Assembly (NCBI GenBank): GCA_965231215.1 | Contig: OZ246423.1 | Location: 224,001 to 288,000 of the forward strand | From: Candidatus Altimarinota bacterium | Lineage (GTDB): Bacteria > Patescibacteriota > Gracilibacteria > UBA4473 | Reading direction: 5' to 3' | Length of the DNA stretch: 64,000 nt | Part shown: piece after piece, positions 1-64,000 of the stretch | How the letters are laid out: the number at the start of each line of letters is the position of its first letter | How positions within the stretch are numbered: the first letter of the stretch is position 1 | Program-made: the position numbers and the translations under genes | Notes under the pieces: model-generated | Seen by the model: only the letters and a program-made list of their open reading frames with translations | Database searches by the model: none | Told to the model about the DNA's origin: nothing

Positions 1-840
1 TAATTGATTCAGCATAATGCCAATATTTTCTTCTGAAAAGATAGGAATCATTGCCTCCGGACGAGTTAGCAGTATAAAATTTGGCTGCAAAATTCCAAAA
101 GCTGGTTGGGTTAATTTATCAATTTTATCCAAGCTATCTTGCGTGATCTCTACAATCAATTTGTCTCTCAAATCAAACTTTATATCTGGTGAAAGCAGTT
201 TCCAAAACTGACTAAATGACTGAATCCCTCGGGTTGAGTTTGTATAAAAAATAATGCTAGAAGCCTCTTGAAGCTGATCAAAATTTTCTTGGAATTTACG
301 GATAAAATCATCCTCTACAGATAAATCACTCGACTCCCCAGACACCATAATTTTTTGAAGTAAAATCCCTTTTTCAGCCGCCTCTTTTTCAATCTCAGTA
401 AGAGACTCCCCCAGACCATCTGTAATCAAAACTATCTTACGAGTATAAACCAAAATTCGCTTAGCAATAGTGGCTCGTTTTTTCCCCTGAGTCACGACCA
501 ATTCCACCTTATAGGAACCTGGTTGGGCAAAGACATGCTTGACCTTTTCTCCACGAGCTTTTTCTAAATCTCCAAAGTCCCAGTAATAATTAGGTGTTCC
601 AAAGTTAGAAAGTGAGACAATTTTAGAACTCGTCGCATCAAACAAAATTTCTTGCCCCAACTCAATACTGTCTGGAGTCGTAATTATGGGGTCTATATCC
701 CCTTCATCCAAATTTTCCATATTGGCTTCTAACACACTTTCATCTACTACAAATTCAGCATCTGCAACTTCCGCTTCTTGAGCCAAAGCTAAGCCATATA
801 ATTGCCATAACAAAACCGTTAAAATAAATAATCTCTGCAT
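1..840 (-). CDS. Exported PKD-domain protein (partial, runs off the left edge)
   Basis: Not in the ORF track. Hand translation from ATG at 840 gives MQRFIILTVLLWQLYGLALAQE (signal peptide) and a PKD signature (FDATSS...YYWDFGD...VKHVFAQPGSYKVELVV); open to position 1. Confidence 0.8.
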   Translation of the reverse strand, partial: MQRLFILTVLLWQLYGLALAQEAEVADAEFVVDESVLEANMENLDEGDIDPIITTPDSIELGQEILFDATSSKIVSLSNFGTPNYYWDFGDLEKARGEKVKHVFAQPGSYKVELVVTQGKKRATIAKRILVYTRKIVLITDGLGESLTEIEKEAAEKGILLQKIMVSGESSDLSVEDDFIRKFQENFDQLQEASSIIFYTNSTRGIQSFSQFWKLLSPDIKFDLRDKLIVEITQDSLDKIDKLTQPAFGILQPNFILLTRPEAMIPIFSEENIGIMLNQL

Positions 841-941
841 CACGTTTATGGTATAAAAGTATTTATAATTTTCAATTGTGAATTTGCAATTTAAGTGGTC
901 TCAATTAATACTTATATCTAGTTCTCCACACTTAAAAAAAT

Positions 942-1379
942 ATGCAGGTACAGATTTACAGAATTGATAAAGATCTTGAATGCCCAAAATATGAGACTGA
1001 TGGCAGCTTTGGATTTGATTTTACGGCAAGAGAAGAAACCACTATTCCACCACAAGAAGTAGGATTTATTCCCAGCAATACCATCATCAAATGCCCAAAA
1101 AATCTAGCGCTACTGATCCTCCCACGCAGCTCTACTTACAGAAAAAAGGGACTAATGTTTCCCCATTCTATTGGGCTTATTGATCAAGACTACTGTGGCC
1201 CAGAAGATGAAATTTTGATCCAGGTTATCAACTTTGGGAAAGCCCCCATCATCATCAAAAGAGGTGAGCGCATCGCCCAAGGGCTTTTTGTACAAACACA
1301 AAATGTCGAGTTTATTGAGGTAGAAAAAGAATTTCTAGGAAAAAACTCACGTGGAGGATTTGGATCTACAGGACATTAA
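942..1379 (+). CDS. dut: dUTP diphosphatase
   Basis: Motifs GFDF, PRSS, GLIDQDYCG, GERIAQ, RGGFGSTG. Confidence 0.95.
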   Translation: MQVQIYRIDKDLECPKYETDGSFGFDFTAREETTIPPQEVGFIPSNTIIKCPKNLALLILPRSSTYRKKGLMFPHSIGLIDQDYCGPEDEILIQVINFGKAPIIIKRGERIAQGLFVQTQNVEFIEVEKEFLGKNSRGGFGSTGH

Positions 1380-1380
1380 T

Positions 1381-2298
1381 ATGACCTCAAAAAATAACCT
1401 TATCAGTGTTGCCCAAAAGTTCCTTGAAAAAGAAGACCTCAAGGATCAGAAAATTTTGTTAATGGTTTCGGGGGGGGTGGATTCAGTGGTTATGTTAGAA
1501 GTATTTTCACAGATTTTAGATCCAAAATTATTAGCGGTGTTTCACCTAAATCATAACCTCAGAGTCGAATCGGAAGAAGATTCAAAATTTGTACAAAAAA
1601 TTTGTTCAAAAAAGAAAATAAAATTCTATACTCAGACCCTTAAAAAAGAATCACACCTCCAAAATCAAGAAAATAATTGGCGGAAATTAAGACAAAAATT
1701 TTCATCCCAATTCGCTAAAGAGTTTGGGAGCCAGCGAATACTTACCTCGCACCATGCAACCGATTTAGTCGAGACTATGATTTTCCGTTTGACCAAAGGG
1801 AGTGGGCCTTCTGGACTTTCTCCTTTTGATATTTCAACCAAACCATTTTGGAAAATCCCAAAAACTGAAATCATTGATTTTGCTGAAAAAAACAAACTTG
1901 AATGGCGTGAAGATTACACAAATTTGAACACAAATTTTGAACGAAACTTAATACGGTTAAAAGTACTCCCACATCTTCAAAAAATCACTCCAAATCTAGA
2001 AAAAGTTTTTATCAGAGAAGCTCAAAATTTTGGAGAAATTGATAACTTTCTAGATGAAACAGTTGCCCCTTTGATCCATAAAAAAAGTATAGCTCTAAAA
2101 GATTTTTTATTACTCCATCCAGCCCTGCAAAAAGTATTACTCCATAAAATTGCGGATACTGCCGTGAGTAGCTCTGAAGTTGAAGACTGCCTAAAATGGC
2201 TTAAAAATCAACCACGTGGAAATTCTCAGAAACCACTGGGGCTGAAGCAACTCCATATACAAAACCATCAGCTCTTTTGGGAGAAGTCTCTGTCGTAA
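1381..2298 (+). CDS. tilS: tRNA(Ile)-lysidine synthetase (short form)
   Basis: PP-loop SGGVDS, HLNHNLR, HHATDLVET, EDYTN...RNLIR. Start moved to ATG 1381, just after the dut stop. Confidence 0.92.
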   Translation: MTSKNNLISVAQKFLEKEDLKDQKILLMVSGGVDSVVMLEVFSQILDPKLLAVFHLNHNLRVESEEDSKFVQKICSKKKIKFYTQTLKKESHLQNQENNWRKLRQKFSSQFAKEFGSQRILTSHHATDLVETMIFRLTKGSGPSGLSPFDISTKPFWKIPKTEIIDFAEKNKLEWREDYTNLNTNFERNLIRLKVLPHLQKITPNLEKVFIREAQNFGEIDNFLDETVAPLIHKKSIALKDFLLLHPALQKVLLHKIADTAVSSSEVEDCLKWLKNQPRGNSQKPLGLKQLHIQNHQLFWEKSLS

Positions 2299-2325
2299 TT
2301 CTAGTTCGTCCTTTGCTCTTCCCAT

Positions 2326-4002
2326 TTACTTTAACCAATCACTGACTTTTTCAAAGTACGCTTCCTCAAAATAGTCTTTCATCCCCTGCTTAGTCACCCA
2401 TTTGTATTCAATGATTTCTTCATTATCTACTTCAACGTTGCCTTCAATATACTCGGCATAAAAGAAAGAAACTTTAGCCCCAACAATACCTTCATCATGT
2501 CTATCAAAATCAAACGGGAAGAAATATTTGTAGTCCCCTACAGGTTTCTCTCCTTTAAATTTTATAACCAAATCAGATCCACATTCTTCTCTTAGTTCTC
2601 TTTTAGCGGCTTGAAGCCAAGCTTCTTCCGCCTCTACTCCGCCTTGTGGAAATTGCCAGGCATGGGCTTTTCGAGGTTTTTTAACAATAAGATATTTGTC
2701 CCTACCACACTTGATCCCCACTCGATGTACAATCACTGAACTAACGGGCCTTAACTGGCCTTCCCAGTCAGCTAACTCCAACCAAAAATCAGGCCAAGTT
2801 TTGGCTACGCAGTGAGGGTCGGTTATCTGAAAATTTAACGGTTGAGTCGATCTTAAAATCCCAAAACACATTGCAATTCTATGATCATCAAAACTATCAA
2901 TAACCATCTCTGCTCCGCCCTTGATTTCATCACCTCCAACAATAGTTACCTCATCCCCAAACGTATTTAAATTGACACCAAACGCTCTGAGTTGTTCCAT
3001 CGCTACAATCCGGTCACACTCTTTTACTCGCAAACTTTCAAGGCCTGTAAACTTAGAGGTTCCCTTAGCTACACTCGCCAATACCATGCCCGTCATACTC
3101 ACATCTGGCATAGCCGACCAATCAAAATCCCCTATTGGGGCAATGATTTTAGGCGGTTTTAGGAGCACTTTTTCCCCTGAGCGTGTGATCTTAGCACCAC
3201 ATTTTTTAATAATTTCTAAAAATCCTTCATCTCCTTGAAAAGTGTGAGATCCAAAATTTTCAATACAAATAGATTCACCACTCAAAACCGACCAAGCTAA
3301 AGGATAAGAGGCTGAACTCATATCAGCTGGAACTTGAAATTCTGATGGCGCCTCAAATCCAGGGCTGATTTTATACTCTAGCCAATCATCACTCACTTGA
3401 ATATTCACCCCCCAAAGTCTAAGCAGATCAACCGTCATTTGCACATACGGCAGACTGGGGATACTATCGATAATAGTGATATTTAAACCATTTTTAAGTC
3501 TTGGAGCTACCAAAAGTAAGCCGCTTAAAAATTGGGAAGAAATTCTTCCAGAAATTTTAACCTCTGTCCCAATATTCCCAGAAGCCCTCAATTGAGCTGG
3601 CAAATATCCAGTATTTTTCTGATATTCAATGCTCACCCCTAAAGCCTCTAGAGCCTGCATAAGATCTTCTTGTGGACGTGCTTGCATTCGTTCAATTCCC
3701 GTCAACACATAAGCTCCTTCTATAACCAAAGACAACGCCGAAAGGAAACGCGCTGCTGTTCCCGCATTCCCAATAAAAATTTCTTGCCCATTGGCTTTTA
3801 GTACTGGAGGGGGCGTCACTTTTACGGCTGTTTGTGAAATTTCTTCAATCTTTACCCCAAAACTTCGGAGCGCTTCACGCATATACTGTGAATCATCTGA
3901 ATCCAAAATATTTTTAAGCACCACTGGCCTATCTGAAATGCCAGCTAAAACTAACATACGATTAGTAATAGACTTACTCCCTGGCACATAAACTTTTTTC
4001 AT
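2326..4002 (-). CDS. aroA: EPSP synthase fused to a C-terminal Nudix hydrolase domain
   Basis: PGSKSITNR, GNAGTAARFL, SSQFLS, LRVKECDRI, DDHRIAM, CVAKTWPDF; then a Nudix box GGVEAEEAWLQAAKRELREECG. Confidence 0.92.
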   Translation of the reverse strand: MKKVYVPGSKSITNRMLVLAGISDRPVVLKNILDSDDSQYMREALRSFGVKIEEISQTAVKVTPPPVLKANGQEIFIGNAGTAARFLSALSLVIEGAYVLTGIERMQARPQEDLMQALEALGVSIEYQKNTGYLPAQLRASGNIGTEVKISGRISSQFLSGLLLVAPRLKNGLNITIIDSIPSLPYVQMTVDLLRLWGVNIQVSDDWLEYKISPGFEAPSEFQVPADMSSASYPLAWSVLSGESICIENFGSHTFQGDEGFLEIIKKCGAKITRSGEKVLLKPPKIIAPIGDFDWSAMPDVSMTGMVLASVAKGTSKFTGLESLRVKECDRIVAMEQLRAFGVNLNTFGDEVTIVGGDEIKGGAEMVIDSFDDHRIAMCFGILRSTQPLNFQITDPHCVAKTWPDFWLELADWEGQLRPVSSVIVHRVGIKCGRDKYLIVKKPRKAHAWQFPQGGVEAEEAWLQAAKRELREECGSDLVIKFKGEKPVGDYKYFFPFDFDRHDEGIVGAKVSFFYAEYIEGNVEVDNEEIIEYKWVTKQGMKDYFEEAYFEKVSDWLK

Positions 4003-4187
4003 GTGTACCTAAAATACAAAGTCTAGGAGATTAATCAAAGGAAGCCCCTTATTAAAATCATCCTTTCTAGAATTTTCTTGGAGAAATAGAAGCAAACATT
4101 CAATAAAGTTTTTGCACTACCAGCCAAATTTTGACCAATTACATAAAGCCATTGATTCTTCCCTTCCGATATCCGATAATTACATCG

Positions 4188-4895
4188 ATGCGTTTTGATA
4201 TTCTCACCCTTTTTCCTGAAGCCTTTAAAAGTTTTACCTCTACCTCAATCATTGGTCGAGCCATTGAATCAGGCCTAATAGAAATAAATCTTTTTGATAT
4301 TAGAGATTTCACTGAAGATAAACATAAAAAAGTAGATGATATTCCTTATGGAGGCGGAGCGGGAATGGTCATGATGTGCCAACCACTTTTTGATAGCATA
4401 AATCATGTAAAAGAACTCCTAGATGATCAAGCTCCAGTGATTTTCTTTACGCCTAGTGAAACCGTGCTTAATCAAGCAATAGCTGAGTCATATGTTCAAA
4501 ACACAAACAAAGTTTCCCGGGTGATTCTGCTCTGTGGACACTATGAAGGAATTGACCAAAGAATAAGAGACCACCTAGTGGATCAAGAAATCTCAGTGGG
4601 CAATTTCGTCTTAACCGGTGGTGAACTTCCGGCTCAAGTATTTATCGATAGTATCGCTCGGCTCATCCCAGGAGTCATAGGCAAAGAAGAAAGTCATCAG
4701 GAAGAAAGTTTTTCTGATGTTTTAGGCAGAGATGTGATAGAATACCCCCACTTCACCAGACCAGAAACCTTTAATGGCTGGTCTGTCCCTGAAGTCTTAC
4801 TCTCTGGTCATCATGCGAATATAGAAAATTGGCGAAAAGAGCAATGTGACCAGATTGACCGAACAAAGGCGGAGAGCGACAGCGCGCCTGAGTGA
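4188..4895 (+). CDS. trmD: tRNA (guanine37-N1)-methyltransferase
   Basis: MRFDILTLFPE, VDDIPYGGGAGMVM, CGHYEGIDQR, SVGNFVLTGGE, VPEVLLSGHH; start at ATG 4188. Confidence 0.96.
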   Translation: MRFDILTLFPEAFKSFTSTSIIGRAIESGLIEINLFDIRDFTEDKHKKVDDIPYGGGAGMVMMCQPLFDSINHVKELLDDQAPVIFFTPSETVLNQAIAESYVQNTNKVSRVILLCGHYEGIDQRIRDHLVDQEISVGNFVLTGGELPAQVFIDSIARLIPGVIGKEESHQEESFSDVLGRDVIEYPHFTRPETFNGWSVPEVLLSGHHANIENWRKEQCDQIDRTKAESDSAPE

Positions 4896-5170
4896 GGAGA
4901 GGCGGAATTGACAAAGTAAGCGTAGTTTCTTGCCAAAGAAACAAAGCGCACGAAGTCAATGACAACGACGGTCATCATGCGAATATAGAAAACTGGCGAA
5001 AAGAGCAATGTGACCAGATTGACCGAACAAAGGCGGAGAGCGACAGCGCGCCTGAGTGAGGAGAGGCGGAATTGACAAAGTAAGCGTAGTTTCTTACCAA
5101 AGAAACAAAGCGCACGAAGTCAATGACAACGACGGTCATCATGCGAATATAGAAAACTGGCGAAAAGAGC
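4806..5170 (+). repeat. 164-bp tandem repeat: 37-bp trmD 3' segment x3 separated by a 127-bp palindromic element x2
   Basis: GGTCATCATGCGAATATAGAAAAYTGGCGAAAAGAGC at 4806, 4970 and 5134; the intervening 127-bp units are near-identical. Confidence 0.95.
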
Positions 5171-5244
5171 CTCCAAACCTAGTAAAAAAAATTGAAAAAA
5201 AACTTAAAATAAGGTATAATTACTGGAAATAAACATAAAACTAT

Positions 5245-6048
5245 ATGGATACCCAAGAGGAAAAAAGATATCTAAACCAAACCACACTTTCACGAGTATT
5301 CTTACGGTTTGGACTAGGCTTCGGAGCTGGGGGGGTAGGCACCATTGTTTTAGGTATTGTGTTGCTGTTTACTTGGTCCATTGTTGGAGATGTACTGATG
5401 CCAACTTCGTACCAAATACAAAATGAATTTGGAGAAACCCTCTCACACAAAGAGCAAACTCATCCATTGTTCTTGAGTATCGTTGTCTTAGCCGTATTTC
5501 TAGCGACCTTAGTCTCAAACCTCTTTTACTGTACTATAAGCTCTACCGTAGAGGAAAAATATAAATCTACCACAACAAATCTAACCCAGGTATTTCTTGG
5601 GAATGTCGTTATATTAGTACTTTTTATTGTTGTATACCTTATTGCCAGCAGCAAATACGGAGCTCTAGGCGTTGCCTTAACCGCCCTTGCTCACGCTGTA
5701 ATGACTACTATATTTACTTTTATGTCGCTCGAAATTCTAAGTACCCGAGCCTATTTGCTGGTGAGTCTTTATGGCTCTATGCTCGGGATAGCTTTGTTTT
5801 TGATGTGTCTTAATTTCATAGGAGGCGGCAATCCAACGATCCTTACTTTCCTCACCCTCCCGATACTCATGAGTATGGTTGCTGGTGGAAGCGGGATTGT
5901 ACAAATGTTCTACAGCTGGCTACAAGAAAATTATAACAATGATTTTCTCCATACCGACAAACGATTTGGAACTGATTACGGAAGAGAAGAAAACATTGAT
6001 GAAATTGACATCTTAGACTTTGATGAAGACGGCGCCTTAGAAGATTAA
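5245..6048 (+). CDS. Hypothetical multi-pass membrane protein
   Basis: 267-aa ORF with about 6 hydrophobic segments and an acidic tail. Confidence 0.8.
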   Translation: MDTQEEKRYLNQTTLSRVFLRFGLGFGAGGVGTIVLGIVLLFTWSIVGDVLMPTSYQIQNEFGETLSHKEQTHPLFLSIVVLAVFLATLVSNLFYCTISSTVEEKYKSTTTNLTQVFLGNVVILVLFIVVYLIASSKYGALGVALTALAHAVMTTIFTFMSLEILSTRAYLLVSLYGSMLGIALFLMCLNFIGGGNPTILTFLTLPILMSMVAGGSGIVQMFYSWLQENYNNDFLHTDKRFGTDYGREENIDEIDILDFDEDGALED

Positions 6049-6362
6049 TTTGCTTCTAGCACTTCTTCTCCTTCACTTTCTATAACCTCTTCCTCGGGTT
6101 TTTGAAGACATTCTACATTTATGAGGGTGACTCTTTTTTGATCAATAAAAGCATCAAAGGCTTCACAAATTTGAGCTCTATCAATAATACTATTAATGGT
6201 ATCAAACTGAGCTTTTTCATATCCAGTTTTAAAACTAAACTTTAGGCCCTCGTTCCATAAATCATGCACAATATAAACACTCGAAAGCACTACCCAAACA
6301 AAAATGAGGATCGTTCCGATACTTTTAACTTTAGAATTTTCACTTTTTTTGGCCTTTTTCAT
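6045..6362 (-). CDS. Hypothetical single-pass membrane protein
   Basis: 105-aa ORF with an N-terminal TM helix. Confidence 0.7.
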   Translation of the reverse strand: MKKAKKSENSKVKSIGTILIFVWVVLSSVYIVHDLWNEGLKFSFKTGYEKAQFDTINSIIDRAQICEAFDAFIDQKRVTLINVECLQKPEEEVIESEGEEVLEAN

Positions 6363-6549
6363 CAGTAAAGAGCGGTTAATTTTCTATATTATTAACCGCT
6401 CAAAAAAAATCGACAATCAAAAATTTAAAAAACAATGTCACAGATTTAGCATTTAGGTCGTCACATTTTTTGTAAAAAAAACTTTGCACCTAAACTTTAA
6501 GTCCAATAGACTTTAGGCTGAATCAATTTATTACTTATTTTGTTTACCC

Positions 6550-7209
6550 ATGAAAACCGCTAGAAACCTATTTTTGTTTACCCTAGGAGTCCTTACAGCC
6601 TCTGCCAGTTTTGCTTATACAGAACAATTTGACGATGGCTTTGATAATCCGCTTCAACCCAACGGACAAAAGTACGCCGCTGAAAGACTTGATGAAGCTG
6701 TAAAACAACGACACTACTACTATTTAAAAAACAAAATTAGAAATGGTCAGTACAAAAATCGAAAACAACAACTCTACCGACATCTAATTAGTCGAGCTAA
6801 AAAGAACGCCCCTCAAAGATCGACACAAGCCAAACGAACTGGAGCACTTCAAGATGTTCCTGATTATGCTCACAGAAGACACAGCAGTAGTTTGGTCACT
6901 GATGTACCAAATAACCCAAAAAGAAATTTTAGAGTTCGAGCCTACGATTACTACGTAGAAGGAGGGGAAGCTGGAGAAGAAGCCCTTACTGAAGATGTGA
7001 TTAACATGGCTACTCATCGAGTGCCTCGGATTGGACATAACAAAGCAAGCAGTCTTTCTTCTGTGGCTGACGTATTAGCCGCTATCCGAAACCAACAAAG
7101 AAAAATTGGAACTTCTGGCCGTGTTCCTGCAGGCCACCAAGCCACTACTTTTAGAAGAGGTGATTCTAGCCGAAATTTTCTGCACCCTTACATGAATTTT
7201 GATCAGTAA
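6550..7209 (+). CDS. Hypothetical secreted basic protein
   Basis: Signal peptide (ASASFA), Arg/Lys-rich body, followed by a terminator. Confidence 0.75.
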   Translation: MKTARNLFLFTLGVLTASASFAYTEQFDDGFDNPLQPNGQKYAAERLDEAVKQRHYYYLKNKIRNGQYKNRKQQLYRHLISRAKKNAPQRSTQAKRTGALQDVPDYAHRRHSSSLVTDVPNNPKRNFRVRAYDYYVEGGEAGEEALTEDVINMATHRVPRIGHNKASSLSSVADVLAAIRNQQRKIGTSGRVPAGHQATTFRRGDSSRNFLHPYMNFDQ

Positions 7210-7231
7210 GGCTTAACCTTTAAAATATTTC

Positions 7232-7265
7232 AAAAAATGGTTCGAATACTCGAGCCATTTTTTTT
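7232..7265 (+). terminator. Intrinsic terminator
   Basis: AAAAAATGGTTCGA-atac-TCGAGCCATTTTTTTT hairpin with T tract. Confidence 0.75.
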
Positions 7266-7315
7266 ATCTTGAAAAAATTTTTGAATTTGTATAAATAAGA
7301 TAATCCACAAACAAT

Positions 7316-8683
7316 ATGGAAGGAAATTCATTTGATAGCCAGTCTGGGCCACCTCAAGCTTTAGAAGCCGAAAAATCATTACTCGGGTGCTTGCTTTTGG
7401 ATAAAGATGCAACACTAAAGATCGCTGATTTTCTACTCCCTGATGATTTTTATCATGACCATCACAAAGCTATATATGAATGTTGTTTAGAACTGTTCCA
7501 AAGAGCCGAACCTGTAGATGTCGTAACCGTCGCCACAAAGTTAGAAGGCAAACAAAAACTGGAGCTTATTGGAGGTCCTGAATATTTAGCCGAACTTCAA
7601 AATACTGTCCCGGTAACAACCCACATCTTTCAATACGCACAACTTATTAAACACAGAGCGACCCTCCGAAAACTGATCGTAGCTGGAAATGAAATTAAGG
7701 CCTTAGGGTTTAGCGCTGATGATTCAATTGATACGCTCTTAGAACGAGCCGAAAAACAAGTTTTCTCTATTTCTCAAACCTTTTTAAGAAATCGATTCAT
7801 CTCCATCAAAGAGGTACTAAGCGATAGCTATGAGCGTATTTCTGAAATTCATGAAAACCCAGAGCTCGCTCAACAAAATCGAATCCCAACACATTTTCGA
7901 GAATTAGACAGCAAACTGAACGGTGGATTTAATAGATCCGACTTGATAATACTAGCCGCTCGACCTTCTATGGGAAAAAGTGCGTTAGCCCTAGCCATCA
8001 CCCAAAACGCAGCCATTAACCATGGCAAAAAAGTGGGAGTCATTGCGCTAGAGATGTCCAAAGAACAAATTGTAGAAAGAATGTTCTGTGGTTTATTAGG
8101 CGTAGACTCTTGGAAATTACATAAAGGAAAATTAGACGATAGCGATTTTGAAAGAATGGGGCCCGTCATGGATAAGCTCGGGAATGCCCCAATCTTTATA
8201 GACGACTCTATGGGAGCCTCTATCGCAGAACTTCGAGCTAAAGTTCGAAGACTACAGATGGAACACGGACTTGATATGCTGGTTATTGATTACCTCCAAC
8301 TCATGAGTGGAGAAAACCCCCTAAATCGAGTACAAGAAATATCAGAAATTTCACGAAGCCTTAAAGAATTAGCGCGAGAACTGAACATCCCCGTAATCGC
8401 CCTTTCCCAGTTATCTCGTTCTGTTGAGTCTCGACCAGACAAAAGACCTATTCTTTCAGATTTAAGAGACTCTGGTTCTATTGAACAAGATGCCGATGTA
8501 GTGATGATGCTGTACCGAGAAGATTACTACAATGAAGACTGTGCAGAAGATGAAAAAAACACCTTAGAAGTAAACGTGATTAAACACCGTAACGGAGCAA
8601 TCGGAAGAATGAGCCTGTTTTTTGATAAAAGCCGAATGAAATTTGCAGACCTCGATAATACGCATAGGCAAGCAGGGTTTTAA
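7316..8683 (+). CDS. dnaB: Replicative DNA helicase
   Basis: AARPSMGKS, IDYLQLM, ALSQLSR, SDLRDSGSIEQDAD, KHRNG; no intein. Confidence 0.97.
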   Translation: MEGNSFDSQSGPPQALEAEKSLLGCLLLDKDATLKIADFLLPDDFYHDHHKAIYECCLELFQRAEPVDVVTVATKLEGKQKLELIGGPEYLAELQNTVPVTTHIFQYAQLIKHRATLRKLIVAGNEIKALGFSADDSIDTLLERAEKQVFSISQTFLRNRFISIKEVLSDSYERISEIHENPELAQQNRIPTHFRELDSKLNGGFNRSDLIILAARPSMGKSALALAITQNAAINHGKKVGVIALEMSKEQIVERMFCGLLGVDSWKLHKGKLDDSDFERMGPVMDKLGNAPIFIDDSMGASIAELRAKVRRLQMEHGLDMLVIDYLQLMSGENPLNRVQEISEISRSLKELARELNIPVIALSQLSRSVESRPDKRPILSDLRDSGSIEQDADVVMMLYREDYYNEDCAEDEKNTLEVNVIKHRNGAIGRMSLFFDKSRMKFADLDNTHRQAGF

Positions 8684-8748
8684 GGCACAGTGTGAAACCT
8701 GCTTCCGGCTCTTTTACCCGAAGAAAACACAGGCCTCACCATTTTGGT

Positions 8749-9540
8749 TTATGCTAAATTAATCCATTCAATGTCAGCTCTTCCACGCCACCAAGTGAGC
8801 TGCCTTTTGGCGTAGTTTCTATTTCGCTGTTGATTTAGTTTTAACGCTTCTTCGTATGTAGACGTACCTTCAAGGTAAGCTTGGATTTCCTTGTATCCAA
8901 AACTCGTAAAAGCACTTTTTGTAATACCCGGATATTTTTCTAAAACCATCTTTGTTTCTTCAATCAGTCCATTTTCAAATTGATATTCAGCTCGCCGATT
9001 TATACGATCATATAATACTTCTCTATCCCACTGCAGCCCCAACTTTAAAAAAGGCCATAGAGGCGCAGATTTCTGTGTTGATTTTTCAAATATTGAGTCT
9101 CCATCGTTGCTAGGATTTTCACTAAATACGTAGTTTTCAGAAATAGCATCAAGCCATAGCATCGTCCCTCCACATAAAACCGGAATATTCCCACGATCAA
9201 GAATTGCTTTAATCGTTTTAAACCCATAAGCCTTAAATTTCACCACATCGTAGGATTCATCCAAGTTCACTAAATTAATACCATGATGAACCACGCCTTG
9301 ACTTTCTTCTTTGGTGATTTTAGCTGAGCTAATATCACAATCTTTGTAAACCTGCCTAGAATCTACTGAAATTATTTCAACTTCACGATTCAATTTTGAG
9401 GCGATAAATTGAGCCACTTCTATAGAAAACCCTGTTTTCCCACTAGCGGTTGGGCCAATTATTTCCAAGACCCCTTGAGGGTTTTCTTCAAGAAATTCTG
9501 CAACTTTAAGGCTTAATGAAGAATCTAAAATTTTAGGCAT
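8749..9540 (-). CDS. miaA: tRNA dimethylallyltransferase (internally shortened)
   Basis: GPTASGKT, DSRQVY, GGTMLW, FGYKE, RNYAKRQLTW. Start moved to 9540 because the track start overlaps tRNA-Val. Confidence 0.92.
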   Translation of the reverse strand: MPKILDSSLSLKVAEFLEENPQGVLEIIGPTASGKTGFSIEVAQFIASKLNREVEIISVDSRQVYKDCDISSAKITKEESQGVVHHGINLVNLDESYDVVKFKAYGFKTIKAILDRGNIPVLCGGTMLWLDAISENYVFSENPSNDGDSIFEKSTQKSAPLWPFLKLGLQWDREVLYDRINRRAEYQFENGLIEETKMVLEKYPGITKSAFTSFGYKEIQAYLEGTSTYEEALKLNQQRNRNYAKRQLTWWRGRADIEWINLA

Positions 9541-9573
9541 ACTTTTAAACAACCTAAACATTACACAAAAAAA

Positions 9574-9650
9574 TGGTGAGCGATAGAGGATTTGAACCTC
9601 TGACCTCCTGCGAGTCAAGCAGGCGCTCTAGCCAGCTGAGCTAATCGCTC
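9574..9650 (-). tRNA. tRNA-Val(GAC)
   Basis: Cloverleaf GAGCGATTAGCTCAGCTGGCTAGAGCG-CCTGC-TTGACTC-GCAGG...GGTTCAAATCC...CACCA. Confidence 0.9.
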
Positions 9651-9766
9651 TTAACCGAGCAAAAGCGGAGAGCCGTAGGCGCGCTTTTGCGAGGAAGACG
9701 AGTTTCAAACGGAGCAGAGCGAATAAATTACAAGGTAATTTTGAGCTAGCGTAGTTTAAAACGAAG
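9651..9766. repeat. Palindromic element between tRNA-Val and tRNA-Phe, related to the trmD 127-bp unit
   Basis: TTAACCGAGCAAAAGCGGAGAGCCGTAGGCGCGCTTTTGCGAGGA aligns with TTGACCGAACAAAGGCGGAGAGCGACAGCGCGCCTGAGTGAGGA. Confidence 0.7.
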
Positions 9767-9841
9767 TGGTGGCGCGAGGTAGAATTGAACTACCGACACA
9801 AGGATTTTCAATCCTTTGCTCTACCACTGAGCTACCGCGCC
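9767..9841 (-). tRNA. tRNA-Phe(GAA)
   Basis: GGCGCGGTAGCTCAGTGGTAGAGCA-AAGGA-TTGAAAA-TCCTT...GTTCAATTC...GCCACCA. Confidence 0.95.
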
Positions 9842-9898
9842 AAATAATCAAAACAGCCAGCCGATTGTACGGAAAAAGCCATACAGGTCAAAAACAAT

Positions 9899-10447
9899 TT
9901 ACACATTCAAAATAACTACATCAGTCTTATCATCAGACAAACTTGATTTAGTAATGTTAATGGGATTTTCTTCTATATTTTTAGCGCCTGCATTTTCTAC
10001 CATTTTAGGGAAAAATCCAGCGTCTCCGCTCAAAATCACCATTCGTGGATCTACCTTATCAATAAGTTCTTTAGCCATTTTATCGTTAAAATTTTCACTC
10101 AAAGTCACCAGTCCAATATCTACACTTTCCCCTAAAGATTCAAAAAAGTCAGTTCCAGGCACCTCTTTCAGGTTCCCAAAATGCACAATGGCTATATCTT
10201 CAGCTACAACTTTATAGACAACGTTCTCACGATTATTGGTAAAAAATCCTTCCACTAAAATACCGGATATTTCAAATTCTCCCGGCAGATTCAGCACCTT
10301 CACATCCGTTGAGTCAGCCTCTTTTCTGGCCTTACTAAAGGCTATAAAATCTATTGAGCTATCTACCGCCCCTTGAGGATTTAAAATACACTCCCCTTCT
10401 TTGGCCTTAACCGCAAAGCTATCGCCGCCCATAAATTGAATTTTCAT
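9899..10447 (-). CDS. Metallo-beta-lactamase-fold protein (degenerate)
   Basis: MKIQFMG start, LPGEFEISGI, IVHFGNL, VDPRMVI pattern of the Lactamase_B_3-like family; HxHxDH not evident. Confidence 0.7.
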   Translation of the reverse strand: MKIQFMGGDSFAVKAKEGECILNPQGAVDSSIDFIAFSKARKEADSTDVKVLNLPGEFEISGILVEGFFTNNRENVVYKVVAEDIAIVHFGNLKEVPGTDFFESLGESVDIGLVTLSENFNDKMAKELIDKVDPRMVILSGDAGFFPKMVENAGAKNIEENPINITKSSLSDDKTDVVILNV

Positions 10448-10618
10448 ACTTTGTGAGTAAGTTCCGATAGATTCTAAAGATATAACATCAAATCTCAACC
10501 AAAAAAATATGGAAGTTCGAACCACCAGCAAGGTTCTTGCAAAAGGCACATTGATTAATACGATGTTGCTAGACACTTGTTTGTGACCCAAAAATTCGCA
10601 TTTTTTGAACTTTTCGAA

Positions 10619-11074
10619 ATGAAGAAAATTCTAGTAAAATCAATCCCAAACCATGAAGCTATGAAATCCGCAGCCAAAGACATTTGGGAAAATCATCTAC
10701 AACCAGAAGCTAAGTTTAGTTGTTTTTTAGAGGGCAGTCTTGGCGCTGGGAAAACTTATTTTATACGCGAAGTGCTCCACTTAGCCGGCATAACGCAGGA
10801 AATTCCCTCACCTACTTACACCCTAGTAAATGAGTATAACACAGATACAAAAAACTTTGCTCATTTTGACTTTTATAGACTGGAAGCCCCTCAGGACTTT
10901 TTTGCTCGAGGGTTTACCGATATAACCGATACCCCAAATACATGTTGTTTTGCTGAATGGACTGAAAAAATTTCTCCCGACGCAAAAGCCGCCTTCACCG
11001 GCAAAAAGTACGTAATCAAAATTGATTTTGGCATTGGCGTTGGAATGCGTAAATTAACGCTGCTCGAAGCATGA
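10619..11074 (+). CDS. tsaE: t6A biosynthesis ATPase
   Basis: LEGSLGAGKT, SPTYTLVNEY, HFDFYRL, AEW. Confidence 0.93.
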   Translation: MKKILVKSIPNHEAMKSAAKDIWENHLQPEAKFSCFLEGSLGAGKTYFIREVLHLAGITQEIPSPTYTLVNEYNTDTKNFAHFDFYRLEAPQDFFARGFTDITDTPNTCCFAEWTEKISPDAKAAFTGKKYVIKIDFGIGVGMRKLTLLEA

Positions 11075-11129
11075 AAAAATTTAGATACATAGCTGGAGTT
11101 ATCCACTGGATTAAAAAACGAAAAAAATA

Positions 11130-12110
11130 ATGATTAAAAACTTCATCCTGCTTCACGGACCAGATGATTTTCGGATTCATGACCGAAAGCAGTTTTATCT
11201 AAAAGCCTTTACTGAAAAATATCCAGACGGAGAAGTCGAGTATTTTGAAGTTAAAAGGGAATTTTCTGAACTTGAAAATGCCGTTCTAACCCCAAACCTC
11301 TTTGCCTCTAAAAGGCTTATTATTACTGAAAATTTTTGGACACCAGATAATTTTGAAACGGCTTTAGAATATGAATTTTTTACGAAAGTTTCGGAGGTTG
11401 CAGACAGCTGCAGCATTATTGCCATTGAAGGCGAATTGGACAAACGTACCAAGGTGACTAAACACCTTACACAAAACGTTTCAACTGAACATTTTGGCCT
11501 TCTAGATGAAACTCAAATCTGTGATTGGATCATTAGATTCACCGAATCAAAAGGAGGGAAAATCAGTCAAAACGAAGCTCGAATACTCTTAAACCGATGT
11601 GGTGAAAACGGCTGGAACCTTAGTCAAGAAATACAAAAATGCATCATGACCCATGAAGAAAAAATCATCACAAAAGAAAATATTGAAGCCCTAACCATTC
11701 CGCATCCAAAAGTCATTGTATGGGATTTTTTAGCCAATCTAAGCCAAAGAAAACACACTCAAGCCATAGAAAAATTTAGAACCCTCATCCATACTGGAGA
11801 ATCAGCCCATATGCTGTTTTCTATGATCGTAAGAGAAATCAGAATTCATGCACAAATCAGAGCAGGCCTAGACCAAAACCTGTCCCCAAAATCTATAGCC
11901 TCACAAACCAAACTCCACCCATTTGTCGTACAAAAAACCTGTCCCTACACCAAAAACTTTAGCCAACCTCAAATTGCCAAAATGTATGACACCCTCCTTC
12001 AAATAGACCGCAAACTAAAATCTGGAGGAATCACCGTTACCACTGATGATCAAAGCGAATTTGAACTCGCTATTGAAAAGTTCATTGTAGAAGCCTGCCA
12101 AAAAAACTAA
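11130..12110 (+). CDS. holA: DNA polymerase III delta subunit
   Basis: LLHGPD, PNLFASKRL, LSQEIQK, KLHPFVVQK, IDRKLKSG. Confidence 0.9.
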   Translation: MIKNFILLHGPDDFRIHDRKQFYLKAFTEKYPDGEVEYFEVKREFSELENAVLTPNLFASKRLIITENFWTPDNFETALEYEFFTKVSEVADSCSIIAIEGELDKRTKVTKHLTQNVSTEHFGLLDETQICDWIIRFTESKGGKISQNEARILLNRCGENGWNLSQEIQKCIMTHEEKIITKENIEALTIPHPKVIVWDFLANLSQRKHTQAIEKFRTLIHTGESAHMLFSMIVREIRIHAQIRAGLDQNLSPKSIASQTKLHPFVVQKTCPYTKNFSQPQIAKMYDTLLQIDRKLKSGGITVTTDDQSEFELAIEKFIVEACQKN

Positions 12111-12120
12111 GATACTCACA

Positions 12121-12891
12121 ATGGAAATTCAATTGGCTGCGATTATTGCGGCGGTTTACGGAATGATTTTAGGGAGTTTTTCTAGTGCGCTCATTCACAG
12201 ACTCCACTTTGATGAACCCGGCATTATTAATGGCCGGTCTAAGTGTCCAAAATGTAAAAAAACACTCACCTGGAAAAATTTAATTCCCGTCCTTTCTTGG
12301 ATTACACAAGGCGGGAAATGTCATAATTGCCAAAAACCCATCTCTGCCTTTTACCCTTTTATAGAGCTCAGCTTTGGATTTGTGTTTTACCTGTTTACCT
12401 ACAAATTTTACGGAACCGCAGACTTCATCCCAATGCTGATAGCCAGCTTCTTTTTGTTAGTGCTTTTTTACTATGACCTACTGTATATGGAGGTAGACCA
12501 GCGAATTGCTTTTCCCGCTATTGGGTTGGCTGCAATTTGGACTCTTTTCCGCGAAAGCCCAGACCTACAAACCCTCTGGATTGGAGGTTTGCTAGGGCTT
12601 TTATTTTATGCGGTTCAACACTACGGCTCTAAAGGCCGATGGGTTGGTATGGGAGATTTATACTTTGGATTGCTGCTTGGACTTTTGCTCGGTTGGAAGT
12701 GGCTACTGCTCTGCCTATTTCTGGCCTATATTATTGGAAGCCTCGTTGCCATTTACCTCATTACAGCCAAAAACTATAAAGGGAAATCTGAAGTTCCAAT
12801 GGGCGCTTTTTTAATGCCCTCAGGAATAATATTCTTGTATATGGGAGATGCCCTTTGGGCTTGGTACTGGAATAATCTTATTGTGATCTAG
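12121..12891 (+). CDS. pilD: Prepilin peptidase (A24)
   Basis: GSF, RSKCPKC, NLIPVLSW..QGGKCHNC, YD, GMGD, VPMGAFL. Confidence 0.9.
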   Translation: MEIQLAAIIAAVYGMILGSFSSALIHRLHFDEPGIINGRSKCPKCKKTLTWKNLIPVLSWITQGGKCHNCQKPISAFYPFIELSFGFVFYLFTYKFYGTADFIPMLIASFFLLVLFYYDLLYMEVDQRIAFPAIGLAAIWTLFRESPDLQTLWIGGLLGLLFYAVQHYGSKGRWVGMGDLYFGLLLGLLLGWKWLLLCLFLAYIIGSLVAIYLITAKNYKGKSEVPMGAFLMPSGIIFLYMGDALWAWYWNNLIVI

Positions 12892-12893
12892 CT

Positions 12894-13268
12894 ATGTGGA
12901 GAAATTTTAGCCTAACGGTAATCATCTTGTGCCTCAGTGGAGGGATTATCTATACGGCTATATTTAATTTGGATCCATTAGGAGAACAGGCTTTGGCTGC
13001 CTATTTAGCATTATTTTGTGGGTTATTTTTTATGAGTCTTTCTTTTTTCACGTTGTTCTTTTTCTTTGCGGCAGAGCTTTTTAGTGGGTATAAACTTGGC
13101 AATCGAAGTTTTCTTATTGCCACAAGAAGAGCGTTACTTTTGACCCTCTTTTTCTTAGCGCTTTTAGGCCTTCAGTTTTTACGGTTATTGGGCATTGAAG
13201 AAGCTATTCTTTTGGCTGTCTTTTTTGGACTTACTGAATGGATCTTTTTGACCGGGAAATATTATTAA
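12894..13268 (+). CDS. Hypothetical membrane protein
   Basis: 124 aa, about 4 TM segments, 2 nt after the prepilin peptidase stop. Confidence 0.75.
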   Translation: MWRNFSLTVIILCLSGGIIYTAIFNLDPLGEQALAAYLALFCGLFFMSLSFFTLFFFFAAELFSGYKLGNRSFLIATRRALLLTLFFLALLGLQFLRLLGIEEAILLAVFFGLTEWIFLTGKYY

Positions 13269-13328
13269 AAAATTGACAATATGAAAATTTGATTTATTCT
13301 GTATTTTTTGTATATCTTTAATTAGAAA

Positions 13329-14051
13329 ATGCAAACACTAACTACTGGCGAAAAAAACTTAGACAAACTACTTGAGGTAAGCAGCTTAGAATCTTCTGAA
13401 GGTGAAAAACGTATCCAAGCTTACAAAAATTTTTGCAAGCTAGCTTGTACCAACTTTATAGGTAATCAGCCCTCAGTATATGGAAATATTGAATATTTAA
13501 TCGAGGTAGCCTTGCAGAAATTAAACCTCGATGGCATTGAAAATAAAGACTATGAGTCTTGCCTTCAAGCAAGAAAGGTAATCGAAAGCCTCTATAGCTC
13601 TTTGTCAAAGTTTATTGATAGTAGAAATGATGCCAGTGTATTAGAGGATGTCGAAAAAAAGTACGTGGATCAAGAAGTCAGAAACGTTAGCCAACATCAG
13701 CAAAGATGTGATGGATACACCTCTATTGTCCCCGAAAGTATACAACCCACAAATATAGAGTGGGTGATTTTAAACCAAAAACACATTTTTAGGGGGAAAG
13801 ATTGCCCTAGGACTCTAACTCCAAGAGTAAGAGATGAAATGTATAAAGATAGTCGGGTATTAGAATACGAAGAAAAGCAAGCCATTATTGAAGCGGTAAG
13901 AGTGTTTATAAAAAATCTAAATCATATTAGAAATTTAGTGTTGGCCACCCTTTCTGATAAAGTTTATGAAGCAACTCGCGAAGATCGAATTGAAAGTAAT
14001 GACGATTCACTCAGAGAACAAATTCGACTTATAAACTTAGATCAAAGTTAA
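13329..14051 (+). CDS. Hypothetical protein
   Basis: 240-aa ORF with no recognisable motif. Confidence 0.65.
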   Translation: MQTLTTGEKNLDKLLEVSSLESSEGEKRIQAYKNFCKLACTNFIGNQPSVYGNIEYLIEVALQKLNLDGIENKDYESCLQARKVIESLYSSLSKFIDSRNDASVLEDVEKKYVDQEVRNVSQHQQRCDGYTSIVPESIQPTNIEWVILNQKHIFRGKDCPRTLTPRVRDEMYKDSRVLEYEEKQAIIEAVRVFIKNLNHIRNLVLATLSDKVYEATREDRIESNDDSLREQIRLINLDQS

Positions 14052-14056
14052 AAAAC

Positions 14057-14911
14057 CTAATCAAGATTCACAGTGATCCCAATCGTCTCCAAGCACTCTA
14101 GAATTTGATCTGAATCTTCGGCTTCTGATAGATCAATTAAGTCACCTACTGACAGCCTCTGCCCAATAAATGAAATAAGCTCTTTAACTTGTGCTTGATG
14201 AACTTTGTAATGATCATCAAATTCTAAGACATCACCAAACGAATGTGAGTTTTCTAAAAATGATTCTAAATCTTCTCCTAAATCAAACTCAACTCTTTTC
14301 TGTGAAATCAAATCATCGACCCAAGATAGAAAATCATATTCTTTCTCTAAATCTAATTTATCTAAAGCTAACCCAAAAGCTTCTATAACAATTTCTCTCA
14401 CTACCGAATTACAAACACTAATAGTAAGTTTAGTTCGTTCAGATACATCATCCTTAAGGCGATGGGCAAATCTAAGTCCTTCTAGAGTTACGGCTTCAAC
14501 AGGAACACTTTCATTATCTGGGTGAGAATCTTCAATAGAATCCAATTGATAATCAGCTAACACTTTTGCTAAGCCTTTCCGTCGATAATCTGGATGAACT
14601 ATGAATAAGCCCAGTTCTCCATTTTCATTTTCTTGCGGCAATTGACCACCGAGTGCGACTATTCGATTTTCAGAATTTCGAATACACGTTAAATTTGTTA
14701 AAGAATTAAGCCTGTCTCCAGCATTGCCTCCAGCAAAACGTCCAGCAGGATTGTAGGGAATATGGGTACCCCAATAATCATGATAAAAGTCTCCAACCTC
14801 AGTATAATATTCATCAAAATCCGTAAAACCAAGATAAGAATCAGCGTGCTCCACCCAAAAGGTTTCACCACCAATTTCTATAGATTTTAGCCCGTTATCA
14901 ACCTCTACCAT
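14057..14911 (-). CDS. GNAT-family acetyltransferase domain protein
   Basis: Motif A: GLFIVHPDYRRKGLAKVL. Confidence 0.7.
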   Translation of the reverse strand: MVEVDNGLKSIEIGGETFWVEHADSYLGFTDFDEYYTEVGDFYHDYWGTHIPYNPAGRFAGGNAGDRLNSLTNLTCIRNSENRIVALGGQLPQENENGELGLFIVHPDYRRKGLAKVLADYQLDSIEDSHPDNESVPVEAVTLEGLRFAHRLKDDVSERTKLTISVCNSVVREIVIEAFGLALDKLDLEKEYDFLSWVDDLISQKRVEFDLGEDLESFLENSHSFGDVLEFDDHYKVHQAQVKELISFIGQRLSVGDLIDLSEAEDSDQILECLETIGITVNLD

Positions 14912-15005
14912 CTGAGTATTATACAGTAAAAATCAAACTTAAGGAAACGAAAGTAGACAAAACAAGGAAATGTTGATATAGATAAATAAATCCACAATTA
15001 ATTCT

Positions 15006-16823
15006 ATGACAGAGCTACAAGAAGAGACATTATTTCTACAATCACTTGCTGATGATAACTTGCAGTTTATGCAAACTCCATTTGATGGAGCAGACACCTT
15101 AGCTTTTCACAGAGCTGGCCAAGATTTCCCTGTTGATAAGGCTCCAACAGAAGACATTGTCTTCAATACTCATGAGGCTATCAAAAAAGATCAGGTACTA
15201 GGACAATACTTCGTAAATCCAAAAGATGGTGACATAACCTCTGATCCTAACATATTAGTTGTTGATTCTTTTGAAGAAGTACAACGTCGAATCAACCAGG
15301 TAATTACTCCAACCATTGCCAAAAAATTAGGCCTGCATGATCCAAAACACTGGGAAATGCTTTCTAGATATGGATATGCTGAAGATGGTTTTATTGGTAT
15401 TGAATGCTATTGGAGACTTAATGAACAATTTGGAAGAGCTCATTTATGGAAAAAGAAAGGCATATTATTTAATGAAGTAAATTTAGACAGATCTGCCTAT
15501 GACAGAGAAACTATTGGATACCTATATAGAGTTTTTTGTGATTCTATAGCTTTTGAAGTTCAGGTAGTTTTAGCCCAAAATGAATCTAATATTGAAGAAA
15601 TAGAAGCCGCAGAAAGCGAAGAAAGAGAAAGAGCTCAGCAAATATTAACTCAAAGTCAGCTCGCTGCAGCAAGAAATAAAGCCGCCGCAGATAGCAGAAG
15701 ACAACACAGGGAAAGCAAACTAGAAAAAAACCTTTCCGTAGCTAGGAAGGGAAGCAAAGACATTCAAAGAGCTCAACAAAGAGGTCAAAAGGATGCGAAA
15801 CGAAGAAAAGAAAACCGAAAAACTAAACATGCAGCTGGGCAAGAAGAGAATAAATTTAATAGAGTCGCAAATGTAAATGCTGTAGAGAGTTCGAATATAG
15901 AACTACCTGAACCCGAAGTCATTAAATCTAATTATGCCGGAACAGAGTTTTACGAAAGCATAAAAGAAAAACTAAGCAGCCTTATAACTCCAGAAATAAG
16001 TGAATTAATACTCAGAGTATCAACCTGGGATAGCACCTCAATTTATAAGGCCAAAGTACTTACCCAAGAAGAAAGAGATAAACTTATGACCTGTCTAGAT
16101 GGTTATTTAGAAATCATGTCACTCATAAGCGCCAGTGAAGAAGATCTATTCCCAAGGGAAGTACTCTTTAATGAGCTAGAAAGTCATGAAGAGATTCTCG
16201 CTCTTGAATCTGTATTTGCATTTGAGCTAGCCCGAGAAAGCAAATGGCCTGAATTAATAGCTTTCAAAAGACAGCTACAGCAAGCCTCTGGATTAATAGA
16301 TACAGAATCAGAAAAAGAAGTTAACCCAGACTCAGCTATAAGCTTAAGTGAACTAGAGTTAGATATAGGGATTTTTTCCATGCAACAAGGATTAGATAGA
16401 AAAACCGAAGATGGTGAAATATTTTACCAATCAAGTTTGAGTTTAGGTTTGGCCTTTAAGAGGGTCATAGATCAGACATTCCAAAGAGATGAAATATCAC
16501 CAAAACGAAGAACTACTGTAGCTCTTAATCTACTAACTCCCTCTACCAAAGACAATTTTGAAGTAACCGAAAAGTGGCAAGAAGCTATACAAATGCATTT
16601 AGCTCATATTTTAAATGTGATCCAATACTTCGGAACCTCTTCAAGTGAAAAAGATTCCACTTTTCTCATAAAACGCCTTTGTGCGAGTAAAGGAAGGCCA
16701 AATCAAAAAGAAAGAAAACTTACCGCAATCATGGCAGGAAGAGCTAGAAACGAAGCTTCAATACAGAGTCTAAAAGACGGTTATTTAAAAGACTGTTCTG
16801 GAATAACCGATGAAGGCGTATAG
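15006..16823 (+). CDS. Hypothetical protein with a central coiled-coil/basic segment
   Basis: 605-aa ORF with a charged helical stretch at about aa 190-285. Confidence 0.7.
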   Translation: MTELQEETLFLQSLADDNLQFMQTPFDGADTLAFHRAGQDFPVDKAPTEDIVFNTHEAIKKDQVLGQYFVNPKDGDITSDPNILVVDSFEEVQRRINQVITPTIAKKLGLHDPKHWEMLSRYGYAEDGFIGIECYWRLNEQFGRAHLWKKKGILFNEVNLDRSAYDRETIGYLYRVFCDSIAFEVQVVLAQNESNIEEIEAAESEERERAQQILTQSQLAAARNKAAADSRRQHRESKLEKNLSVARKGSKDIQRAQQRGQKDAKRRKENRKTKHAAGQEENKFNRVANVNAVESSNIELPEPEVIKSNYAGTEFYESIKEKLSSLITPEISELILRVSTWDSTSIYKAKVLTQEERDKLMTCLDGYLEIMSLISASEEDLFPREVLFNELESHEEILALESVFAFELARESKWPELIAFKRQLQQASGLIDTESEKEVNPDSAISLSELELDIGIFSMQQGLDRKTEDGEIFYQSSLSLGLAFKRVIDQTFQRDEISPKRRTTVALNLLTPSTKDNFEVTEKWQEAIQMHLAHILNVIQYFGTSSSEKDSTFLIKRLCASKGRPNQKERKLTAIMAGRARNEASIQSLKDGYLKDCSGITDEGV

Positions 16824-16900
16824 AAAATTCATTTGCATAAAAAATTTGAACAACTCATTTAAAAGTTATAAGCTAAGAGCCGTACATTTTTTAGAACTTT

Positions 16901-18307
16901 ATGAGACATACAAAAATCGTTGCGACCCTCGGCCCAGCCTCCTCTAGTTATGAACAAATTGAAGCTCTCGCTAATGCTGGAGTCGATGTATTTAGACTCA
17001 ATTTTTCTCATGGGAGTCACGAGAGCCAAGGAGCACTCATAAAAAAAATAAAAAGGCTCAATCAAAAAAACGCCAAGAACTGTGCCATTATGCTTGATAC
17101 TAAAGGGCCAGAAATACGAACCGAAGACATGAAATCTCCTATCACTGTCAAAAAAGGAGAACGCATCACGCTCACCGTAGACGGAAAACCTTTTGAAGAA
17201 ACTGGGAAAATTGGAATAAATTACGATGAATTTATTGATGATGTCGAAGTAGGAGAAAAAATTTTAGTGGATAGTGGAGTCCTTAACCTCAAAGCCTTAG
17301 AAAAAACAGAGACGGACGTAATCTGTGAGGTTTTAGATGGAGGGGAAATTTCTTCACGTCGACACGTAAATCTTCCAGGAAGAGATGTATCACTTGAATC
17401 AATTACCAAAAAAGATTGGCACGATATAGATTTTGGGATTGAAATGGGAATCGATATGATTGCACTTTCCTTTGTACGAAAATCAGACGAAGTTTATGAA
17501 CTCAAAGAATATTTAAAATCAAAAAACGCCAGCAATATTGAAGTCATGTCCAAAATTGAGAGCTTCGAAGCCACTAAACATCTTGGAACCATTTGTGAAG
17601 CCTCAGACGGTATTATGGTTGCTCGTGGGGATCTTGGAGCCGAAGTTCCTTTTGAAGAAGTCCCAAAATTGCAAAGAGAAATTATTGATACAGCGGCCCA
17701 GTATGGAAGACCGGTGGTTGTAGCTACACACATGCTAGAATCTATGATTGAAAACCCCGTTCCAACCAGAGCCGAGGTAAGTGATGTAGGGACAGCTGTA
17801 TGGCAAAGAGCTGACGGCATTATGCTTTCTGGAGAAAGCGCCAATGGAGCCTACCCAGTAAAATCAGTAGAGACCATGGTAAAAATTGCTAATACCACAG
17901 AAGAACAATACTTGAATGTTCGCCCTATGAAAGACCTTCCCGCTATTAGCCCTCGAGGAGTCTTTGGCAAAACCGCCTGTCAAATGGCCGCAACGATGCC
18001 TGAGATTAAGGCTATTGTAGTCATTACCCGTAGTGGAACTACTGCCAAACTCGTCGCGAAATTTAGACCGAAAGTTCCTATTTTTGCCTTTACTAATGAG
18101 CCCCCTACAAGAAGAAAATTACAACTCGTATGGGGATGTGAAGGCTTTAGAATTGAATTTTCTTCAACTCCGCAAACCACTATTATGCGCGCCCGGGAGG
18201 CTTTCCTAAAACGATACCCAGAGTGGAAAGGCAAAAAATATGTACTCGTTTCTGACTTCCTTGTAGATAAAGAATTTGTACCAACCCTCCAAATCCGAGA
18301 GTTCTAG
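16901..18307 (+). CDS. pyk: Pyruvate kinase
   Basis: TKIVATLGPAS, RLNFSHG, DTKGPEIRT, KIES, MVARGDLG, ATHMLESM, MLSGESA. Confidence 0.97.
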   Translation: MRHTKIVATLGPASSSYEQIEALANAGVDVFRLNFSHGSHESQGALIKKIKRLNQKNAKNCAIMLDTKGPEIRTEDMKSPITVKKGERITLTVDGKPFEETGKIGINYDEFIDDVEVGEKILVDSGVLNLKALEKTETDVICEVLDGGEISSRRHVNLPGRDVSLESITKKDWHDIDFGIEMGIDMIALSFVRKSDEVYELKEYLKSKNASNIEVMSKIESFEATKHLGTICEASDGIMVARGDLGAEVPFEEVPKLQREIIDTAAQYGRPVVVATHMLESMIENPVPTRAEVSDVGTAVWQRADGIMLSGESANGAYPVKSVETMVKIANTTEEQYLNVRPMKDLPAISPRGVFGKTACQMAATMPEIKAIVVITRSGTTAKLVAKFRPKVPIFAFTNEPPTRRKLQLVWGCEGFRIEFSSTPQTTIMRAREAFLKRYPEWKGKKYVLVSDFLVDKEFVPTLQIREF

Positions 18308-18474
18308 TTTTTTGACTTCAAGTCTAAATATTCTATACAAGATTAGTCTAAAGTAACTAGAGCATAATTATTTAGGGAAATTTGAATTCCACCTTTATTC
18401 AAGCCTTTGATCGATGCCCTACTACATTTGCTAAAATCTTGATTTTACAGTCAAATAAGTCTAATATCCAATCA

Positions 18475-18849
18475 ATGAAAAACATTGTTATCCTGATCGT
18501 TTTCTTACTCGGGGTTGCCGCTCTGATTTACTGGCTCTGGTCCGATAATCAAGAAGAACAAACCTTTCAACAAGTGATTGAAGAATACAAAGACGATCCA
18601 GCCAAAGTCCCTGTTCGCCCTGTCCCAAGTGTAGATGAAGTAGAAATCGCTATTGATGAAAACGGACTCCTGCTCAAAAAACTCTACAATGAAGAACTCA
18701 ATATTCGAGTGACTGATAAGGAAGTAAAAGACGTAGAAGTCTTTGATGGCATCCTCACCTACTCTGAATACAGCGACCAAACCTGGAGCTTTAAGGCCGT
18801 AAACCTACTAGAATACATTGATCAATACCTTAAACCTTTAGAAGGGTAA
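18475..18849 (+). CDS. Hypothetical membrane-anchored protein
   Basis: Start moved to MKNIV at 18475; N-terminal TM helix. Confidence 0.7.
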   Translation: MKNIVILIVFLLGVAALIYWLWSDNQEEQTFQQVIEEYKDDPAKVPVRPVPSVDEVEIAIDENGLLLKKLYNEELNIRVTDKEVKDVEVFDGILTYSEYSDQTWSFKAVNLLEYIDQYLKPLEG

Positions 18850-18866
18850 GAACGTTCGAATCAAGC

Positions 18867-19035
18867 CCCGTCTATAAAAATTTAATAGAAAAAACGACGA
18901 GCGATTTGTAAAAAAATCCATGCATTGTGGAGCGAAGCGACTTTGGAATTTTTAGAATCCGAATCGCTATTTTTCTTCAATTTTTATAGAGGGTGGTCTT
19001 TTTTGGTTCGTTTTTTGACCAATCAAAAAATGAAC
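18867..19035 (+). repeat. 169-bp structured element, copy 1
   Basis: Long imperfect hairpin with apical GTGGAGCGAAGCGAC plus a 3' hairpin ending AAAAAATGAAC; aligns without gaps to 23828-23996. Confidence 0.9.
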
Positions 19036-19050
19036 TGTAAACTTTTTTCA

Positions 19051-20382
19051 ATGCGTAAGACCGCTTACAATATCGTCGTTAAATTACAGAGTACAGGCTT
19101 TAAAGCTTACTTTGTAGGGGGCTGCGTAAGAGATTTGTTATTGGGTATAGAGCCCAAAGATTTTGATATAGCCACCGAGGCTTTACCTGAGCAAATAGAA
19201 GCCCTCTTTGAAAAAACCTACGACGTTGGAAAAAAATTTGGAATTATCCTCATAAATGAGGGTGATTTTAACTTTGAAATTGCCACTTTCAGAGACGACG
19301 GAGACTATCACGATGGCCGTAGACCTACTCAAATTCACTTTAGTACTCCAGAAAAAGACGCCCTACGCAGAGACTTTACCATCAATGGAATTTTTTACGA
19401 TCCCTGCAACGATGAATACTTAGATTTTGTAGGTGGAAAAAAAGATCTCAAAAATAAAATTCTTAGATTTATTGGAGATCCTGAAAGTCGAATACGCGAA
19501 GATTTTTTAAGAATTATGCGAGCCATAAGATTTAAAAATAGATTTAATTTGAAGTATGAGAATCAAACTGGAAAAGCCTTAAAAAACCATGCTGCATTAG
19601 TGACCAATATTGCAGCCGAAAGACTGTTCGATGAATTGAACAAAATAATTATTCACAAATCAAGAGCCAATGCCCTAGAAGAGTGCTATGAGTTCGGTAT
19701 TTTAGCTAAACTTTTCCCTGAAGTAGACGATATGGAGTGGACCCATCAGCCAAAAGATCATCACATGGAAGGCGATGTCCTCTCTCATACCTTCTTAGTA
19801 CTCCAAAATATGGAGGAAGGTCTAGATCCCGCTGTATATTGGGCAGCATTCTTTCATGATTACGCCAAACCTAGCACCAAAAAGTTTAGTGATGGTCAAT
19901 GGCGTTTCCCAGACCATGATGATAAAGTTTTAGACCTGGTTAAGCCTCTTCTTAAAAACCTCAAATTCCCGAAAAAACTGGCTGATAAAATTTTATGGTT
20001 ACTGAGATATAAACAAATCTTTGAAACTTTTTGGAACATGAAACTTTCTCGGAGGCTCCACTATTATGACCATCCATACTTTTTAGACCTGTGGAGATTA
20101 GAAATGGCAGACCTAAATGGTTCAATTCCAGAAGACCAAAAAACCAAAGAAGAAGCTATAAGAGTTATGAACCTCATTAAAGACAACTACCAATACGCTC
20201 ATAAAAAAGGCATTCTTCCCTCCTCCCAACCAGAACTTCTCACCGGTGAAGAAATTATGAAAATTACTGGGCTCCCTGCTGGCAAACGTATTGGCGAACT
20301 CAAAACCGGACTAAAAGACCTGCAAATTGAAGGCCAAATTACGACTCGGAAACAGGCTGAGAAATGGCTGCAAGATCAATAA
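19051..20382 (+). CDS. cca: Class II tRNA nucleotidyltransferase (CCA-adding family) with HD-like domain
   Basis: VGGCVRDLLLG, DFDIAT, DALRRDFTIN, EDFLRIMRAIRF, ERLFDEL, FHD. Start moved to 19051, downstream of the repeat. Confidence 0.88.
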   Translation: MRKTAYNIVVKLQSTGFKAYFVGGCVRDLLLGIEPKDFDIATEALPEQIEALFEKTYDVGKKFGIILINEGDFNFEIATFRDDGDYHDGRRPTQIHFSTPEKDALRRDFTINGIFYDPCNDEYLDFVGGKKDLKNKILRFIGDPESRIREDFLRIMRAIRFKNRFNLKYENQTGKALKNHAALVTNIAAERLFDELNKIIIHKSRANALEECYEFGILAKLFPEVDDMEWTHQPKDHHMEGDVLSHTFLVLQNMEEGLDPAVYWAAFFHDYAKPSTKKFSDGQWRFPDHDDKVLDLVKPLLKNLKFPKKLADKILWLLRYKQIFETFWNMKLSRRLHYYDHPYFLDLWRLEMADLNGSIPEDQKTKEEAIRVMNLIKDNYQYAHKKGILPSSQPELLTGEEIMKITGLPAGKRIGELKTGLKDLQIEGQITTRKQAEKWLQDQ

Positions 20383-20383
20383 C

Positions 20384-20417
20384 AAAAAAGGGAGTGCAAA
20401 CAGCCCCCCCTTTTTTT
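20384..20417. terminator. Bidirectional intrinsic terminator
   Basis: AAAAAAGGG...CCCTTTTTTT between convergent genes. Confidence 0.65.
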
Positions 20418-20430
20418 AATAGCTTTTAAA

Positions 20431-20868
20431 CTACTTCACAATTTTCTTTCCCTCTCCACCAAAGTACGTACAGGCCCAATCAATAATCATACCAAAGATC
20501 ATCGCATCAAGCACAACCCAAAATGGGTTATTAAGTTGGTTTAGCCATTGAAAGTCAGTTTCTACCGCAAATATCGCAGCCAATTGATCATACATAGCCA
20601 GGGTAAGTATAAACCCCATCCAGGCCCCAAGAAAAGCCCCTCTAAACCACCAAGGCATATCAAAACCAAACACGGGATTTTTATCCATTACTCCAAAAAG
20701 AGCAATCATAGCCCCAGTAGTTACATACCAAGCTACAATAGTTGCTTCAAACCACAGGGTCGTATCAGGAATAATATAGCACAATAAATATACTCCGATA
20801 AGAGCTAAGAGTAGGCTAAGGGTTTTCCCTACCACCAAACGTGTAAACAATGAATTTTTCTTAAGCAT
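20431..20868 (-). CDS. Hypothetical membrane protein
   Basis: 145 aa, about 4 TM segments, C-terminal GGEG. Confidence 0.75.
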   Translation of the reverse strand: MLKKNSLFTRLVVGKTLSLLLALIGVYLLCYIIPDTTLWFEATIVAWYVTTGAMIALFGVMDKNPVFGFDMPWWFRGAFLGAWMGFILTLAMYDQLAAIFAVETDFQWLNQLNNPFWVVLDAMIFGMIIDWACTYFGGEGKKIVK

Positions 20869-20928
20869 GTGTTTTGTGTGTTAAAAAACACACTTATTCT
20901 AAGACAAACCTAGACTCAAAGCCAACCC

Positions 20929-22191
20929 TTATTTTTTCTCAATCTTTTTGAAACCCGTATACGGCCACAATACTTCTGGAATATCCACAGATCCATCCAC
21001 ATTTTGGAAGTTCTCTAAGATCGCAATCAACGGCCGCGAAGAAACAGCCGTTCCATTAAGCGCATGAGCATATTGGAGTTTGCCATCAGCATTCTTATAA
21101 CGCGTATTAAGACGACGAGTCTGAAAATCATCACAGATAGAGGTAGAGGTCATTTCTCTGTATTTACCCTGACCAGGCAGCCAGGCCTCTAGATCGTATT
21201 TTTTAGAAGCTGAAACCCCTAGATCACCACAACAGATATTTACTACTTGATAGTGAATCCCTAATTTTTGCAGGATTTCTTCTTCAATGGTTCGAAGTTC
21301 CTCATGCATGTTGGCCGAATCTTCAGCTTTACAAAAAATCACCATCTCAATTTTTTCAAACTGATGTACTCGTAAAATTCCTTTCATATCTTTTCCATAA
21401 CTTCCAGCCTCTCTTCGAAAACACGGGCTATAAGCTGCATAACGCAAAGGCCCTTTAGATAAATCTATCGTTTGTTCTGCATGAATACTTACCATTGGCA
21501 CTTCACTGGTACCAATAAGATACAAATCATCTTCCCCAGGATTTACACAATAATTTTCATCTCGATCAAAAAATCCAGTTCCCACAATGGCCTCTTTACG
21601 AGTCATAAACGGAGGAATTGTAGGGCTAAATCCTTTATTCCAGATTTCATGAAAGGCCCATAACATGAGCGCTTGCTGGAGGATAGCCAACTCATTTTTA
21701 AGGTAATAAAACCGAGCTCCAGACACTTTCGCCGCTTGCTCCATGTCCAAAAGATCAAGGTCTTCTGCCAACTCCCAGTGTTCTTTTGGTTCAAAATCAA
21801 ATGCAGGTTTTTCTCCTTCAAATCGAGCCACCTGGTTTTCTTCGTCACTTTTTCCATCTGGAACTTCTTCTCTCGGAGGGTTTGGGAGCTTGTATAAAAT
21901 TTCTTCAAAAACGCTCTCTACTTTTTCTAGATCCACCTCTAAAGCCTTTCTTTTATCTGAAATAACCTTCATATCAGAGAGAACTTTTTCTTTTTCTTCA
22001 CCACTAAGGCTTGGAATGCGTTTAGAAACCCCATTTTGCTCGGCCTTTAAAGCCTCTGTCTGCGCAAGCAGGCCTCGCCTCTTTTCATCGGCTTCAAGTA
22101 ACTCATCTACCATTGACGACGACACCCCTTTTCGTCCAAGACGAAGTTTAAAATCTTCGGGGTTTTCGCGAATGGCTTTGAGATCAAGCAT
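20929..22191 (-). CDS. serS: Serine--tRNA ligase
   Basis: MLDLKAIREN, GTSEVP, FRREAG, RVHQFEKIE, KYDLEAW, LNGTA. Confidence 0.97.
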   Translation of the reverse strand: MLDLKAIRENPEDFKLRLGRKGVSSSMVDELLEADEKRRGLLAQTEALKAEQNGVSKRIPSLSGEEKEKVLSDMKVISDKRKALEVDLEKVESVFEEILYKLPNPPREEVPDGKSDEENQVARFEGEKPAFDFEPKEHWELAEDLDLLDMEQAAKVSGARFYYLKNELAILQQALMLWAFHEIWNKGFSPTIPPFMTRKEAIVGTGFFDRDENYCVNPGEDDLYLIGTSEVPMVSIHAEQTIDLSKGPLRYAAYSPCFRREAGSYGKDMKGILRVHQFEKIEMVIFCKAEDSANMHEELRTIEEEILQKLGIHYQVVNICCGDLGVSASKKYDLEAWLPGQGKYREMTSTSICDDFQTRRLNTRYKNADGKLQYAHALNGTAVSSRPLIAILENFQNVDGSVDIPEVLWPYTGFKKIEKK

Positions 22192-22361
22192 GGCTAAAAA
22201 ATTATAAAAAATACAACAATCATTTTTTACTAAAAAAACCACACAAATCAACTGTTCCCAATTAAGTTTTAATGGTATAGTTTTTTCTTATAAAATATTT
22301 GACGTTTTTATATAAATATTATAAAATAAATCTTAATCTAAATGAGAAACCACATCTAATA

Positions 22362-23813
22362 ATGAGTATAAGCCAGAAAGACAAAGCCATAGCCCTTATC
22401 CGTCGTGCAGAACGCATTCTCTGTGTTACTAAAAGTGACCCACGAGAAGATGGTATGGTGTGCGTAGTAGCCGCTGAACAATTGGGCCAAAGACTACAAA
22501 AAGAAACCGTTGCTATCTTGCCTGAAGGCATCAGTACACAATTAGAATTCCTCACTAATGGAAGTGAAATTCATAAAGAACTCGGAGAAAAAGGCGATTT
22601 TGTGATTTCTTTATCAACAGAAAATGCCAATGTAGAACGCGTTAAATACACTATTGAAGAAGAATCTGTAGATATTCTTATTACTCCAAAATCAGGAAAC
22701 TTTAGTGACAAAGATGTATATTTCAAACACAACACGGCCAAATTTGACCTAATTTTAGTCTTTGATGCTCCTAACCTAGAAAGTTTAGGCTCTATCTTTA
22801 GTGATAACACAGAGCTTTTTGCTCAATGCCCAACCGTAAATATTTCAGCCGAATCTACCACAGAAGATTTTGCCAAAATCAATTTAATTGATCCAACTAA
22901 GTCTTCCAGCACCGAAATCTTTTATGACCTTATTGAGAGCGACCATAATTTCAAAGAAGCTTTGGATGAAGACCTCGCCACAACCCTCCTGACAGGGATC
23001 ATTGCCAGTACTGGCAGTTTTTTAGAAACCAACACCACTACTTCTAGCTTTGAAGCCGCTAGCCATCTGCAAGAAATAGGAGCCCGGCAATCAGACATCA
23101 TTGAATACCTCTTTAAAAGAAAATCTTTTGCTACTCTCAAACTTTGGGGAAGAATCTTCAGCCAGCTCCAGCTAGATCCAGTACATCGTATCACTTGGTC
23201 AAAACTATCTCAAAGTGACCTTAATGAAGCCGACGCGAATGACAAAGACGTCGATCGTATTAGTGATGAAATCCTCAGATTCACAGAACATGCAGAAATT
23301 TCAGTTCTCTTCGTAGAGCAGAAAAATCAAATTTTGGCACAACTCAGAACCCAAAACCAAAACATAGACTGGTCTGAAATTACTGAAAACAAAGACTACA
23401 AAATAGCAGAAAAAGGAATTGACCTGATATTTACCAATGAAAGTCTGGCCGAAGTTGAAGTAGATCTAATGCACGAAATCCTCGATTTTCAACAGCAGAG
23501 ACACCATCTTGAAACAGACCAACCACTTCAAACTTTAGCCCCAAAGTCAAAAAAAGAAACCGATACGCTTCATACAGCATTCCCTATGAAACTAAAGACT
23601 AAAAAAGAAGCAAAAAAAGTGAAACCTACCCCCCCCGCAGAAATTCCTTTTGTGGCTCCCAATCAACCACACGAAGTAACCGGTAAAGTAGAAACTCACA
23701 AAACTCCAGATCAAGACACTCCACCAGGCACTCAAGCGGCAGAGGTAATCATTGATACCCAGAAAAAAGGGATTCCTGATTGGTTGAAAAAGTCTTTCCC
23801 AGACAATCAATAA
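22362..23813 (+). CDS. Degenerate DHH-family (NrnA-like) protein
   Basis: DHH fold landmarks (FDLILVFDAP, SSTEI, ATTLLTGII..TGSF, LKLWGR) without the catalytic DxD/DHH; Pro-rich tail. Confidence 0.75.
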   Translation: MSISQKDKAIALIRRAERILCVTKSDPREDGMVCVVAAEQLGQRLQKETVAILPEGISTQLEFLTNGSEIHKELGEKGDFVISLSTENANVERVKYTIEEESVDILITPKSGNFSDKDVYFKHNTAKFDLILVFDAPNLESLGSIFSDNTELFAQCPTVNISAESTTEDFAKINLIDPTKSSSTEIFYDLIESDHNFKEALDEDLATTLLTGIIASTGSFLETNTTTSSFEAASHLQEIGARQSDIIEYLFKRKSFATLKLWGRIFSQLQLDPVHRITWSKLSQSDLNEADANDKDVDRISDEILRFTEHAEISVLFVEQKNQILAQLRTQNQNIDWSEITENKDYKIAEKGIDLIFTNESLAEVEVDLMHEILDFQQQRHHLETDQPLQTLAPKSKKETDTLHTAFPMKLKTKKEAKKVKPTPPAEIPFVAPNQPHEVTGKVETHKTPDQDTPPGTQAAEVIIDTQKKGIPDWLKKSFPDNQ

Positions 23814-23827
23814 TATTCCGAATATTT

Positions 23828-23996
23828 CCCGTTTGGAAATTTTTATAAGAAAAATTCACGAATAGTTCGTCAAAAAGTCTTTGCATCGTGGAGCGAAGCG
23901 ACTTTAGACTTTTTAGAACTTGAGTGATTATTTTTCTAAAAAATTTCCACAGGGTGGCCTTTTTTGGTTTGTTTTTTGGCCATGTAAAAAATGAAC
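23828..23996 (+). repeat. 169-bp structured element, copy 2
   Basis: About 75% identical (hand count) to 18867-19035 with compensatory stem changes. Confidence 0.9.
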
Positions 23997-24055
23997 AGAA
24001 AGACTTCCTAAAAACGCAATTTTGTGATATAATATTCCATTAAACAAATAAAAAC

Positions 24056-24358
24056 ATGTACGACTTTAACCTCCTACCTCGACTTATCAAAGAATCTGAA
24101 GCCCTTTCAGACGAAGAAAAGCGAAAACTTACTCTCGCACTTCCCCAAATGCCAGATTCTCAAAAAGCAGAACTCTACGACATTCTAAAAAATGAACAGG
24201 AACAACGATACGCTATAAATCAAAACCTAAATGCTCAAAGAAAAGAATACGAAACCAAACGAGCTAAAGTAATTTACAGCTATATCGAAAGAAAAGTAGG
24301 TGAGGAAGAAGAATCTACCCTTGAGGATATCGACAATGAGTTAGCCCTCATTGATTAA
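24056..24358 (+). CDS. Hypothetical helical protein
   Basis: 100-aa ORF preceded by a TG-n-TATAAT promoter-like site. Confidence 0.7.
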   Translation: MYDFNLLPRLIKESEALSDEEKRKLTLALPQMPDSQKAELYDILKNEQEQRYAINQNLNAQRKEYETKRAKVIYSYIERKVGEEEESTLEDIDNELALID

Positions 24359-24381
24359 TATTAATTTTTAAAAACCAAAAA

Positions 24382-24933
24382 ATGGTACAACATAGAGGAC
24401 CCGAATACCAAAACAATGCACCACAGAGTGATGCTGAACATCTAGGAAAAATCATAGATCTAAACGTTGCTGCAAAAAACGTTCAAGGCCAAAGGCCTAA
24501 ACCAGGTAAAACCGAACTAGAAGGTCAATACCCTGGGCTATTTGGAAATAAAGATGGAAGAAAAATTAATGGGGCAATTGTAAAACGAGGTGAATCTCTC
24601 ACTGGAGGACACGGAAACACTTTCCAATACGAAGAAGGGATTAGCGCCAAAAATGCAGCTGAAGACAGACAAGAAGCTGCAAGGCTCAATGTAAAACGAA
24701 TGGAAGAAGCTCAACAGATTGAAAAAGAAACAGATGAGCTTGAAGCCCGAGCCCTAGAAGCTGAAAAAGAAGTAACTAACTCTGCAGCAATTCCCACAGG
24801 GGCGCCTGAGGCTGATGAAGTAGCTTCTCTAGATAAAGAATTCCAAAACCATCAAGCTGAAGCTGCAAAAGGTCATTCTGACGTTACTGCTGGTACTAGA
24901 GGTGCCTTAGAAGACTCAAGCGTAGGTGTTTAA
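24382..24933 (+). CDS. Hypothetical hydrophilic protein
   Basis: 183-aa Ala/Glu-rich ORF followed by a terminator. Confidence 0.7.
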   Translation: MVQHRGPEYQNNAPQSDAEHLGKIIDLNVAAKNVQGQRPKPGKTELEGQYPGLFGNKDGRKINGAIVKRGESLTGGHGNTFQYEEGISAKNAAEDRQEAARLNVKRMEEAQQIEKETDELEARALEAEKEVTNSAAIPTGAPEADEVASLDKEFQNHQAEAAKGHSDVTAGTRGALEDSSVGV

Positions 24934-24953
24934 AAACTTAAAAAAATAAAAAC

Positions 24954-24979
24954 AAAAACCGGCCAAAGCCGGTTTTTTT
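24954..24979. terminator. Bidirectional intrinsic terminator
   Basis: AAAAACCGGC-caaa-GCCGGTTTTTTT. Confidence 0.85.
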
Positions 24980-24989
24980 ATATTTTTGA

Positions 24990-25180
24990 TACGAAGTCAT
25001 ACAAAGCGTAAATAAGCGTATGGTGCTTATCCATGAATCCGGAAACTCGGGAAAAGCCCTTTTTAAGTCCGGACTTTGAGGGCTTTGGTCCACTTTGGAT
25101 TTAGTTTTCGGATTCACGAAGTTATACGTGTTTGAAAAAAATTTTATCACGGACAAAGAAGTTCGCCGTTTTTCAGTTCT
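24990..25180. other. Branched palindromic element or candidate structured RNA
   Basis: Stems TGAATCCGGAAACT/AGTTTTCGGATTCA, AAAGCCCT/AGGGCTTT and GCGTAT/ATACGT; direct repeat ACGAAGTYATAC. Confidence 0.5.
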
Positions 25181-25181
25181 T

Positions 25182-25526
25182 TTATAACTGACACTCAAAG
25201 TCTGGACTCAGCATATGCAGATGCACCCTAGGAACAATCTGGCCTCCAGCTTCTCCTACATTCATATACAATTTATAGCCTTCTAAATCCTCTAAATCCA
25301 TAATGTATTTGGCCACTAGAAAAAGTTTTCCAAAGGTTTCTAGGTTTCCTTCATGCACATCCATAGCCGTTACAAATCCCTCTTCTTTTGGCACAATAAG
25401 CAGGTGCTTTTCGGCCTTCGGATTTATATCTCTAAAAGCAATTATATCGGGGTCTTCATAGACAATGTCGGCAGGAATTTCACGACGAATAATTTGAGCG
25501 AAAACGTCTTCAGGAAGAAAGGCCAT
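25182..25526 (-). CDS. HIT-family nucleotide-binding protein
   Basis: FAQII.REIPA..VYED, AFRDINPKA..HLLIVPK, GQIVPRVHLH. Confidence 0.9.
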   Translation of the reverse strand: MAFLPEDVFAQIIRREIPADIVYEDPDIIAFRDINPKAEKHLLIVPKEEGFVTAMDVHEGNLETFGKLFLVAKYIMDLEDLEGYKLYMNVGEAGGQIVPRVHLHMLSPDFECQL

Positions 25527-25735
25527 CTTTAGAAAGATTATATTAGCTTGTTTTGATAATTTCTATAGAAATTATTAAGAAAAAATAAAATTTTTTCTGG
25601 CTAAGCCAACAAGCGACATCATACTATGTTCGATAAAACATGGTTTTAATAAGCGAACTAGTATAATACAAACCTCATTGTACGCTATTTCTGATTTACA
25701 AAAAATTTTTTTGGTTTAAGATTTTCCCAGAACAA

Positions 25736-25768
25736 ATGAAGAAACTCCTTGTGGTACTCGTAAAATAG
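25736..25768 (+). CDS. ilv leader peptide MKKLLVVLVK
   Basis: ATG AAG AAA CTC CTT GTG GTA CTC GTA AAA TAG: six consecutive Leu/Val codons upstream of ilvB. Confidence 0.8.
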   Translation: MKKLLVVLVK

Positions 25769-25828
25769 TTCGCTTGACCCCTTTAGTAAGGATTCAGGCG
25801 GAGCTCTAAAAATGAGAACCGCTTTTTT
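25769..25828 (+). promoter_or_regulatory. Transcription attenuator (antiterminator/terminator)
   Basis: TTCGCTTGA (25769-77) pairs with TCAGGCGGA (25794-802), competing with terminator GCGG-ag-CTC...GAG-aa-CCGC-TTTTTT. Confidence 0.75.
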
Positions 25829-25850
25829 AACACAGTATAAACCTCATATC

Positions 25851-27701
25851 ATGATTGGTTCCAATGCTCTCCTAGCCTCCCTTGAAAACCACGGTGTACG
25901 TGAGGTATTCGCTTACCCTGGAGGAGCCGTGCTGCCAATCTATGATGAAATGCCCAAACACAACATCCGTCGAATCTTGGTTCGGCACGAACAGGCCGCC
26001 GCTTTTGCAGCTCAAGGATACAGCCGGTCTACCCAAAATGTAGGCGTCTGTTTAGCCACTTCTGGCCCAGGAGCGACTAACCTTGTCACCGGGATTGCCG
26101 ACGCCATGATGGATTCTATTCCGATGGTAGCCATTACGGGGAATGTATTTAAACACCTTATCGGATCCGATGCTTTTCAAGAGACCGATATTGTGGGGAT
26201 CTGCCAGCCCATTGTAAAACATGCTTACTTTGTAGAAAAAGCCGACGACATCCCTCGCATTATGAAAGAAGCTTTCCACCTAGCGGCCTCTGGACGACCA
26301 GGCCCTGTGCTGGTAGATATTCCAAAATGCATACAGATTGAAGCTGTTTCCGAAGATATACAGCAAAAGATTAAACAAAATTTTGACTTCCCTATGCACC
26401 TTCCAGGATACGCTTATGAGTATGAAGATTGCCCAGAAGAAGTTGCTAAGGCCGCTGAACTTATTGAAGCGGCCGAAAGACCGGTGATTATCTATGGCCA
26501 CGGAGTTATCCTTTCTAATGCCGAAAAAGCTCTAGCTGACTTTATTGAAAAATCTGGCATCCCCAATGTGTGGACCTTACACGGGATTGGTGGATTTGAT
26601 GGAACCCATCCATTGAGTCTGGGAATGCTGGGAATGCACGGAACAGGCGCTGCTAATTTTGCCGTCCATAATGCTGATCTCATTCTTGGAATTGGTATTC
26701 GATTTGATGACCGAATCACCGGGAAACTCGATGCCTTTAAAAATAATAAAAAAATCATTCATTTTGATATTGATCCCTCTGAATTTAATAAAAACGTACC
26801 GGTCGAAGCCCAGCTCTGTGGGCAAATCCATGATACCCTGCCAAAGCTGACTCAAGCACTCATAAACTCAAGCAAACAAGATTCAAAAACTTCAAAAACA
26901 AGAAGTTCAAGGAAACCAGAAAATTCCGCAGATAAGCTTACCGAAAAAGTAAGAGTTCGAGGAAATTTTGTGGATGACGAAGAAATTCAAAGTTTTTCAG
27001 GCTTTTGCAAAAGCAGATTTGAACCTTGGACTACATTACTTCAAGCAAAACATCAGAAATGGCCACTTGATACATCTTGTGATGAAAAATTTACTGAAAT
27101 CTGCGTCATCAACAAACTCTACGAAAGACTTGAAGAAGATGACGTGGTAGTGGTAGACGTAGGCCAACACGAAATGTGGTCAGCTCAAAGATTTTTCCCA
27201 AAAAAGTCTAGAAAGTTTCTGGCTTCCGGAGGCCTTGGGTCTATGGGGTTTTCTTTTCCTGCAGCCATTGGCGCTACCTTTTCAGGCCATAATGTTTGGT
27301 CTATTTCTGGAGATGGAGGATTCCAGATGAATCTCCAAGAACTCGCGACCGTGGTACAAGACAAAATCCCTGTAAAGATCATCATCTTAAATAACGCTTT
27401 CTTAGGAATGGTAAGGCAATGGCAGGAACTTTTTTATGATAAAAATTATGTAGATACGCCTCTGTTTAATCCAGACTATGTAAAACTAGGGGAAGCCTAT
27501 GGCATCCCAAGTTTCAGAGCTGAAAACCATGAAGAAGCAGAGCGTTGTTTACAAAAAATGAAAACCTATAATGACGGTCCCATCCTTGTAGAATTTAAAG
27601 TTAAAAAAGAAGAAAACGTCTTCCCAATGGTACCACAAGGCAAAGCCTTAGGGGAAACCATGCTCAATATTAAAGATCAAATTGACCACTACAAAAAATA
27701 A
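25851..27701 (+). CDS. ilvB: Acetolactate synthase large subunit
   Basis: YPGGAVLPIYD, RHEQ, TSGPGATN, AFQETD, GMLGMHG, RFDDRITG, GDGGFQMN, ENVFPMVP; start ATG 25851. Confidence 0.96.
   Translation: MIGSNALLASLENHGVREVFAYPGGAVLPIYDEMPKHNIRRILVRHEQAAAFAAQGYSRSTQNVGVCLATSGPGATNLVTGIADAMMDSIPMVAITGNVFKHLIGSDAFQETDIVGICQPIVKHAYFVEKADDIPRIMKEAFHLAASGRPGPVLVDIPKCIQIEAVSEDIQQKIKQNFDFPMHLPGYAYEYEDCPEEVAKAAELIEAAERPVIIYGHGVILSNAEKALADFIEKSGIPNVWTLHGIGGFDGTHPLSLGMLGMHGTGAANFAVHNADLILGIGIRFDDRITGKLDAFKNNKKIIHFDIDPSEFNKNVPVEAQLCGQIHDTLPKLTQALINSSKQDSKTSKTRSSRKPENSADKLTEKVRVRGNFVDDEEIQSFSGFCKSRFEPWTTLLQAKHQKWPLDTSCDEKFTEICVINKLYERLEEDDVVVVDVGQHEMWSAQRFFPKKSRKFLASGGLGSMGFSFPAAIGATFSGHNVWSISGDGGFQMNLQELATVVQDKIPVKIIILNNAFLGMVRQWQELFYDKNYVDTPLFNPDYVKLGEAYGIPSFRAENHEEAERCLQKMKTYNDGPILVEFKVKKEENVFPMVPQGKALGETMLNIKDQIDHYKK
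26884..27007. repeat. Palindromic element in frame inside ilvB
   Basis: Nested stems CAAAAACTTCAAAAAC/GTTTTTCAGGCTTTTG, CCAGAAAATTCC/GGAAATTTTGTGG and CTTAC/GTAAG; coincides with about 45 extra residues. Confidence 0.65.
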
Positions 27702-27702
27702 C

Positions 27703-28188
27703 ATGGAGAAGCATATTTTGATTGTTACCTCACAAAACGTTCCAGGCGTACTAGCTAAAATGTCTGGTATACTCAGAAGAAAACTTTTTAATGTAGAATC
27801 TCTTACCGTAGGGCAAACCTCAAATCCTGAAAAAGCTCGTTTTACAGTTATTATTGCTGGAGATTTCGAGGAGGCTCAGAAAGCCGCACAATCGATTCAA
27901 AAAATGGTAGAAATTCTAAGTATCCGTATTGCAGAACCCAAAGATACAATTAGACGCGAAATCGTACTAGCTAAACTAAGTTTAATTGATTTTCAAGATT
28001 CTCAACTACTTGAAGAAATTGAAGGTGATGTCCTAGTCAAAGAAATTTATAGAGAAGGTCACACCGTTTGTTTTGAGTTTATAGATACGGCCTCTAATCT
28101 TGAAAAACTGCTGGGAAAAATTACCCAAAATAATATTGAGGTGCTTGAATGGGTGCGTAGTGGCGTTATCGCCATTGAGAAGAGTTAA
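27703..28188 (+). CDS. ilvN: Acetolactate synthase small (regulatory) subunit
   Basis: ACT domain NVPGVLAKMSG...FNVESLTVG, RREIVLAK, EWVRSG; start ATG 27703. Confidence 0.9.
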   Translation: MEKHILIVTSQNVPGVLAKMSGILRRKLFNVESLTVGQTSNPEKARFTVIIAGDFEEAQKAAQSIQKMVEILSIRIAEPKDTIRREIVLAKLSLIDFQDSQLLEEIEGDVLVKEIYREGHTVCFEFIDTASNLEKLLGKITQNNIEVLEWVRSGVIAIEKS

Positions 28189-28287
28189 TAAAATATTCGA
28201 TTTTCTCCATTTGAGAATTTTTAGGATTTGAGCCATCATTTTTTACCCACGCAAAAAATAAAATTAACCTATAATCAAAAAAGATAA

Positions 28288-28361
28288 GCTTTCGTAGTTA
28301 AATGGAATAACAATTCCCTCCTAAGGAATAGTTGTAGGTTCGATTCCTGCCGAAGGCACCA
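28288..28361 (+). tRNA. tRNA-Arg(CCT)
   Basis: GCTTTCG...ATTCC-CTCCTAA-GGAAT...GGTTCGATTCC..CGAAGGCACCA. Confidence 0.92.
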
Positions 28362-28428
28362 GAAAAAACAAAAAGTGTTGTTAACCGTCGATTTATGGTA
28401 TAATGAAAGAAGATTTGAAACACCATCC

Positions 28429-28773
28429 ATGAAAAAAATTTCATTACTACTAACACTTTCACTTTTTTATATTAATCAAGCGGCCGCCCAAATTATCCCC
28501 GCTGGAGGTTTAGGAAGTAAAATTCAAGAAGGAAGAGCCGGACTCTCTGATTTTCCTAAACTAGTTGTACATTGGGTTGAATGGATACTTAGTATGGCTG
28601 GAGGATTTGCCGTAGTGATGGTCATGTGGGGCGGTATCAGGTACATGACAGGATCTGCTATGGGAGAAAAAGAAGAGGGTAAAAAAGTTATAATTTATGC
28701 ACTTTCTGGGCTCTTTGTTTGTTTCTTCGCTTGGTGGTTTGTAGAGTTGATCCAGGTATGGATGACAACATAG
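28429..28773 (+). CDS. TrbC/VirB2-like pilin
   Basis: Signal peptide, then AVVMVMWGGIRYMT...GKKVIIYALSGL with two TM helices. Confidence 0.7.
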   Translation: MKKISLLLTLSLFYINQAAAQIIPAGGLGSKIQEGRAGLSDFPKLVVHWVEWILSMAGGFAVVMVMWGGIRYMTGSAMGEKEEGKKVIIYALSGLFVCFFAWWFVELIQVWMTT

Positions 28774-28895
28774 TTTATGGGCTGTTTTCCTCCTATTCCC
28801 CCTTCCTTGAATTCGTATTCATTTGTTTCGGGACTCCATAAGCTCCTAAACCAAATTCATAATTGAAACCCCGTTTAAGAATCTTTGATAGAAAA

Positions 28896-29348
28896 CTATT
28901 GATTGAAGATTTTTTCAATCTGCGCTTCAGCCGCCATCTCTAACTGTTGATACATAATTTCAAATCCATCCAAATGTGAATAATACGGATCATTTACTTC
29001 TTTATCATCAAACAAACTTAGTTTTGAATGATACGCTTCTGGAATAATCATTTTCATATTATCCAAATTGGAGTAATCCATCCCAAAGAGGTAATCAAAT
29101 TCTTTACCATCCTCTGCCGTAAGTTTACGAGCCTTTTGAGTAGAAATATCTATTCCATAAACCTCACATACTTGTTGTGATCTTGCATCAGGAGGTTGGC
29201 CAATATGCCAAGCACCAGTACCAGCTGAATCTATTTCAAAATCTATTGCTTCTTGATATCCAGCTGCTTCAAGCTTGGATTTCATGATTCCCTGAGCCGC
29301 AGGACTTCGACAAATATTCCCAAGACAGACAAACAAAATTTTTTTCAT
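28896..29348 (-). CDS. Low molecular weight protein phosphatase
   Basis: VCLGNICRS P-loop, DSAGT, DPYY. Confidence 0.93.
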   Translation of the reverse strand: MKKILFVCLGNICRSPAAQGIMKSKLEAAGYQEAIDFEIDSAGTGAWHIGQPPDARSQQVCEVYGIDISTQKARKLTAEDGKEFDYLFGMDYSNLDNMKMIIPEAYHSKLSLFDDKEVNDPYYSHLDGFEIMYQQLEMAAEAQIEKIFNQ

Positions 29349-29581
29349 ACACACATTATAGAAATTTAACCTTCTAAAAAAAACTAGATACCGTCAAATA
29401 TATGGACTCAACCGCTAGCTATTGAAGGGGGGTTCTATAGGCCTGTTTAAAAATCATCCACCAGGTTTGGACTTAGCTATAAAAACGCTCAAACTTATAG
29501 AAGCTTCTGTCGGGTCTTGTCCCTCAAACACTGAAGCTTTAACTACACTGCAAGCTCTAAAAAAACAGAGAGCAGCAAAAA

Positions 29582-30271
29582 TTAAGACAACGGCTGATTC
29601 CGAGGAATCCCGTTAGCTCGAGGGAACTGCTTATGAGTTGTCGCAATTTTTTTAATGATTACAAAAACTCTTTCAGAGTCACCCAAAGCTGTTTCGTATA
29701 TAGCTTCAATTTTACCTCCCAATTTTTTTTCTAATCCCTCAAAAATCTTTAAATCTTCATGAATTTGAGGGCCTTGATAAGCCGCAAACAGACCCCCAAC
29801 TTTTACAAACGGTAAAGCATATTCAAGTAAAACGGGCCAAGGGGCTAAAGCTCTGGCCGTTACTAGATCAAATCTTTCACGGAAAACCTTATCCTGTCCA
29901 AAGTCTTCAATACGCCCATGAAAGGTTTTTAAATTCTTTAACCCCAATTCATCACCCATAGCCTGAACGGCTTTCATTTTTTTGCCTACGCTATCCAACG
30001 CTGAGATTTGTGCCGTAGGTGAAAATACCGCTAACGGTAAACATGGGAAACCTCCACCAGCTCCAAGGTCTAAAGTTTTTTTACGGCTAAACTCTACATA
30101 TTTGGTAGGCAACAATGAATCTAAAAAGTGCTTTTCATAAATACCAGCTTTATCCCTAATAGCCGATAAATTTATTTTTGAATTCCACTCAATAAAGCTT
30201 TCACAGAGTTTCTCAAACTGCACTTTTTGCTCGGATGAAAGATCAATACCGTTTTCAGAAAACAAAGACAT
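29582..30271 (-). CDS. rsmG: 16S rRNA (guanine527-N7)-methyltransferase
   Basis: WNSKINLSAI, KHFLDSL, DLGAGGGFP, VTARA, FPRANG. Confidence 0.95.
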   Translation of the reverse strand: MSLFSENGIDLSSEQKVQFEKLCESFIEWNSKINLSAIRDKAGIYEKHFLDSLLPTKYVEFSRKKTLDLGAGGGFPCLPLAVFSPTAQISALDSVGKKMKAVQAMGDELGLKNLKTFHGRIEDFGQDKVFRERFDLVTARALAPWPVLLEYALPFVKVGGLFAAYQGPQIHEDLKIFEGLEKKLGGKIEAIYETALGDSERVFVIIKKIATTHKQFPRANGIPRNQPLS

Positions 30272-30274
30272 GGA

Positions 30275-30964
30275 TTACAAAATAGCTCTATTTATCTCCA
30301 AAACAAAATCTTTAAGCAGACTTAGTTTTTTGACCGTGTATTTTAGTAGAAATTCTTCATCAATTTTTTTATCCCTTATCAAAGGATATCGATGCATAGC
30401 CCAATAAGCTTGAAGTTTAAGTATATTGGCCAATGGCGAGTTTTTGTCATATCTTCGAGGTACGGTTTTAAGCACTCCAAACCCAAGATCAGAAAGCTCA
30501 AAGGTTTGAGTAAAGGTCTTAGCGTTTATAGAGGCCGCTAATTTAGAATTTTTTGTCACTAAAGCGTCTCGAATTAAATTCAGTTCTGATGGAGGCAATT
30601 TATTAATCCCTCCCATGATGTAGAGGTACCCATCAGCACTAATCCCAAAACCATACCCCGCAATCCCCTTTTTTTTACCAGTAGCCGAAAACTTGGCTCC
30701 CATATGAGTTTTATACGGCGTTTTATCAGCACTAAATCTAATATCCCGATTAATCCGGAAAAGGGATTTTCGAGGATCGGTGTGTACCAACACTGAATCC
30801 ACCCCCAACATCTGGGCATGAACACTTTCTACAAAGTCCAAAAACTGAACCCGAATAACCTGGTATTCTTCACGGTGTTTATCCATCCACTGCTTTGAAT
30901 TATTGGCTTTTAGGCCAACAAGAAAGTCATGCATTCGGTACGGTTCAAATATATTTTTTTTCAT
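30275..30964 (-). CDS. DUF2461-family protein
   Basis: FL..LKANN..WM..HREEY, FRINRDIRFS.DKTPYK, LKTVPR.Y. Confidence 0.85.
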   Translation of the reverse strand: MKKNIFEPYRMHDFLVGLKANNSKQWMDKHREEYQVIRVQFLDFVESVHAQMLGVDSVLVHTDPRKSLFRINRDIRFSADKTPYKTHMGAKFSATGKKKGIAGYGFGISADGYLYIMGGINKLPPSELNLIRDALVTKNSKLAASINAKTFTQTFELSDLGFGVLKTVPRRYDKNSPLANILKLQAYWAMHRYPLIRDKKIDEEFLLKYTVKKLSLLKDFVLEINRAIL

Positions 30965-31090
30965 CCTATTTGAGCTACTTAATTTTAATAAAATACAAGA
31001 AAAAATCGAAGAGCTTTAATGAGCTGTATAAAAAATACAGTGAATGAGTACCACCAGTTTTGACGCAGGAATTTATAAAATTTGGAAGCT

Positions 31091-31783
31091 CTATTTTATA
31101 CCCTTTTTAGAAAGATAGAGAGACCCCGAAATATAAAGCCCCAACATTATAACTATTAAGATTTTCACCGAGAGTGGCAGCCCCCATGCCAGAACACCCG
31201 CATTCCATATCTGCTCATTAAAGTAGTGCGCCACATCCGCCATAAATTCAAAAAAGAAATTATCTAAAACTCCAATAATTCGATCTCGAAAAAACATCCA
31301 TAAAAAGAGCAAAAATAGCACCATTACCGACACACTAAAAAGGAATATTTTATTAGCCAACGTGACTACCTCTTCTTCAAATTCCCCATACATGGATTCT
31401 ACAATAGTAATGATGAGAAAGAAGAAGAAACTCCACGTAAAAACAAGCGCTGTAAGTAAGGGTTCTTGAGTGACATAGGTAACCGTTAATTCCGCTATAG
31501 TAGCCACCACAAATTTGGGGAAAAAGTGAAAGTATGGGACCTGGCTACAAAACCGGGTAAACTTCAAAAAATACTGAAAGTACAGCGGCAACTGACGTTC
31601 TTTTCTCCGCTGTAAAAATACCGCTGAAAAATAAAAAGGCACGGCCACTACCTCAAAAACTAGGCGTAAAAAAGTATGCGATTTTTTCTTCTCACGAATA
31701 AACCAAATAAGCCGGAAAAGAGCCCAAAAAAAGAGCCCCAAAAACGGAAAAGCAAAAGAAAGTATGATAAGCCATTGTTCCAT
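31091..31783 (-). CDS. Hypothetical membrane protein
   Basis: 230 aa, Phe-rich, multiple TM segments. Confidence 0.7.
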   Translation of the reverse strand: MEQWLIILSFAFPFLGLFFWALFRLIWFIREKKKSHTFLRLVFEVVAVPFYFSAVFLQRRKERQLPLYFQYFLKFTRFCSQVPYFHFFPKFVVATIAELTVTYVTQEPLLTALVFTWSFFFFLIITIVESMYGEFEEEVVTLANKIFLFSVSVMVLFLLFLWMFFRDRIIGVLDNFFFEFMADVAHYFNEQIWNAGVLAWGLPLSVKILIVIMLGLYISGSLYLSKKGIK

Positions 31784-31916
31784 AGCGAAAGCATTAAACT
31801 TTTTTAAAAGATAAGTTCAAAACTTTATAGCAGGAAAGAGTCTCCTTTTTAGCAACCGGCCACAACTTTTGATTTGTTTTTGACGGAATTTAGGCAAAAC
31901 AGCAAAATATCTAGGC

Positions 31917-32429
31917 ATGGGATCACAAAAAACACTCACACACACAGCTACTAAATATTTACAAGCTATTGATACACTTCAGACAACAGGGAAAGTACAT
32001 CAGATAGATGTGGCTAAATATTTGAAAGTGAGCCCTTCTAGTTGTTTTGAAAGCATCCTCCGACTTATAAAAAAAGAGTTAATTACCCAAGATAACAGCA
32101 AATGTTTAGCCCTGACCCCAGAGGGGAAAAAAGTACTAGCAGGCATTCAGCAGAACCAATACATTTTTGCTAGTTTTTTCCGTGAAGTGTTAGGCGAGTG
32201 CTGCCAGGACTCAAAAAAGATAGCTTCTCAAATTGAACCCATTCTAGATTTAGACACCACTTTAACCATGTGTCGATTCAATAACTTCCTAGAACATATA
32301 AAGGGGCGAAAAGTTGATTTTTGGAAAGAGTGGGCAGATTTTTGCCTAGACCCAACAAAAGATGAGCCCTGCTTGGAATGCGCTCACCGCGATCATTGCC
32401 TAAAAACCAAAAAGCAAAAACCCGATTAA
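31917..32429 (+). CDS. DtxR/MntR-fold transcriptional regulator with Cys-rich C-terminus
   Basis: YLQAI, DVAKYLKVSPSS, LTPEG, FFREVLG, ASQIE; nine Cys. Confidence 0.8.
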   Translation: MGSQKTLTHTATKYLQAIDTLQTTGKVHQIDVAKYLKVSPSSCFESILRLIKKELITQDNSKCLALTPEGKKVLAGIQQNQYIFASFFREVLGECCQDSKKIASQIEPILDLDTTLTMCRFNNFLEHIKGRKVDFWKEWADFCLDPTKDEPCLECAHRDHCLKTKKQKPD

Positions 32430-33238
32430 TAATTACATAAGACCTCAAATCCAGCAGTGCTGAAAAAAGACGCTACTAGCCTGATTTCTTCTTTAGTGGG
32501 GATCGCTATCTCATCAAATTCATAACGCTTTCCAATCTTTTCCCATTTGTCTTTCCCGGCTTTGTGATACGGCAAAATTTCTATTTTCTCAGCGCCAGAT
32601 TGTTTGATTAACAGCACTAACTTATCCAGATATTGAGGGGTATTGGTTATCCCCGGTATCAGTACATACCGAATCCAAATTGGTTTTTTTTGAGTTGATA
32701 ACCATTCAAGGTTTTCGAGAATAATTTTGTTGCTTACTCCCGTTAAGGCTTGGTGATCTTTATCTTCTAATTGTTTAATACTCACCAAAAAAAGATCCGT
32801 ATAGGGGGTTATTTTTTCTAAATTTTGAAAACGACTAAAGAGTGAAGTATCCACCGCCGTGTGAATTTCATTTTTTTGACAGAGTTCAAGACATTTTTTA
32901 AGAAAACAAGCTTGAAAAAGTGGCTCTCCACCACTGAAAGTAACTCCCCCACCAGAAGAGGTGAAGTACGACTTATTCCGTAGAATTTTTGTAACTAACT
33001 GTTCTGGAGTCATCCGGGTTCCGGTCTGAGGCACTGTTACATCAACATTATGACAGTATTTGCACCGCATAGGACAACCAGATAAAAACACCACCGTACG
33101 AATTCCTGGGCCGTCAAGTGTTCCCATCGATTCAATAGAATGCACAAAGCCATTTTTACAGCCTCCACAGCCACCACACTTTGAGGTAACTTTTTCTGGT
33201 TTTTTCTGCCGATCTCCACCAAGCATATAAAAAGCCAT
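32426..33238 (-). CDS. pflA: Pyruvate formate-lyase activating enzyme
   Basis: DGPGIRTVVF, CPMRCKYCHN, GGVTFSGGEP, ILPYH. Confidence 0.95.
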   Translation of the reverse strand: MAFYMLGGDRQKKPEKVTSKCGGCGGCKNGFVHSIESMGTLDGPGIRTVVFLSGCPMRCKYCHNVDVTVPQTGTRMTPEQLVTKILRNKSYFTSSGGGVTFSGGEPLFQACFLKKCLELCQKNEIHTAVDTSLFSRFQNLEKITPYTDLFLVSIKQLEDKDHQALTGVSNKIILENLEWLSTQKKPIWIRYVLIPGITNTPQYLDKLVLLIKQSGAEKIEILPYHKAGKDKWEKIGKRYEFDEIAIPTKEEIRLVASFFSTAGFEVLCNY

Positions 33239-33240
33239 CT

Positions 33241-35484
33241 TTAGTGTTTAACGTGAAAGGTACGAGCCAGAACCTCTTCCTGCTGTAACTGATTCAAGCT
33301 AATAAACCGCACCGCATAACCAGATACTCGAATAGTGAGATTGGGATATTCTTCAGGTTTAGCCATAGCCTCACGTAGCATTGCTTCATTCAAGACATTC
33401 ACATTCAAGTGATGCGCCTTTTGACTAAAGTATCCATCCATCAAGGCAGTCAAGTTTTGGACACGCATGAGATTATCTTTTCCGAGCCCTTGGGGCGTAA
33501 TAGAAAAAGTATTAGAAATCCCATCAGTACAACATTCGTATGGCAACTTGGCCACAGAATTAAGCGAAGCTATAGCCCCAAATTTATCACGATTATGCAT
33601 CGGATTAGCTCCTGGTGAAAAAGCCTCCCTCGCTTTGCGACCATCAGGCGTTGCCCCTGTTTTGTGCCCATACATCACATTCGAAGTAATCGTCAGCACT
33701 GACAGCGTATGCTGAGCGTTTCGATAGGCCGGGTACTTTTTTAGAGCTCCATAAAATTTTTGTAAAACTTCGACCGCGATGTCATCTACTCGATCATCAT
33801 CTGACCCATAAGTAGGGAAATCTCCATTTACCTCAAAATCCACCGTTAGTCCTTTTTCGTTTCTGATTGGTTTTACCTGGGCGTGTTTGATGGCCGACAA
33901 ACTATCAACCAAAACGGAAAAACCCGCTACGCCAAAAGCCATGAGTCTCTCCACCTCTGGGTCATGCAATGCCATTTGACTGTTTTCATAATAATACCGA
34001 TCATGCGAATAATGAATAAGATTCATCGTCCCAACGTAACGCTCAGCGACCCAGTCCATAAATTTATATAAAAGATCCTTCACCTCTTCATAGTTCAGAA
34101 TTTGGTCCGTTTTTAGCGCGGGCACATCAGGGATTATACGCTCTCCATCTAATTCATCTTTCCCCTGGTTTAACACGAGGAGGAGCAGCTTAGCGAGGTT
34201 ACAACGGGCCCCAAAATATTGCATCTGCTGTCCTACTTTCATAGCTGAAACACAACAAGCAATAGCATAATCATCTTTAAAATCAGGTCGCATCAAGTCA
34301 TCATTTTCAAATTGTAGCGATGAGGTTTCAATCGAAACCTGACTAACATAATGCTTAAAATTATCCGGTAAGTCTTGCGACCACAGAACCGTCAAATTGG
34401 GCTCTGGAGAAGTACTTAAGTTACTAAGGGTATGTAGAAAACGGAAGGTCGTTTTGGTCACTAACGTTCTCCCATCTATTCCCATGCCGCCCAAAGCCAG
34501 GGTTACCCAGGTTGGATCTCCCGCAAAAATTTCATTGTATTCTGGCAGCCTGAGTTGTTTGACCAAACGAAGTTTGATAACTAAATCATCAATAATCTCT
34601 TGCACCTCTGATTCACTCAAAACTCCATCATGTAAATCTTTCTCAGCATAAATATCTAAAAAGGCATCAAGACGCCCCAAGCTCATCGCGGCTCCATCTT
34701 GTTCTTTTACCGCGGCTAAATAGCTAAAATAAAGCCACTGTACAGCTTCTTTAAAATTTTGTGCTGGCTTCGCTATATCAAAACCATAACTCTGCGCCAC
34801 CATTTTCATGTCCTCCAGGGCTTGTATCTGCCAACCAATTTCTTCTCTCAGCTGTATATTGGAAGTCTCTGGAAACGGTATTTTTTGGTTCAAATACTGC
34901 TGGCGATCTTCTATAAGTCGATCCACTCCATACAAAGCTACCCGCCGATAATCACCAATAATTCGTCCCCGTCCGTAATTATCGGGTAATCCAGTTATCA
35001 GGCCTTTTGAACGCAACATTTTACCCTCAGGAGTATAAAAATCATTCCAGTATTTGTAGAGCCCAAAAACACCATCATTATGGGTAGTAACGTAATTTTC
35101 AAAAGCCGATTTAACCTGTTTATCTAAAGCTTTCCCATAACTTTCACAGGCTCGGTCTACAAGCCGAATCCCCCCTTTTGGTTTAATAGCTCGCTTTAAA
35201 GGGCTATCGGTTTGCAGGCCCATAATAATTTCGTTGTTTTTGTCTATATATCCCGGTCTATGACTGGTAATAGTAGAAGGTATTTCTGAATCAATATCAA
35301 GCACGCCTCCAGCTTTGCGCTCTTGGGATTGCAAGTTTTCGAGTTTGGCATAAAGGGTTTTCGTCCTTGGCGTAGGAGGTGCCAAAAAAACACTATCCCC
35401 TTCGTAGGGGGTGTAATTTTGTTGAATAAAATCCACTACATTTATTTCTTTTTTCCACGTTTCACCAGCAAAATCGTGTTTCAT
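33241..35484 (-). CDS. pflB: Pyruvate formate-lyase (formate C-acetyltransferase)
   Basis: [24 protein letters not shown], glycyl-radical motif TIRVSGYAV. Confidence 0.97.
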
Positions 35485-35550
35485 AAAACTTTATAATGAG
35501 GCCTTTTCAAGGTAGTTAAATTTAAAGTATTTATCAAAATAAGAAGCTTG

Positions 35551-35568
35551 AATTCGGTATACCTAATT
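35551..35568. promoter_or_regulatory. Candidate operator palindrome upstream of pflB
   Basis: AATTCGGTATACCTAATT, a near-perfect inverted repeat resembling TTAGG-N4-CCTAA DtxR-family boxes. Confidence 0.45.
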
Positions 35569-35769
35569 TAGAAAAATTCGTGTAGGGAAATTATGCCTTA
35601 AATCTAGGTAAATAAGAAATAAATCATCTCTTCCTTCAAACACAAAAAAGTTTGGTTGGCCTTAGCGGTTTCATGTATGGGCGTGCACGAACTCTGCGAG
35701 TTCGCTTCTTGGCATTACATGCCACAACAAAAAAACTCGCCAACCCTGACGGGCTTGAGAGTTTTTTCG

Positions 35770-35844
35770 TGGAGCGCGTAGCGAGAATCGAACTCGCGTC
35801 TCTGCCTTGGCAAGGCAATATAATAGCCACTATACGATACGCGC
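35770..35844 (-). tRNA. tRNA-Gly(GCC)
   Basis: GCGCGTATCGTATAGTGG...TTGCC-TTGCCAA-GGCAG...GTTCGATTC..TACGCGCTCCA. Confidence 0.93.
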
Positions 35845-35896
35845 AATGTGGCCGAATTCTATTAAAATTGACCTCAAAACTCAAGCCAAAATTCTA

Positions 35897-36424
35897 CTAA
35901 CCTCCGCATTGTTTTGTATCATAAAAAGAAATCGTATCGGTCAGCACAATATCATCAGCATTACCAAGAATGGCATCCGGTCCGGCTGAACGGAAGTTAT
36001 CTTTTCTACAATAATCTACCCCTGAATACTCCCCTTCGTTTTCATCTATAAGATAAACACTTCCCCAAGGATCCCGCATGTCTTCCGACCCCAAATCCAT
36101 ATTGGCCTGGGTGGCAATAAGTTCAAAAGCGGCTTTCATATTTACAATACAGGCATGCCCGTCAGCAAGCGTATTAATTTCCTCTCCAGTTCGGCAACTA
36201 CAATCACTACATCCTTTACTAGTAATATAAAATAATGGCCCATCTCGAAGTGTCCGTGCCATTTTTATAGCTCGGATAAGACTACTAGCCTCAGCCTCAA
36301 CCTTAGCTCTACGAGCCCTGTCAAAATAACTACTCAAAGTATACACCGAGAGCGTGCCCAGAATACCAATAATGACTATGACCACTAATAATTCTACAAG
36401 TGTGAAACCTCTGATTATTTTCAT
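35897..36424 (-). CDS. Type IV pilin / GspG-like pseudopilin
   Basis: RG|FTLVELLVVIVIIGIL N-methylation motif; DPWG and SAGPD...DDI. Confidence 0.88.
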   Translation of the reverse strand: MKIIRGFTLVELLVVIVIIGILGTLSVYTLSSYFDRARRAKVEAEASSLIRAIKMARTLRDGPLFYITSKGCSDCSCRTGEEINTLADGHACIVNMKAAFELIATQANMDLGSEDMRDPWGSVYLIDENEGEYSGVDYCRKDNFRSAGPDAILGNADDIVLTDTISFYDTKQCGG

Positions 36425-36489
36425 ACTCTCCGCATTATACGAAAGTTAACGAAGTTATAAAAATTTTTGATTTAATCTACCCAAAAGCG

Positions 36490-39400
36490 TTATTTTTCAG
36501 AAGCTTCATCATTGGCTTCCATATCAGCCTCTACCTCAGCCAGGTCATCATCACTTGGCTCTTCGGTTTCAACTGCAGCTTCTTCGGTGGTCTCAGGCTC
36601 TGGAGGTTGTTCCTCTAGATTTGAAGCAGCCTCCCCATCTTCGGTATGAACCCCTGTGTCATTGTTTTCAACTTCATTCTGGTCCCCTACTTCAGCGTAG
36701 TCTTCAGACTGTTTTAGCAAAGACCGTTCTGTGTTTTCTTCAAAATCATCCATATCGGTAACTACACCTTCTTCTACTTGTCCATCTTTGAGGAGTTCTA
36801 CTTTGAGACAGAGTGATTGAAGTTCTTTCATCAATACATTGAAAGATTCTGGAATAGAAATGAGATCTACTTCTTCGTCTTTTACAATAGATTCATAAGC
36901 TTTGGCTCGGCCATGTACATCATCTGATTTGATGGTAAGCATTTCTTGTAGCGTATGAGCGGCTCCATAAGCTTCTAGAGCCCATACCTCCATCTCTCCG
37001 AAACGTTGACCTCCATTTTGGGCTTTCCCTCCTAAAGGCTGTTGCGTTACCAAAGAGTATGGCCCTACAGAACGAGCATGAATTTTATCTTCTACTAGAT
37101 GGATCAGTTTGAGCATATAGGTGGTTCCCACTACTACTTTGTGATCAAATGGTTCTCCCGTTTTTCCGTCAAAAAGAGTAAATTTACCATCGGTTGGCAT
37201 CTCATTGGCTTTCAAAAAATCTTGAATAGTATTCATTTTAATACCATCTAGAACTGGCGTTGCTACTTTGATTCCCATTTTTGAAGCGGCCATTCCAAGA
37301 TGCGTTTCAAGCACCTGCCCAATATTCATCCGTGATGACACCCCAAGTGGATTGAGAATAATATCTACTGGTGTTCCATCCTCCATATAGGGCATGTCTT
37401 CAGAAGGAACAATTTGTGAGATAACTCCTTTATTTCCATGACGTCCAGCCATTTTATCTCCAGCTTCTAGGTGACGCATTTGAGCCACTTCAACAATAAC
37501 TCGTTTAAGAACTCCTGTTGGTAAGTCATCCCCTTCACTTCGATCTAGAATTTCAACATTGATTACTTTTCCTCCTGAACCCCTAGGCAGGCGAAGCGAG
37601 CTGTCTTTTACATCATGAGCCTTTTCACCAAAGATGGCTCGAAGCAGTCTATCTTCTGCGGTTAGTTCCGTTTCTCCTTTTGGCGTTACTTTCCCCGCCA
37701 AGATGTCTCCAGCTAGAGCGGTGGCCCCAATTCTTACAATACCCCCTTCATCAAGATCTTTCAGTTTTCCAGCGGCCACATTGGGGATATCAGCGGTCAA
37801 CTCTTCTGGCCCCAGTTTCGTATCTCGGACATCCATTTCATATTTTTCAATATGGATAGAATTAAAAAGTCCTTCTCTCACAATCCGATCAGAGACAATC
37901 ACCGCGTCCTCATAGTTGTATCCGCCCCATGACATATAGGCTACTTTAAGGTTGCGTCCTAGAGCTAAATCTCCTTTTTCTACAGAAGCTCCGTCTACAA
38001 GGGTTTCTCCTTTTTTAACTTTGTCTCCAGTGAAAACTCTTGGTCTTTGAGAAATACAGGTAGATTGGTTTGTCCTTTCAAAAGCTTTTACTTCATAGGT
38101 GTATTTTTTACCAGATTTACCCACAAAAGTTACTTCACTACTGTCCGCATATTTTACTTCTCCGTCTTCTGGAGCTCGTGTTACTTCTTCTTCAGAAGTA
38201 ATATGTTCCATTCCTGTTCCAATCACTGGAGATTCAGGACGAACGAGAGGAACCGCTTGTCTCTGCATGTTCGATCCCATCAAGGCACGAGTATTATCAT
38301 CATGCTCTAGGAATGAAATAAGCGAAGTAGAAAGTGATACAATTTGTTTTGGTGACACATCAATATGTGTAATTTCTTCAGCTGAATACGAACCTGGCTC
38401 AAAGTTTTTACGAGCCGAAACATGATTGTTAATAAATTGACCTTTTTCATCTAACTTAGAATTGGCCTGCGCAATACACATATTTCTTTCATGTTCTGCT
38501 GGGTAATAATGGACTTCGTTTGTAATGTAGGGGCGGACTGAAATCTCTTTAAGATCCTTTATTTTAGCTAACGCTTTTACCGTCTTATCATCTAGGACTG
38601 TATCTTTTTTAACGGCCACTTTTTTGCCATCCATAACCTCTGAAAGAACTATATGTCCACTTCCAGATTTACCATCATTTTTAATAGTACTTTTAACAGT
38701 TCGGTAGGGCGTCTCAATAAATCCCATAGGGTTTACGCGGGCATATGAAGCTAAATGAAGCACCAGTCCAATATTCGGCCCTTCAGGCGTTGTTACTGGA
38801 CAAATCCGTCCATAATGAGAAGGATGCACATCCCGCACTTCAAATGAAGCTCGTTCTCTTGAAAGTCCTCCTGGTCCCATCGCCGAAATTCTTCGCTTAT
38901 GTTCTAGGGACGCCAAAGGATTGGTTTGATCCATGAATTGAGAAAGTTGCCCAGAAGCAAAAAATTCTCGCATAGCCGCCGTAATAGGACGACAGTTAAT
39001 CAGCTGGGTAGGCGTTACACTATCCAGTTCTACAATGGTCATTCGGTCTTTTACGATTCGTTCAGTTCGCAGAAGCCCCACTCGGAATTTGTTTTGTACT
39101 AGTTCCCCTACTCCTCGGACACGTCGATTAGAAAGATGATCAATATCATCATCACACACCTCAGTACCATTGTTGTACTTAATAAGCTGTTTGATCATTT
39201 CAATGAAATCTTCAATTCGGAATACTCGTCCTGCTTCATCATCCTTCGTCTTGAGTTCAAAACGTTGATTAATCTTGTACCTAGCAATAGGTCCAAGATC
39301 GTATTTTTTAAAATCAAAGAACATAGATTCCAAAAACGCTTTTGCATTTTCTGGAGTCGCTAAGTCTCCAGGTCGAATTCGTTTATATACTCCTTGCCAG

Positions 39401-40143
39401 GCTTCCTTGGCAGTCGTAGATTCATCTTTGTCAATGGTTTTAAGAATTGGGTTTTCTGTTTCATCCGTAATCACCTCCTTAAATAAATCCAAAATTTCTT
39501 GGTTAGATTCATAGCCAAAAGCTCGTAGGAACATCGTTACTGGGATTTTTCTTTTTCGATCTACCTTCACCCATACAAGCCCCCTTTTATCTGTTTCAGC
39601 CTCAAGCCAAGCCCCTCGTTTAGGAATCATTTTCGAAGTGTAGGTTCCCGTCACGGCTGTATTTGGTCCAAAGAAAATCCCAGGACTTCGTACAATTTGA
39701 GAAACAATAACCCGCTCAATTCCATTAATGATAAATGTTCCCGTTTCGGTGATAAGTGGCACTTGCCCAAAGTACACATCTTGTTCTTTAATCTCTCCAG
39801 ACTCAAGATTGGTCAAAGCCACATGCGCTCGGATCGAAGATTCATAAGTGAGTCCTTTTTTCTTGCAGTATGCAATCTCATGTTTTGGATCTTCTACCTC
39901 ATGAGAAAGAATCTCTAGACGCAGTTTTTTCCCTGTAGCATCTTCAATAGGATTAATTTCATCAAGCAGTTCTTGCACTCCTTCGCGCAGAAACCATTCA
40001 TACGAATTAAGCTGTACTTCAATAAGATCTGGAAACGGAAAATCCTTTCCGGTATCAGCTGTAAAAAAATGACGACCGTTGATCTCACCTTGTGGTTTTA
40101 ATGCGGCTGGGAAACTGGTTTTTTTGGTAGAAACTTTGGGCAT
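36490..40143 (-). CDS. rpoB: RNA polymerase beta subunit
   Basis: NGIERVIVSQ, DHLSNRR, SQFMDQTNP, GDKMAGRHGNKG, GGQRFGEMEVWALEAYGA; about 90-aa acidic C-tail. Confidence 0.99.
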   Translation of the reverse strand: MPKVSTKKTSFPAALKPQGEINGRHFFTADTGKDFPFPDLIEVQLNSYEWFLREGVQELLDEINPIEDATGKKLRLEILSHEVEDPKHEIAYCKKKGLTYESSIRAHVALTNLESGEIKEQDVYFGQVPLITETGTFIINGIERVIVSQIVRSPGIFFGPNTAVTGTYTSKMIPKRGAWLEAETDKRGLVWVKVDRKRKIPVTMFLRAFGYESNQEILDLFKEVITDETENPILKTIDKDESTTAKEAWQGVYKRIRPGDLATPENAKAFLESMFFDFKKYDLGPIARYKINQRFELKTKDDEAGRVFRIEDFIEMIKQLIKYNNGTEVCDDDIDHLSNRRVRGVGELVQNKFRVGLLRTERIVKDRMTIVELDSVTPTQLINCRPITAAMREFFASGQLSQFMDQTNPLASLEHKRRISAMGPGGLSRERASFEVRDVHPSHYGRICPVTTPEGPNIGLVLHLASYARVNPMGFIETPYRTVKSTIKNDGKSGSGHIVLSEVMDGKKVAVKKDTVLDDKTVKALAKIKDLKEISVRPYITNEVHYYPAEHERNMCIAQANSKLDEKGQFINNHVSARKNFEPGSYSAEEITHIDVSPKQIVSLSTSLISFLEHDDNTRALMGSNMQRQAVPLVRPESPVIGTGMEHITSEEEVTRAPEDGEVKYADSSEVTFVGKSGKKYTYEVKAFERTNQSTCISQRPRVFTGDKVKKGETLVDGASVEKGDLALGRNLKVAYMSWGGYNYEDAVIVSDRIVREGLFNSIHIEKYEMDVRDTKLGPEELTADIPNVAAGKLKDLDEGGIVRIGATALAGDILAGKVTPKGETELTAEDRLLRAIFGEKAHDVKDSSLRLPRGSGGKVINVEILDRSEGDDLPTGVLKRVIVEVAQMRHLEAGDKMAGRHGNKGVISQIVPSEDMPYMEDGTPVDIILNPLGVSSRMNIGQVLETHLGMAASKMGIKVATPVLDGIKMNTIQDFLKANEMPTDGKFTLFDGKTGEPFDHKVVVGTTYMLKLIHLVEDKIHARSVGPYSLVTQQPLGGKAQNGGQRFGEMEVWALEAYGAAHTLQEMLTIKSDDVHGRAKAYESIVKDEEVDLISIPESFNVLMKELQSLCLKVELLKDGQVEEGVVTDMDDFEENTERSLLKQSEDYAEVGDQNEVENNDTGVHTEDGEAASNLEEQPPEPETTEEAAVETEEPSDDDLAEVEADMEANDEASEK

Positions 40144-40502
40144 GGATTAAAAAAATTAAATTAAAAGTTATTTAAAAAGCTTAAAAACAAGACCTCCAAG
40201 AAAACCCAAAATCACCACCAAAAAGCGTATGTAGCAATACACAACTGAAGGCCTTTTGAATCTGACGAGAGAGTCCGTAGTTTTTTAGCATTTTAAAAAG
40301 AAATAAGCGACAAGACATACACCTTAAAACAAAGCCTTTGTCCTGCCCCATTCATCACTCATCTAAAAATCTTTGGGGAAATTCTCACGAAATATAGTTT
40401 CCTAGTGACTCATGTCAACCTAAAAGGATCAAAAAAAACGAAGGGCAAGACAAAAGAAAAGCCCCTTAGGTAAACTGGATAGAAAGAGGAGGCAAAAAGC
40501 CT

Positions 40503-41141
40503 CTATTCAGCAAATTGAAAAGTTCCAAGCACCGTCTCTAATCCGTAGTAATTGATATCAAATTGATCTTCTGTAGCCGTATAAGTAACGACATACACTG
40601 TTCCATCTTTAATCGTAATAATTTGAGCTACCTTTAGCTCAGTCTCCTCTTGATCCATTGCGTAAGTAACCATTTTAGCTCTTTGGCCAGCTATTTCACC
40701 GTCCTCTTTTGAGAGCACTTCATAATCATCAAAGAAAGCCTCAAGCTCTGAAACAGATTTTTCAATATACTCATCCAGAGAAATATCTTTATTCGCTTCA
40801 TCTAAATTTTCTAAAACAATATTTACATTTTCTTGAAAATCATCAGCACTGCCAGATAAGGGGGAAAGGAACATCACTAAAGTGCCAAAGTGATTATCTC
40901 TTTTTTCCCAATTATCTGGGTAGTTGAAAGAAATACCTTCGTTGTTATAAGTACCCGCAACACCCGTATTGGTTTCACTTTCATCCAAAGCCTGATCTAT
41001 AGTTTCAGAAAGGTCTTGACTGAATTCTTCCACAGGGGGCCCTGGAAGTGTGTTTTGCTTCTCTTCTGGGGTTTTGGCCCTACAGGCGGATAAAGACAAA
41101 ATCAAAACAAAAGCGAGACCAAAAGTGTATAATTTTTTCAT
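40503..41141 (-). CDS. PsbP/DcrB-like lipoprotein
   Basis: Lipobox LSAC; ISFNYPDNW, FQENVNI, YVVTYTA. Confidence 0.75.
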   Translation of the reverse strand: MKKLYTFGLAFVLILSLSACRAKTPEEKQNTLPGPPVEEFSQDLSETIDQALDESETNTGVAGTYNNEGISFNYPDNWEKRDNHFGTLVMFLSPLSGSADDFQENVNIVLENLDEANKDISLDEYIEKSVSELEAFFDDYEVLSKEDGEIAGQRAKMVTYAMDQEETELKVAQIITIKDGTVYVVTYTATEDQFDINYYGLETVLGTFQFAE

Positions 41142-41353
41142 CAGGCCAATTCTATGCTTCACTCAAAACAAACACAAATTTGATTTCACCATTTGCATTA
41201 ATAAACTTCGTTTAGACTTTTTAATACTTCCCAAAATCTTCACACAAAAACACAGAGCAGAAGCCCCCTTTTGTGTGAAAGAAAAGTAATGATGAAGGAA
41301 CGTGCCATTTTCTTTTAAAAAACAAACCAAACAAAAAAATCGAGTTAAAAAAT

Positions 41354-41443
41354 GGAGAGGTGACAGAGTGGTCGAATGTGCTCGCCTGGAACGCGGGTGT
41401 GGGGGCAACTCCACCGTGGGTTCGAATCCCATCCTCTCCGCCA
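41354..41443 (+). tRNA. tRNA-Ser(GGA)
   Basis: GGAGAGG...CTCGC-CTGGAAC-GCGGG, long variable arm, GGTTCGAATCC..CCTCTCCGCCA. Confidence 0.96.
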
Positions 41444-41653
41444 GAACATACACTAATGGCACCTGATTCCTTTCCACTCTAGTGGACAGTAATGAGGAGC
41501 TTTTGTGTATTTAAAGAATTTAAACCCTTTCTAGGATTGGTTCTAGTGTTTCAAGGGTAGTAGACCTATAACCATATCTAGAGTGGGCACTAAGGGCGAT
41601 TTCCAAAGAACAAAAAAGGCTCCAAATAAATCACTTGAAGCCTTGTCTTAACA

Positions 41654-41818
41654 TTACCTCTCAGTACCACTATAATCTTCATCTTCCCAATCTTCTTCAT
41701 CCTCATAAGATTGAATTTCAGTCATAATATCTCGAATGCTACGTCCACGTGTACGGAGTGATTTAAAAACGAACTTTGAATTTAAGTCGGAGTCGTTTTT
41801 ATATGTTAGATTTTTCAT
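41654..41818 (-). CDS. Small protein with acidic tail (54 aa)
   Basis: Below the track cutoff. MKNLTYKNDSDLNSKFVFKSLRTRGRSIRDIMTEIQSYEDEEDWEDEDYSGTER, starting 12 nt after the preceding stop. Confidence 0.55.
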   Translation of the reverse strand: MKNLTYKNDSDLNSKFVFKSLRTRGRSIRDIMTEIQSYEDEEDWEDEDYSGTER

Positions 41819-41830
41819 GATTATTTAAGG

Positions 41831-42265
41831 TTAAAAGCTATGATCTAGCGACTTTTTGTCGATGACATCAAATTTATCGAGTTCTTTATAGTAGATAATA
41901 TAGATCAACAAGTTCGCTAGACTAAAACAGGCATACAAAATATTCACCCACAAGCTTTGGTCATTGATAGCAAAGATAACCTCTATGGCTGGCGCTATAA
42001 TGGCGATTTGCACCAGATATTTAATGCTTAGATTCTGATACTTAAAATAAAACACCATTATTTTGTACGCTTTTAAAAGCACAATGATGTAAGCAATGTT
42101 GTGAATAATGTTATTAAAGTCAGGTTCAAAGCTAGTCAACAAAAGGTTGAGTCCCATTCTAACGCTGTAAATTATCAACGCTAAAATTGTGATCATAATA
42201 ACTATCGTAAACACAAAATCGGTGTACTTCGTGATTTGTTCGATTCTGGCTTTAATATTTTTCAT
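41831..42265 (-). CDS. PsiE-like membrane protein
   Basis: 144 aa, 4 TM segments, YF.....IKYLVQIAIIA pattern. Confidence 0.6.
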   Translation of the reverse strand: MKNIKARIEQITKYTDFVFTIVIMITILALIIYSVRMGLNLLLTSFEPDFNNIIHNIAYIIVLLKAYKIMVFYFKYQNLSIKYLVQIAIIAPAIEVIFAINDQSLWVNILYACFSLANLLIYIIYYKELDKFDVIDKKSLDHSF

Positions 42266-42271
42266 ATTTTT

Positions 42272-44647
42272 TTAGGCCGTTAGTGTAAATTGTTTTTGGC
42301 GGTTTCTCAGCCAGCGGCGAACCAGTCCAAAAATGACAATCAAAATCGGCATGATAAGAACATTTGCCCAACGTATAGTGGCTTTAGCCTCATCTGACAT
42401 GAGTTTTATTGGACGATCGGTAATTTGTTTAGAACGGATAGAAATCAATGATTCTCCAATGGTTAGAGCATCAATAGCATTACTCATAAATACTAGATTT
42501 TCAGGAGAGTTTTGAATGAACTCTCGGGTGATGAATCGAGTATTGGGTACAAACAAGAATTTTCCTTCTCCCTCTCGCTGTGCCATAACCGCTAATGGAA
42601 GCGGTTCTCGTTCTTCTCGAGTGATTCCAAACTCCTGCTGAGGATCGAGTGAAATCATGGTATCTGTCCAGACTTCTTTCATTTCTGGCTCGGGAGTTTC
42701 TTCATTATTTTCTGCTTCTGAGTTTTCGCCACCCCCTTCAACTTCAGACTTTTCAGTAGATCCCTCAGGTTCTACTGGCACTTTGCTCAGTTGTTTTCCT
42801 GGAAGTTCTTGATAATACGGTGAAGTTTGAGCGAGTACTTCGATATTAACATCGTCTTTTTCAGTTACTTCAATCGGGCTTACCCAAGGGAACGTGACAC
42901 TTGGAAGATCCCCAGTAATAGCATTTTCTTTCGCTAGATCGACTGATTTTACCCAGAGAGGGTATGGAAGACTCATGCGAAAAAAACCTCCAGAAAAGCT
43001 CGCATTATCATTTACCGCATCAGCAATAAGGCTCGTTCGGATATTCAATCCGTAGTCCTCCAAAATATTGGCGAAGTCAGTAGAAGCATTCTGGGTGAAT
43101 GAACCAAGTACATTAATAGCATCCGTTAGAAAGATAATATTTTTACCCTCGGTTGATAAAGATTTCAGCTTTTCAGCCTCTTCATCCGTAAAATCCTCTG
43201 TAGCGCCCGCAATAATCAAAGTTTGCAGTTCCGAAAGATTTTCATCTTCTAGGGTTACACTTCGAACTTCATAGTTTTTACTCAAAACATCCTGCAATGG
43301 AATCTCATCTTCTCCACCTTCTCGGAATCTTCGTTCCAAATTACTCAGGGTTTTCGTTCCATGGTCGCTTAAAAAGCCAATGATCGGTAGTTTTTCCGTA
43401 GAAACTTTCTTTATGGCTGAGGTGAGTTGGTACTCAAAGTCACTCAAATCGGTAATCGCTGGTAAAGTTTCAAATTTAGTAAATCGTTCAGAAAATTCGG
43501 TTTTAGAACTATCTTCGGTGGTAACCGCCAATCCCAAATAAGCTTGTACTACTTGCTGTTGATCTCGTTCGATCACTTGTAATTGAAGGGGTAATACACC
43601 AAATTGATATACCCAATTTTGAGCGTCTTCATCTGTTTTTGGATCAAGAATTTCTAACTCAAGATGTCCACTACTTCGAGATTCATATTCATCAAGCATA
43701 TCTTGAACATCTCGAGATAAGCTTTGCATTTGAGCTGGAATATTGCTCGATATAAACGCTTTAATGGAAACTGGCTTTTCGAGTGTTTCCAAGATGTCTT
43801 TTGATGCGGTTGAAAGGGTGTAATTTTTATTAGCCGTTCCATCAAAACGTGCGAAAGCAAACTGACTCCCAATGTTGAGTAAAATAGCGACTAAAACCGT
43901 AACGGCTGTAGCACTTCGCCAGAAAAGACGCTTTGGCCAAAAGGAAGCGGACAAGAAAGCCATATTAGCCAGTAAAAACAAGCTTATAAAGCTGACATAG
44001 AAGATAATGTCTCGAGTATCAATAACTCCACGAATCATCGATTTATAGTGAGCGCCCAAACCAATTTGTCCTAAAATTTCTCCAATCACGCTCGGAAAAA
44101 AGATGGTCACAAAGCCTTCTCCAACAATGTAGAAAGCAAAACACACCAAGATAGAAATAAGAAAGGCGACAATTTGGTTTTTCGTAATAGCCGAGACGAG
44201 CAAGCCAATCGAAATGTACGCACACCCGAGCAGTAAGGCTCCCAGATAAGAAATCCAAACCACACCCCAGTCAAGGCTTCCAAGGGTTGAGACAGAAAAG
44301 GCAAATGGCAGCGTCAAAGCTAAGGCGAGCAGTAAAAAGAGTCCAATACTGGCGGCTTTGGCAAGCACGATTTTTATGGGGGATATTCCGCTGGTAAATA
44401 AAGTCTCAATGGTTCCAGACCTTGTTTCTTCCGCCCAAGAACGCATGGTAAAGCTCGGAATCAGGAAAAGGAATGTCCACGGCAGTAAGAGAAAAAAGTC
44501 TCTCATGTCAGCTTGTCCAAGTAGAAAGAACGTTCGAAAGAACATCCAACCACTAAAACTAAGAAAGACCGCTAAAAAGACATACCCAATAGCAGAGTTA
44601 AAGAATATACGAAATTCTTTCTGAATAATGGCTAAAATTGATTTCAT
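42272..44647 (-). CDS. GldF-like ABC-2 permease fused to a GldG-like extracytoplasmic domain
   Basis: KEFRIFFNS, TMRSWAEE.RSGTIE.L, TKNQIVA, RGVIDTRD; then RFD.T..K.YTLS, EYQLTSAI, N..F..NAID, LISIRSK. Confidence 0.85.
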   Translation of the reverse strand: MKSILAIIQKEFRIFFNSAIGYVFLAVFLSFSGWMFFRTFFLLGQADMRDFFLLLPWTFLFLIPSFTMRSWAEETRSGTIETLFTSGISPIKIVLAKAASIGLFLLLALALTLPFAFSVSTLGSLDWGVVWISYLGALLLGCAYISIGLLVSAITKNQIVAFLISILVCFAFYIVGEGFVTIFFPSVIGEILGQIGLGAHYKSMIRGVIDTRDIIFYVSFISLFLLANMAFLSASFWPKRLFWRSATAVTVLVAILLNIGSQFAFARFDGTANKNYTLSTASKDILETLEKPVSIKAFISSNIPAQMQSLSRDVQDMLDEYESRSSGHLELEILDPKTDEDAQNWVYQFGVLPLQLQVIERDQQQVVQAYLGLAVTTEDSSKTEFSERFTKFETLPAITDLSDFEYQLTSAIKKVSTEKLPIIGFLSDHGTKTLSNLERRFREGGEDEIPLQDVLSKNYEVRSVTLEDENLSELQTLIIAGATEDFTDEEAEKLKSLSTEGKNIIFLTDAINVLGSFTQNASTDFANILEDYGLNIRTSLIADAVNDNASFSGGFFRMSLPYPLWVKSVDLAKENAITGDLPSVTFPWVSPIEVTEKDDVNIEVLAQTSPYYQELPGKQLSKVPVEPEGSTEKSEVEGGGENSEAENNEETPEPEMKEVWTDTMISLDPQQEFGITREEREPLPLAVMAQREGEGKFLFVPNTRFITREFIQNSPENLVFMSNAIDALTIGESLISIRSKQITDRPIKLMSDEAKATIRWANVLIMPILIVIFGLVRRWLRNRQKQFTLTA

Positions 44648-45573
44648 TTTTGTTGTTGGGTTAAGTGTCTAAAGATGTCTTCTAGTGAAGCTTTTTGGAG
44701 AGAAAGACCGATCAAATCTAATTTTGCCTGAATAACTTTTCGAGCCACTTCCGCTCGACAGTCATTGTCCGCATGAACAAGAAGTATATGATCTGATTTT
44801 TCTACATGAGTTACTCCTTTTATGGCCTCAACAGCTTTTTTAGCTTTGGTTATATCAGACGCTTTACCGTCAATTTCTACCGCAATATGGAATTGCGCTT
44901 CACTACTCCCAAAAGATAGTTTTGATTTTTCACTTTCCTCGATCACTTGTCCGTTATTGATAACTATTACGTTATCAGCCATAGCTTCTACCTCTTGCAT
45001 GATATGGGTAGAGAGAAGGATCGTTTTGTCTTCTTTCCACGAAGCAATCAGCTCTCGGATTTCTAAAATCTGATTGGGGTCAAGCCCGGTGGTGGGTTCA
45101 TCCAAGATCAAAATCTCCGGATCATGAATGATGGCTTGAGCAAGTCCGACTCTTTGTTTATACCCTTTGGAAAGTTCTGAAATATCGAAGTAAAGTTTTT
45201 CACTTAAACCACAAGATTTAGCGACAATTCGAATGCGTTTTTCTCTCTCAGATTCAGGAATGCCATGTATTTTGGCACTAAAGTCTAAGTGTTCCCATAC
45301 ATTGAGTTCGGGATAGAGAGGCGCATTTTCAGGTAGATACCCGATATGGCTCTGGAGACGTTCTCGGTTTTTTTCGGTTAAGACCTCACCATCAATGAGC
45401 ACCTGCCCACTACTGGCCTCTAAAAAACCTGTAATTATCTTCATAGAGGTGGTTTTCCCCGCTCCATTTGGACCGAGGAGAGCGGTGATTTTTCCTTTTT
45501 CAATGGTGAAATTCACGCCGTCTAGAGCGATAAAATTTCCATAACGTTTTTGTATATTTTGGAGTTCAATCAT
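44644..45573 (-). CDS. ABC transporter ATP-binding protein (GldA-like)
   Basis: GPNGAGKTT, LSKGYKQRVGLAQA, LDEPTTGLDPNQ, STH. Confidence 0.93.
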   Translation of the reverse strand: MIELQNIQKRYGNFIALDGVNFTIEKGKITALLGPNGAGKTTSMKIITGFLEASSGQVLIDGEVLTEKNRERLQSHIGYLPENAPLYPELNVWEHLDFSAKIHGIPESEREKRIRIVAKSCGLSEKLYFDISELSKGYKQRVGLAQAIIHDPEILILDEPTTGLDPNQILEIRELIASWKEDKTILLSTHIMQEVEAMADNVIVINNGQVIEESEKSKLSFGSSEAQFHIAVEIDGKASDITKAKKAVEAIKGVTHVEKSDHILLVHADNDCRAEVARKVIQAKLDLIGLSLQKASLEDIFRHLTQQQK

Positions 45574-45584
45574 CTTATAGAGCG

Positions 45585-46154
45585 TTAATCGGTAGTAATA
45601 GGAATAACATCTGTTGAAGCTGGTTCAACTGATTTTTTTGGCAGAGTTATAGTAAGGGTTCCGTCTTTGTATTTTGCTTCTGTAGCTGATTTGTCTACAG
45701 GATGAGGCAGAAGGATTTGGCGGGCAAAGCTCCCACTTAATCGCTCTCGGTAGTAATATTTTTTATCATCTTTTTCTTCTGACTCCTGATTTTCTTTCTT
45801 TCCCTGAACCATGAGCCAGCGATCATTTTTAACTTCTACTTCAATATCTTCCAGATCAAAGTGTGGAATATCAATCGTAGCAACTAATTGATCTTCTTGT
45901 TCTTCTAAATCGAGGGGGTAGTTGTTCGCTATCGAAATTCTAGGAAAAGAAAAATCCCATAAGTTACTATTCCAACGATTCATAAAGTTTCGATGATAGG
46001 AAAAGAAAGGGTCATCAAAAAAGGGATCATCCCAAATATCTTGGTATCGATTATTGTTCGTTTCTTCATTTCGTTCCCACCAAAAAGCATGGGCTGTAGT
46101 GTGACTCAACAAAATAAGGCCGAGCAAAAAAACAGATATGATTTTTTTCATCAT
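45585..46154 (-). CDS. Hsp20/alpha-crystallin protein with N-terminal signal peptide
   Basis: MMKKIISVFLLGLILLSHTTAHA|F; core YYRERLSGSFARQILLP...AKYKDGTLTITLPK. Confidence 0.85.
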   Translation of the reverse strand: MMKKIISVFLLGLILLSHTTAHAFWWERNEETNNNRYQDIWDDPFFDDPFFSYHRNFMNRWNSNLWDFSFPRISIANNYPLDLEEQEDQLVATIDIPHFDLEDIEVEVKNDRWLMVQGKKENQESEEKDDKKYYYRERLSGSFARQILLPHPVDKSATEAKYKDGTLTITLPKKSVEPASTDVIPITTD

Positions 46155-46220
46155 TAAAAAGGTTAGAAAATAATTAAGCATTCCCAGCCCCTAAGTTAAG
46201 AGACTGGGAATATAAAAGAT

Positions 46221-46700
46221 CTACTTCAGAAGTTTCACTTTTAGACTTTTGCGCTTACTTTCTTCCCTTTTGGGGATTTCGATCGTTAATACTCCGTTTT
46301 TAGAACTGCACTCTGCTTCTTCTAAATGAGCAGAAGCAGGAAATTGAAGTTTCTGATAAAAAGAACCACTCATACGTTCATTTCTGAGGTATTTACTAGA
46401 ATTTTCTTCAGAAGCAGATTCGCGACTTCCATGAACAATAAGAGCATTATCTTCGATTTCGACAGAAACATCGTCAGGATCAAATCCTGGCAAGTCCATC
46501 TGAGCGATAAATTTATGTTCTTCTTCACGAACATCCATTGCTGGGCTCATGTGGTGCTTAGTTGATCCATGTGTGTCAAAAAATGGATCTTGAAAAAATG
46601 GGGAAGTTCCCCAGAAATCTCCAAAAAAATTTCCTAGACTAGAGTCAAAAGGAGATGGAGAAAGCGTTTGTGGCCGATGCCGAACGATTCTTGTACTCAT
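46221..46700 (-). CDS. Hsp20/alpha-crystallin protein (cytoplasmic)
   Basis: PAMDVRE, DLPG, ERMSGSF, KNGVLTIEIPK. Confidence 0.92.
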   Translation of the reverse strand: MSTRIVRHRPQTLSPSPFDSSLGNFFGDFWGTSPFFQDPFFDTHGSTKHHMSPAMDVREEEHKFIAQMDLPGFDPDDVSVEIEDNALIVHGSRESASEENSSKYLRNERMSGSFYQKLQFPASAHLEEAECSSKNGVLTIEIPKREESKRKSLKVKLLK

Positions 46701-46722
46701 GATGAATAAAGATTAAGAAATA

Positions 46723-46749
46723 TTAGCAGTCTCATTATAAGACTGCCAA
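46723..46749. promoter_or_regulatory. CIRCE-like operator (HrcA)
   Basis: TTAGCAGTC-N9-GACTGCCAA versus consensus TTAGCACTC-N9-GAGTGCTAA, 22 nt upstream of the hsp20 start. Confidence 0.8.
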
Positions 46750-46940
46750 AAAAGAGAGTCAAGAAAACTTATATTGACAAAGTCAATTTCTTGAAATTTT
46801 GATAAATTTTTAAGGGTAAAAATGTGACCGATGCACTATGAGGATAGGGCTGGAGGATAAAACTAAGCTTGAGATCTTGTTGAGCTTTATGGGGATTGAT
46901 ACAGTTTTTGAAGTGGGTTCGAATCCCATCCTCTCCGCCA

Positions 46941-47077
46941 TTTTAAAAATATCAGGCTTATGCCTGATTTTTTCAAGTAACTCGGAAGGTATGAGAACCC
47001 GTATCTGAAAGAGGGGTTCGATACACAGTCACGCTAAAAACTTTTCAAAAGCTTGAGTAATCCCTGTCTCTCCGCCA
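46941..47077 (+). repeat. tRNA-associated repeat unit ending in a degenerate tRNA-Ser 3' end
   Basis: Terminator-like hairpin, then GAGAACCC...GGGTTCGA, then AATCCCTGTCTCTCCGCCA (47059-77), 137 bp after the att copy. Confidence 0.6.
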
Positions 47078-47196
47078 GAAAAACAGACCATAAGGCATTA
47101 AATTAATCTCGGCATACAGAAGATTGATCCCTCTCTTTTAGAGGTAAATTGAGTCAGTAACCCAATACTTATCTACCTAAACTTTAAAAAGAAAAA

Positions 47197-48030
47197 CTAT
47201 TTAATAGTTTGCCCTGGCAAAATAAGATCAAGAACTCCGTGCCCCATCCATTTTTTAATAAATTTGGCTACTTTTCCATCTAGGTTTGGCGTGTACCTTC
47301 TTTTAGGCGCACTACTTCGAGCTGCATGCAGCACCGCCTTGGCTATCGTGTCTGGGGATGCCCCGTTATCAACTCCTTTACTCCAGTGGGCCCGAAAATT
47401 TTTCATCTGCGTTTTATAAGGCGCGGCATTCGGATGTTTTTCACATTTATCAAGGTAGGGTAAACTGGCGTTATCAATATCCGTATCGATATACCCCGGC
47501 TCTATAAGCGATACCTTAATACCAAAGGCTTTCACCTCCATTCGAAGTGCATCTCCAAGCGCTTGTTGTGCATGTTTAGTGGCTGGGTACCAAGCCATAC
47601 CAGGCAACGAAACATGACCAGCACTTGAAGAACAGATAATAACTCGACCAAATTGTTGGGCTCTCATATGTGGTAAAACCGCAGTAAGCACCCTAGCATT
47701 CCCCAACACATTCACATCAAACTGGTAGCGCACATCTTCAATATCTTGCAGCTCTACTGGCCCCAAAAGACAAAATCCCGCATTGGCAAATAACGCATCA
47801 ATACGCCCTTCTTTTTCAATGATCGTATCCACCACTTTTTGCACGGCCTCATCATCGGTTACATCACAGTGCATAGCGATGGCTCCAAGAGCTTCTAAAT
47901 CTTTCATTAGTTCGACACGACGAGCCACACCATAGACTTTAAATCCATTTTCCTGCAGCATTTTTGCCGAAGCGTGTCCGATTCCAGTTGAAGCACCAGT
48001 AACCAGTGCAATTTTTTGAGAATTTTTCAT
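47197..48030 (-). CDS. SDR-family oxidoreductase
   Basis: TGASTGIG, NAG, YPATKH, IEPG. Confidence 0.93.
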   Translation of the reverse strand: MKNSQKIALVTGASTGIGHASAKMLQENGFKVYGVARRVELMKDLEALGAIAMHCDVTDDEAVQKVVDTIIEKEGRIDALFANAGFCLLGPVELQDIEDVRYQFDVNVLGNARVLTAVLPHMRAQQFGRVIICSSSAGHVSLPGMAWYPATKHAQQALGDALRMEVKAFGIKVSLIEPGYIDTDIDNASLPYLDKCEKHPNAAPYKTQMKNFRAHWSKGVDNGASPDTIAKAVLHAARSSAPKRRYTPNLDGKVAKFIKKWMGHGVLDLILPGQTIK

Positions 48031-48396
48031 GAAATTTTAAATGAGTACTTACTCACTTTGTAAATTATAACTTGGAAGTCAAATTAATTTTTTAACGCGC
48101 TAATGAACTCTCAATTCATTTAAAGCTCTAAAGTTTTTTCCAAATTTTTGATTTTTTAGAAATGGTTCTGAGTGAGCATTAACCCGTGTTTTTAGAAAAA
48201 TATTTTTTCATTGAAAATTTTTTTTGTCAATTAATTTTTTAGTTTTTAGTTTTTTACTTAAAGGATATCTTCACTTTTTTTTATCGTCTTTTTTTGAGCA
48301 CAAAAATAGTTCTTAATCTTGACTTAATATTCACATAGTAGAACTTTAGATAATTTTATGTTCCAATAAACAGGTACAAAAATGTGATTTTTTAAA

Positions 48397-51300
48397 ATGA
48401 ATCAAAAATTCCCTCATCGGTTGCTGGTTTCACTGTGTGTCGTATCTTTCGTATTTTTTAATAACGCCTCCCTTGCTCTGGCTGCCCCTGGGGGAGTGCA
48501 GACTGATCTGGGGTTGTGGCTCAAGGCTAATGCCGGCGTCTTCTCTGACGCGGGGACAACCGCCGCCACCGATGGAGCGGAGATTCAGGAGTGGCAGGAT
48601 CAATCCAGTGCCGGTATTGACGCGACAGAAGCAACCAATAGTAATCAGAGGCCGACTTTTCAGAGCGATGCAGCTAACCTGGTAAATTTTAATCCCTCCG
48701 TTCTCTTTGATGGGTCAAATGACAGATTTTTGCTGGATAGCAATAGTATAGCCCTGGGAAACACGAGCTATTCGTTTCGCGCGGTCAGTACGGTAGGAAC
48801 CAATAGCAATGGAAACGCCATTCTCGGTAGCGCCGGTACCGGTACTCGAAAAAGTACATTATTAGAGCTTAACGCGGGGAGTCCTCCGCAGGTGTTTTCT
48901 TTCTGGCAGGCTACTAATTTGAGCGCGGATGCCACCAATGTTGACAACGATGATATTGTGATTGTAGGAGATAATTATGACAATACGGTCGGGCGAACGG
49001 TTTTTTCCAATGGTCTGCAAATAGGCTCAAACGCAAATACTAGTCATAGTGCGACAGATGGGCTCATAAAAGTAGGAGAGTTTTCTACTACTGGGAGTAC
49101 CGCTGACCGGTTTACTGGGCGAATGATGGAAGTTATCGCGTATTCGAATACTAAAAGTTCAACCGAACTTAATAGGATAGATGCTTATCTGGCGCTCAAA
49201 TACGGAATCACTCTTGATCAAGCGGTCGCCACCGCCTACTTAGCCAGTGATGGTAGTACCAAGATGTGGGACGAGACGGTCAATGCTACCTATAACAACG
49301 ATATCTTTGGTATTGGGCGTGATGACGGATCGAACCTAGATCAAAGAGTATCAAAATCTCTAAATGATGATGCCATCCTGACGGTAGCATTAGATAATGA
49401 CTTTACCAGTGCCAATAATGACGCCAGTCGTACTACAGCCTTTGGTAGTGATTTAAGTTTTCTGATGTTTGCCAACAATAATGGGGCGGCCACCTTTGCG
49501 GTAGCCGGCACTAACCAAGTGCTTGACCGCGTGTGGCAAGTCCAAGAAGAAGGGACGGTAGGCTCCGTGCAACTACAGTTTGACATGGATGACGCGGACT
49601 TTGATATAGCAACGCTAGACAGATACGAGCTACTGGTTGATACCGATAACGATGCAGACTTTAGTGACGAAACCCCTGTCAGTATGACCAATACTACGGG
49701 GAGTCTCTGGAGCACTTCCTTTGATTTTACTGATGGGCAGCTATTTACGGTAGCCCTTGGAAACGCCGCTCCAACTGACATCGCCCTTGATGGAGGTAAT
49801 AGCGATACGATTATTGAAAATACCGTGGCCAACACGGATATTGGTACGCTCACCACAACAGACTCTGATGTTGCAGACACCCATACTTACAGTTTGGCCT
49901 GTAGTGTGGCTGGGGCTGACGACAGCCATTTCGCCATTGTTGGGGATAAACTGCAAAATACGACTGTCTTTGATTATGAAACGCCCGTAGACGCTAACAC
50001 GGACAATAGCTATGAAGTCTGTGTTCGTGTCACTGATTCAGGAGTGGGCAATGCGACCTATGATGAAATTCTAACGGTGGTGGTTCAAGATATTGTCGAC
50101 GAAACTCCGCCCGTGATCAGTGAAACCACCCCGGTCGATACCCCTACGAATGATAGCACCCCAAGCTACACTTTCACTACCGACGAAGCCGGGACTATCA
50201 CCTATGGAGGTAGCTGTAGTAGTGCCACTACGGCGGCCGTAGTCGGACCAAACACCGTTGACTTTAATACCTTAGCGGAAGGCCCCTACACCGATTGTAC
50301 AATCACGGTTACTGATGCCGCTAGTAATGTGTCTAATCAAATTACCGTTAGTAGCTTTACGATTGATACAACGGCGCCAACGACGACCCCACCAAGTCCA
50401 GGAGTAACGACGCCGAGCTCAGGACCGGTGAATGCAACCGTGACCATTCCTGCCGGTAGTTGTGGAGCCGATTACGCAAACGGAACGGCCCTTTGGAATA
50501 CGAATCCAGCCGGACAAATTAATCCTCACCCAACCACGGTGAGTCTCGATGCCAGTGGAGACTACCCTCAAACGGTACTCGATACTTCTGGGTCTTCTGG
50601 TTCCTTTGATCTCACCTTAACTTGTACAGACCAAGCCGGAAACCCTGGCCCTACTCTCGATCCAGCTGTCGGTTCCTTTACCGCTGACCATGTCGCCCCT
50701 GTAATAGCTATTGATTCCCCTCTCATGGGAGATGATATCTTTAATGCCTCTGAAGCAGGAACGGTCACCATCAGTGGTTCCACTGATGCCGAAGACGGCC
50801 AAACCGTTGCCGTTTCCGTCGGCACCGTTAGTGGTAACACGACCGCCTCTTCTGGAACCTGGTCACTCGTCTTAGACCTCTCTGGTGAAGCCAACGGGTC
50901 TTTGGCCATAACCGCAGACGTCAGCGACATCGCTGGTAATGCAGCTACTCAAGCAACCGCTTCTATTACTAAAGATGCGGCCGCCCCTACTACAACACCA
51001 CCTACTCCTGGAGTAACAACCCCTGCGGTAGGGCCAGTCGGCCCAACCGTAACCATTCCTGCCGGTAGTTGTGGAGCCGATTACGCAAACGGAACGGCCC
51101 TTTGGAATACGAATCCAGCCGGACAAATTAATCCTCACCCAACCACGGTGAGTCTCGATGCCAGTGGAGACTACCCTCAAACGGTACTCGATACTTCTGG
51201 GTCTTCTGGTTCCTTTGATCTCACCTTAACTTGTACAGACCAAGCTGGAAACCCTGGCCCTACTCTCGATCCAGCTGTCGGTTCCTTTACCGCTGACCAT

Positions 51301-54300
51301 GTCGCCCCTGTAATAGCTATTGATTCCCCTCTCATGGGAGATGATATCTTTAATGCCTCTGAAGCAGGAACGGTCACCATCAGTGGTTCCACTGATGCCG
51401 AAGACGGCCAAACCGTTGCCGTTTCCGTCGGCACCGTTAGTGGTAACACGACCGCCTCTTCTGGAACCTGGTCACTCGTCTTAGACCTCTCTGGTGAAGC
51501 CAACGGGTCTTTGGCCATAACCGCAGACGTCAGCGACATCGCTGGTAATGCAGCTACTCAAGCAACTGCTTCTATTACTAAAGATGCGGCCGCCCCTACT
51601 ACAACACCACCTACTCCTGGAGTAACAACCCCTGCGGTAGGGCCAGTCGGCCCAACCGTAACCATTCCTGCCGGTAGTTGTGGAGCCGATTACGCAAACG
51701 GAACGGCCCTTTGGAATACGAATCCAGCCGGACAAATTAATCCTCACCCAACCACGGTGAGTCTCGATGCCAGTGGAGACTACCCTCAAACGGTACTCGA
51801 TACTTCTGGGTCTTCTGGTTCCTTTGATCTCACCTTAACTTGTACAGACCAAGCCGGAAACCCTGGCCCTACTCTCGATCCAGCTGTCGGTTCCTTTACC
51901 GCTGACCATGTCGCCCCTGTAATAGCTATTGATTCCCCTCTCATGGGAGATGATATCTTTAATGCCTCTGAAGCAGGAACGGTCACCATCAGTGGTTCCA
52001 CTGATGCCGAAGACGGCCAAACCGTTGCCGTTTCCGTCGGCACCGTTAGTGGCAACACGACCGCCTCTTCTGGAACCTGGTCACTCATCTTAGACCTCTC
52101 TGGTGAAGCCAACGGGTCTTTGGCCATAACCGCAGACGTCAGCGACATCGCTGGTAATGCAGCTACTCAAGCAACCGCTTCTATTACTAAAGATGCGGCC
52201 GCCCCTACTACAACACCACCTACTCCTGGAGTAACAACCCCTGCGGTAGGGCCAGTCGGCCCAACCGTAACCATTCCTGCCGGTAGTTGTGGAGCCGATT
52301 ACGCAAACGGAACGGCCCTTTGGAATACGAATCCAGCCGGACAAATTAATCCTCACCCAACCACGGTGAGTCTCGATGCCAGTGGAGACTACCCTCAAAC
52401 GGTACTCGATACTTCTGGGTCTTCTGGTTCCTTTGATCTCACCTTAACTTGTACAGACCAAGCTGGAAACCCTGGCCCTACTCTCGATCCAGCTGTCGGT
52501 TCCTTTACCGCTGACCATGTCGCCCCTGTAATAGCTATTGATTCCCCTCTCATGGGAGATGATATCTTTAATGCCTCTGAAGCAGGAACGGTCACCATCA
52601 GTGGTTCCACTGATGCCGAAGACGGCCAAACCGTTGCCGTTTCCGTCGGCACCGTTAGTGGTAACACGACCGCCTCTTCTGGAACCTGGTCACTCGTCTT
52701 AGACCTCTCTGGTGAAGCCAACGGGTCTTTGGCCATAACCGCAGACGTCAGCGACATCGCTGGTAATGCAGCTACTCAAGCAACCGCTTCTATTACTAAA
52801 GATGCGGCCGCCCCTACTACAACACCACCTACTCCTGGAGTAACAACCCCTGCGGTAGGGCCAGTCGGCCCAACCGTAACCATTCCTGCCGGTAGTTGTG
52901 GAGCCGATTACGCAAACGGAACGGCCCTTTGGAATACGAATCCAGCCGGACAAATTAATCCTCACCCAACCACGGTGAGTCTCGATGCCAGTGGAGACTA
53001 CCCTCAAACGGTACTCGATACTTCTGGGTCTTCTGGTTCCTTTGATCTCACCTTAACTTGTACAGACCAAGCCGGAAACCCTGGCCCTACTCTCGATCCA
53101 GCTGTCGGTTCCTTTACCGCTGACCATGTCGCCCCTGTAATAGCTATTGATTCCCCTCTCATGGGAGATGATATCTTTAATGCCTCTGAAGCAGGAACGG
53201 TCACCATCAGTGGTTCCACTGATGCCGAAGACGGCCAAACCGTTGCCGTTTCCGTCGGCACCGTTAGTGGTAACACGACCGCCTCTTCTGGAACCTGGTC
53301 ACTCGTCTTAGACCTCTCTGGTGAAGCCAACGGGTCTTTGGCCATAACCGCAGACGTCAGCGACATCGCTGGTAATGCAGCTACTCAAGCAACCGCTTCT
53401 ATTACTAAAGATGCGGCCGCCCCTACTACAACACCACCTACTCCTGGAGTAACAACCCCTGCGGTAGGGCCAGTCGGCCCAACCGTAACCATTCCTGCCG
53501 GTAGTTGTGGAGCCGATTACGCAAACGGAACGGCCCTTTGGAATACGAATCCAGCCGGACAAATTAATCCTCACCCAACCACGGTGAGTCTCGATGCCAG
53601 TGGAGACTACCCTCAAACGGTACTCGATACTTCTGGGTCTTCTGGTTCCTTTGATCTCACCTTAACTTGTACAGACCAAGCTGGAAACCCTGGCCCTACT
53701 CTCGATCCAGCTGTCGGTTCCTTTACCGCTGACCATGTCGCCCCTGTAATAGCTATTGATTCCCCTCTCATGGGAGATGATATCTTTAATGCCTCTGAAG
53801 CAGGAACGGTCACCATCAGTGGTTCCACTGATGCCGAAGACGGCCAAACCGTTGCCGTTTCCGTCGGCACCGTTAGTGGTAACACGACCGCCTCTTCTGG
53901 AACCTGGTCACTCGTCTTAGACCTCTCTGGTGAAGCCAACGGGTCTTTGGCCATAACCGCAGACGTCAGCGACATCGCTGGTAATGCAGCTACTCAAGCA
54001 ACCGCTTCTATTACTAAAGATGCGGTGGCACCAACGACGACCCCACTCCCAACTACCCCAACAGCGACAGGGGTGGTTACCTCTCCAACAGCCATTGCAG
54101 GAAGTTGTGGTCTTGAAGCCGCCAATGGGACGGTGTCATTTACTACTACTCCAACTGGAGGACTTAATCCTGATCCGCAGGTACTTACACTAGACGGCAA
54201 TGGTGATTATAGTGGTACGCTCTCATGGGATGCCGGTAGTGATGGCAATAGCTATAGTCTCGATGTGACTTGTATTGATGCTGCCGGTAATATAGGGCCA

Positions 54301-56544
54301 ACAACTGGAGTGAGTCCTATAACCTCAGATTTAAGTGAGCCTACTCCACCAGTAGTATATCCCATCACTACGACGACCAACCCTATTAAAGGAACCAGTG
54401 AACCAGGTTCTGTTATTAATGTATCACCATTGACCTGTGATAATGCTCCTATAGTGACTGATACTTCAGGAAATTGGAGTTGTGATGTGACTTCATCTCT
54501 ACCAATCGCCGCGTTAACAACCATAGATGTGACCGCCACTGATTCAGCCGGGAATGTCAGTGATCCAACAATGACCACCGTAGTTGACCCCACTACAACG
54601 ACCGTACCACCAACCGTCGAGCCTACTGATGGAGATCCTGTAACCGGTACCGGAGAACCGGGGGCCCTGATTACCGTTAAAGACAACTTGGGAAATATTC
54701 TCTGTCAAACATCCGTTTTCCCAAACGGCACTTTCATCTGTAGTCCGGTCAGTCCGGCTCCAAGTCCTGGAGATACCCTTGAGGTGACTCAAAATATAGC
54801 TCCGAACGGCGAATCAGCGCCAACAGAATTGATGGTTATCGATCCAACAGCGGTTGTGTTACCGCCTACCGTCAGTCCAACCGACGGAGATGTAATAACC
54901 GGAACGGCAGAGCCAAATGCTACGGTGCGGATTATTAATCCAACTTCGGGACTAACGTTGTGTACGGCTACGGCGGATGGATCCGGGAACTTTAGCTGTG
55001 ATCTGAGCCCAGACCTTACTGATGGACAAACCGTCAACGTCACCGCCACCGTAGATGGAACCTCTTCATTGCCAACTACTATTACGGTTGATAGTAGTGA
55101 TTCTGATGGAGACGGAATAGATAATACTGATGAGATAGGGGCCATTAATGGCGGAGATGGAAATGGTGATGGGATGCCTGATGATGAACAAACCTCAGTC
55201 ACCTCTGTCATGAACCCCGTTACTAGCCAACCAGTCACTATGTCAGTCACGGGCGGAAACTGTCGTGTGATTGATGGTTATGATGTCGAGTTTGAAAGCG
55301 CTCAAACTACTCAAGATAGCGCCTTTGATTACCCGATCGGGCTGTTTGATTTTGAGCTTTATTGTACTAGCGTCGGGCAGAGCACAGACGTAACGTTCTA
55401 TCTAGATAAAGAGTACGATACCACGGGATGGGTCTGGAGAAAGATCAATCGGAGCGCGGGAGTTTATAGCACTTTTAATGAAACAGTTACCTATGGAACC
55501 GCCACTATAGGCACTGATACGGTGACAACCGTAAATATTGTAGTAGCGGACAATAATAGCGATGATGAAGATGCTACAGCTAATGCTCGTATTCTTGATC
55601 CCTCTGGACCGGCTTTGCCAGCACCTACTAGTTCCGGCTCCGGTGGTGGCGGAGGCAGTGCTCCGATTCGTCATATAATTACTATGTGTAGCTATGACAC
55701 AGGGAAGTGTGAAAATATTTTCCCTACGGGAAATGATGAAACTTATAAAACGTACCGAAAATGTTACCAGTCTGGGGTTAAGTCTGGGATAGAATGTGCT
55801 ACCGAATGGGCATTGGCCAAAAACTACGTAGCAGTAGAAGATTTTGCACCAGCCACCGATCAATCACAATCTAACGCTGAAGAGAGTTCCGCTTTGGTTC
55901 CAGAAGAAACGAAAACCGTCATTAGTGATGATAATCTTTGTGAAACCGTCATCTACCGACGTTATCCAGGCCGAAGGGGTGTTGGGGTCTCTGCTAATAT
56001 ATTTGGGGATACCCTTGAGACCCATTTAGCTTACCCTTACCTGGTAGACCTAAATGAACAAAACATTGTAAATGGTGACGCAAAAACCGGTAATGCTCGG
56101 TTGGATAATGAAATTAGTCGGGCGGAAGTGATGAAAATCATGACTATAGCTCGTCAAGATTCAATGAAGCAGGGAGAATGTGCTGAGTTAACCAGGTTCC
56201 CAGATGTTAATACAGGAGCTTGGTATCACCACTTTGTCCAAAACATGGAACAGCAAGATATAGTGCATGGGTATGGTGATGGCCTCTACCGACCTGGTAA
56301 AAACATTATTAAAGCCGAGATCTATAAAATTCTAGCCCTCTCCTTTGGCTACATTACCTATGATGAAGCAAATCAAATAGCGGTTGAACGTGGCGTTGAA
56401 TGGTATGTCCCTTATATTGAGGCTTTAGGAAAAAATATTGCTGTACCAAACGCCATAGCTGAGGCTGAACCGGATAAAGTGATGACTAGAGGTGAAGCCT
56501 TTACCCTGCTCTCATTAGTACTCAAAAACATTGACGGTCTCTAG
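48397..56544 (+). CDS. Giant surface adhesin (2715 aa): LamG-like, cadherin-like and Ig-like repeat domains, C-terminal SLH domains
   Basis: Signal peptide; LWLKA..G lectin-type N-domain; FDYE cadherin-like motif; DxAGN Ig repeats; ISRAE, FPDV...WY, TRGE SLH motifs. Confidence 0.88.
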   Translation: MNQKFPHRLLVSLCVVSFVFFNNASLALAAPGGVQTDLGLWLKANAGVFSDAGTTAATDGAEIQEWQDQSSAGIDATEATNSNQRPTFQSDAANLVNFNPSVLFDGSNDRFLLDSNSIALGNTSYSFRAVSTVGTNSNGNAILGSAGTGTRKSTLLELNAGSPPQVFSFWQATNLSADATNVDNDDIVIVGDNYDNTVGRTVFSNGLQIGSNANTSHSATDGLIKVGEFSTTGSTADRFTGRMMEVIAYSNTKSSTELNRIDAYLALKYGITLDQAVATAYLASDGSTKMWDETVNATYNNDIFGIGRDDGSNLDQRVSKSLNDDAILTVALDNDFTSANNDASRTTAFGSDLSFLMFANNNGAATFAVAGTNQVLDRVWQVQEEGTVGSVQLQFDMDDADFDIATLDRYELLVDTDNDADFSDETPVSMTNTTGSLWSTSFDFTDGQLFTVALGNAAPTDIALDGGNSDTIIENTVANTDIGTLTTTDSDVADTHTYSLACSVAGADDSHFAIVGDKLQNTTVFDYETPVDANTDNSYEVCVRVTDSGVGNATYDEILTVVVQDIVDETPPVISETTPVDTPTNDSTPSYTFTTDEAGTITYGGSCSSATTAAVVGPNTVDFNTLAEGPYTDCTITVTDAASNVSNQITVSSFTIDTTAPTTTPPSPGVTTPSSGPVNATVTIPAGSCGADYANGTALWNTNPAGQINPHPTTVSLDASGDYPQTVLDTSGSSGSFDLTLTCTDQAGNPGPTLDPAVGSFTADHVAPVIAIDSPLMGDDIFNASEAGTVTISGSTDAEDGQTVAVSVGTVSGNTTASSGTWSLVLDLSGEANGSLAITADVSDIAGNAATQATASITKDAAAPTTTPPTPGVTTPAVGPVGPTVTIPAGSCGADYANGTALWNTNPAGQINPHPTTVSLDASGDYPQTVLDTSGSSGSFDLTLTCTDQAGNPGPTLDPAVGSFTADHVAPVIAIDSPLMGDDIFNASEAGTVTISGSTDAEDGQTVAVSVGTVSGNTTASSGTWSLVLDLSGEANGSLAITADVSDIAGNAATQATASITKDAAAPTTTPPTPGVTTPAVGPVGPTVTIPAGSCGADYANGTALWNTNPAGQINPHPTTVSLDASGDYPQTVLDTSGSSGSFDLTLTCTDQAGNPGPTLDPAVGSFTADHVAPVIAIDSPLMGDDIFNASEAGTVTISGSTDAEDGQTVAVSVGTVSGNTTASSGTWSLILDLSGEANGSLAITADVSDIAGNAATQATASITKDAAAPTTTPPTPGVTTPAVGPVGPTVTIPAGSCGADYANGTALWNTNPAGQINPHPTTVSLDASGDYPQTVLDTSGSSGSFDLTLTCTDQAGNPGPTLDPAVGSFTADHVAPVIAIDSPLMGDDIFNASEAGTVTISGSTDAEDGQTVAVSVGTVSGNTTASSGTWSLVLDLSGEANGSLAITADVSDIAGNAATQATASITKDAAAPTTTPPTPGVTTPAVGPVGPTVTIPAGSCGADYANGTALWNTNPAGQINPHPTTVSLDASGDYPQTVLDTSGSSGSFDLTLTCTDQAGNPGPTLDPAVGSFTADHVAPVIAIDSPLMGDDIFNASEAGTVTISGSTDAEDGQTVAVSVGTVSGNTTASSGTWSLVLDLSGEANGSLAITADVSDIAGNAATQATASITKDAAAPTTTPPTPGVTTPAVGPVGPTVTIPAGSCGADYANGTALWNTNPAGQINPHPTTVSLDASGDYPQTVLDTSGSSGSFDLTLTCTDQAGNPGPTLDPAVGSFTADHVAPVIAIDSPLMGDDIFNASEAGTVTISGSTDAEDGQTVAVSVGTVSGNTTASSGTWSLVLDLSGEANGSLAITADVSDIAGNAATQATASITKDAVAPTTTPLPTTPTATGVVTSPTAIAGSCGLEAANGTVSFTTTPTGGLNPDPQVLTLDGNGDYSGTLSWDAGSDGNSYSLDVTCIDAAGNIGPTTGVSPITSDLSEPTPPVVYPITTTTNPIKGTSEPGSVINVSPLTCDNAPIVTDTSGNWSCDVTSSLPIAALTTIDVTATDSAGNVSDPTMTTVVDPTTTTVPPTVEPTDGDPVTGTGEPGALITVKDNLGNILCQTSVFPNGTFICSPVSPAPSPGDTLEVTQNIAPNGESAPTELMVIDPTAVVLPPTVSPTDGDVITGTAEPNATVRIINPTSGLTLCTATADGSGNFSCDLSPDLTDGQTVNVTATVDGTSSLPTTITVDSSDSDGDGIDNTDEIGAINGGDGNGDGMPDDEQTSVTSVMNPVTSQPVTMSVTGGNCRVIDGYDVEFESAQTTQDSAFDYPIGLFDFELYCTSVGQSTDVTFYLDKEYDTTGWVWRKINRSAGVYSTFNETVTYGTATIGTDTVTTVNIVVADNNSDDEDATANARILDPSGPALPAPTSSGSGGGGGSAPIRHIITMCSYDTGKCENIFPTGNDETYKTYRKCYQSGVKSGIECATEWALAKNYVAVEDFAPATDQSQSNAEESSALVPEETKTVISDDNLCETVIYRRYPGRRGVGVSANIFGDTLETHLAYPYLVDLNEQNIVNGDAKTGNARLDNEISRAEVMKIMTIARQDSMKQGECAELTRFPDVNTGAWYHHFVQNMEQQDIVHGYGDGLYRPGKNIIKAEIYKILALSFGYITYDEANQIAVERGVEWYVPYIEALGKNIAVPNAIAEAEPDKVMTRGEAFTLLSLVLKNIDGL
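50443..54025 (+). repeat. Intragenic 609-bp (203-aa) tandem repeat, about 5.9 copies
   Basis: Units start at 50443, 51052, 51661, 52270, 52879 and 53488 and are nearly identical. Confidence 0.97.
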
Positions 56545-56784
56545 CATTCTCATCCAACTAAGAAGACTACTACCAAAAAGGCTCCCGAATTACTTAATGA
56601 TTCGGAAGTCTTTTGATTTTTGAAAAAGTGGAGCCTTTTTTTATTAGTATCTCACCTCAAAAAAAGAATCAAAATCTACTGAGATTTACATACACAATCA
56701 TAAATTAAAACAGGGTTATCCGCTCTTTTAATTTACTTTCTTTTTTACTTTATTTTACTAAAAACAGAGTGAACCTTAAAAAAA

Positions 56785-57603
56785 ATGAACTTTATCGCCG
56801 ATCCTATCCTAATTGCCTTCAGCCTCACCCTTTTTGCTGGTCTTGCCACTGGTATTGGAAGTTTATTAGCCTTCGCCGCTAAACCAACCAATGACAAATT
56901 TTTGTCTATAGCGCTTGGATTTTCTGCCGGGGTTATGCTGTATGTCTCCTTTGTAGAGATTTTTGTAAAAGCTCGAGCTTCACTTTCCGAAGCCACAGAT
57001 GAAACGACTGGGTACTGGCTAGCCACTATTGGATTTTTTGCAGGGATGATCATTATTGCCCTGATTGATAAGTGTATAGATTATGATCATGGAAATCCTC
57101 ATGAAATACACGATCCCAAAGAAATGGACAGTCAACAAGAAAAGCGCAAGCACAGGCTTTTACGCATGGGACTTTTTACAGCCCTTGCCATTGCGATTCA
57201 TAACTTCCCTGAGGGGCTTACAACCTTTTTAGCCGCTATGGAAGATCCCGCTTTAGGTGTCGCTATCGCTATCGCTATTGCGATTCATAATATCCCTGAA
57301 GGAATTGCGGTTTCTATTCCCATCTACCATGCAACCGGAAGCCGATTAAAAGCTTTCTGGTATTCTTTTGCTTCTGGAATCGTAGAACCTATAGGCGCTG
57401 TTTTAGGATACTTTTTATTGCTTCGGTTCTTTAATGATCTTACCTTCGGCATAGTCTTTGCCGCCGTTGGAGGCGTGATGGTCTTTATTTCGCTCGACCA
57501 GCTTTTACCAACCGCCAAAAAATATGGGGAACACCATCTTTCTATTTATGGTCTTATGGCCGGAATGAGCATTATGGCCTTGAGTTTATTGTTGTTTTTA
57601 TAA
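56785..57603 (+). CDS. zupT: ZIP-family zinc transporter
   Basis: [37 protein letters not shown]. Confidence 0.93.
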
Positions 57604-58662
57604 AATGCCTGAACTCCCCATACCAAGCAATCCAACAATCAAACCCACCGTTCCACATACACCTCCCAAAAGCCAGAACCGCATAACTACCTGAGTTTCA
57701 GACCACCCTTGGGCTTCAAAGTGATGATGAATTGGAGCAATGCGAAAGAGCTTTTTCTTAAATCGTTTTTTCCAGAAAAGCTGCAGTATTACGGAGATCG
57801 TTTCAAGTACAAAAATAAATCCAACAATGGCTAGCACCAGGACGGCATTAGTCAGCATTGCGATTACCCCTAATGTAGCCCCTAAAGCTAAACTCCCCGT
57901 ATCTCCCATGTAGATAGAAGCCGGAGGCACATTAAACCACAAAAACGCTAACAAAGCCGCTACCACAACCAAACAAAACGTGGCCAAAATCGGTAGACCT
58001 GCAAAATACGCAATCACTCCAAACACTCCATAAGCAATGGCCAAGAGTCCTCCAGCCAAACCGTCTAAACCATCGGTTAGGTTTACCGAGTTAGACACCC
58101 CCACTAAAATAAAAATAAACAGCGGAAAGTACCAAAACCCAATATCAAAGTCCCCTACTCCTGGCACATGAATAATCGACCACTCGAGCCGAAACACAAA
58201 CCACGCGGCGCCTACCACCGCAAATAACACCAACGTCCAGAGTTTAACTCGAGCCGATAGTCCCTTTTGAGCCGATTTTTCAGTGATGTTTAAATAATCA
58301 TCCATCACCCCAAGAGCTCCAACACAAATTAATGTCGCTAGAGGTAAATACGTTTCTCCGCGGTTAAGCAACGAATGATCTACAAGCCCAAAATAAGCCA
58401 GCACCCGAGAAATTAACACCGTCATGACCACCGCCAAAATAATCACTATACCGCCCATTGTGGGCGTGCCAGCTTTATGAGAATGCAGTTGAGAAAACAG
58501 TTTAGCCACCCCTCCCGAAAGCCCTTCAGAACGAATTTTTTGGGTTAACTTATAGTTAATAACAAACCGTATAAAGTAGGGAAAAAACAATACCGCTAAC
58601 AAAAAACTACACAGCCCATAACTGAATATATAAAACAAATTTTCTACGTGAAATGAAACCAT
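57598..58662 (-). CDS. mraY: Phospho-N-acetylmuramoyl-pentapeptide transferase
   Basis: [36 protein letters not shown]. Confidence 0.96.
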
Positions 58663-58704
58663 ATTTTGTTACTGTTATTAAATTTTTTAAGGGAAAAACA
58701 CAAA

Positions 58705-60027
58705 TCATTCTTCACAAATTTTTACCTCACTTTCCCACCTGCCAAACGCTAAAAATATAAAAATAAGTATCGCCAAAGGCGTCATATCCAAAATGGTGGC
58801 AAAATTCATTAACAACAAAAACACACTCGCCATACAAATCCAACGGAATGAAAACTTCAAATACAAGCTCCCCCAAAACATCACGGCTAAAAATAAACCA
58901 AGCCCCCCAAGCTGAGCAAAATAATCCACAAATACATTTTCAGCAATAGGCGCTTTATCATTATTATTGATCGCTAAATTTTTGGCTCTAGCCGCTGGCC
59001 CTAGTTCTCCTAAATTTCCAGTAACTGGATTTTCTAATCCCATATAAAAAGCCTGTATAGGTCTTGTAATATGATCTGAATCACTTATTCGAACAATTTT
59101 TTTGTTCAAGAAAGAAATATCCCCAGCAATAGGTTCTGAAAAGCCCAGTTTTGTCATAGCCAAAACACACACTAGCATCAACCAGACTACTACCCACGAC
59201 TCTATTTTTTTAAGGGATCCTCCATCAAATTTTACATATCGCCAAAACAGATTCGCTACTATCAAAAGCCCCGCCCCTAAAATTCCGGCTCGTGATCCAC
59301 TCTGAAAAATCCCTAACCCCAGAATCATAATAACGCCCCAGTCAAACCACTTAAACCTCCTAATAAAAAAGCACTGCACAAAAAGAGCTAAAAGCAGTAT
59401 ATGCGCAAATTCCACTGGACCAGAGGCCCCTCCCTGAATACGGATAAAACCTTCACTTGTCTGATGATACAAAGGCAAAGTCTGCCCTGGAACCCAAGAA
59501 GAAATTGTCTGGGAATAAAAATTTTTAAGTACTTCAAACCCACCTAAAAACTTTCCCCACAACCCAAAAATTGTGGATAAAACCGTACTCCAGACAAAAA
59601 ATGTGGAAAACTTTTTGAAGAATCTACAAAAATTTTTATGCCCACTTTTTCCAGGTTTGAGCAAACTTTTACAGATTAGATTGTGCAATACAAAGGCAAA
59701 AAAGCCTAATCCCAAATACCGGAAAGCCACCGCCGAAGTATAAGGATCAGCCTTTAAAAAAACCAATACACTTCCCCACCCTAAAAACAGTAAAGCCCAA
59801 AAATCAGGCGTCCGAAATAGCCGCCCAAAAGTCAGCTCATTTTGGCGGTTTTTAACGCTTGAATTTAAAAAATTCGACATATACCCCCACCCCACCAAAA
59901 TACCAAGCGCTAACAAAACAATTTCTTTCCAAAACCGAAATCCTTCCGGAAAAAAAACCGTAATCATACCATGCCAAGGCAATCCCAAGGCTAAAAGCAG
60001 GCACAAAGACTGAGTAAATTTAAACAT
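58705..60027 (-). CDS. O-antigen ligase/polymerase-like membrane protein
   Basis: Many TM segments; RIQG..SGP, SRAG, ENVF..YFAQLG. Confidence 0.65.
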   Translation of the reverse strand: MFKFTQSLCLLLALGLPWHGMITVFFPEGFRFWKEIVLLALGILVGWGYMSNFLNSSVKNRQNELTFGRLFRTPDFWALLFLGWGSVLVFLKADPYTSAVAFRYLGLGFFAFVLHNLICKSLLKPGKSGHKNFCRFFKKFSTFFVWSTVLSTIFGLWGKFLGGFEVLKNFYSQTISSWVPGQTLPLYHQTSEGFIRIQGGASGPVEFAHILLLALFVQCFFIRRFKWFDWGVIMILGLGIFQSGSRAGILGAGLLIVANLFWRYVKFDGGSLKKIESWVVVWLMLVCVLAMTKLGFSEPIAGDISFLNKKIVRISDSDHITRPIQAFYMGLENPVTGNLGELGPAARAKNLAINNNDKAPIAENVFVDYFAQLGGLGLFLAVMFWGSLYLKFSFRWICMASVFLLLMNFATILDMTPLAILIFIFLAFGRWESEVKICEE

Positions 60028-60090
60028 ATTTGTAACTATGATAACATAATTTTCTTGAATGAAAATTTGCAAAGTTTTATGGTGAATTTG

Positions 60091-60681
60091 ATGAAAAAAA
60101 TTTTCATGGCCATCGGAATATTATGTATGACCAATATAAGTGTCAGCTTCGCTGCCGACCTGATAGTTGAAAAAAGACTCATTACCCCTAAAACCCTTCC
60201 TAAAAATGCTATTAGAGTGCCTTTCTTAGAAGTGAAACTCTGGGCTCAAGGCGGAGCGGTAAATGTAAAGAGTTTCACGATCCAAAGAACGGGTCTCTCT
60301 ACCAATGAAGATTTTGGAAGAGTTTGGGCTGAAGCCGACAACTTTTTACGTTCTCGAAGCCGCAATATTAACAACGACGATTTAGTTGAAACCTCCTTTT
60401 ATCGTCCGCTCCATATTCCCAATGGTAGTAGCGCGACCGTTACTATTTATGCCAATCTAGAATTTGATTCTGGAGGTGGGAGAACCGCGGCCTTTAATCT
60501 GGTCGGCCTTGAAACCGACGCTGACAATACTCAGTTTGAAGATACGCGATCCATGAGCCAAATACTCGCCAAAAAACCGATAGCCGTTACCCAATCGCAA
60601 AACACCAACTCTAGATACGATCGAACTCGCTTCCGAATCAAATGTACTTATGGACGGTGTAAACTGGTACCACGAAATTAA
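60091..60681 (+). CDS. Hypothetical secreted protein
   Basis: Signal peptide MKKIFMAIG...SFA; beta-rich body. Confidence 0.7.
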   Translation: MKKIFMAIGILCMTNISVSFAADLIVEKRLITPKTLPKNAIRVPFLEVKLWAQGGAVNVKSFTIQRTGLSTNEDFGRVWAEADNFLRSRSRNINNDDLVETSFYRPLHIPNGSSATVTIYANLEFDSGGGRTAAFNLVGLETDADNTQFEDTRSMSQILAKKPIAVTQSQNTNSRYDRTRFRIKCTYGRCKLVPRN

Positions 60682-60817
60682 ATTTTAAAATTCCTTTTCA
60701 ACCTCCCGTTTGAAATTAAAACTTCATGAACAAACTTAAGGTCTCGTGGTTTCCTTAAGTGAGTGAATACCTATTTTGAAAGGAGAAGCCTAGGGGAAAA
60801 TCTTTTCCCCTAGGAGC

Positions 60818-62089
60818 TTATCCTCGATATTCGAGGAAGTTTTCTCCTATACGCAATTTATCCCCTGGAACCGCTCCTTGCTTTTGAAGTTCAGCAACCA
60901 CGCCCCATTTTTTGAGCACATCATAGATACGTTCTTGCGCTTCAATATTTTCCCAATCAGTCTGCCGAGCGATTTGAGATAATCGAGTGTTTACTAAATC
61001 CCACCAAAATTCACTCTTTTCAATATTCACCTTACGTCCGACATCCGCTTCCCCTGGTCTAAACTCTACCCTATCTGGGGCCTCTTTTTCTATTTCTGGA
61101 GGTAATACCTCTGGAATTTCATGAATCAAAAATTTCAAAAGTGTATCTATCCCCTCATGAGTGGCAGCCGAAACCCCAAAAGGTTTCATCCCAAATTTTT
61201 CTTCAAATTCTTCCCCCAAAAATTGTTCAAATTCCGCATCACTCACATCAATCTTGGTAAAAACCGGTACAAAAGGCTTTTCAGCCAACCTCGGTGAAAA
61301 AGTTTCGAGCTCCTTACGGATCACTTCAAAATCTTTAAGAGGGGTATCTGAATTGACATCAATCAACTGCAACACGTACCGAGCTCTCTCAATATGTTTG
61401 AGAAACTGATGCCCCAGTCCTTTTCCTTCATGGGCTCCTTCAATCAGTCCTGGAACATCTACAAAAACCAAATCTCTATCATCTATCTTGGCGACTCCTA
61501 AGTTGGGAACCAGCGTTGTAAAATGGTACTCCGCCACCTTTGGTTTGGCATTAGAGACTACCGATATAAACGTGGATTTTCCCACGCTGGGGTATCCTAC
61601 CAAGGCCACATCAGCTACTAATTTAAGTTCCAAATCTAGATCAAAAGACTCTCCTAAATCTCCTTTTTCGGCAAAGTTAGGCGCTTGGCGAATAGAGTTT
61701 ACAAACCCTGCATTTCCCTTGCCTCCAATACCTCCATGAGCTATTAACACTTGTTGATTTTCTCGAGTCAGATCAGCTAAAACCTGACCCGTGTGTTGAT
61801 CACGAATAATAGTACCTACCGGTACTTTGATAATGAGATCTTCACCATTTCGTCCCGTCCGGTTACACTTATCGCCTGGTTGTCCATTTTCTGCCTGAAA
61901 CTCTTTTTTATACCGAAAATCAGACAAAGTATGTAGATTATTTACTGCCACAAATAAGAGATCGCCCCCTTGTCCTCCGTTTCCTCCATCTGGTCCTCCT
62001 TTAGGTACATATTTTTCCCGGCGGAAATGGGCACACCCATCACCTCCTTTACCAGCGGAAACTGAAATTTTAGCTTCATCTACAAACAT
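60818..62089 (-). CDS. obgE: GTPase Obg
   Basis: FVDE, FRREKYVPKGGPDGGNGG, GYPSVGKST, FTTLVPNLG, DVPGLIEGA. Confidence 0.97.
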   Translation of the reverse strand: MFVDEAKISVSAGKGGDGCAHFRREKYVPKGGPDGGNGGQGGDLLFVAVNNLHTLSDFRYKKEFQAENGQPGDKCNRTGRNGEDLIIKVPVGTIIRDQHTGQVLADLTRENQQVLIAHGGIGGKGNAGFVNSIRQAPNFAEKGDLGESFDLDLELKLVADVALVGYPSVGKSTFISVVSNAKPKVAEYHFTTLVPNLGVAKIDDRDLVFVDVPGLIEGAHEGKGLGHQFLKHIERARYVLQLIDVNSDTPLKDFEVIRKELETFSPRLAEKPFVPVFTKIDVSDAEFEQFLGEEFEEKFGMKPFGVSAATHEGIDTLLKFLIHEIPEVLPPEIEKEAPDRVEFRPGEADVGRKVNIEKSEFWWDLVNTRLSQIARQTDWENIEAQERIYDVLKKWGVVAELQKQGAVPGDKLRIGENFLEYRG

Positions 62090-62122
62090 CAGACCGAATG
62101 TAGGGAAATTCTGATTTAGCGC

Positions 62123-62148
62123 AAAAAAAAACGGCCGAAGCCGTTTTT
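62123..62148 (-). terminator. Intrinsic terminator after rplT
   Basis: AAAAACGGC-cgaa-GCCGTTTTT with a long T tract on the minus strand. Confidence 0.85.
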
Positions 62149-62172
62149 AGTTAACTCTTAGTATTTAAGTTC

Positions 62173-62526
62173 TTATTTTGCTTTCTTAGCAATATCAGCA
62201 ATCTTATCAAATACCTTTGGATAGTGAATAGCCATTTCAGAAAGGTTTTTTCGGTCTACTTCCATCTGGGCATGAAGCCAAGCATTTTTAGCTCGAGAAT
62301 AGGTAAGCCCTCTTTCTTTAAGCGCGGCAGAAATACGACCAATCCATAAGGCCCGCATGTCTCGTTTTTTTTGCTTTCGTCCTTTGTAAGCATTTTGACC
62401 CGCTTTCATAACCGCTTGCATAGCCAAGCGAAAAACTGAGTTTCTTTTACCTCGATATCCTTTAGCGGCTTTCACCACTTTTTTATGTCTCGCTCTGGCT
62501 GCCGGTCCTCCTTTTACCCGTACCAT
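62173..62526 (-). CDS. rplT: 50S ribosomal protein L20
   Basis: [35 protein letters not shown]. Confidence 0.97.
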
Positions 62527-62723
62527 TATTTACTGATTTTAAGTAGTCTAGAAAGCATTTTCATGTGCCCTTTCGGAGCCACAACTCCGTTTCTGTCGCC
62601 TTTGAGAGCTCGTTTGTTTTTAGAGCTAAGAAGATGGTTTTTACAAGACTTTTGAAAAACTACCTTCCCTGAACCCGTTACACGAGTTCTTTTTTTGGTT
62701 CCAGAATGGGTTTTTTGCTTCAT
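62526..62723 (-). CDS. rpmI: 50S ribosomal protein L35
   Basis: [17 protein letters not shown]...HLL; lies between infC and rplT. Confidence 0.95.
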
Positions 62724-62815
62724 AGTAATTTGTATAGCCGCCGGAATTTAGAGAAATTGGAAAACTTGTCAAACAAATATTTGTCCAATAACAAAGAAGC
62801 CAAAAAGGTTTACAT

Positions 62816-62937
62816 AAGTTTTCAGGAAATGTTTTTGAACGAGGCGGCAAAGAAAAATTTTAATAAGTCGTAGTGCTCTCCTACGACGCATGAATTTTTC
62901 TGCAGCAAACAAAGTTCAAAGCATTTACCGGGAACTT
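62816..62937. repeat. Palindromic element between infC and rpmI
   Basis: AAGTTTTCAGGAAATG..TTGAAC / GTTCAA..CATTTACCGGGAACTT outer arms, GAAAAATT/AATTTTTC, apical GTCGTAG/CTACGAC. Confidence 0.7.
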
Positions 62938-63506
62938 TATCCTTTCTTTTGGGGCTTTAGAACCGCAATAATCTGAAACCCTCCCAATTTCGGCTCTTGT
63001 TCAACAATTCCAAATTCAGAGAGAGAGGCCAAGAAAGCTTTCATTTTTTCAATCGCGAGGTCTTTGTGGGCTTTTTCTCGTCCACGCATTACCATTTGAA
63101 CTCTCACAGGATGGCCTGTAGTCAAAAACTCTTCTGCACGGACTCTTTGCCGTTCTAAGTCTCCTACCCCAATCCTAAAACTCAGACGAATTCCCTTCAT
63201 CTCGTAACCCTTTGAAGCTTTTTTCTGAGCCTGATCTTTCTTTTTTTGTTCGTACAAAAACTTACCAAAGTCGATAATTTTACACACAGGGGGGTCGGCT
63301 TTGGGTGAGATTTCCACTAAATCTAGTTCGAGTTCTTTCGCTTTTCCAAGCGCTTCTGCCGTACTCATAACGCCAAGCATCTCACCGCTATCGGTAACTA
63401 CTCGCACCTTGGGAGCTCTGATACGTTCATTGGTTCTTTCTTTTGGCTGGAACTTCGGTCCCCGCTTTCCTTTATTTCTCCGACCGCCACGAAATGAGAT
63501 TGCTAT
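62937..63506 (-). CDS. infC: Translation initiation factor IF-3 (probable ATA start)
   Basis: NERIRAPKVRVV, LDLVEI, PPVCKIIDFGK, MRGRE. The frame stays open to TGA at 63533-63531 with no ATG/GTG/TTG upstream of the conserved N-terminus. Confidence 0.93.
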   Translation of the reverse strand: MAISFRGGRRNKGKRGPKFQPKERTNERIRAPKVRVVTDSGEMLGVMSTAEALGKAKELELDLVEISPKADPPVCKIIDFGKFLYEQKKKDQAQKKASKGYEMKGIRLSFRIGVGDLERQRVRAEEFLTTGHPVRVQMVMRGREKAHKDLAIEKMKAFLASLSEFGIVEQEPKLGGFQIIAVLKPQKKG

Positions 63507-63618
63507 GGTAAAGTAATAATTTAAAAATCCTCAGGATTGTATTTCCTAACGGCCTTTTGTCAAATTCACCAAGCACAATACTAGACACTCTGCTCTCGTG
63601 TCTATAAACTTAAAGGCG

Positions 63619-64000
63619 ATGCTAAAAACACCTATTTTCATTACCAATTTTAAAAATTATGAGCAAGCCACAGGCAATAACGCTGTAAAACTAGCGCTTA
63701 TTCACCAAAAAGTGGCGGAAGATACTGGGGTCTCTCTTGGGGTAGCGGTCTCTAGTTTTGATCTACATAGAGTCAGTCAAGCCGTTTCTATCCCCGTTTT
63801 TGCTCAACACCTGGATCCTATAGATTACGGGAGTTTCACTGGACATAACTTGGCTCAAAATGCCAAAAATTCTGGAGCTATTGGAACCCTGATTAATCAC
63901 TCAGAACGACGTGTTGAAACCGACATTATGACCAACATTTTGGCTTGTGCTCAAAAATCGAGTCTCATGCGAATAGTCTGTGCCGAAGATCCAGAAGAGA
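63619..64000 (+). CDS. tpiA: Triosephosphate isomerase, archaeal-type (partial)
   Basis: Not in the ORF track. MLKTPIFITNFKNY...PVFAQHLD...GSFTGH...GTLINHSERR. Confidence 0.9.
   Translation, partial: MLKTPIFITNFKNYEQATGNNAVKLALIHQKVAEDTGVSLGVAVSSFDLHRVSQAVSIPVFAQHLDPIDYGSFTGHNLAQNAKNSGAIGTLINHSERRVETDIMTNILACAQKSSLMRIVCAEDPEE

Follow-up and report, generated by a model that had tools for sequence, protein, structure and literature searches.

A folded intergenic repeat of CPR bacteria, apparently undescribed, with a pseudoknot-type tail and an orientation tied to GC skew

A 169-nt unit that occurs twice in the 64,000-nt window analyzed here, taken from a Candidatus Altimarinota genome, belongs to a family of folded intergenic elements found in many CPR bacteria and apparently undescribed so far. 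The whole unit measures ~170–190 nt and consists of a hairpin of ~127 nt, in which variable stems covary around conserved internal loops, followed by a tail. Phylum-wide spread, an orientation tied to GC skew, and the pseudoknot-type tail are three features that go beyond the first-pass annotation of this DNA. To our knowledge, CPR/Patescibacteria combine tiny genomes with almost no described non-coding elements. We favor reading the element as an RNA structure at gene ends that has spread as a repeat, and give this reading a probability of roughly 40%.

The two copies in the window, A (18,867–19,035) and B (23,828–23,996), both on the plus strand, are equally long and align without gaps; direct alignment confirmed the 42 differences that had been counted by hand. 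The resulting identity, 75.1% over 169 nt, compares with 26 ± 3.6% (maximum 41%) for a control set of random gap-free pairs of 169-nt windows. Base pairing was said to be preserved between the copies, and it is: among the 56 pairs of the joint consensus fold, 10 are changed on both sides, 4 carry a one-sided change and still pair, 42 are unchanged, and none is broken, while 24 of the 42 differences fall inside base pairs. The arm pairs, apex and tail quoted earlier as conserved between A and B read as described. The predicted folds reach −54.7 kcal/mol for copy A (z = −5.6) and −53.1 kcal/mol for copy B (z = −5.3), and in neither case was any of 200 shuffles as good. With the covariance model R1, the copies score 183.3 bits (A) and 192.6 bits (B). 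Contigs assembled from three DNA runs over positions 17,800–24,900 contained neither variants nor an empty site; they were identical to the window or gave only short tail matches from other organisms.

Copy A begins with a long irregular hairpin (18,867–18,993), delimited by fold and covariation, with a CCC/GGG base, variable outer stems and conserved internal loops; its apex (18,930–18,940) consists of GA, the mini-hairpin GCGAAGC (18,932–18,938) and GA. The tail starts with the 5′ strand of a helix that we call S1 (TGGTC, 18,994–18,998), complementary to the loop of the tail hairpin, and continues with a first U-run (U1, 18,999–19,004), the proposed third strand or loop 1 of a pseudoknot. 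A linker, arm X (GGTTCG) and a second U-run (U2) together form the 5′ strand of the tail hairpin (19,005–19,016; helix 8, 93.8% paired). The 3′ strand of S1 (GACC, 19,017–19,020) lies within the loop of this hairpin, and the A-run with arm X′ (AAAAAATGAAC, 19,025–19,035), supported by fold and covariation, makes up its 3′ strand. In copy B, the long hairpin predicted from the fold occupies 23,828–23,954 and the tail 23,955–23,996, which parses into S1a (TGGCC), U1 (23,960–23,965), GGTTTG, U2 (23,972–23,977), S1b (GGCC, 23,978–23,981), the A-run (23,986–23,991) and TGAAC. All of these features lie on the plus strand.

Both copies follow a plus-strand stop codon at a distance of less than 20 nt, in agreement with the first-pass annotation. 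The stop of a 155-aa ORF without a Pfam family (18,382–18,849) lies 17 nt before copy A, and that of a 504-aa ORF with only a sub-threshold DHH hit (22,299–23,813) lies 14 nt before copy B. The ORF downstream of copy A (19,030–20,382, plus strand) is conserved in 4/4 same-genus genomes and by eye looks like a tRNA nucleotidyltransferase/poly(A) polymerase; copy B is followed by a 100-aa ORF without a Pfam family (24,056–24,358, plus strand). Each copy had also been suggested to sit just before a promoter. A promoter-like TTGACC-17-TAAACT is present at copy A (19,015–19,043, plus strand, 9/12 matches), and TGTGATATAAT was read by eye ~30 nt downstream of copy B. The site at copy A overlaps the tail, which would supply its −35 region, and it may be incidental: 15 sites of that kind were found in the region vs. 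13.9 expected.

The alignment of further copies strongly supports the proposal, made from the first two, that the structure is under selection. In 46 copies aligned to the model, 90.1% of cells pair vs. 66.2% in shuffles, and both partners have changed at 40/44 pairs. Covariation scores 0.483 vs. 0.134, with 0.10 or less when the partners are slid. The shared architecture comprises three internal loops plus the pseudoknot-type tail. Conservation is found in the asymmetric internal loops, the apex flanks and the one-sided tail, and the outer arms are variable; the foot reads YCCC..GGG, and the stems are A/U-rich and longer than 50 bp. Copies of one genome have completely different stems; their tail arms and apex are largely the same, and these change from genome to genome. 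The first-pass annotation had singled out the GCGAAGC apex as a conserved feature, and GCGAAGC is described as a very stable DNA mini-hairpin. In the wider family it proved to be only one local form of an apical hairpin that varies, and other genomes have different self-complementary sequences in its place; the apex motif of the family is YUGUYUGA [variable hairpin] GAGUUU. Two features read from the sequences are RNA-like: tandem GA/GA loops, which are conserved, and the motif UGA [variable hairpin] GAG. Against an RNA reading, apical triloops of the GAA type with a C-G closing pair are seen more typically in DNA hairpins. Two known motifs were considered for the apex and rejected: a K-turn, since by eye the strands beside the GA/GA pairs lack the required C-stem, and a hammerhead ribozyme, since CUGUYUGA [hairpin] GAGUUU differs from the CUGANGA ... 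GAAA core that surrounds helix II and no hammerhead model matched at E-values up to 5.

Model R1 found 16 strong copies in the 1.33-Mb genome from which the window derives, scattered from 33 kb to 883 kb without forming an array. Counting this genome, the element was matched in 16/41 relatives, 14/151 genomes of the class and 7/151 genomes of the phylum, figures that are biased toward the variant of the source genome because R1 alone was used for all family searches. The distribution is patchy, with 1 to about 16 copies per genome; in one family with genomes of 0.6–0.7 Mb, 1–2 copies occur in each of the four genomes sampled. A match to a described Rfam family had been named as the result that would overturn the proposal, and no Rfam 15 family matched the element. 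At the Rfam 15 gathering scores, the whole window yielded five tRNAs only, and with E-values up to 5, none of the matches at seven copy-bearing loci from six genomes overlapped the element. No description of the element was found in the main texts of the literature searched or in passages of PMC4736985. An integron attC site was dismissed, as the copies are not arrayed and no RYYYAAC/GTTRRRY core-site pair was seen.

The tail combines a U-run/A-run hairpin with pairing between the loop of this hairpin and the bases that precede the first U-run. We parsed 54 tails sequence by sequence, the MAFFT alignment being out of register for column-wise pair counts. The best S1 helix averages 3.83 vs. 2.98 ± 0.125 with loops drawn from other genomes, and none of 2000 controls was as high. 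At least three S1 pairs form in a fixed register in 34/54 tails, with 23 different pair types; examples are GGCAG/CUGUC, GGCAG/CUGCC, GGUAG/CUAUC, GUCGCC/GGCGAC and UGACC/GGUCA. The run lengths are linked as well: U1, U2 and the A-run are all equal in 43/54 tails, and U1 equals the A-run in 44/54 vs. 27.1 ± 2.6 after shuffling (0/10,000 as high), with lengths of 5,5,5 and 6,6,6 both present inside single genomes. In one copy (L041), the A-run contains a G, with a matching C at both the Watson–Crick site in U2 and the parallel site in U1; this case also fits a shifted antiparallel U1/A pairing. The strand order is S1a, U-rich loop 1, S2a, S1b, short loop, S2b, and S2 is rich in A-U. We read the tail as an H-type pseudoknot, probably with U·A-U triples. 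In one family the link from S1 to the A-run measures only 0 nt, and in one genome only 2 nt; there S1 is probably incompatible with the full tail hairpin, a point against the RNA reading.

The neighborhood of the element varies. A co-oriented upstream gene is present at 12/21 copies in the source genome and 17/24 loci in relatives (one without an upstream ORF), and where it is, the element follows closely on its stop codon. Such a gene is missing at 8/21 and 6/24 sites, respectively, and two copies in the source genome and six in relatives are antisense to both neighbors. Many copies would therefore need read-through or a promoter of their own, which speaks against the RNA reading. The downstream gene lies on the other strand at 6/21 copies and 16/24 loci in relatives, and five of the 21 copies are clear cases of placement between divergent genes. 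Neighboring genes differ in every genome, and the downstream genes are functionally unrelated. Orthologous syntenic sites in four same-genus genomes lack copies A and B, and in the same-genus genome G003 the site orthologous to copy A carries a plain simple terminator instead. Within the element, the U-run begins 3–6 nt after the stem base, whereas in an intrinsic terminator a GC-rich stem runs straight into the U-tract; this poor geometry counts against the RNA reading; a terminator scan called only the tail hairpin of copy A terminator-like.

Several further interpretations of these surroundings were discarded. A bidirectional terminator, with an upstream A-run pairing with U1, is at odds with the finding of an A-run of at least 4 nt in only 18/61 copies, mostly from one family, and insertion just past an existing terminator was clear in only 1/13 upstream regions inspected. 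The tail is promoter-like in some copies of the source genome only and not in relatives. An operator of a regulon does not fit the unrelated downstream genes, and because the arms of the palindrome covary, both between and within genomes, the element is a structure rather than a fixed protein site.

The sense strand folds better than its complement (mean ΔΔG of −5.9 kcal/mol, 33/42 copies, Wilcoxon p = 5 × 10⁻⁶) and contains 233 G-U pairs vs. 142 in the complement; within the pairs of the model, 89 G-U are found vs. 48 A-C. The sense strand is also placed by rule on the C-rich strand: in 16/16 copies of the source genome, in 5/5 copies of a second complete genome (G004) and at 15/18 other loci, for which GC skew was taken over 14–20 kb. 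Orientation is independent of the neighboring genes. We read the C-rich strand as the leading-strand template, and on the usual reading of GC skew, transcription of the element would run head-on to replication. An orientation set by replication is not expected of an RNA element and counts against the RNA reading. A simple pattern search returned no DnaA-box clusters, and dnaA, at 1.106 Mb, lies away from both skew switches.

Under the preferred reading, the sense strand would be the folded, working strand, and the element would act as RNA, transcribed as the 3′ end or an intercistronic part of neighboring messages; what we infer here is that it is transcribed, that a triple helix forms, that the structure stabilizes or terminates transcripts, and what gives rise to the orientation rule. 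The reading draws support from selection on the structure, the better folding and larger number of G-U pairs of the sense strand, the RNA-like loop features, the S1 helix, the linked run lengths, the L041 copy, the stop codons just upstream of many copies and the plain terminator in place of copy A. The long irregular hairpin and the tail would form a compact end structure. Bases before U1 would pair with the loop of the U-run/A-run hairpin to give an H-type pseudoknot, and U1 would probably lie in the groove of the U-A helix as U·A-U triples, in the manner of ENE/MALAT1. Such a structure could stop or cap transcripts and shield them against 3′-to-5′ exonucleases, with the conserved internal loops as possible contact sites for proteins or tertiary interactions. 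Copies may originate by duplication or by insertion into intergenic DNA near gene ends. The orientation rule might then stem either from selection against a very stable fold on the exposed lagging-strand template or from insertion coupled to the replication fork. In its most specific form, which we consider unlikely, the element would be the first bacterial ENE-like RNA, a transcript-capping pseudoknot with up to six U·A-U triples carried on a repeat that has spread among CPR/Patescibacteria genomes and is tolerated or inserted in only one fork orientation.

The main rival, possible if doubtful, is that the element is a non-autonomous mobile element of the REPIN/PATE kind, acting as folded single-stranded DNA. 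A host enzyme, RAYT-like HUH or other, would act at the replication fork, recognizing hairpin and tail on one DNA strand and copying or moving the unit; the strand rule and the patchy occurrence in multiple copies would both follow from this. An orientation that follows GC skew and not genes, the varying copy number, the same-genus sites without copies A and B, and tail arms and apices that are genome-specific, as if co-evolving with a trans factor, all agree with this. Triloop apices and T·A-T triplexes are feasible in DNA and favor the same view. Compensatory changes are known in REPIN hairpins too (PMC3116915). The genome also carries a RAYT-like Y1 HUH gene at C1:605,284–605,889 (NCBIfam REP_Tyr_transpos, 60.7 bits with a cut-off of 80; Pfam Y1_Tnp, 35.1 bits), with a degenerate copy ~1.06 kb away. 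However, among 41 genomes, the element is present in 16 and a RAYT-like gene in 18, and the nine genomes with both compare with seven expected by chance (element only, 7; gene only, 9; neither, 16). G004 has five copies and no RAYT-like hit, and the palindrome that flanks the RAYT-like gene of G022 is a different, short one, GGAGACCGGTCTCC. No TnpB family hit exceeded its cut-off (PF07282, PF01385), and a TnpB-linked element was rejected; the sole reverse transcriptases (RVT_1) of the genome are the Drt3a/Drt3b pair of a DRT type 3 defence system, so retro-mobility was rejected. Moreover, the folded strand is the C-rich one, read as the leading-strand template, unlike IS200/IS605 elements, which use the lagging-strand template (PMC6006769, as far as the consulted part goes). 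Also against mobility as DNA stand the stems that differ completely within a genome, so that no recent burst is visible, the lack of conserved termini, of a GTAG/GTGG foot and of a target duplication, and the commonness of G-U pairs. The first-pass analogy with REP/REPIN elements read by HUH enzymes breaks down at the defining features, which the element lacks; a RAYT-like gene is present, but in relatives it does not clearly track the element.

Three RNA-based or regulatory explanations compete with the preferred reading of an RNA structure at gene ends. It is improbable that the copies are independent small RNA genes, each with its own promoter, that encode a protein-binding scaffold or trans-acting RNA of ~170–190 nt. 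The conserved architecture is complex beyond the needs of a terminator or a transposon end, small genomes of one family consistently keep 1–2 copies, and some copies lie between divergent genes; yet no conserved promoter was seen upstream of the copies, the neighbors change from genome to genome, most copies lack a canonical terminator after the tail, and RNA genes usually either show no bias or run with replication, whereas all copies here would be head-on. Still less probable is a cis-acting switch for the downstream gene, in which S1 and the tail hairpin would alternate, the latter hiding or freeing a promoter, ribosome-binding or start region. These two helices do both covary and are sterically hard to combine at a 0–2-nt linker, the tail offers a −35-like TTGNNN with a correctly spaced TAnnnT in ~5–7 of 15 own copies (by eye), and an AUG in the 3′ arm opens a long ORF in 3/21 cases in this genome. 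This AUG is not conserved in other genomes, the downstream genes are unrelated in function and often lie on the other strand, and no conserved junction resembling a ligand pocket was identified. A leader peptide or start codon in AAAAAAUGAAC was likewise rejected as a feature of the family, as its AUG mostly opens ORFs of 4–27 codons. That the elements are only elaborate intrinsic terminators, with motifs shared through common descent of a few duplicated terminators, is very improbable: location at gene ends, a U-run after the hairpin and the simple terminator at the G003 site speak for it, but the loop motifs are conserved phylum-wide, a spacer separates the stem from the U-run, 8/21 copies have no co-oriented upstream gene, and the orientation rule and the linked lengths of the three runs are left unexplained.

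If the element is indeed a bacterial ENE-like RNA, a device for RNA stability would be tied to a new kind of mobile or duplicative element and its biology at the DNA level. As RNA, it would bring triple-helix 3′-end protection into bacteria; stability triplexes are named only in eukaryotic, viral and transposon RNAs, and in none that is bacterial, in the consulted part of a 2020 review (PMC7583470). As a single-strand DNA element, it would add a class of repeats whose strand rule reverses the one known from IS200/IS605. In both cases, annotators can use the model to mark ~170 nt of intergenic DNA that is otherwise unexplained in many CPR genomes.

Compared with known repeats, the element shares with ERIC, BOX and Correia sequences an intergenic position, imperfect palindromes and a copy number that varies between relatives. 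Those repeats are 100–200 nt long and are thought to fold in mRNA, affecting its stability or supplying promoters. The element is unrelated to them in sequence and differs in its pseudoknot-type tail, conserved asymmetric loops, fixed GC-skew orientation and CPR hosts. With REP/REPIN elements it has in common the intergenic, multi-copy hairpins with compensatory changes (PMC3116915, same part), and a single-copy RAYT-like gene in the genome. A REP is defined as a short, GC-rich hairpin that carries GTAG or GTGG 5′ of the foot (PMC6006769, consulted part); the element has neither such a hairpin nor a conserved tetranucleotide of this kind. REPINs keep conserved inverted REPs at the ends of a variable hairpin spacer, whereas here the outer arms vary, and no clear phyletic link to the RAYT-like gene is seen. 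One-strand subterminal hairpins, a replication orientation bias and a pseudoknotted RNA at one end recall IS200/IS605 ends, PATEs and TnpB omega-RNA (PMC6006769, same part). Here, the only Y1 gene is the RAYT-like one, no TnpB match attains the cut-off, and the folded strand is opposite to that reported for IS608.

Closer parallels to the tail are found among RNAs. H-type pseudoknots with U·A-U triples in the major groove, as in telomerase RNA, SAM-II and preQ1-II, have the same strand order and an A-U-rich S2. Riboswitch triplexes contain about two canonical U·A-U triples and bind ligands (PMC7583470, consulted part); the element could accommodate up to six, matches no Rfam riboswitch model, and is multi-copy with unrelated neighbors. 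In ENEs (KSHV PAN, MALAT1/MEN-beta, and plant and fungal transposable-element RNAs), whose anatomy and role as stability elements are described in the same review (PMC7583470, consulted part), the location is the 3′ side of a transcription unit, as would hold for the element. By its sequence alone, the element likewise has two stem-closed U-rich strands and a downstream A-rich tract: the putative S1 stem flanks the two strands, and the encoded A-run would pair with one and run parallel to the other, all three being equal in length. It differs from ENEs in having no upper stem-loop between the U-runs, in place of which a 5–7-nt arm pairs after the A-run, and in a linker to the A-run of only 0–4 nt; it is bacterial, and its candidate triple helix is joined to a 127-nt hairpin.

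The two founding copies of the intergenic element (copy A, window positions 18,867–19,035; copy B, 23,828–23,996) are 169 nt each and align without gaps at 75.1% identity, with exactly 42 differences where the first-pass annotation had counted about 42; random gap-free pairs of 169-nt windows share 26% ± 3.6%, with a maximum of 41%. Their joint consensus fold holds 56 pairs, of which 10 are changed on both sides and four on one side, all still paired and none broken. The folding energy of each copy is about −54 kcal/mol (z = −5.6 for A and −5.3 for B; 0 of 200 shuffles equally stable). Both had been placed less than 20 nt past a + strand stop codon, and the measured distances from the ORF stop to the element start are 17 nt (A) and 14 nt (B). 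The initial description proved correct in all details checked.

Additional copies in the source genome, which is closed (1,326,059 bp, 39.9% G+C), were recovered by BLAST and nhmmer. A covariance model built from eight of its copies found 16 sense-strand matches at E ≤ 5e-6 in this genome, plus weaker or tail-only ones, and the pooled model and nhmmer matches gave 21 places used for context analysis. Counting the source genome, the model matched 16 of 41 relatives (E up to 0.01), among them 4/4 other genomes of the same genus and 11/24 of the family, and, at E up to 1e-4, 14 of 151 class-sampled and 7 of 151 phylum-sampled genomes; since the model came from one genome and the large searches were strictly filtered, these counts are lower bounds. 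In one family with 0.6–0.7-Mb genomes, all four sampled members carry one or two copies, with different neighbouring genes in each.

The first part of the element is a hairpin of about 127 nt with a CCC/GGG base. From copy to copy its outer and middle stems are entirely different yet remain paired, while a GA/GA tandem and a CGUAAAA/UUUAG loop are conserved internally. In 46 copies aligned by the model, a fit that must be borne in mind when reading these figures, the paired fraction of cells was 90.1%, compared with 66.2% in shuffles, two-sided changes occurred at 40 of 44 pairs, and the covariation score was 0.483 against 0.134 (≤0.10 with partners slid), so the covariation seen in two copies persisted when more were added. 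The top of the hairpin reads YUGUYUGA [apical hairpin] GAGUUU. The GCGAAGC apex, described in the first-pass annotation as conserved, is a local variant of the source genome, because it is replaced by GGGCAAAGCCC, UCCCGCUUUGCGGGA, GUUAUUACACAGUAAUAAC and others in other genomes; the conserved part is the flanks.

The tail that follows runs in the order S1a, U-run 1, a short linker with arm X, U-run 2, a loop starting with S1b, an A-run and arm X'. X and U-run 2 pair with the A-run and X', and the arms covary even inside one genome (GUUCG/UGAAC, GUAC/GUAC, CCCCC/GGGGG, GGGAC/GUCCC, GCUAC/GUAGC). The bases immediately 5' of U-run 1 are complementary to the tail loop, forming S1 (GGUC/GACC, GGCC/GGCC, UGACC/GGUCA, GUCGCC/GGCGAC, GGCAG/CUGUC, GGCAG/CUGCC, GGUAG/CUAUC, GGCGC/GCGUC). 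On average the best S1 helix has 3.83 pairs, against 2.98 ± 0.125 with the loop of another genome (a value as high in 0 of 2000 controls), and at least three pairs in fixed register are present in 34 of 54 distinct tails, with 23 pair types; here, as in all tail statistics, the sequences are mutually related and independence is overstated. The strands follow one another as in an H-type pseudoknot, with U-run 1 as the loop that would span the U-A helix groove.

The three runs are equal in length in 43 of the 54 tails (31 at 6,6,6; nine at 5,5,5; two at 4,4,4; one at 7,7,7). U-run 1 matches the A-run in 44 tails, against 27.1 ± 2.6 after shuffling of U-run 1 (0 of 10,000 shuffles reach 44), and both run lengths are found inside single genomes. 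In one copy (L041), with A-run AAAGAAAA, U-run 2 UUUUCUUU and U-run 1 UUUCUUUU, a C faces the G of the A-run both in the Watson–Crick register of U-run 2 and in the parallel (Hoogsteen) register of U-run 1. The tail is thus probably a U.A-U (C+.G-C) triple helix, although L041 would also fit antiparallel pairing of U-run 1 with the A-run, shifted by one base, and the degenerate copy L132 has Cs in U-run 1 facing a pure A-run. Between S1b and the A-run the linker has 0 nt in one family; it measures 2 nt in the same-genus genome G003 and 3–4 nt in the source genome; because it is so short, S1 and the full tail hairpin may alternate rather than coexist in some lineages. In one G003 copy (L127, G003:C28:1409-1657), U-run 2 and the S1 3' strand are separated by an additional ~45-nt insert that forms a hairpin, and S1 complementarity is retained despite it (UCGCC/GGCGA). 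There are 24 occurrences of the tail motif CAAAAAATGAA in the source genome (16 on +, 8 on −), some sites being tail-only and lying past ordinary terminators, as at C1:530206-530276, upstream of a gene that was named by eye as encoding an ECF-type sigma factor.

Folding of both strands of 42 copies gave a stabler sense strand in 33 (mean difference −5.9 kcal/mol; Wilcoxon p = 5e-6) and 233 G-U pairs on the sense strand versus 142; across the model's pairs there were 89 G-U versus 48 A-C. The + strand of the source genome is C-rich from ~1.285 Mb through 0 to ~0.665 Mb and G-rich elsewhere. In the C-rich part, all 14 strong matches lie on the + strand; in the G-rich part, both lie on the − strand; and the five weaker or tail-only places obey the same rule. 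So do 5/5 matches in the closed genome G004, where the interval from ~0.9 Mb through 0 to 0.23 Mb has positive sampled skew and the remainder negative. In other genomes, sense-strand skew was negative at 23 of 26 loci (3-kb flanks); a second set gave negative values for only 11 of its 19 matches (full-length ones: 10 of 17), and re-measurement over 14–20 kb gave negative skew at 15 of 18 loci (exceptions G096, G146 and G026). On the usual reading of GC skew, which we assume, the sense strand corresponds in sequence to the lagging strand, that is, to the leading-strand template. In favour of this reading, the G-rich strand carries 24 of 36 tRNA/tmRNA genes and 331 of 634 long ORFs. The 16S gene and the L2 operon, however, are encoded on the C-rich strand, and dnaA is far from both skew switches, which speaks against a simple picture.

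By crude ORF calls at the 21 places, the upstream gene is co-oriented in 12, opposite in eight and unclear in one, and the downstream gene in 13, six and two, respectively. At 24 loci in relatives, the upstream/downstream arrangement is co/opposite in 10, co/co in seven and opposite/opposite in six, with no upstream ORF in one. Orientation is not dictated by the neighbouring genes; sites after a co-oriented gene are mildly preferred, but the skew rule is much stronger. One replichore (33–604 kb), the one with the stronger skew (about −0.11 versus +0.05), holds 19 of the 21 places. A WecB/TagA-like gene (named by eye; L004, 93438-94193) has same-strand copies on both sides (C1:93283-93463 and 94200-94372).

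Copies A and B lie in gene neighbourhoods that are syntenic in the four other same-genus genomes (47–64% protein identity for the two flanking proteins searched), and no element was found beside these genes there (best E-values 0.28 and 0.33); copies are therefore gained or lost on time scales short relative to gene order. The G003 site orthologous to copy A holds ~70 nt with a plain hairpin-plus-T terminator and a TGCTATAAT box. Tail arms and apex are genome-specific and common to the copies within most genomes; in G011 the tail arms vary.

No partner of the element is established. A single-copy Y1 HUH gene (C1:605284-605889; L077:1375-1983, − strand in L077) immediately precedes recF, with which it apparently shares an operon. 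Its 202-aa product scores closest to REP-associated tyrosine transposases (RAYTs; NCBIfam 60.7 bits, cut-off 80; Pfam Y1_Tnp 35.1 bits), and a degenerate element lies ~1.06 kb away. Among 41 genomes, nine have both element and RAYT-like gene, seven the element alone, nine the gene alone and 16 neither; in G004, with five copies, the search for the gene gave no match. The source genome's gene lacks an evident REP family belonging to it, its flanking hairpin, CCCCTAGAGG..CCTCTAGGGG, being unique in that genome. In G022, two copies of a different palindrome, GGAGACCGGTCTCC (L082:2105-2125 and 2195-2215), come after the gene; this palindrome is likelier to be the cognate REP of that enzyme than the element studied here. 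TnpB families gave nothing above cut-off in the source genome. A reverse-transcriptase partner was rejected, as both such enzymes belong to a DRT type 3 defence pair: Drt3a (L119:1075-2403; C1:326962-328290; 358.7 bits) and Drt3b (L120:958-2958; C1:328301-330301; 699.5 bits), both + strand and outside the window. The two genes are adjacent and, by these scores, form a type 3 DRT anti-phage system in a CPR genome of 1.3 Mb, at a locus of anomalous GC skew (+0.058 at 320–340 kb). Two mutually similar − strand elements after terminators, also outside the window (C1 ~153,380–153,520 and 316,720–316,860), are closed by a stem GGGATTA..TAATCCC, and each contains a T-arm-like GGGGTTCGATAC as well as two mini-hairpins of the GCGAAGC type. 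They have the appearance of a tRNA-like or other small RNA family separate from the element.

We tentatively favour, at a probability of about 0.4, an RNA structure at gene ends that would end or protect transcripts, with its orientation arising from selection against the fold on the exposed lagging-strand template or from fork-coupled insertion. This reading is preferred because of the frequent G-U pairs and tandem G.A loops, the pseudoknot with its likely U.A-U triplex, and the location beside stop codons, replacing a plain terminator. Other features would suit a single-strand DNA element, which we regard as possible, if somewhat less probable than the RNA structure: replication rather than genes fixes the orientation, the element is patchily spread in multiple copies that turn over, its motifs are genome-specific and its apices are triloops. 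It is unlikely that the copies are independent small RNA genes, rather more doubtful that they form a cis-acting switch, and very improbable that they are plain terminators.

The possibility, raised in the first-pass annotation, that the element belongs to a described Rfam family found no support: no Rfam 15 family matches it in the whole window at gathering scores or, at E up to 5, in seven loci holding copies. The portions of the published literature accessible to our search do not describe it. In searchable sources, the pseudoknot/triplex tail, the conserved asymmetric loops, the strict orientation relative to GC skew and the presence across CPR lineages all appear to be new. The element is of a known kind, the structured interspersed intergenic repeats, but stands outside all the families of that kind.

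Follow-up and report, generated by a model that had tools for sequence, protein, structure and literature searches.

A mobile CIRCE-preceded cassette at a tRNA-Ser gene encodes a predicted exported small heat-shock protein in a marine Patescibacterium

Organisation and mobility of the locus

The window (the whole 64,000-nt stretch analysed here, OZ246423.1 positions 224,001-288,000) contains an operon whose genes all lie on the minus strand. They are arranged 5' to 3' as hsp20A, a hairpin, hsp20B, a GldA-like ABC ATPase gene, a fused GldF/GldG-like permease gene, a PsiE-like gene and a 54-aa ORF. Spacing after hsp20B is tight, with an 11-nt gap, a 4-nt overlap between the ATPase stop and the permease start, and a 6-nt gap. 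The following features were observed:

46734..46762, minus strand: sigma-70-type promoter, TTGACT-17-TATAAT, 11 of 12 consensus positions
46723..46749, minus strand: CIRCE-type HrcA operator, TTGGCAGTC-N9-GACTGCTAA, with the -10 hexamer inside the spacer
46221..46700, minus strand: hsp20A, cytoplasmic small heat-shock protein (sHsp), 159 aa (Pfam HSP20, 80.8 bits)
46179..46212, minus strand: hairpin between hsp20A and hsp20B (-21.5 kcal/mol, z = -2.74)
45585..46151, minus strand: hsp20B, predicted exported sHsp, 188-aa precursor (Pfam HSP20, 75.2 bits)
44644..45573, minus strand: GldA-like ABC ATPase, 309 aa (Pfam ABC_tran, 124.4 bits)
42272..44647, minus strand: fused permease, 791 aa (Pfam ABC2_membrane_2, DUF7088, ABC_transp_aux)
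41831..42265, minus strand: PsiE-like membrane protein, 144 aa, four hydrophobic segments (Pfam PsiE, hydropathy)
41654..41818, minus strand: 54-aa ORF, C-terminus acidic, without a family match
41616..41644, minus strand: terminator-like hairpin at the end of the operon, 13 pairs, T-run tail TTTTGTTCTT
41354..41443, plus strand: tRNA-Ser(GGA), the cassette insertion site (ARAGORN; Rfam tRNA, 53.6 bits)
41416..41443, plus strand: left direct repeat, 28 nt, equal to the tRNA-Ser 3' end (repeat family D1; empty site in G004)
46913..46940, plus strand: right repeat, second perfect 28-nt copy of the tRNA-Ser 3' end, at the right border of the conserved cassette
47059..47080, plus strand: third tRNA 3'-end copy, degenerate (86% identity), marking the outer right limit of the insertion when compared with the G004 empty site

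All elements named in the first-pass annotation (CIRCE, hsp20, hairpin, second hsp20, ATPase, permease and PsiE-like gene) were found, on the minus strand. Its hairpin, placed at 46181-46210, is now 46179-46212, and the PsiE-like gene falls outside the 42272-46749 interval that it had assigned. The 54-aa ORF (41818-41654) and the hairpin that follows it (41644-41616) close the unit and are additions to that annotation; the ORF is kept in the cassette copy of genome G009 with 72% identity.

Comparison with related genomes indicated that the cassette is an insertion of about 5.5-5.6 kb at tRNA-Ser, flanked by repeats of the tRNA 3' end. Genome G004, from the same genus, has an empty site in which the tRNA (100% identical) is joined directly to the sequence found from window position 47081 onward (98% identical). 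Hsp20, the PsiE-like gene and a full permease homologue were found in none of four same-genus genomes, one of which (G001) gave a single marginal permease match (E = 5e-4, about 95 residues). The marine contig L034 is homologous at the nucleotide level to exactly 41425-46899 (80.6% over 5497 nt); this copy, in another genus, has unrelated flanks and a large serine recombinase gene 346 nt beyond. The locus is a stress cassette that moves horizontally and has inserted at the tRNA-Ser 3' end. Two observations count against mobility: no recombinase was found inside the cassette in the window genome, and its GC content (0.39-0.40) is the same as that of the genome.

CIRCE operator and export signal of Hsp20B

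The CIRCE-like repeat is the sole match in the window with at most 2 mismatches to TTAGCASTC-N9-GASTGCTAA. By chance 0.01 matches would be expected, and 1 of 100 shuffles gave one. The genome contains hrcA (80.7 bits) and 11 distinct CIRCE-like sites at up to 4 mismatches, of which 8 were examined. Six of these immediately precede dnaK, dnaJ, an M48 (HtpX-like) protease gene, the Cpn60 gene (a tandem pair of sites) and the cassette operon. A seventh sits in the gap separating clpB from a divergent AI-2E transporter gene, at distances of 279 nt and 83 nt respectively. A C/G swap (GCAGTC/GACTGC) is present in several arms. The operator arms are kept and the spacer is variable in four related loci (L033-L036). 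These sites, together with hrcA, agree with the CIRCE/HrcA control proposed in the first-pass annotation. Since the operon has its own promoter with CIRCE over the -10 hexamer, host HrcA should repress it at normal temperature.

Hydropathy analysis found no hydrophobic segment in Hsp20A, which clusters with the cytoplasmic Hsp20s of relatives, most of them CIRCE-linked. The hairpin that follows is conserved and lies next to a T-rich tract; covariation, assessed on three sequences, is almost nil. It is probably a partial terminator or attenuator that cuts read-through, so the downstream genes would be made in smaller amounts.

Hsp20B is a genuine sHsp. It matched wheat Hsp16.9 in a PDB profile search (E = 3e-29), and its AF2 model contains a beta-sandwich at residues 80-172, mostly with pLDDT >90, interrupted by a low-confidence loop (121-140). 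The alpha-crystallin domain, the aromatic N-terminal arm and the C-terminal IxI oligomerisation motif are all kept, I183 and I185 being invariant in the family. These features suggest ATP-independent holdase activity.

Residues 1-22 of Hsp20B (46151-46086) were assigned, by rule and by conservation, as a predicted signal peptide composed of MKK, a 12-residue hydrophobic core and a cleavage site between AHA and FWW. The mature protein would have 166 aa, a pI of 4.6, no cysteine and a C-terminal I-P-I motif. The signal peptide is retained in all nine family members (58-97% identical), each of which has MKK, a core of 11-13 residues, a small-x-A site and then F(W/G)(W/L); the n/h/c pattern and the small residues at -3/-1 persist despite the varying sequence of the stretch. 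The core is not long enough to form a membrane helix. Homologues favour the MKK start (46151) over MMKK (46154), and a further in-frame ATG lies upstream at 46181. SecY, signal peptidase I and LspA are encoded in the genome and a search of it for Omp85 found none; the host is a marine Patescibacterium without an outer membrane.

A distant relative, G012, carries the operon CIRCE-hsp20A-Hsp20-PsiE without ABC genes, and its second Hsp20 has a lipobox (LSGC). This genome is 73% complete and has a masked N run inside hsp20A. The lipoprotein is 36% identical to Hsp20B and has the same N-terminal HR..M..RWNS region; as judged from sequence, its operon independently supports Hsp20 export. The extracytoplasmic location claimed by the first-pass annotation for the second Hsp20 is thus consistent with the nine signal peptides, the lipoprotein version and the export machinery, and Hsp20B is probably exported and cleaved. 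In metagenomes, exported or anchored Hsp20s turn up repeatedly; a literature search found no published description of such proteins. The hsp20B family is narrow: besides G012, every exported Hsp20 whose context is known belongs to a copy of one and the same cassette.

The ABC system and competing explanations

The ATPase matched NCBIfam GldA with 325.4 bits, under the cut-off of 402.6. The fused permease has a GldF-like ABC-2 part (residues ~1-240) and a GldG-like ectodomain (DUF7088 plus GIFT/ABC_transp_aux, ~268-753) between two TM helices; its GldF (183.8 bits) and GldG (148.6 bits) matches are both under the equivalog cut-offs. Foldseek searches with its AF2 model (pLDDT 87.7) related the ectodomain to IFT52, OST48 and ThuA, and the permease part to NosY (TM-score 0.72 on target, rmsd 3.8 A; sequence E = 4.6e-4). 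The DUF7088 part is thioredoxin-like and has no cysteines. The PsiE-like protein matched Pfam PsiE with E = 0.0025 (18.4 bits, under the 23.9 cut-off); its ESM Atlas search (0.91) returned PsiE clusters in 30 of 30 matches. A homologue 59-60% identical follows the lipoprotein Hsp20 in G012.

We consider it fairly probable that the cassette is a transferable, HrcA-controlled envelope stress module with an exported ATP-independent holdase at its core. Heat or proteotoxic stress would release the operon from HrcA, along with dnaK, dnaJ, the Cpn60 gene, the HtpX-like protease gene and probably clpB. The first gene would supply an ordinary cytoplasmic sHsp, and the hairpin after it would probably lower read-through, leaving the downstream products scarcer. 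Its cleavable Sec signal peptide would take Hsp20B to the outside of the membrane or into the wall zone. There it would either protect the membrane or serve as a holdase for envelope or secreted proteins that have unfolded. The PsiE-like protein would be a recurrent partner of the exported Hsp20, as in the distant relative, and the ABC system an add-on of this cassette only, with envelope-component export or energy-coupled work on the outer face as candidate roles. Two points count against a holdase module: a soluble secreted sHsp could diffuse off a cell that has no outer membrane, and sHsp clients are normally passed to ATP-dependent DnaK/ClpB, both absent outside the membrane.

The first-pass annotation went further and united the exported Hsp20 and the GldAFG-like ABC system in one extracytoplasmic quality-control machine. 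The Hsp20 would hold unfolded envelope proteins and the ABC complex would release, refold, extract or dispose of them, passing cytoplasmic ATP energy across the membrane as in NosDFY or MacB and perhaps tethering the soluble Hsp20. The tight gene coupling behind a single CIRCE promoter is consistent with this, as is the resemblance of the permease part to NosY, a member of a complex that acts on a periplasmic partner. The annotation had staked the pairing on its occurrence in another genome, and a neighbourhood survey found it in G009 and three metagenome contigs; all 4 of the other cassette copies long enough to show it retain the arrangement. Tethering would also fit the lipid-anchored Hsp20 of G012, where the ABC genes are absent, and the cleavable signal peptide where they are present, a comparison of two lineages only. 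However, the linked copies are all the same mobile cassette, with ~80% nucleotide identity, so they are not independent and amount to one observation. In G012 no ABC system adjoins the exported Hsp20, and a search of that incomplete genome gave no permease homologue. Conversely, in the three relatives with enough flank to be judged (G035, G026 and G033), at least 5 kb upstream of the GldFG-like system is free of both Hsp20 and CIRCE. The ectodomain fold, GIFT/ThuA-like with a cysteine-less thioredoxin-like part, gives no pointer to protein handling either. The pairing is confined to cassette copies and is not independently conserved, and a single machine is unlikely; cooperation between Hsp20B and the ABC system is possible, co-transcription being the evidence that would point to it.

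Hsp20B might instead be exported without being a protein holdase, as a stabiliser of the outer leaflet or wall under heat or as a structural or surface protein re-using the alpha-crystallin fold, the ABC system exporting some unrelated component of the envelope under the same stress programme. Membrane-associating sHsps such as Lo18 and Synechocystis Hsp17 are reported to stabilise the membrane from the cytoplasmic side. In the G012 lipoprotein the domain sits right at the membrane surface, every co-transcribed partner is a membrane protein, and Hsp20B diverges faster than its neighbours (68-78% against 86-93% identity), as is common for surface-exposed proteins. Retention of the client-binding and oligomer features (the aromatic-rich arm, the invariant IxI and the core residues of the alpha-crystallin domain) argues against this reading, which we regard as quite improbable.

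It is very improbable that the N-terminus is no export signal and that a downstream start or inner-face membrane attachment makes the two proteins ordinary tandem cytoplasmic sHsps like ibpAB: tandem sHsp pairs are common and the start codon is ambiguous among 46181, 46154 and 46151, but every candidate start precedes the hydrophobic segment (the first-pass annotation had named a start beyond it as the fatal outcome), the next Met is at about residue 57 within the conserved N-terminal region, the signal-peptide pattern holds in 9 of 9 members, the G012 relative has a lipobox instead, and, given the positive MKK ahead of the 12-residue core, the C-terminal part is predicted to be translocated.

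Comparison with known systems

The cassette resembles tRNA-targeted genomic islands in its 3'-end insertion, direct repeats, empty site in a close relative and copy in another genus. Unlike these, it is only 5.6 kb long, has no internal recombinase (the serine recombinase lies beside the L034 copy) and is not distinct in GC. Its operator follows the HrcA-CIRCE regulons of Bacillus subtilis, Chlamydia and Campylobacter, with a 9-N9-9 inverted repeat at chaperone promoters and hrcA present; the genes here add dnaJ, the HtpX-like protease, probably clpB, and a mobile cassette with its own operator.

Hsp20B shares the alpha-crystallin domain, aromatic arm, IxI motif and heat-shock control with the cytoplasmic E. 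coli IbpA/IbpB and wheat Hsp16.9 (PDB 1gme), and ibpAB consists of two adjacent sHsp genes, as in the cassette. It differs from them in its cleavable Sec signal peptide and in its predicted action outside the membrane without DnaK/ClpB. Part of a 2021 review on periplasmic chaperones that respond to stress describes sHsps as cytoplasmic (PMC8144458). The compartment-targeted sHsps of plants (ER, chloroplast, mitochondria) likewise have an sHsp core sent elsewhere by an N-terminal targeting peptide, and chloroplast Hsp21 (PDB 7bzw) was among the PDB matches of Hsp20B. The plant ER class carries a signal peptide. These proteins serve eukaryotic compartments with ATP-dependent chaperones, whereas Hsp20B would be bound for the outside of a bacterial membrane. 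The proposed job, that of a stress-induced holdase in an ATP-free compartment, is closest to Spy, HdeA/HdeB and Skp, as part of the same review describes them (PMC8144458). Their folds are unrelated to that of Hsp20B and they occur in diderm bacteria. They are controlled by envelope-stress systems, not HrcA.

Flavobacterium johnsoniae GldA, GldF and GldG are the best NCBIfam matches to the cassette ATPase, permease and ectodomain, and neither system has a known substrate. The cassette proteins differ in scoring under every equivalog cut-off and in the fusion of GldF and GldG into 791 aa; since the host has no outer membrane, a Bacteroidota-type gliding role is unlikely. NosDFY (PDB 7o0y, 7qba) shares the permease fold (NosY) and offers an ABC-2 example that acts on an extracytoplasmic protein partner; the cassette differs in having no NosD-like partner and in its GIFT/ThuA-like ectodomain, related to IFT52 and OST48.

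Organisation and predicted heat-shock control of the operon

The genes of the locus were found on the minus strand as a compact single unit (41616-46762), made of the following features:

46762-46734, minus: promoter TTGACT-17-TATAAT, matching 11 of 12 consensus positions
46749-46723, minus: inverted repeat TTGGCAGTC-N9-GACTGCTAA, overlapping the promoter, with the -10 hexamer within the 9-nt spacer
46700-46221, minus: hsp20A, encoding a cytoplasmic small heat-shock protein (sHsp) of 159 aa (Pfam HSP20, 80.8 bits) devoid of a hydrophobic segment
46212-46179, minus: hairpin between hsp20A and hsp20B, followed by a T-rich tract
46151 (favoured start, MKK), minus: hsp20B (Pfam HSP20, 75.2 bits)
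45573-44644, minus: ABC ATPase
44647-42272, minus: fused ABC-2 permease, DUF7088 and ABC_transp_aux protein, 791 aa
42265-41831, minus: PsiE-like protein, 144 aa, four hydrophobic segments
41818-41654, minus: acidic ORF, 54 aa
41644-41616, minus: terminator-like hairpin at the end of the unit

From hsp20B onward, successive genes were separated by 11, -4, 6 and 12 nt. The whole genome (a single contig of 1.326 Mb, 39.9% GC, 99.3% complete) contained only two Hsp20 genes and one GldG-like gene. This layout agreed with the first-pass annotation of the locus, whose delimited interval stopped just short of the PsiE-like gene and the 54-aa ORF.

The operon repeat showed three mismatches to the canonical CIRCE, TTAGCACTC-N9-GAGTGCTAA, and one to a local, C/G-swapped form; the CIRCE pattern occurred once in the window against 0.01 expected. 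A CIRCE-like box had been noted at first pass, and the genome indeed encoded HrcA (80.7 bits). Scanning the genome for the canonical CIRCE with up to 4 mismatches returned 11 distinct sites, 8 of which were inspected, the remaining three being weak. Six of the 8 immediately preceded dnaK, dnaJ, an M48 (HtpX-like) protease gene, a Cpn60 gene (two tandem sites, ~350 nt upstream) and this operon. The seventh was found at a distance of 279 nt from clpB and 83 nt from a divergent AI-2E-family transporter gene, between the two, and the eighth, a weak site, overlapped the start of a FemAB-family ORF. The CIRCE sites of loci L002-L007 map to genome positions 58389, 144038, 430363, 779086, 1296837 and 1296870. 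The C/G swap in one arm of this operon's operator was present at several other CIRCE sites, and 3 of 7 operators carried an exact TATAAT in the spacer, so that operator and -10 element coincide. In four related loci, the CIRCE arms were conserved and the spacer was variable. A CIRCE-like site was also found within the ~3.4-kb locus of 18 of the 27 further Hsp20 loci of the class sample, which indicates that predicted HrcA heat-shock control of Hsp20 is the norm in this class. No paper on HrcA in Patescibacteria was found among the matches listed.

The hairpin between the two Hsp20 genes had a centroid energy of -21.5 kcal/mol (z = -2.74), with 3 of 200 shuffles folding equally well. A role as an RNA thermometer was dropped because 28 nt separate the end of the hairpin from the favoured hsp20B start codon; the hairpin would sequester an alternative in-frame ATG at 46181. 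The Rfam scan identified only tRNA and no known RNA thermometer, together with a tmRNA-like match below threshold (14.1 bits) over a tRNA-fragment repeat. The sequencing runs listed with the locus comprised six DNA or unknown-type runs from 4 studies and no RNA run.

Fold and export signal of Hsp20B

Textbooks describe bacterial small heat-shock proteins as holdases of the cytoplasm and, to our knowledge, the stress chaperones described outside the membrane all come from families unrelated to them. Hsp20B retained the features of the family: the alpha-crystallin domain (PF00011) scored well above the Pfam cut-off of 20.8 bits, the nearest solved structure was wheat Hsp16.9 (PDB 1gme, profile E = 3.3e-29), and both the aromatic N-terminal arm (DPFFDDPFF) and the alpha-crystallin core were present. 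The AF2 model placed the beta-sandwich strands at residues 80-172, mostly with pLDDT >90; the loop at 121-140 was of low confidence, and the signal peptide formed a separate helix. The C-terminal IxI/V motif has an anchoring role in sHsp oligomer assembly; in Hsp20B it reads I-P-I (residues 183-185), I183 and I185 being invariant in 9 sequences and I185 in 26.

A search of 5.8 billion proteins returned 8 close relatives of Hsp20B (58-97% identical). The signal peptide of Hsp20B consists of MKK, the core IISVFLLGLILL and SHTTAHA, and is predicted from rules and conservation to be cut after AHA and before F. The core IISVFLLGLILL reached a hydropathy of 3.19 over a 12-residue window and is not long enough to form a membrane helix. 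All 9 family members shared the MKK N-terminus, a hydrophobic core of 11-13 residues, a polar stretch and then F(W/G)(W/L), with A at position -1 and A, T or S at position -3 in 9/9. Hsp20B therefore displays the elements used to define a Sec/signal peptidase I substrate, namely a positive n-region, an h-region of 7-15 residues, a polar c-region and small residues at -3/-1. The predicted mature protein has 166 aa, a mass of 19.9 kDa, a pI of 4.6 and no cysteine.

In 7 of the 8 relatives, the gene was called from MKK (corresponding to 46151). The reading frame from the ATG at 46181 was also open in relatives; the stretch that follows it is conserved at the nucleotide level and hence looks regulatory rather than coding. 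The objection that the true start could follow the hydrophobic segment did not hold, since either hsp20B start precedes the core. The genome encoded SecY (346.8 bits), signal peptidase I (Peptidase_S26, 130.4 bits) and LspA (111.4 bits). Omp85/BamA was not found in this 99.3% complete genome, and 'exported' therefore designates the outer face of a single membrane or the wall zone. A conserved Hsp20 that combines predicted heat-shock regulation with a predicted export signal suggests that the alpha-crystallin fold serves on the outer side of the membrane as well.

A full HMMER scan covering 1.84 billion representatives yielded 29,690 matches at E <= 0.001. At least 39 of the best 150 Hsp20 representatives had a hydrophobic N-terminus according to a crude hydropathy rule: 15 were signal-peptide-like, 3 had a lipobox and 21 had a transmembrane (TM) anchor after a short N-terminal tail. 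The nearest putatively exported representatives included P0013-P0017. The 21 TM-anchored proteins (P0022, P0025, P0028, P0030 and 17 others) were ~215-250 aa long and shared the order short N-terminal tail, one TM helix, conserved Q, linker and alpha-crystallin domain; one, from Candidatus Omnitrophota, was annotated merely as an Hsp20 family protein.

In a quick IQ-TREE analysis of 60 rows with SH-aLRT support only, Hsp20B grouped with other signal-peptide Hsp20s (support 81-90), hsp20A was found among cytoplasmic Patescibacteria Hsp20s (support 97) and the TM-anchored proteins formed their own clade (support 98). On this tree, an origin of hsp20B by recent duplication of hsp20A was rejected. 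The other signal-bearing Hsp20s were scattered in the tree, which suggests that export signals were gained repeatedly. The best 30 loci of each of a 401-genome class sample and a 401-genome phylum sample contained no further signal-peptide Hsp20 (the phylum tally includes one genome flagged unpublished, G547, on which no conclusion depends), and Hsp20s with a predicted export signal are thus rare within Patescibacteria. The literature searched, in the excerpts available, held no description of a Sec-exported bacterial Hsp20. The excerpts of a 2021 review of periplasmic stress chaperones name sHsps only as cytoplasmic (PMC8144458).

Among the 29 further Hsp20 loci of the phylum sample (the best 30 less the window's own), 8 encoded HTH-Hsp20 fusions (L124, L125, L132, L136, L137, L147, L148 and L150). 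These proteins of ~235-280 aa have an N-terminal helix-turn-helix resembling the XRE type (LSQEELA..LG(V/I)SRQS...E.G) and might be temperature- or client-sensing regulators.

A mobile cassette and the gene neighbours of Hsp20B

The last 28 nt of tRNA-Ser(GGA) (41416-41443) were repeated perfectly at 46913-46940, and a degenerate 22-nt copy of the tRNA 3' end was found at 47059-47080. In the complete same-genus genome G004, an identical tRNA runs straight into sequence that is 98% identical to the window beyond position 47080; G004 therefore represents an empty site, relative to which the window carries a 5.6-kb insertion (~41447-47080). Flanked by repeats of the tRNA 3' end and matched by an empty site in G004, the insertion has the structure of a tRNA-integrated genomic island. 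Hsp20B and the PsiE-like protein had no match in the four same-genus genomes, and the permease had only one marginal match there, in G001.

Copies of the cassette were identified in a Patescibacteria relative from another genus (G009) and on three marine metagenome contigs. Nucleotide homology between the window and one of these contigs, L034, covered exactly 41425-46899 (80.6% over 5497 nt), with unrelated flanks and tRNA-like fragments at both borders of the L034 copy. A large serine recombinase gene, which shares no more than 62% identity with another copy in the window's genome, starts 346 nt beyond the cassette in L034. None of the six ORFs inside the cassette encodes a recombinase or integrase. 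Among the products of the named cassette genes, Hsp20B diverged fastest: its identity was 68-78%, whereas hsp20A, the ATPase, the permease and the PsiE-like gene retained 86-93%.

The right flank of the insertion (47059-49000, an SDR gene and the start of a giant protein gene) was 98% identical to G004. An rpoB segment (39005-40043) was only 77% identical to G004, where it is 15 kb away on the other strand. These flanks suggest a recent exchange or rearrangement around tRNA-Ser. Immediately beyond the tRNA-side end of the cassette, a PsbP/DcrB-like protein whose start is of lipoprotein type (LSLSAC) is encoded at 40503-41162 (minus). The 1217-aa ORF at 36490-40143 (minus), taken for rpoB from its sequence, has an E/D-rich acidic C-terminal tail of ~90 residues. 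The 2715-aa ORF at 48397-56544 (plus) has a signal-peptide-like start, at least six near-identical internal repeats of ~190 aa and a GC content of 0.53-0.54, compared with ~0.40 elsewhere; it probably encodes a giant surface protein.

A second, independent arrangement was found in G012, a 73% complete genome of the same family and another genus. A TTGACA promoter and a CIRCE operator with TATAAT in the spacer precede a cytoplasmic Hsp20 gene, and the second Hsp20, 36% identical to Hsp20B, shares HR..M..RWNS in the N-terminal arm. Its N-terminus corresponds to a lipoprotein signal (lipobox LSGC), and the protein lies just below the threshold of the hydropathy rule; G012 encodes LspA. In the tree this lipoprotein was on a long branch and its placement was unsure. 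If the protein did not act outside the membrane, it would be difficult to account for two different export signals on related proteins that occupy one and the same place in the operon. The PsiE-like gene directly follows the lipoprotein Hsp20 gene in G012 and its product is 59-60% identical to that of the cassette, with no ABC genes in between. This comparison shows that the recurring set is a cytoplasmic Hsp20, a putatively exported Hsp20 and a PsiE-like protein, and not an Hsp20 with an ABC system.

PsiE-like homologues were detected in 30 of 401 class genomes; an Hsp20 gene adjoined the PsiE-like gene only in G012 and, with ABC genes in between, in the window's genome (G000) and G009. Beyond these three, no linkage of Hsp20 to the ABC or PsiE-like genes was seen among the PsiE-like-bearing class genomes. 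PsiE-like matches at L087-L094 and L097 (family f22 of the class sample) contained in-frame TGA codons, which may reflect lineages reading TGA as a residue. Homologues of the GldG-like permease were found in 10 of 40 relatives (11 of 41 counting the window's own genome), including the marginal match in G001. GldFG-like neighbourhoods were judged in G035, G026 and G033, whose contigs extend 5 kb or more upstream of the ATPase gene, the other five contigs being too short, and none of the three had an Hsp20 gene or CIRCE there. The Hsp20-ABC linkage noted at first pass thus reappeared in G009, and in no other relative judged.

The ABC system and the proposed module

The top-ranked NCBIfam models were GldA for the ATPase and GldF and GldG for the two halves of the fused permease. 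Scores did not reach the equivalog cut-offs of TIGR03522, TIGR03518 and TIGR03521 (GldA 325.4 < 402.6; GldF 183.8 < 288.5; GldG 148.6 < 389.85), and by this measure the cassette ABC proteins are predicted GldA/GldF/GldG homologues, not equivalogs. The fused permease matched PF12679, PF23357 and PF09822 above the gathering cut-offs (43.3, 91.8 and 96.9 bits) and its ectodomain is located between two TM helices (241-267 and 754-781). In Foldseek searches with the AF2 model (pLDDT 87.7, pTM 0.78), the ectodomain resembled the IFT52 GIFT domain (TM-score 0.74 on the target), OST48/Wbp1 and ThuA-like proteins, and the membrane part resembled NosY (0.72) and PmtCD. DUF7088 had a sequence-profile match to thioredoxin-fold proteins (E = 1e-4) in a region without cysteine. 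The PsiE-like protein scored 18.4 bits against PF06146, below the gathering cut-off of 23.9 (E = 0.0025); in the ESM Atlas its features score was 0.91 and all 30 matches were in PsiE clusters. The excerpts of the literature matches listed for GldG covered gliding-related work only.

The first-pass annotation had proposed that an exported holdase works with an ATP-driven membrane complex in extracytoplasmic protein quality control. Sequence and comparative data support the first half well, namely an exported Hsp20 under HrcA control. The second half, the functional pairing with the ABC complex, is suggested only by predicted co-transcription within one mobile cassette, but each partner occurs alone elsewhere. 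A complex prediction with the mature part of Hsp20B and the GldG-like ectodomain gave a score of 0.00 against a mark of 0.32, which is no evidence either way. An integrated, ATP-coupled machine made of Hsp20B and the ABC complex is a minority possibility. Most likely, the locus is an envelope heat-shock module that can be transferred and that has an extracytoplasmic holdase at its core.

The locus shows that a whole stress module can pass between lineages of Patescibacteria together with its operator; these organisms have tiny genomes and rely on their cell surface. Such a module would make client release by a holdase without ATP directly testable on one small protein, and heat-shock control would be the first physiological context for a GldG-type ABC system outside Bacteroidota. 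The broadest proposal, which we regard as improbable, is an undescribed bacterial class of extracytoplasmic sHsps (Sec-exported, lipid- or TM-anchored), one of them coupled here to a GldFG-type ABC complex that would supply ATP-driven work from the cytoplasmic side or tether the holdase. ATP-driven work for sHsps normally comes from DnaK/ClpB. If true, it would represent the first system for energy-coupled protein rescue on the outside of a bacterial membrane, travelling as a plug-in unit with its own HrcA operator. Unlike the present host, in which no Omp85/BamA was found, Bacteroidota have a diderm envelope, and it is in this setting that GldAFG is associated with gliding and type IX secretion.
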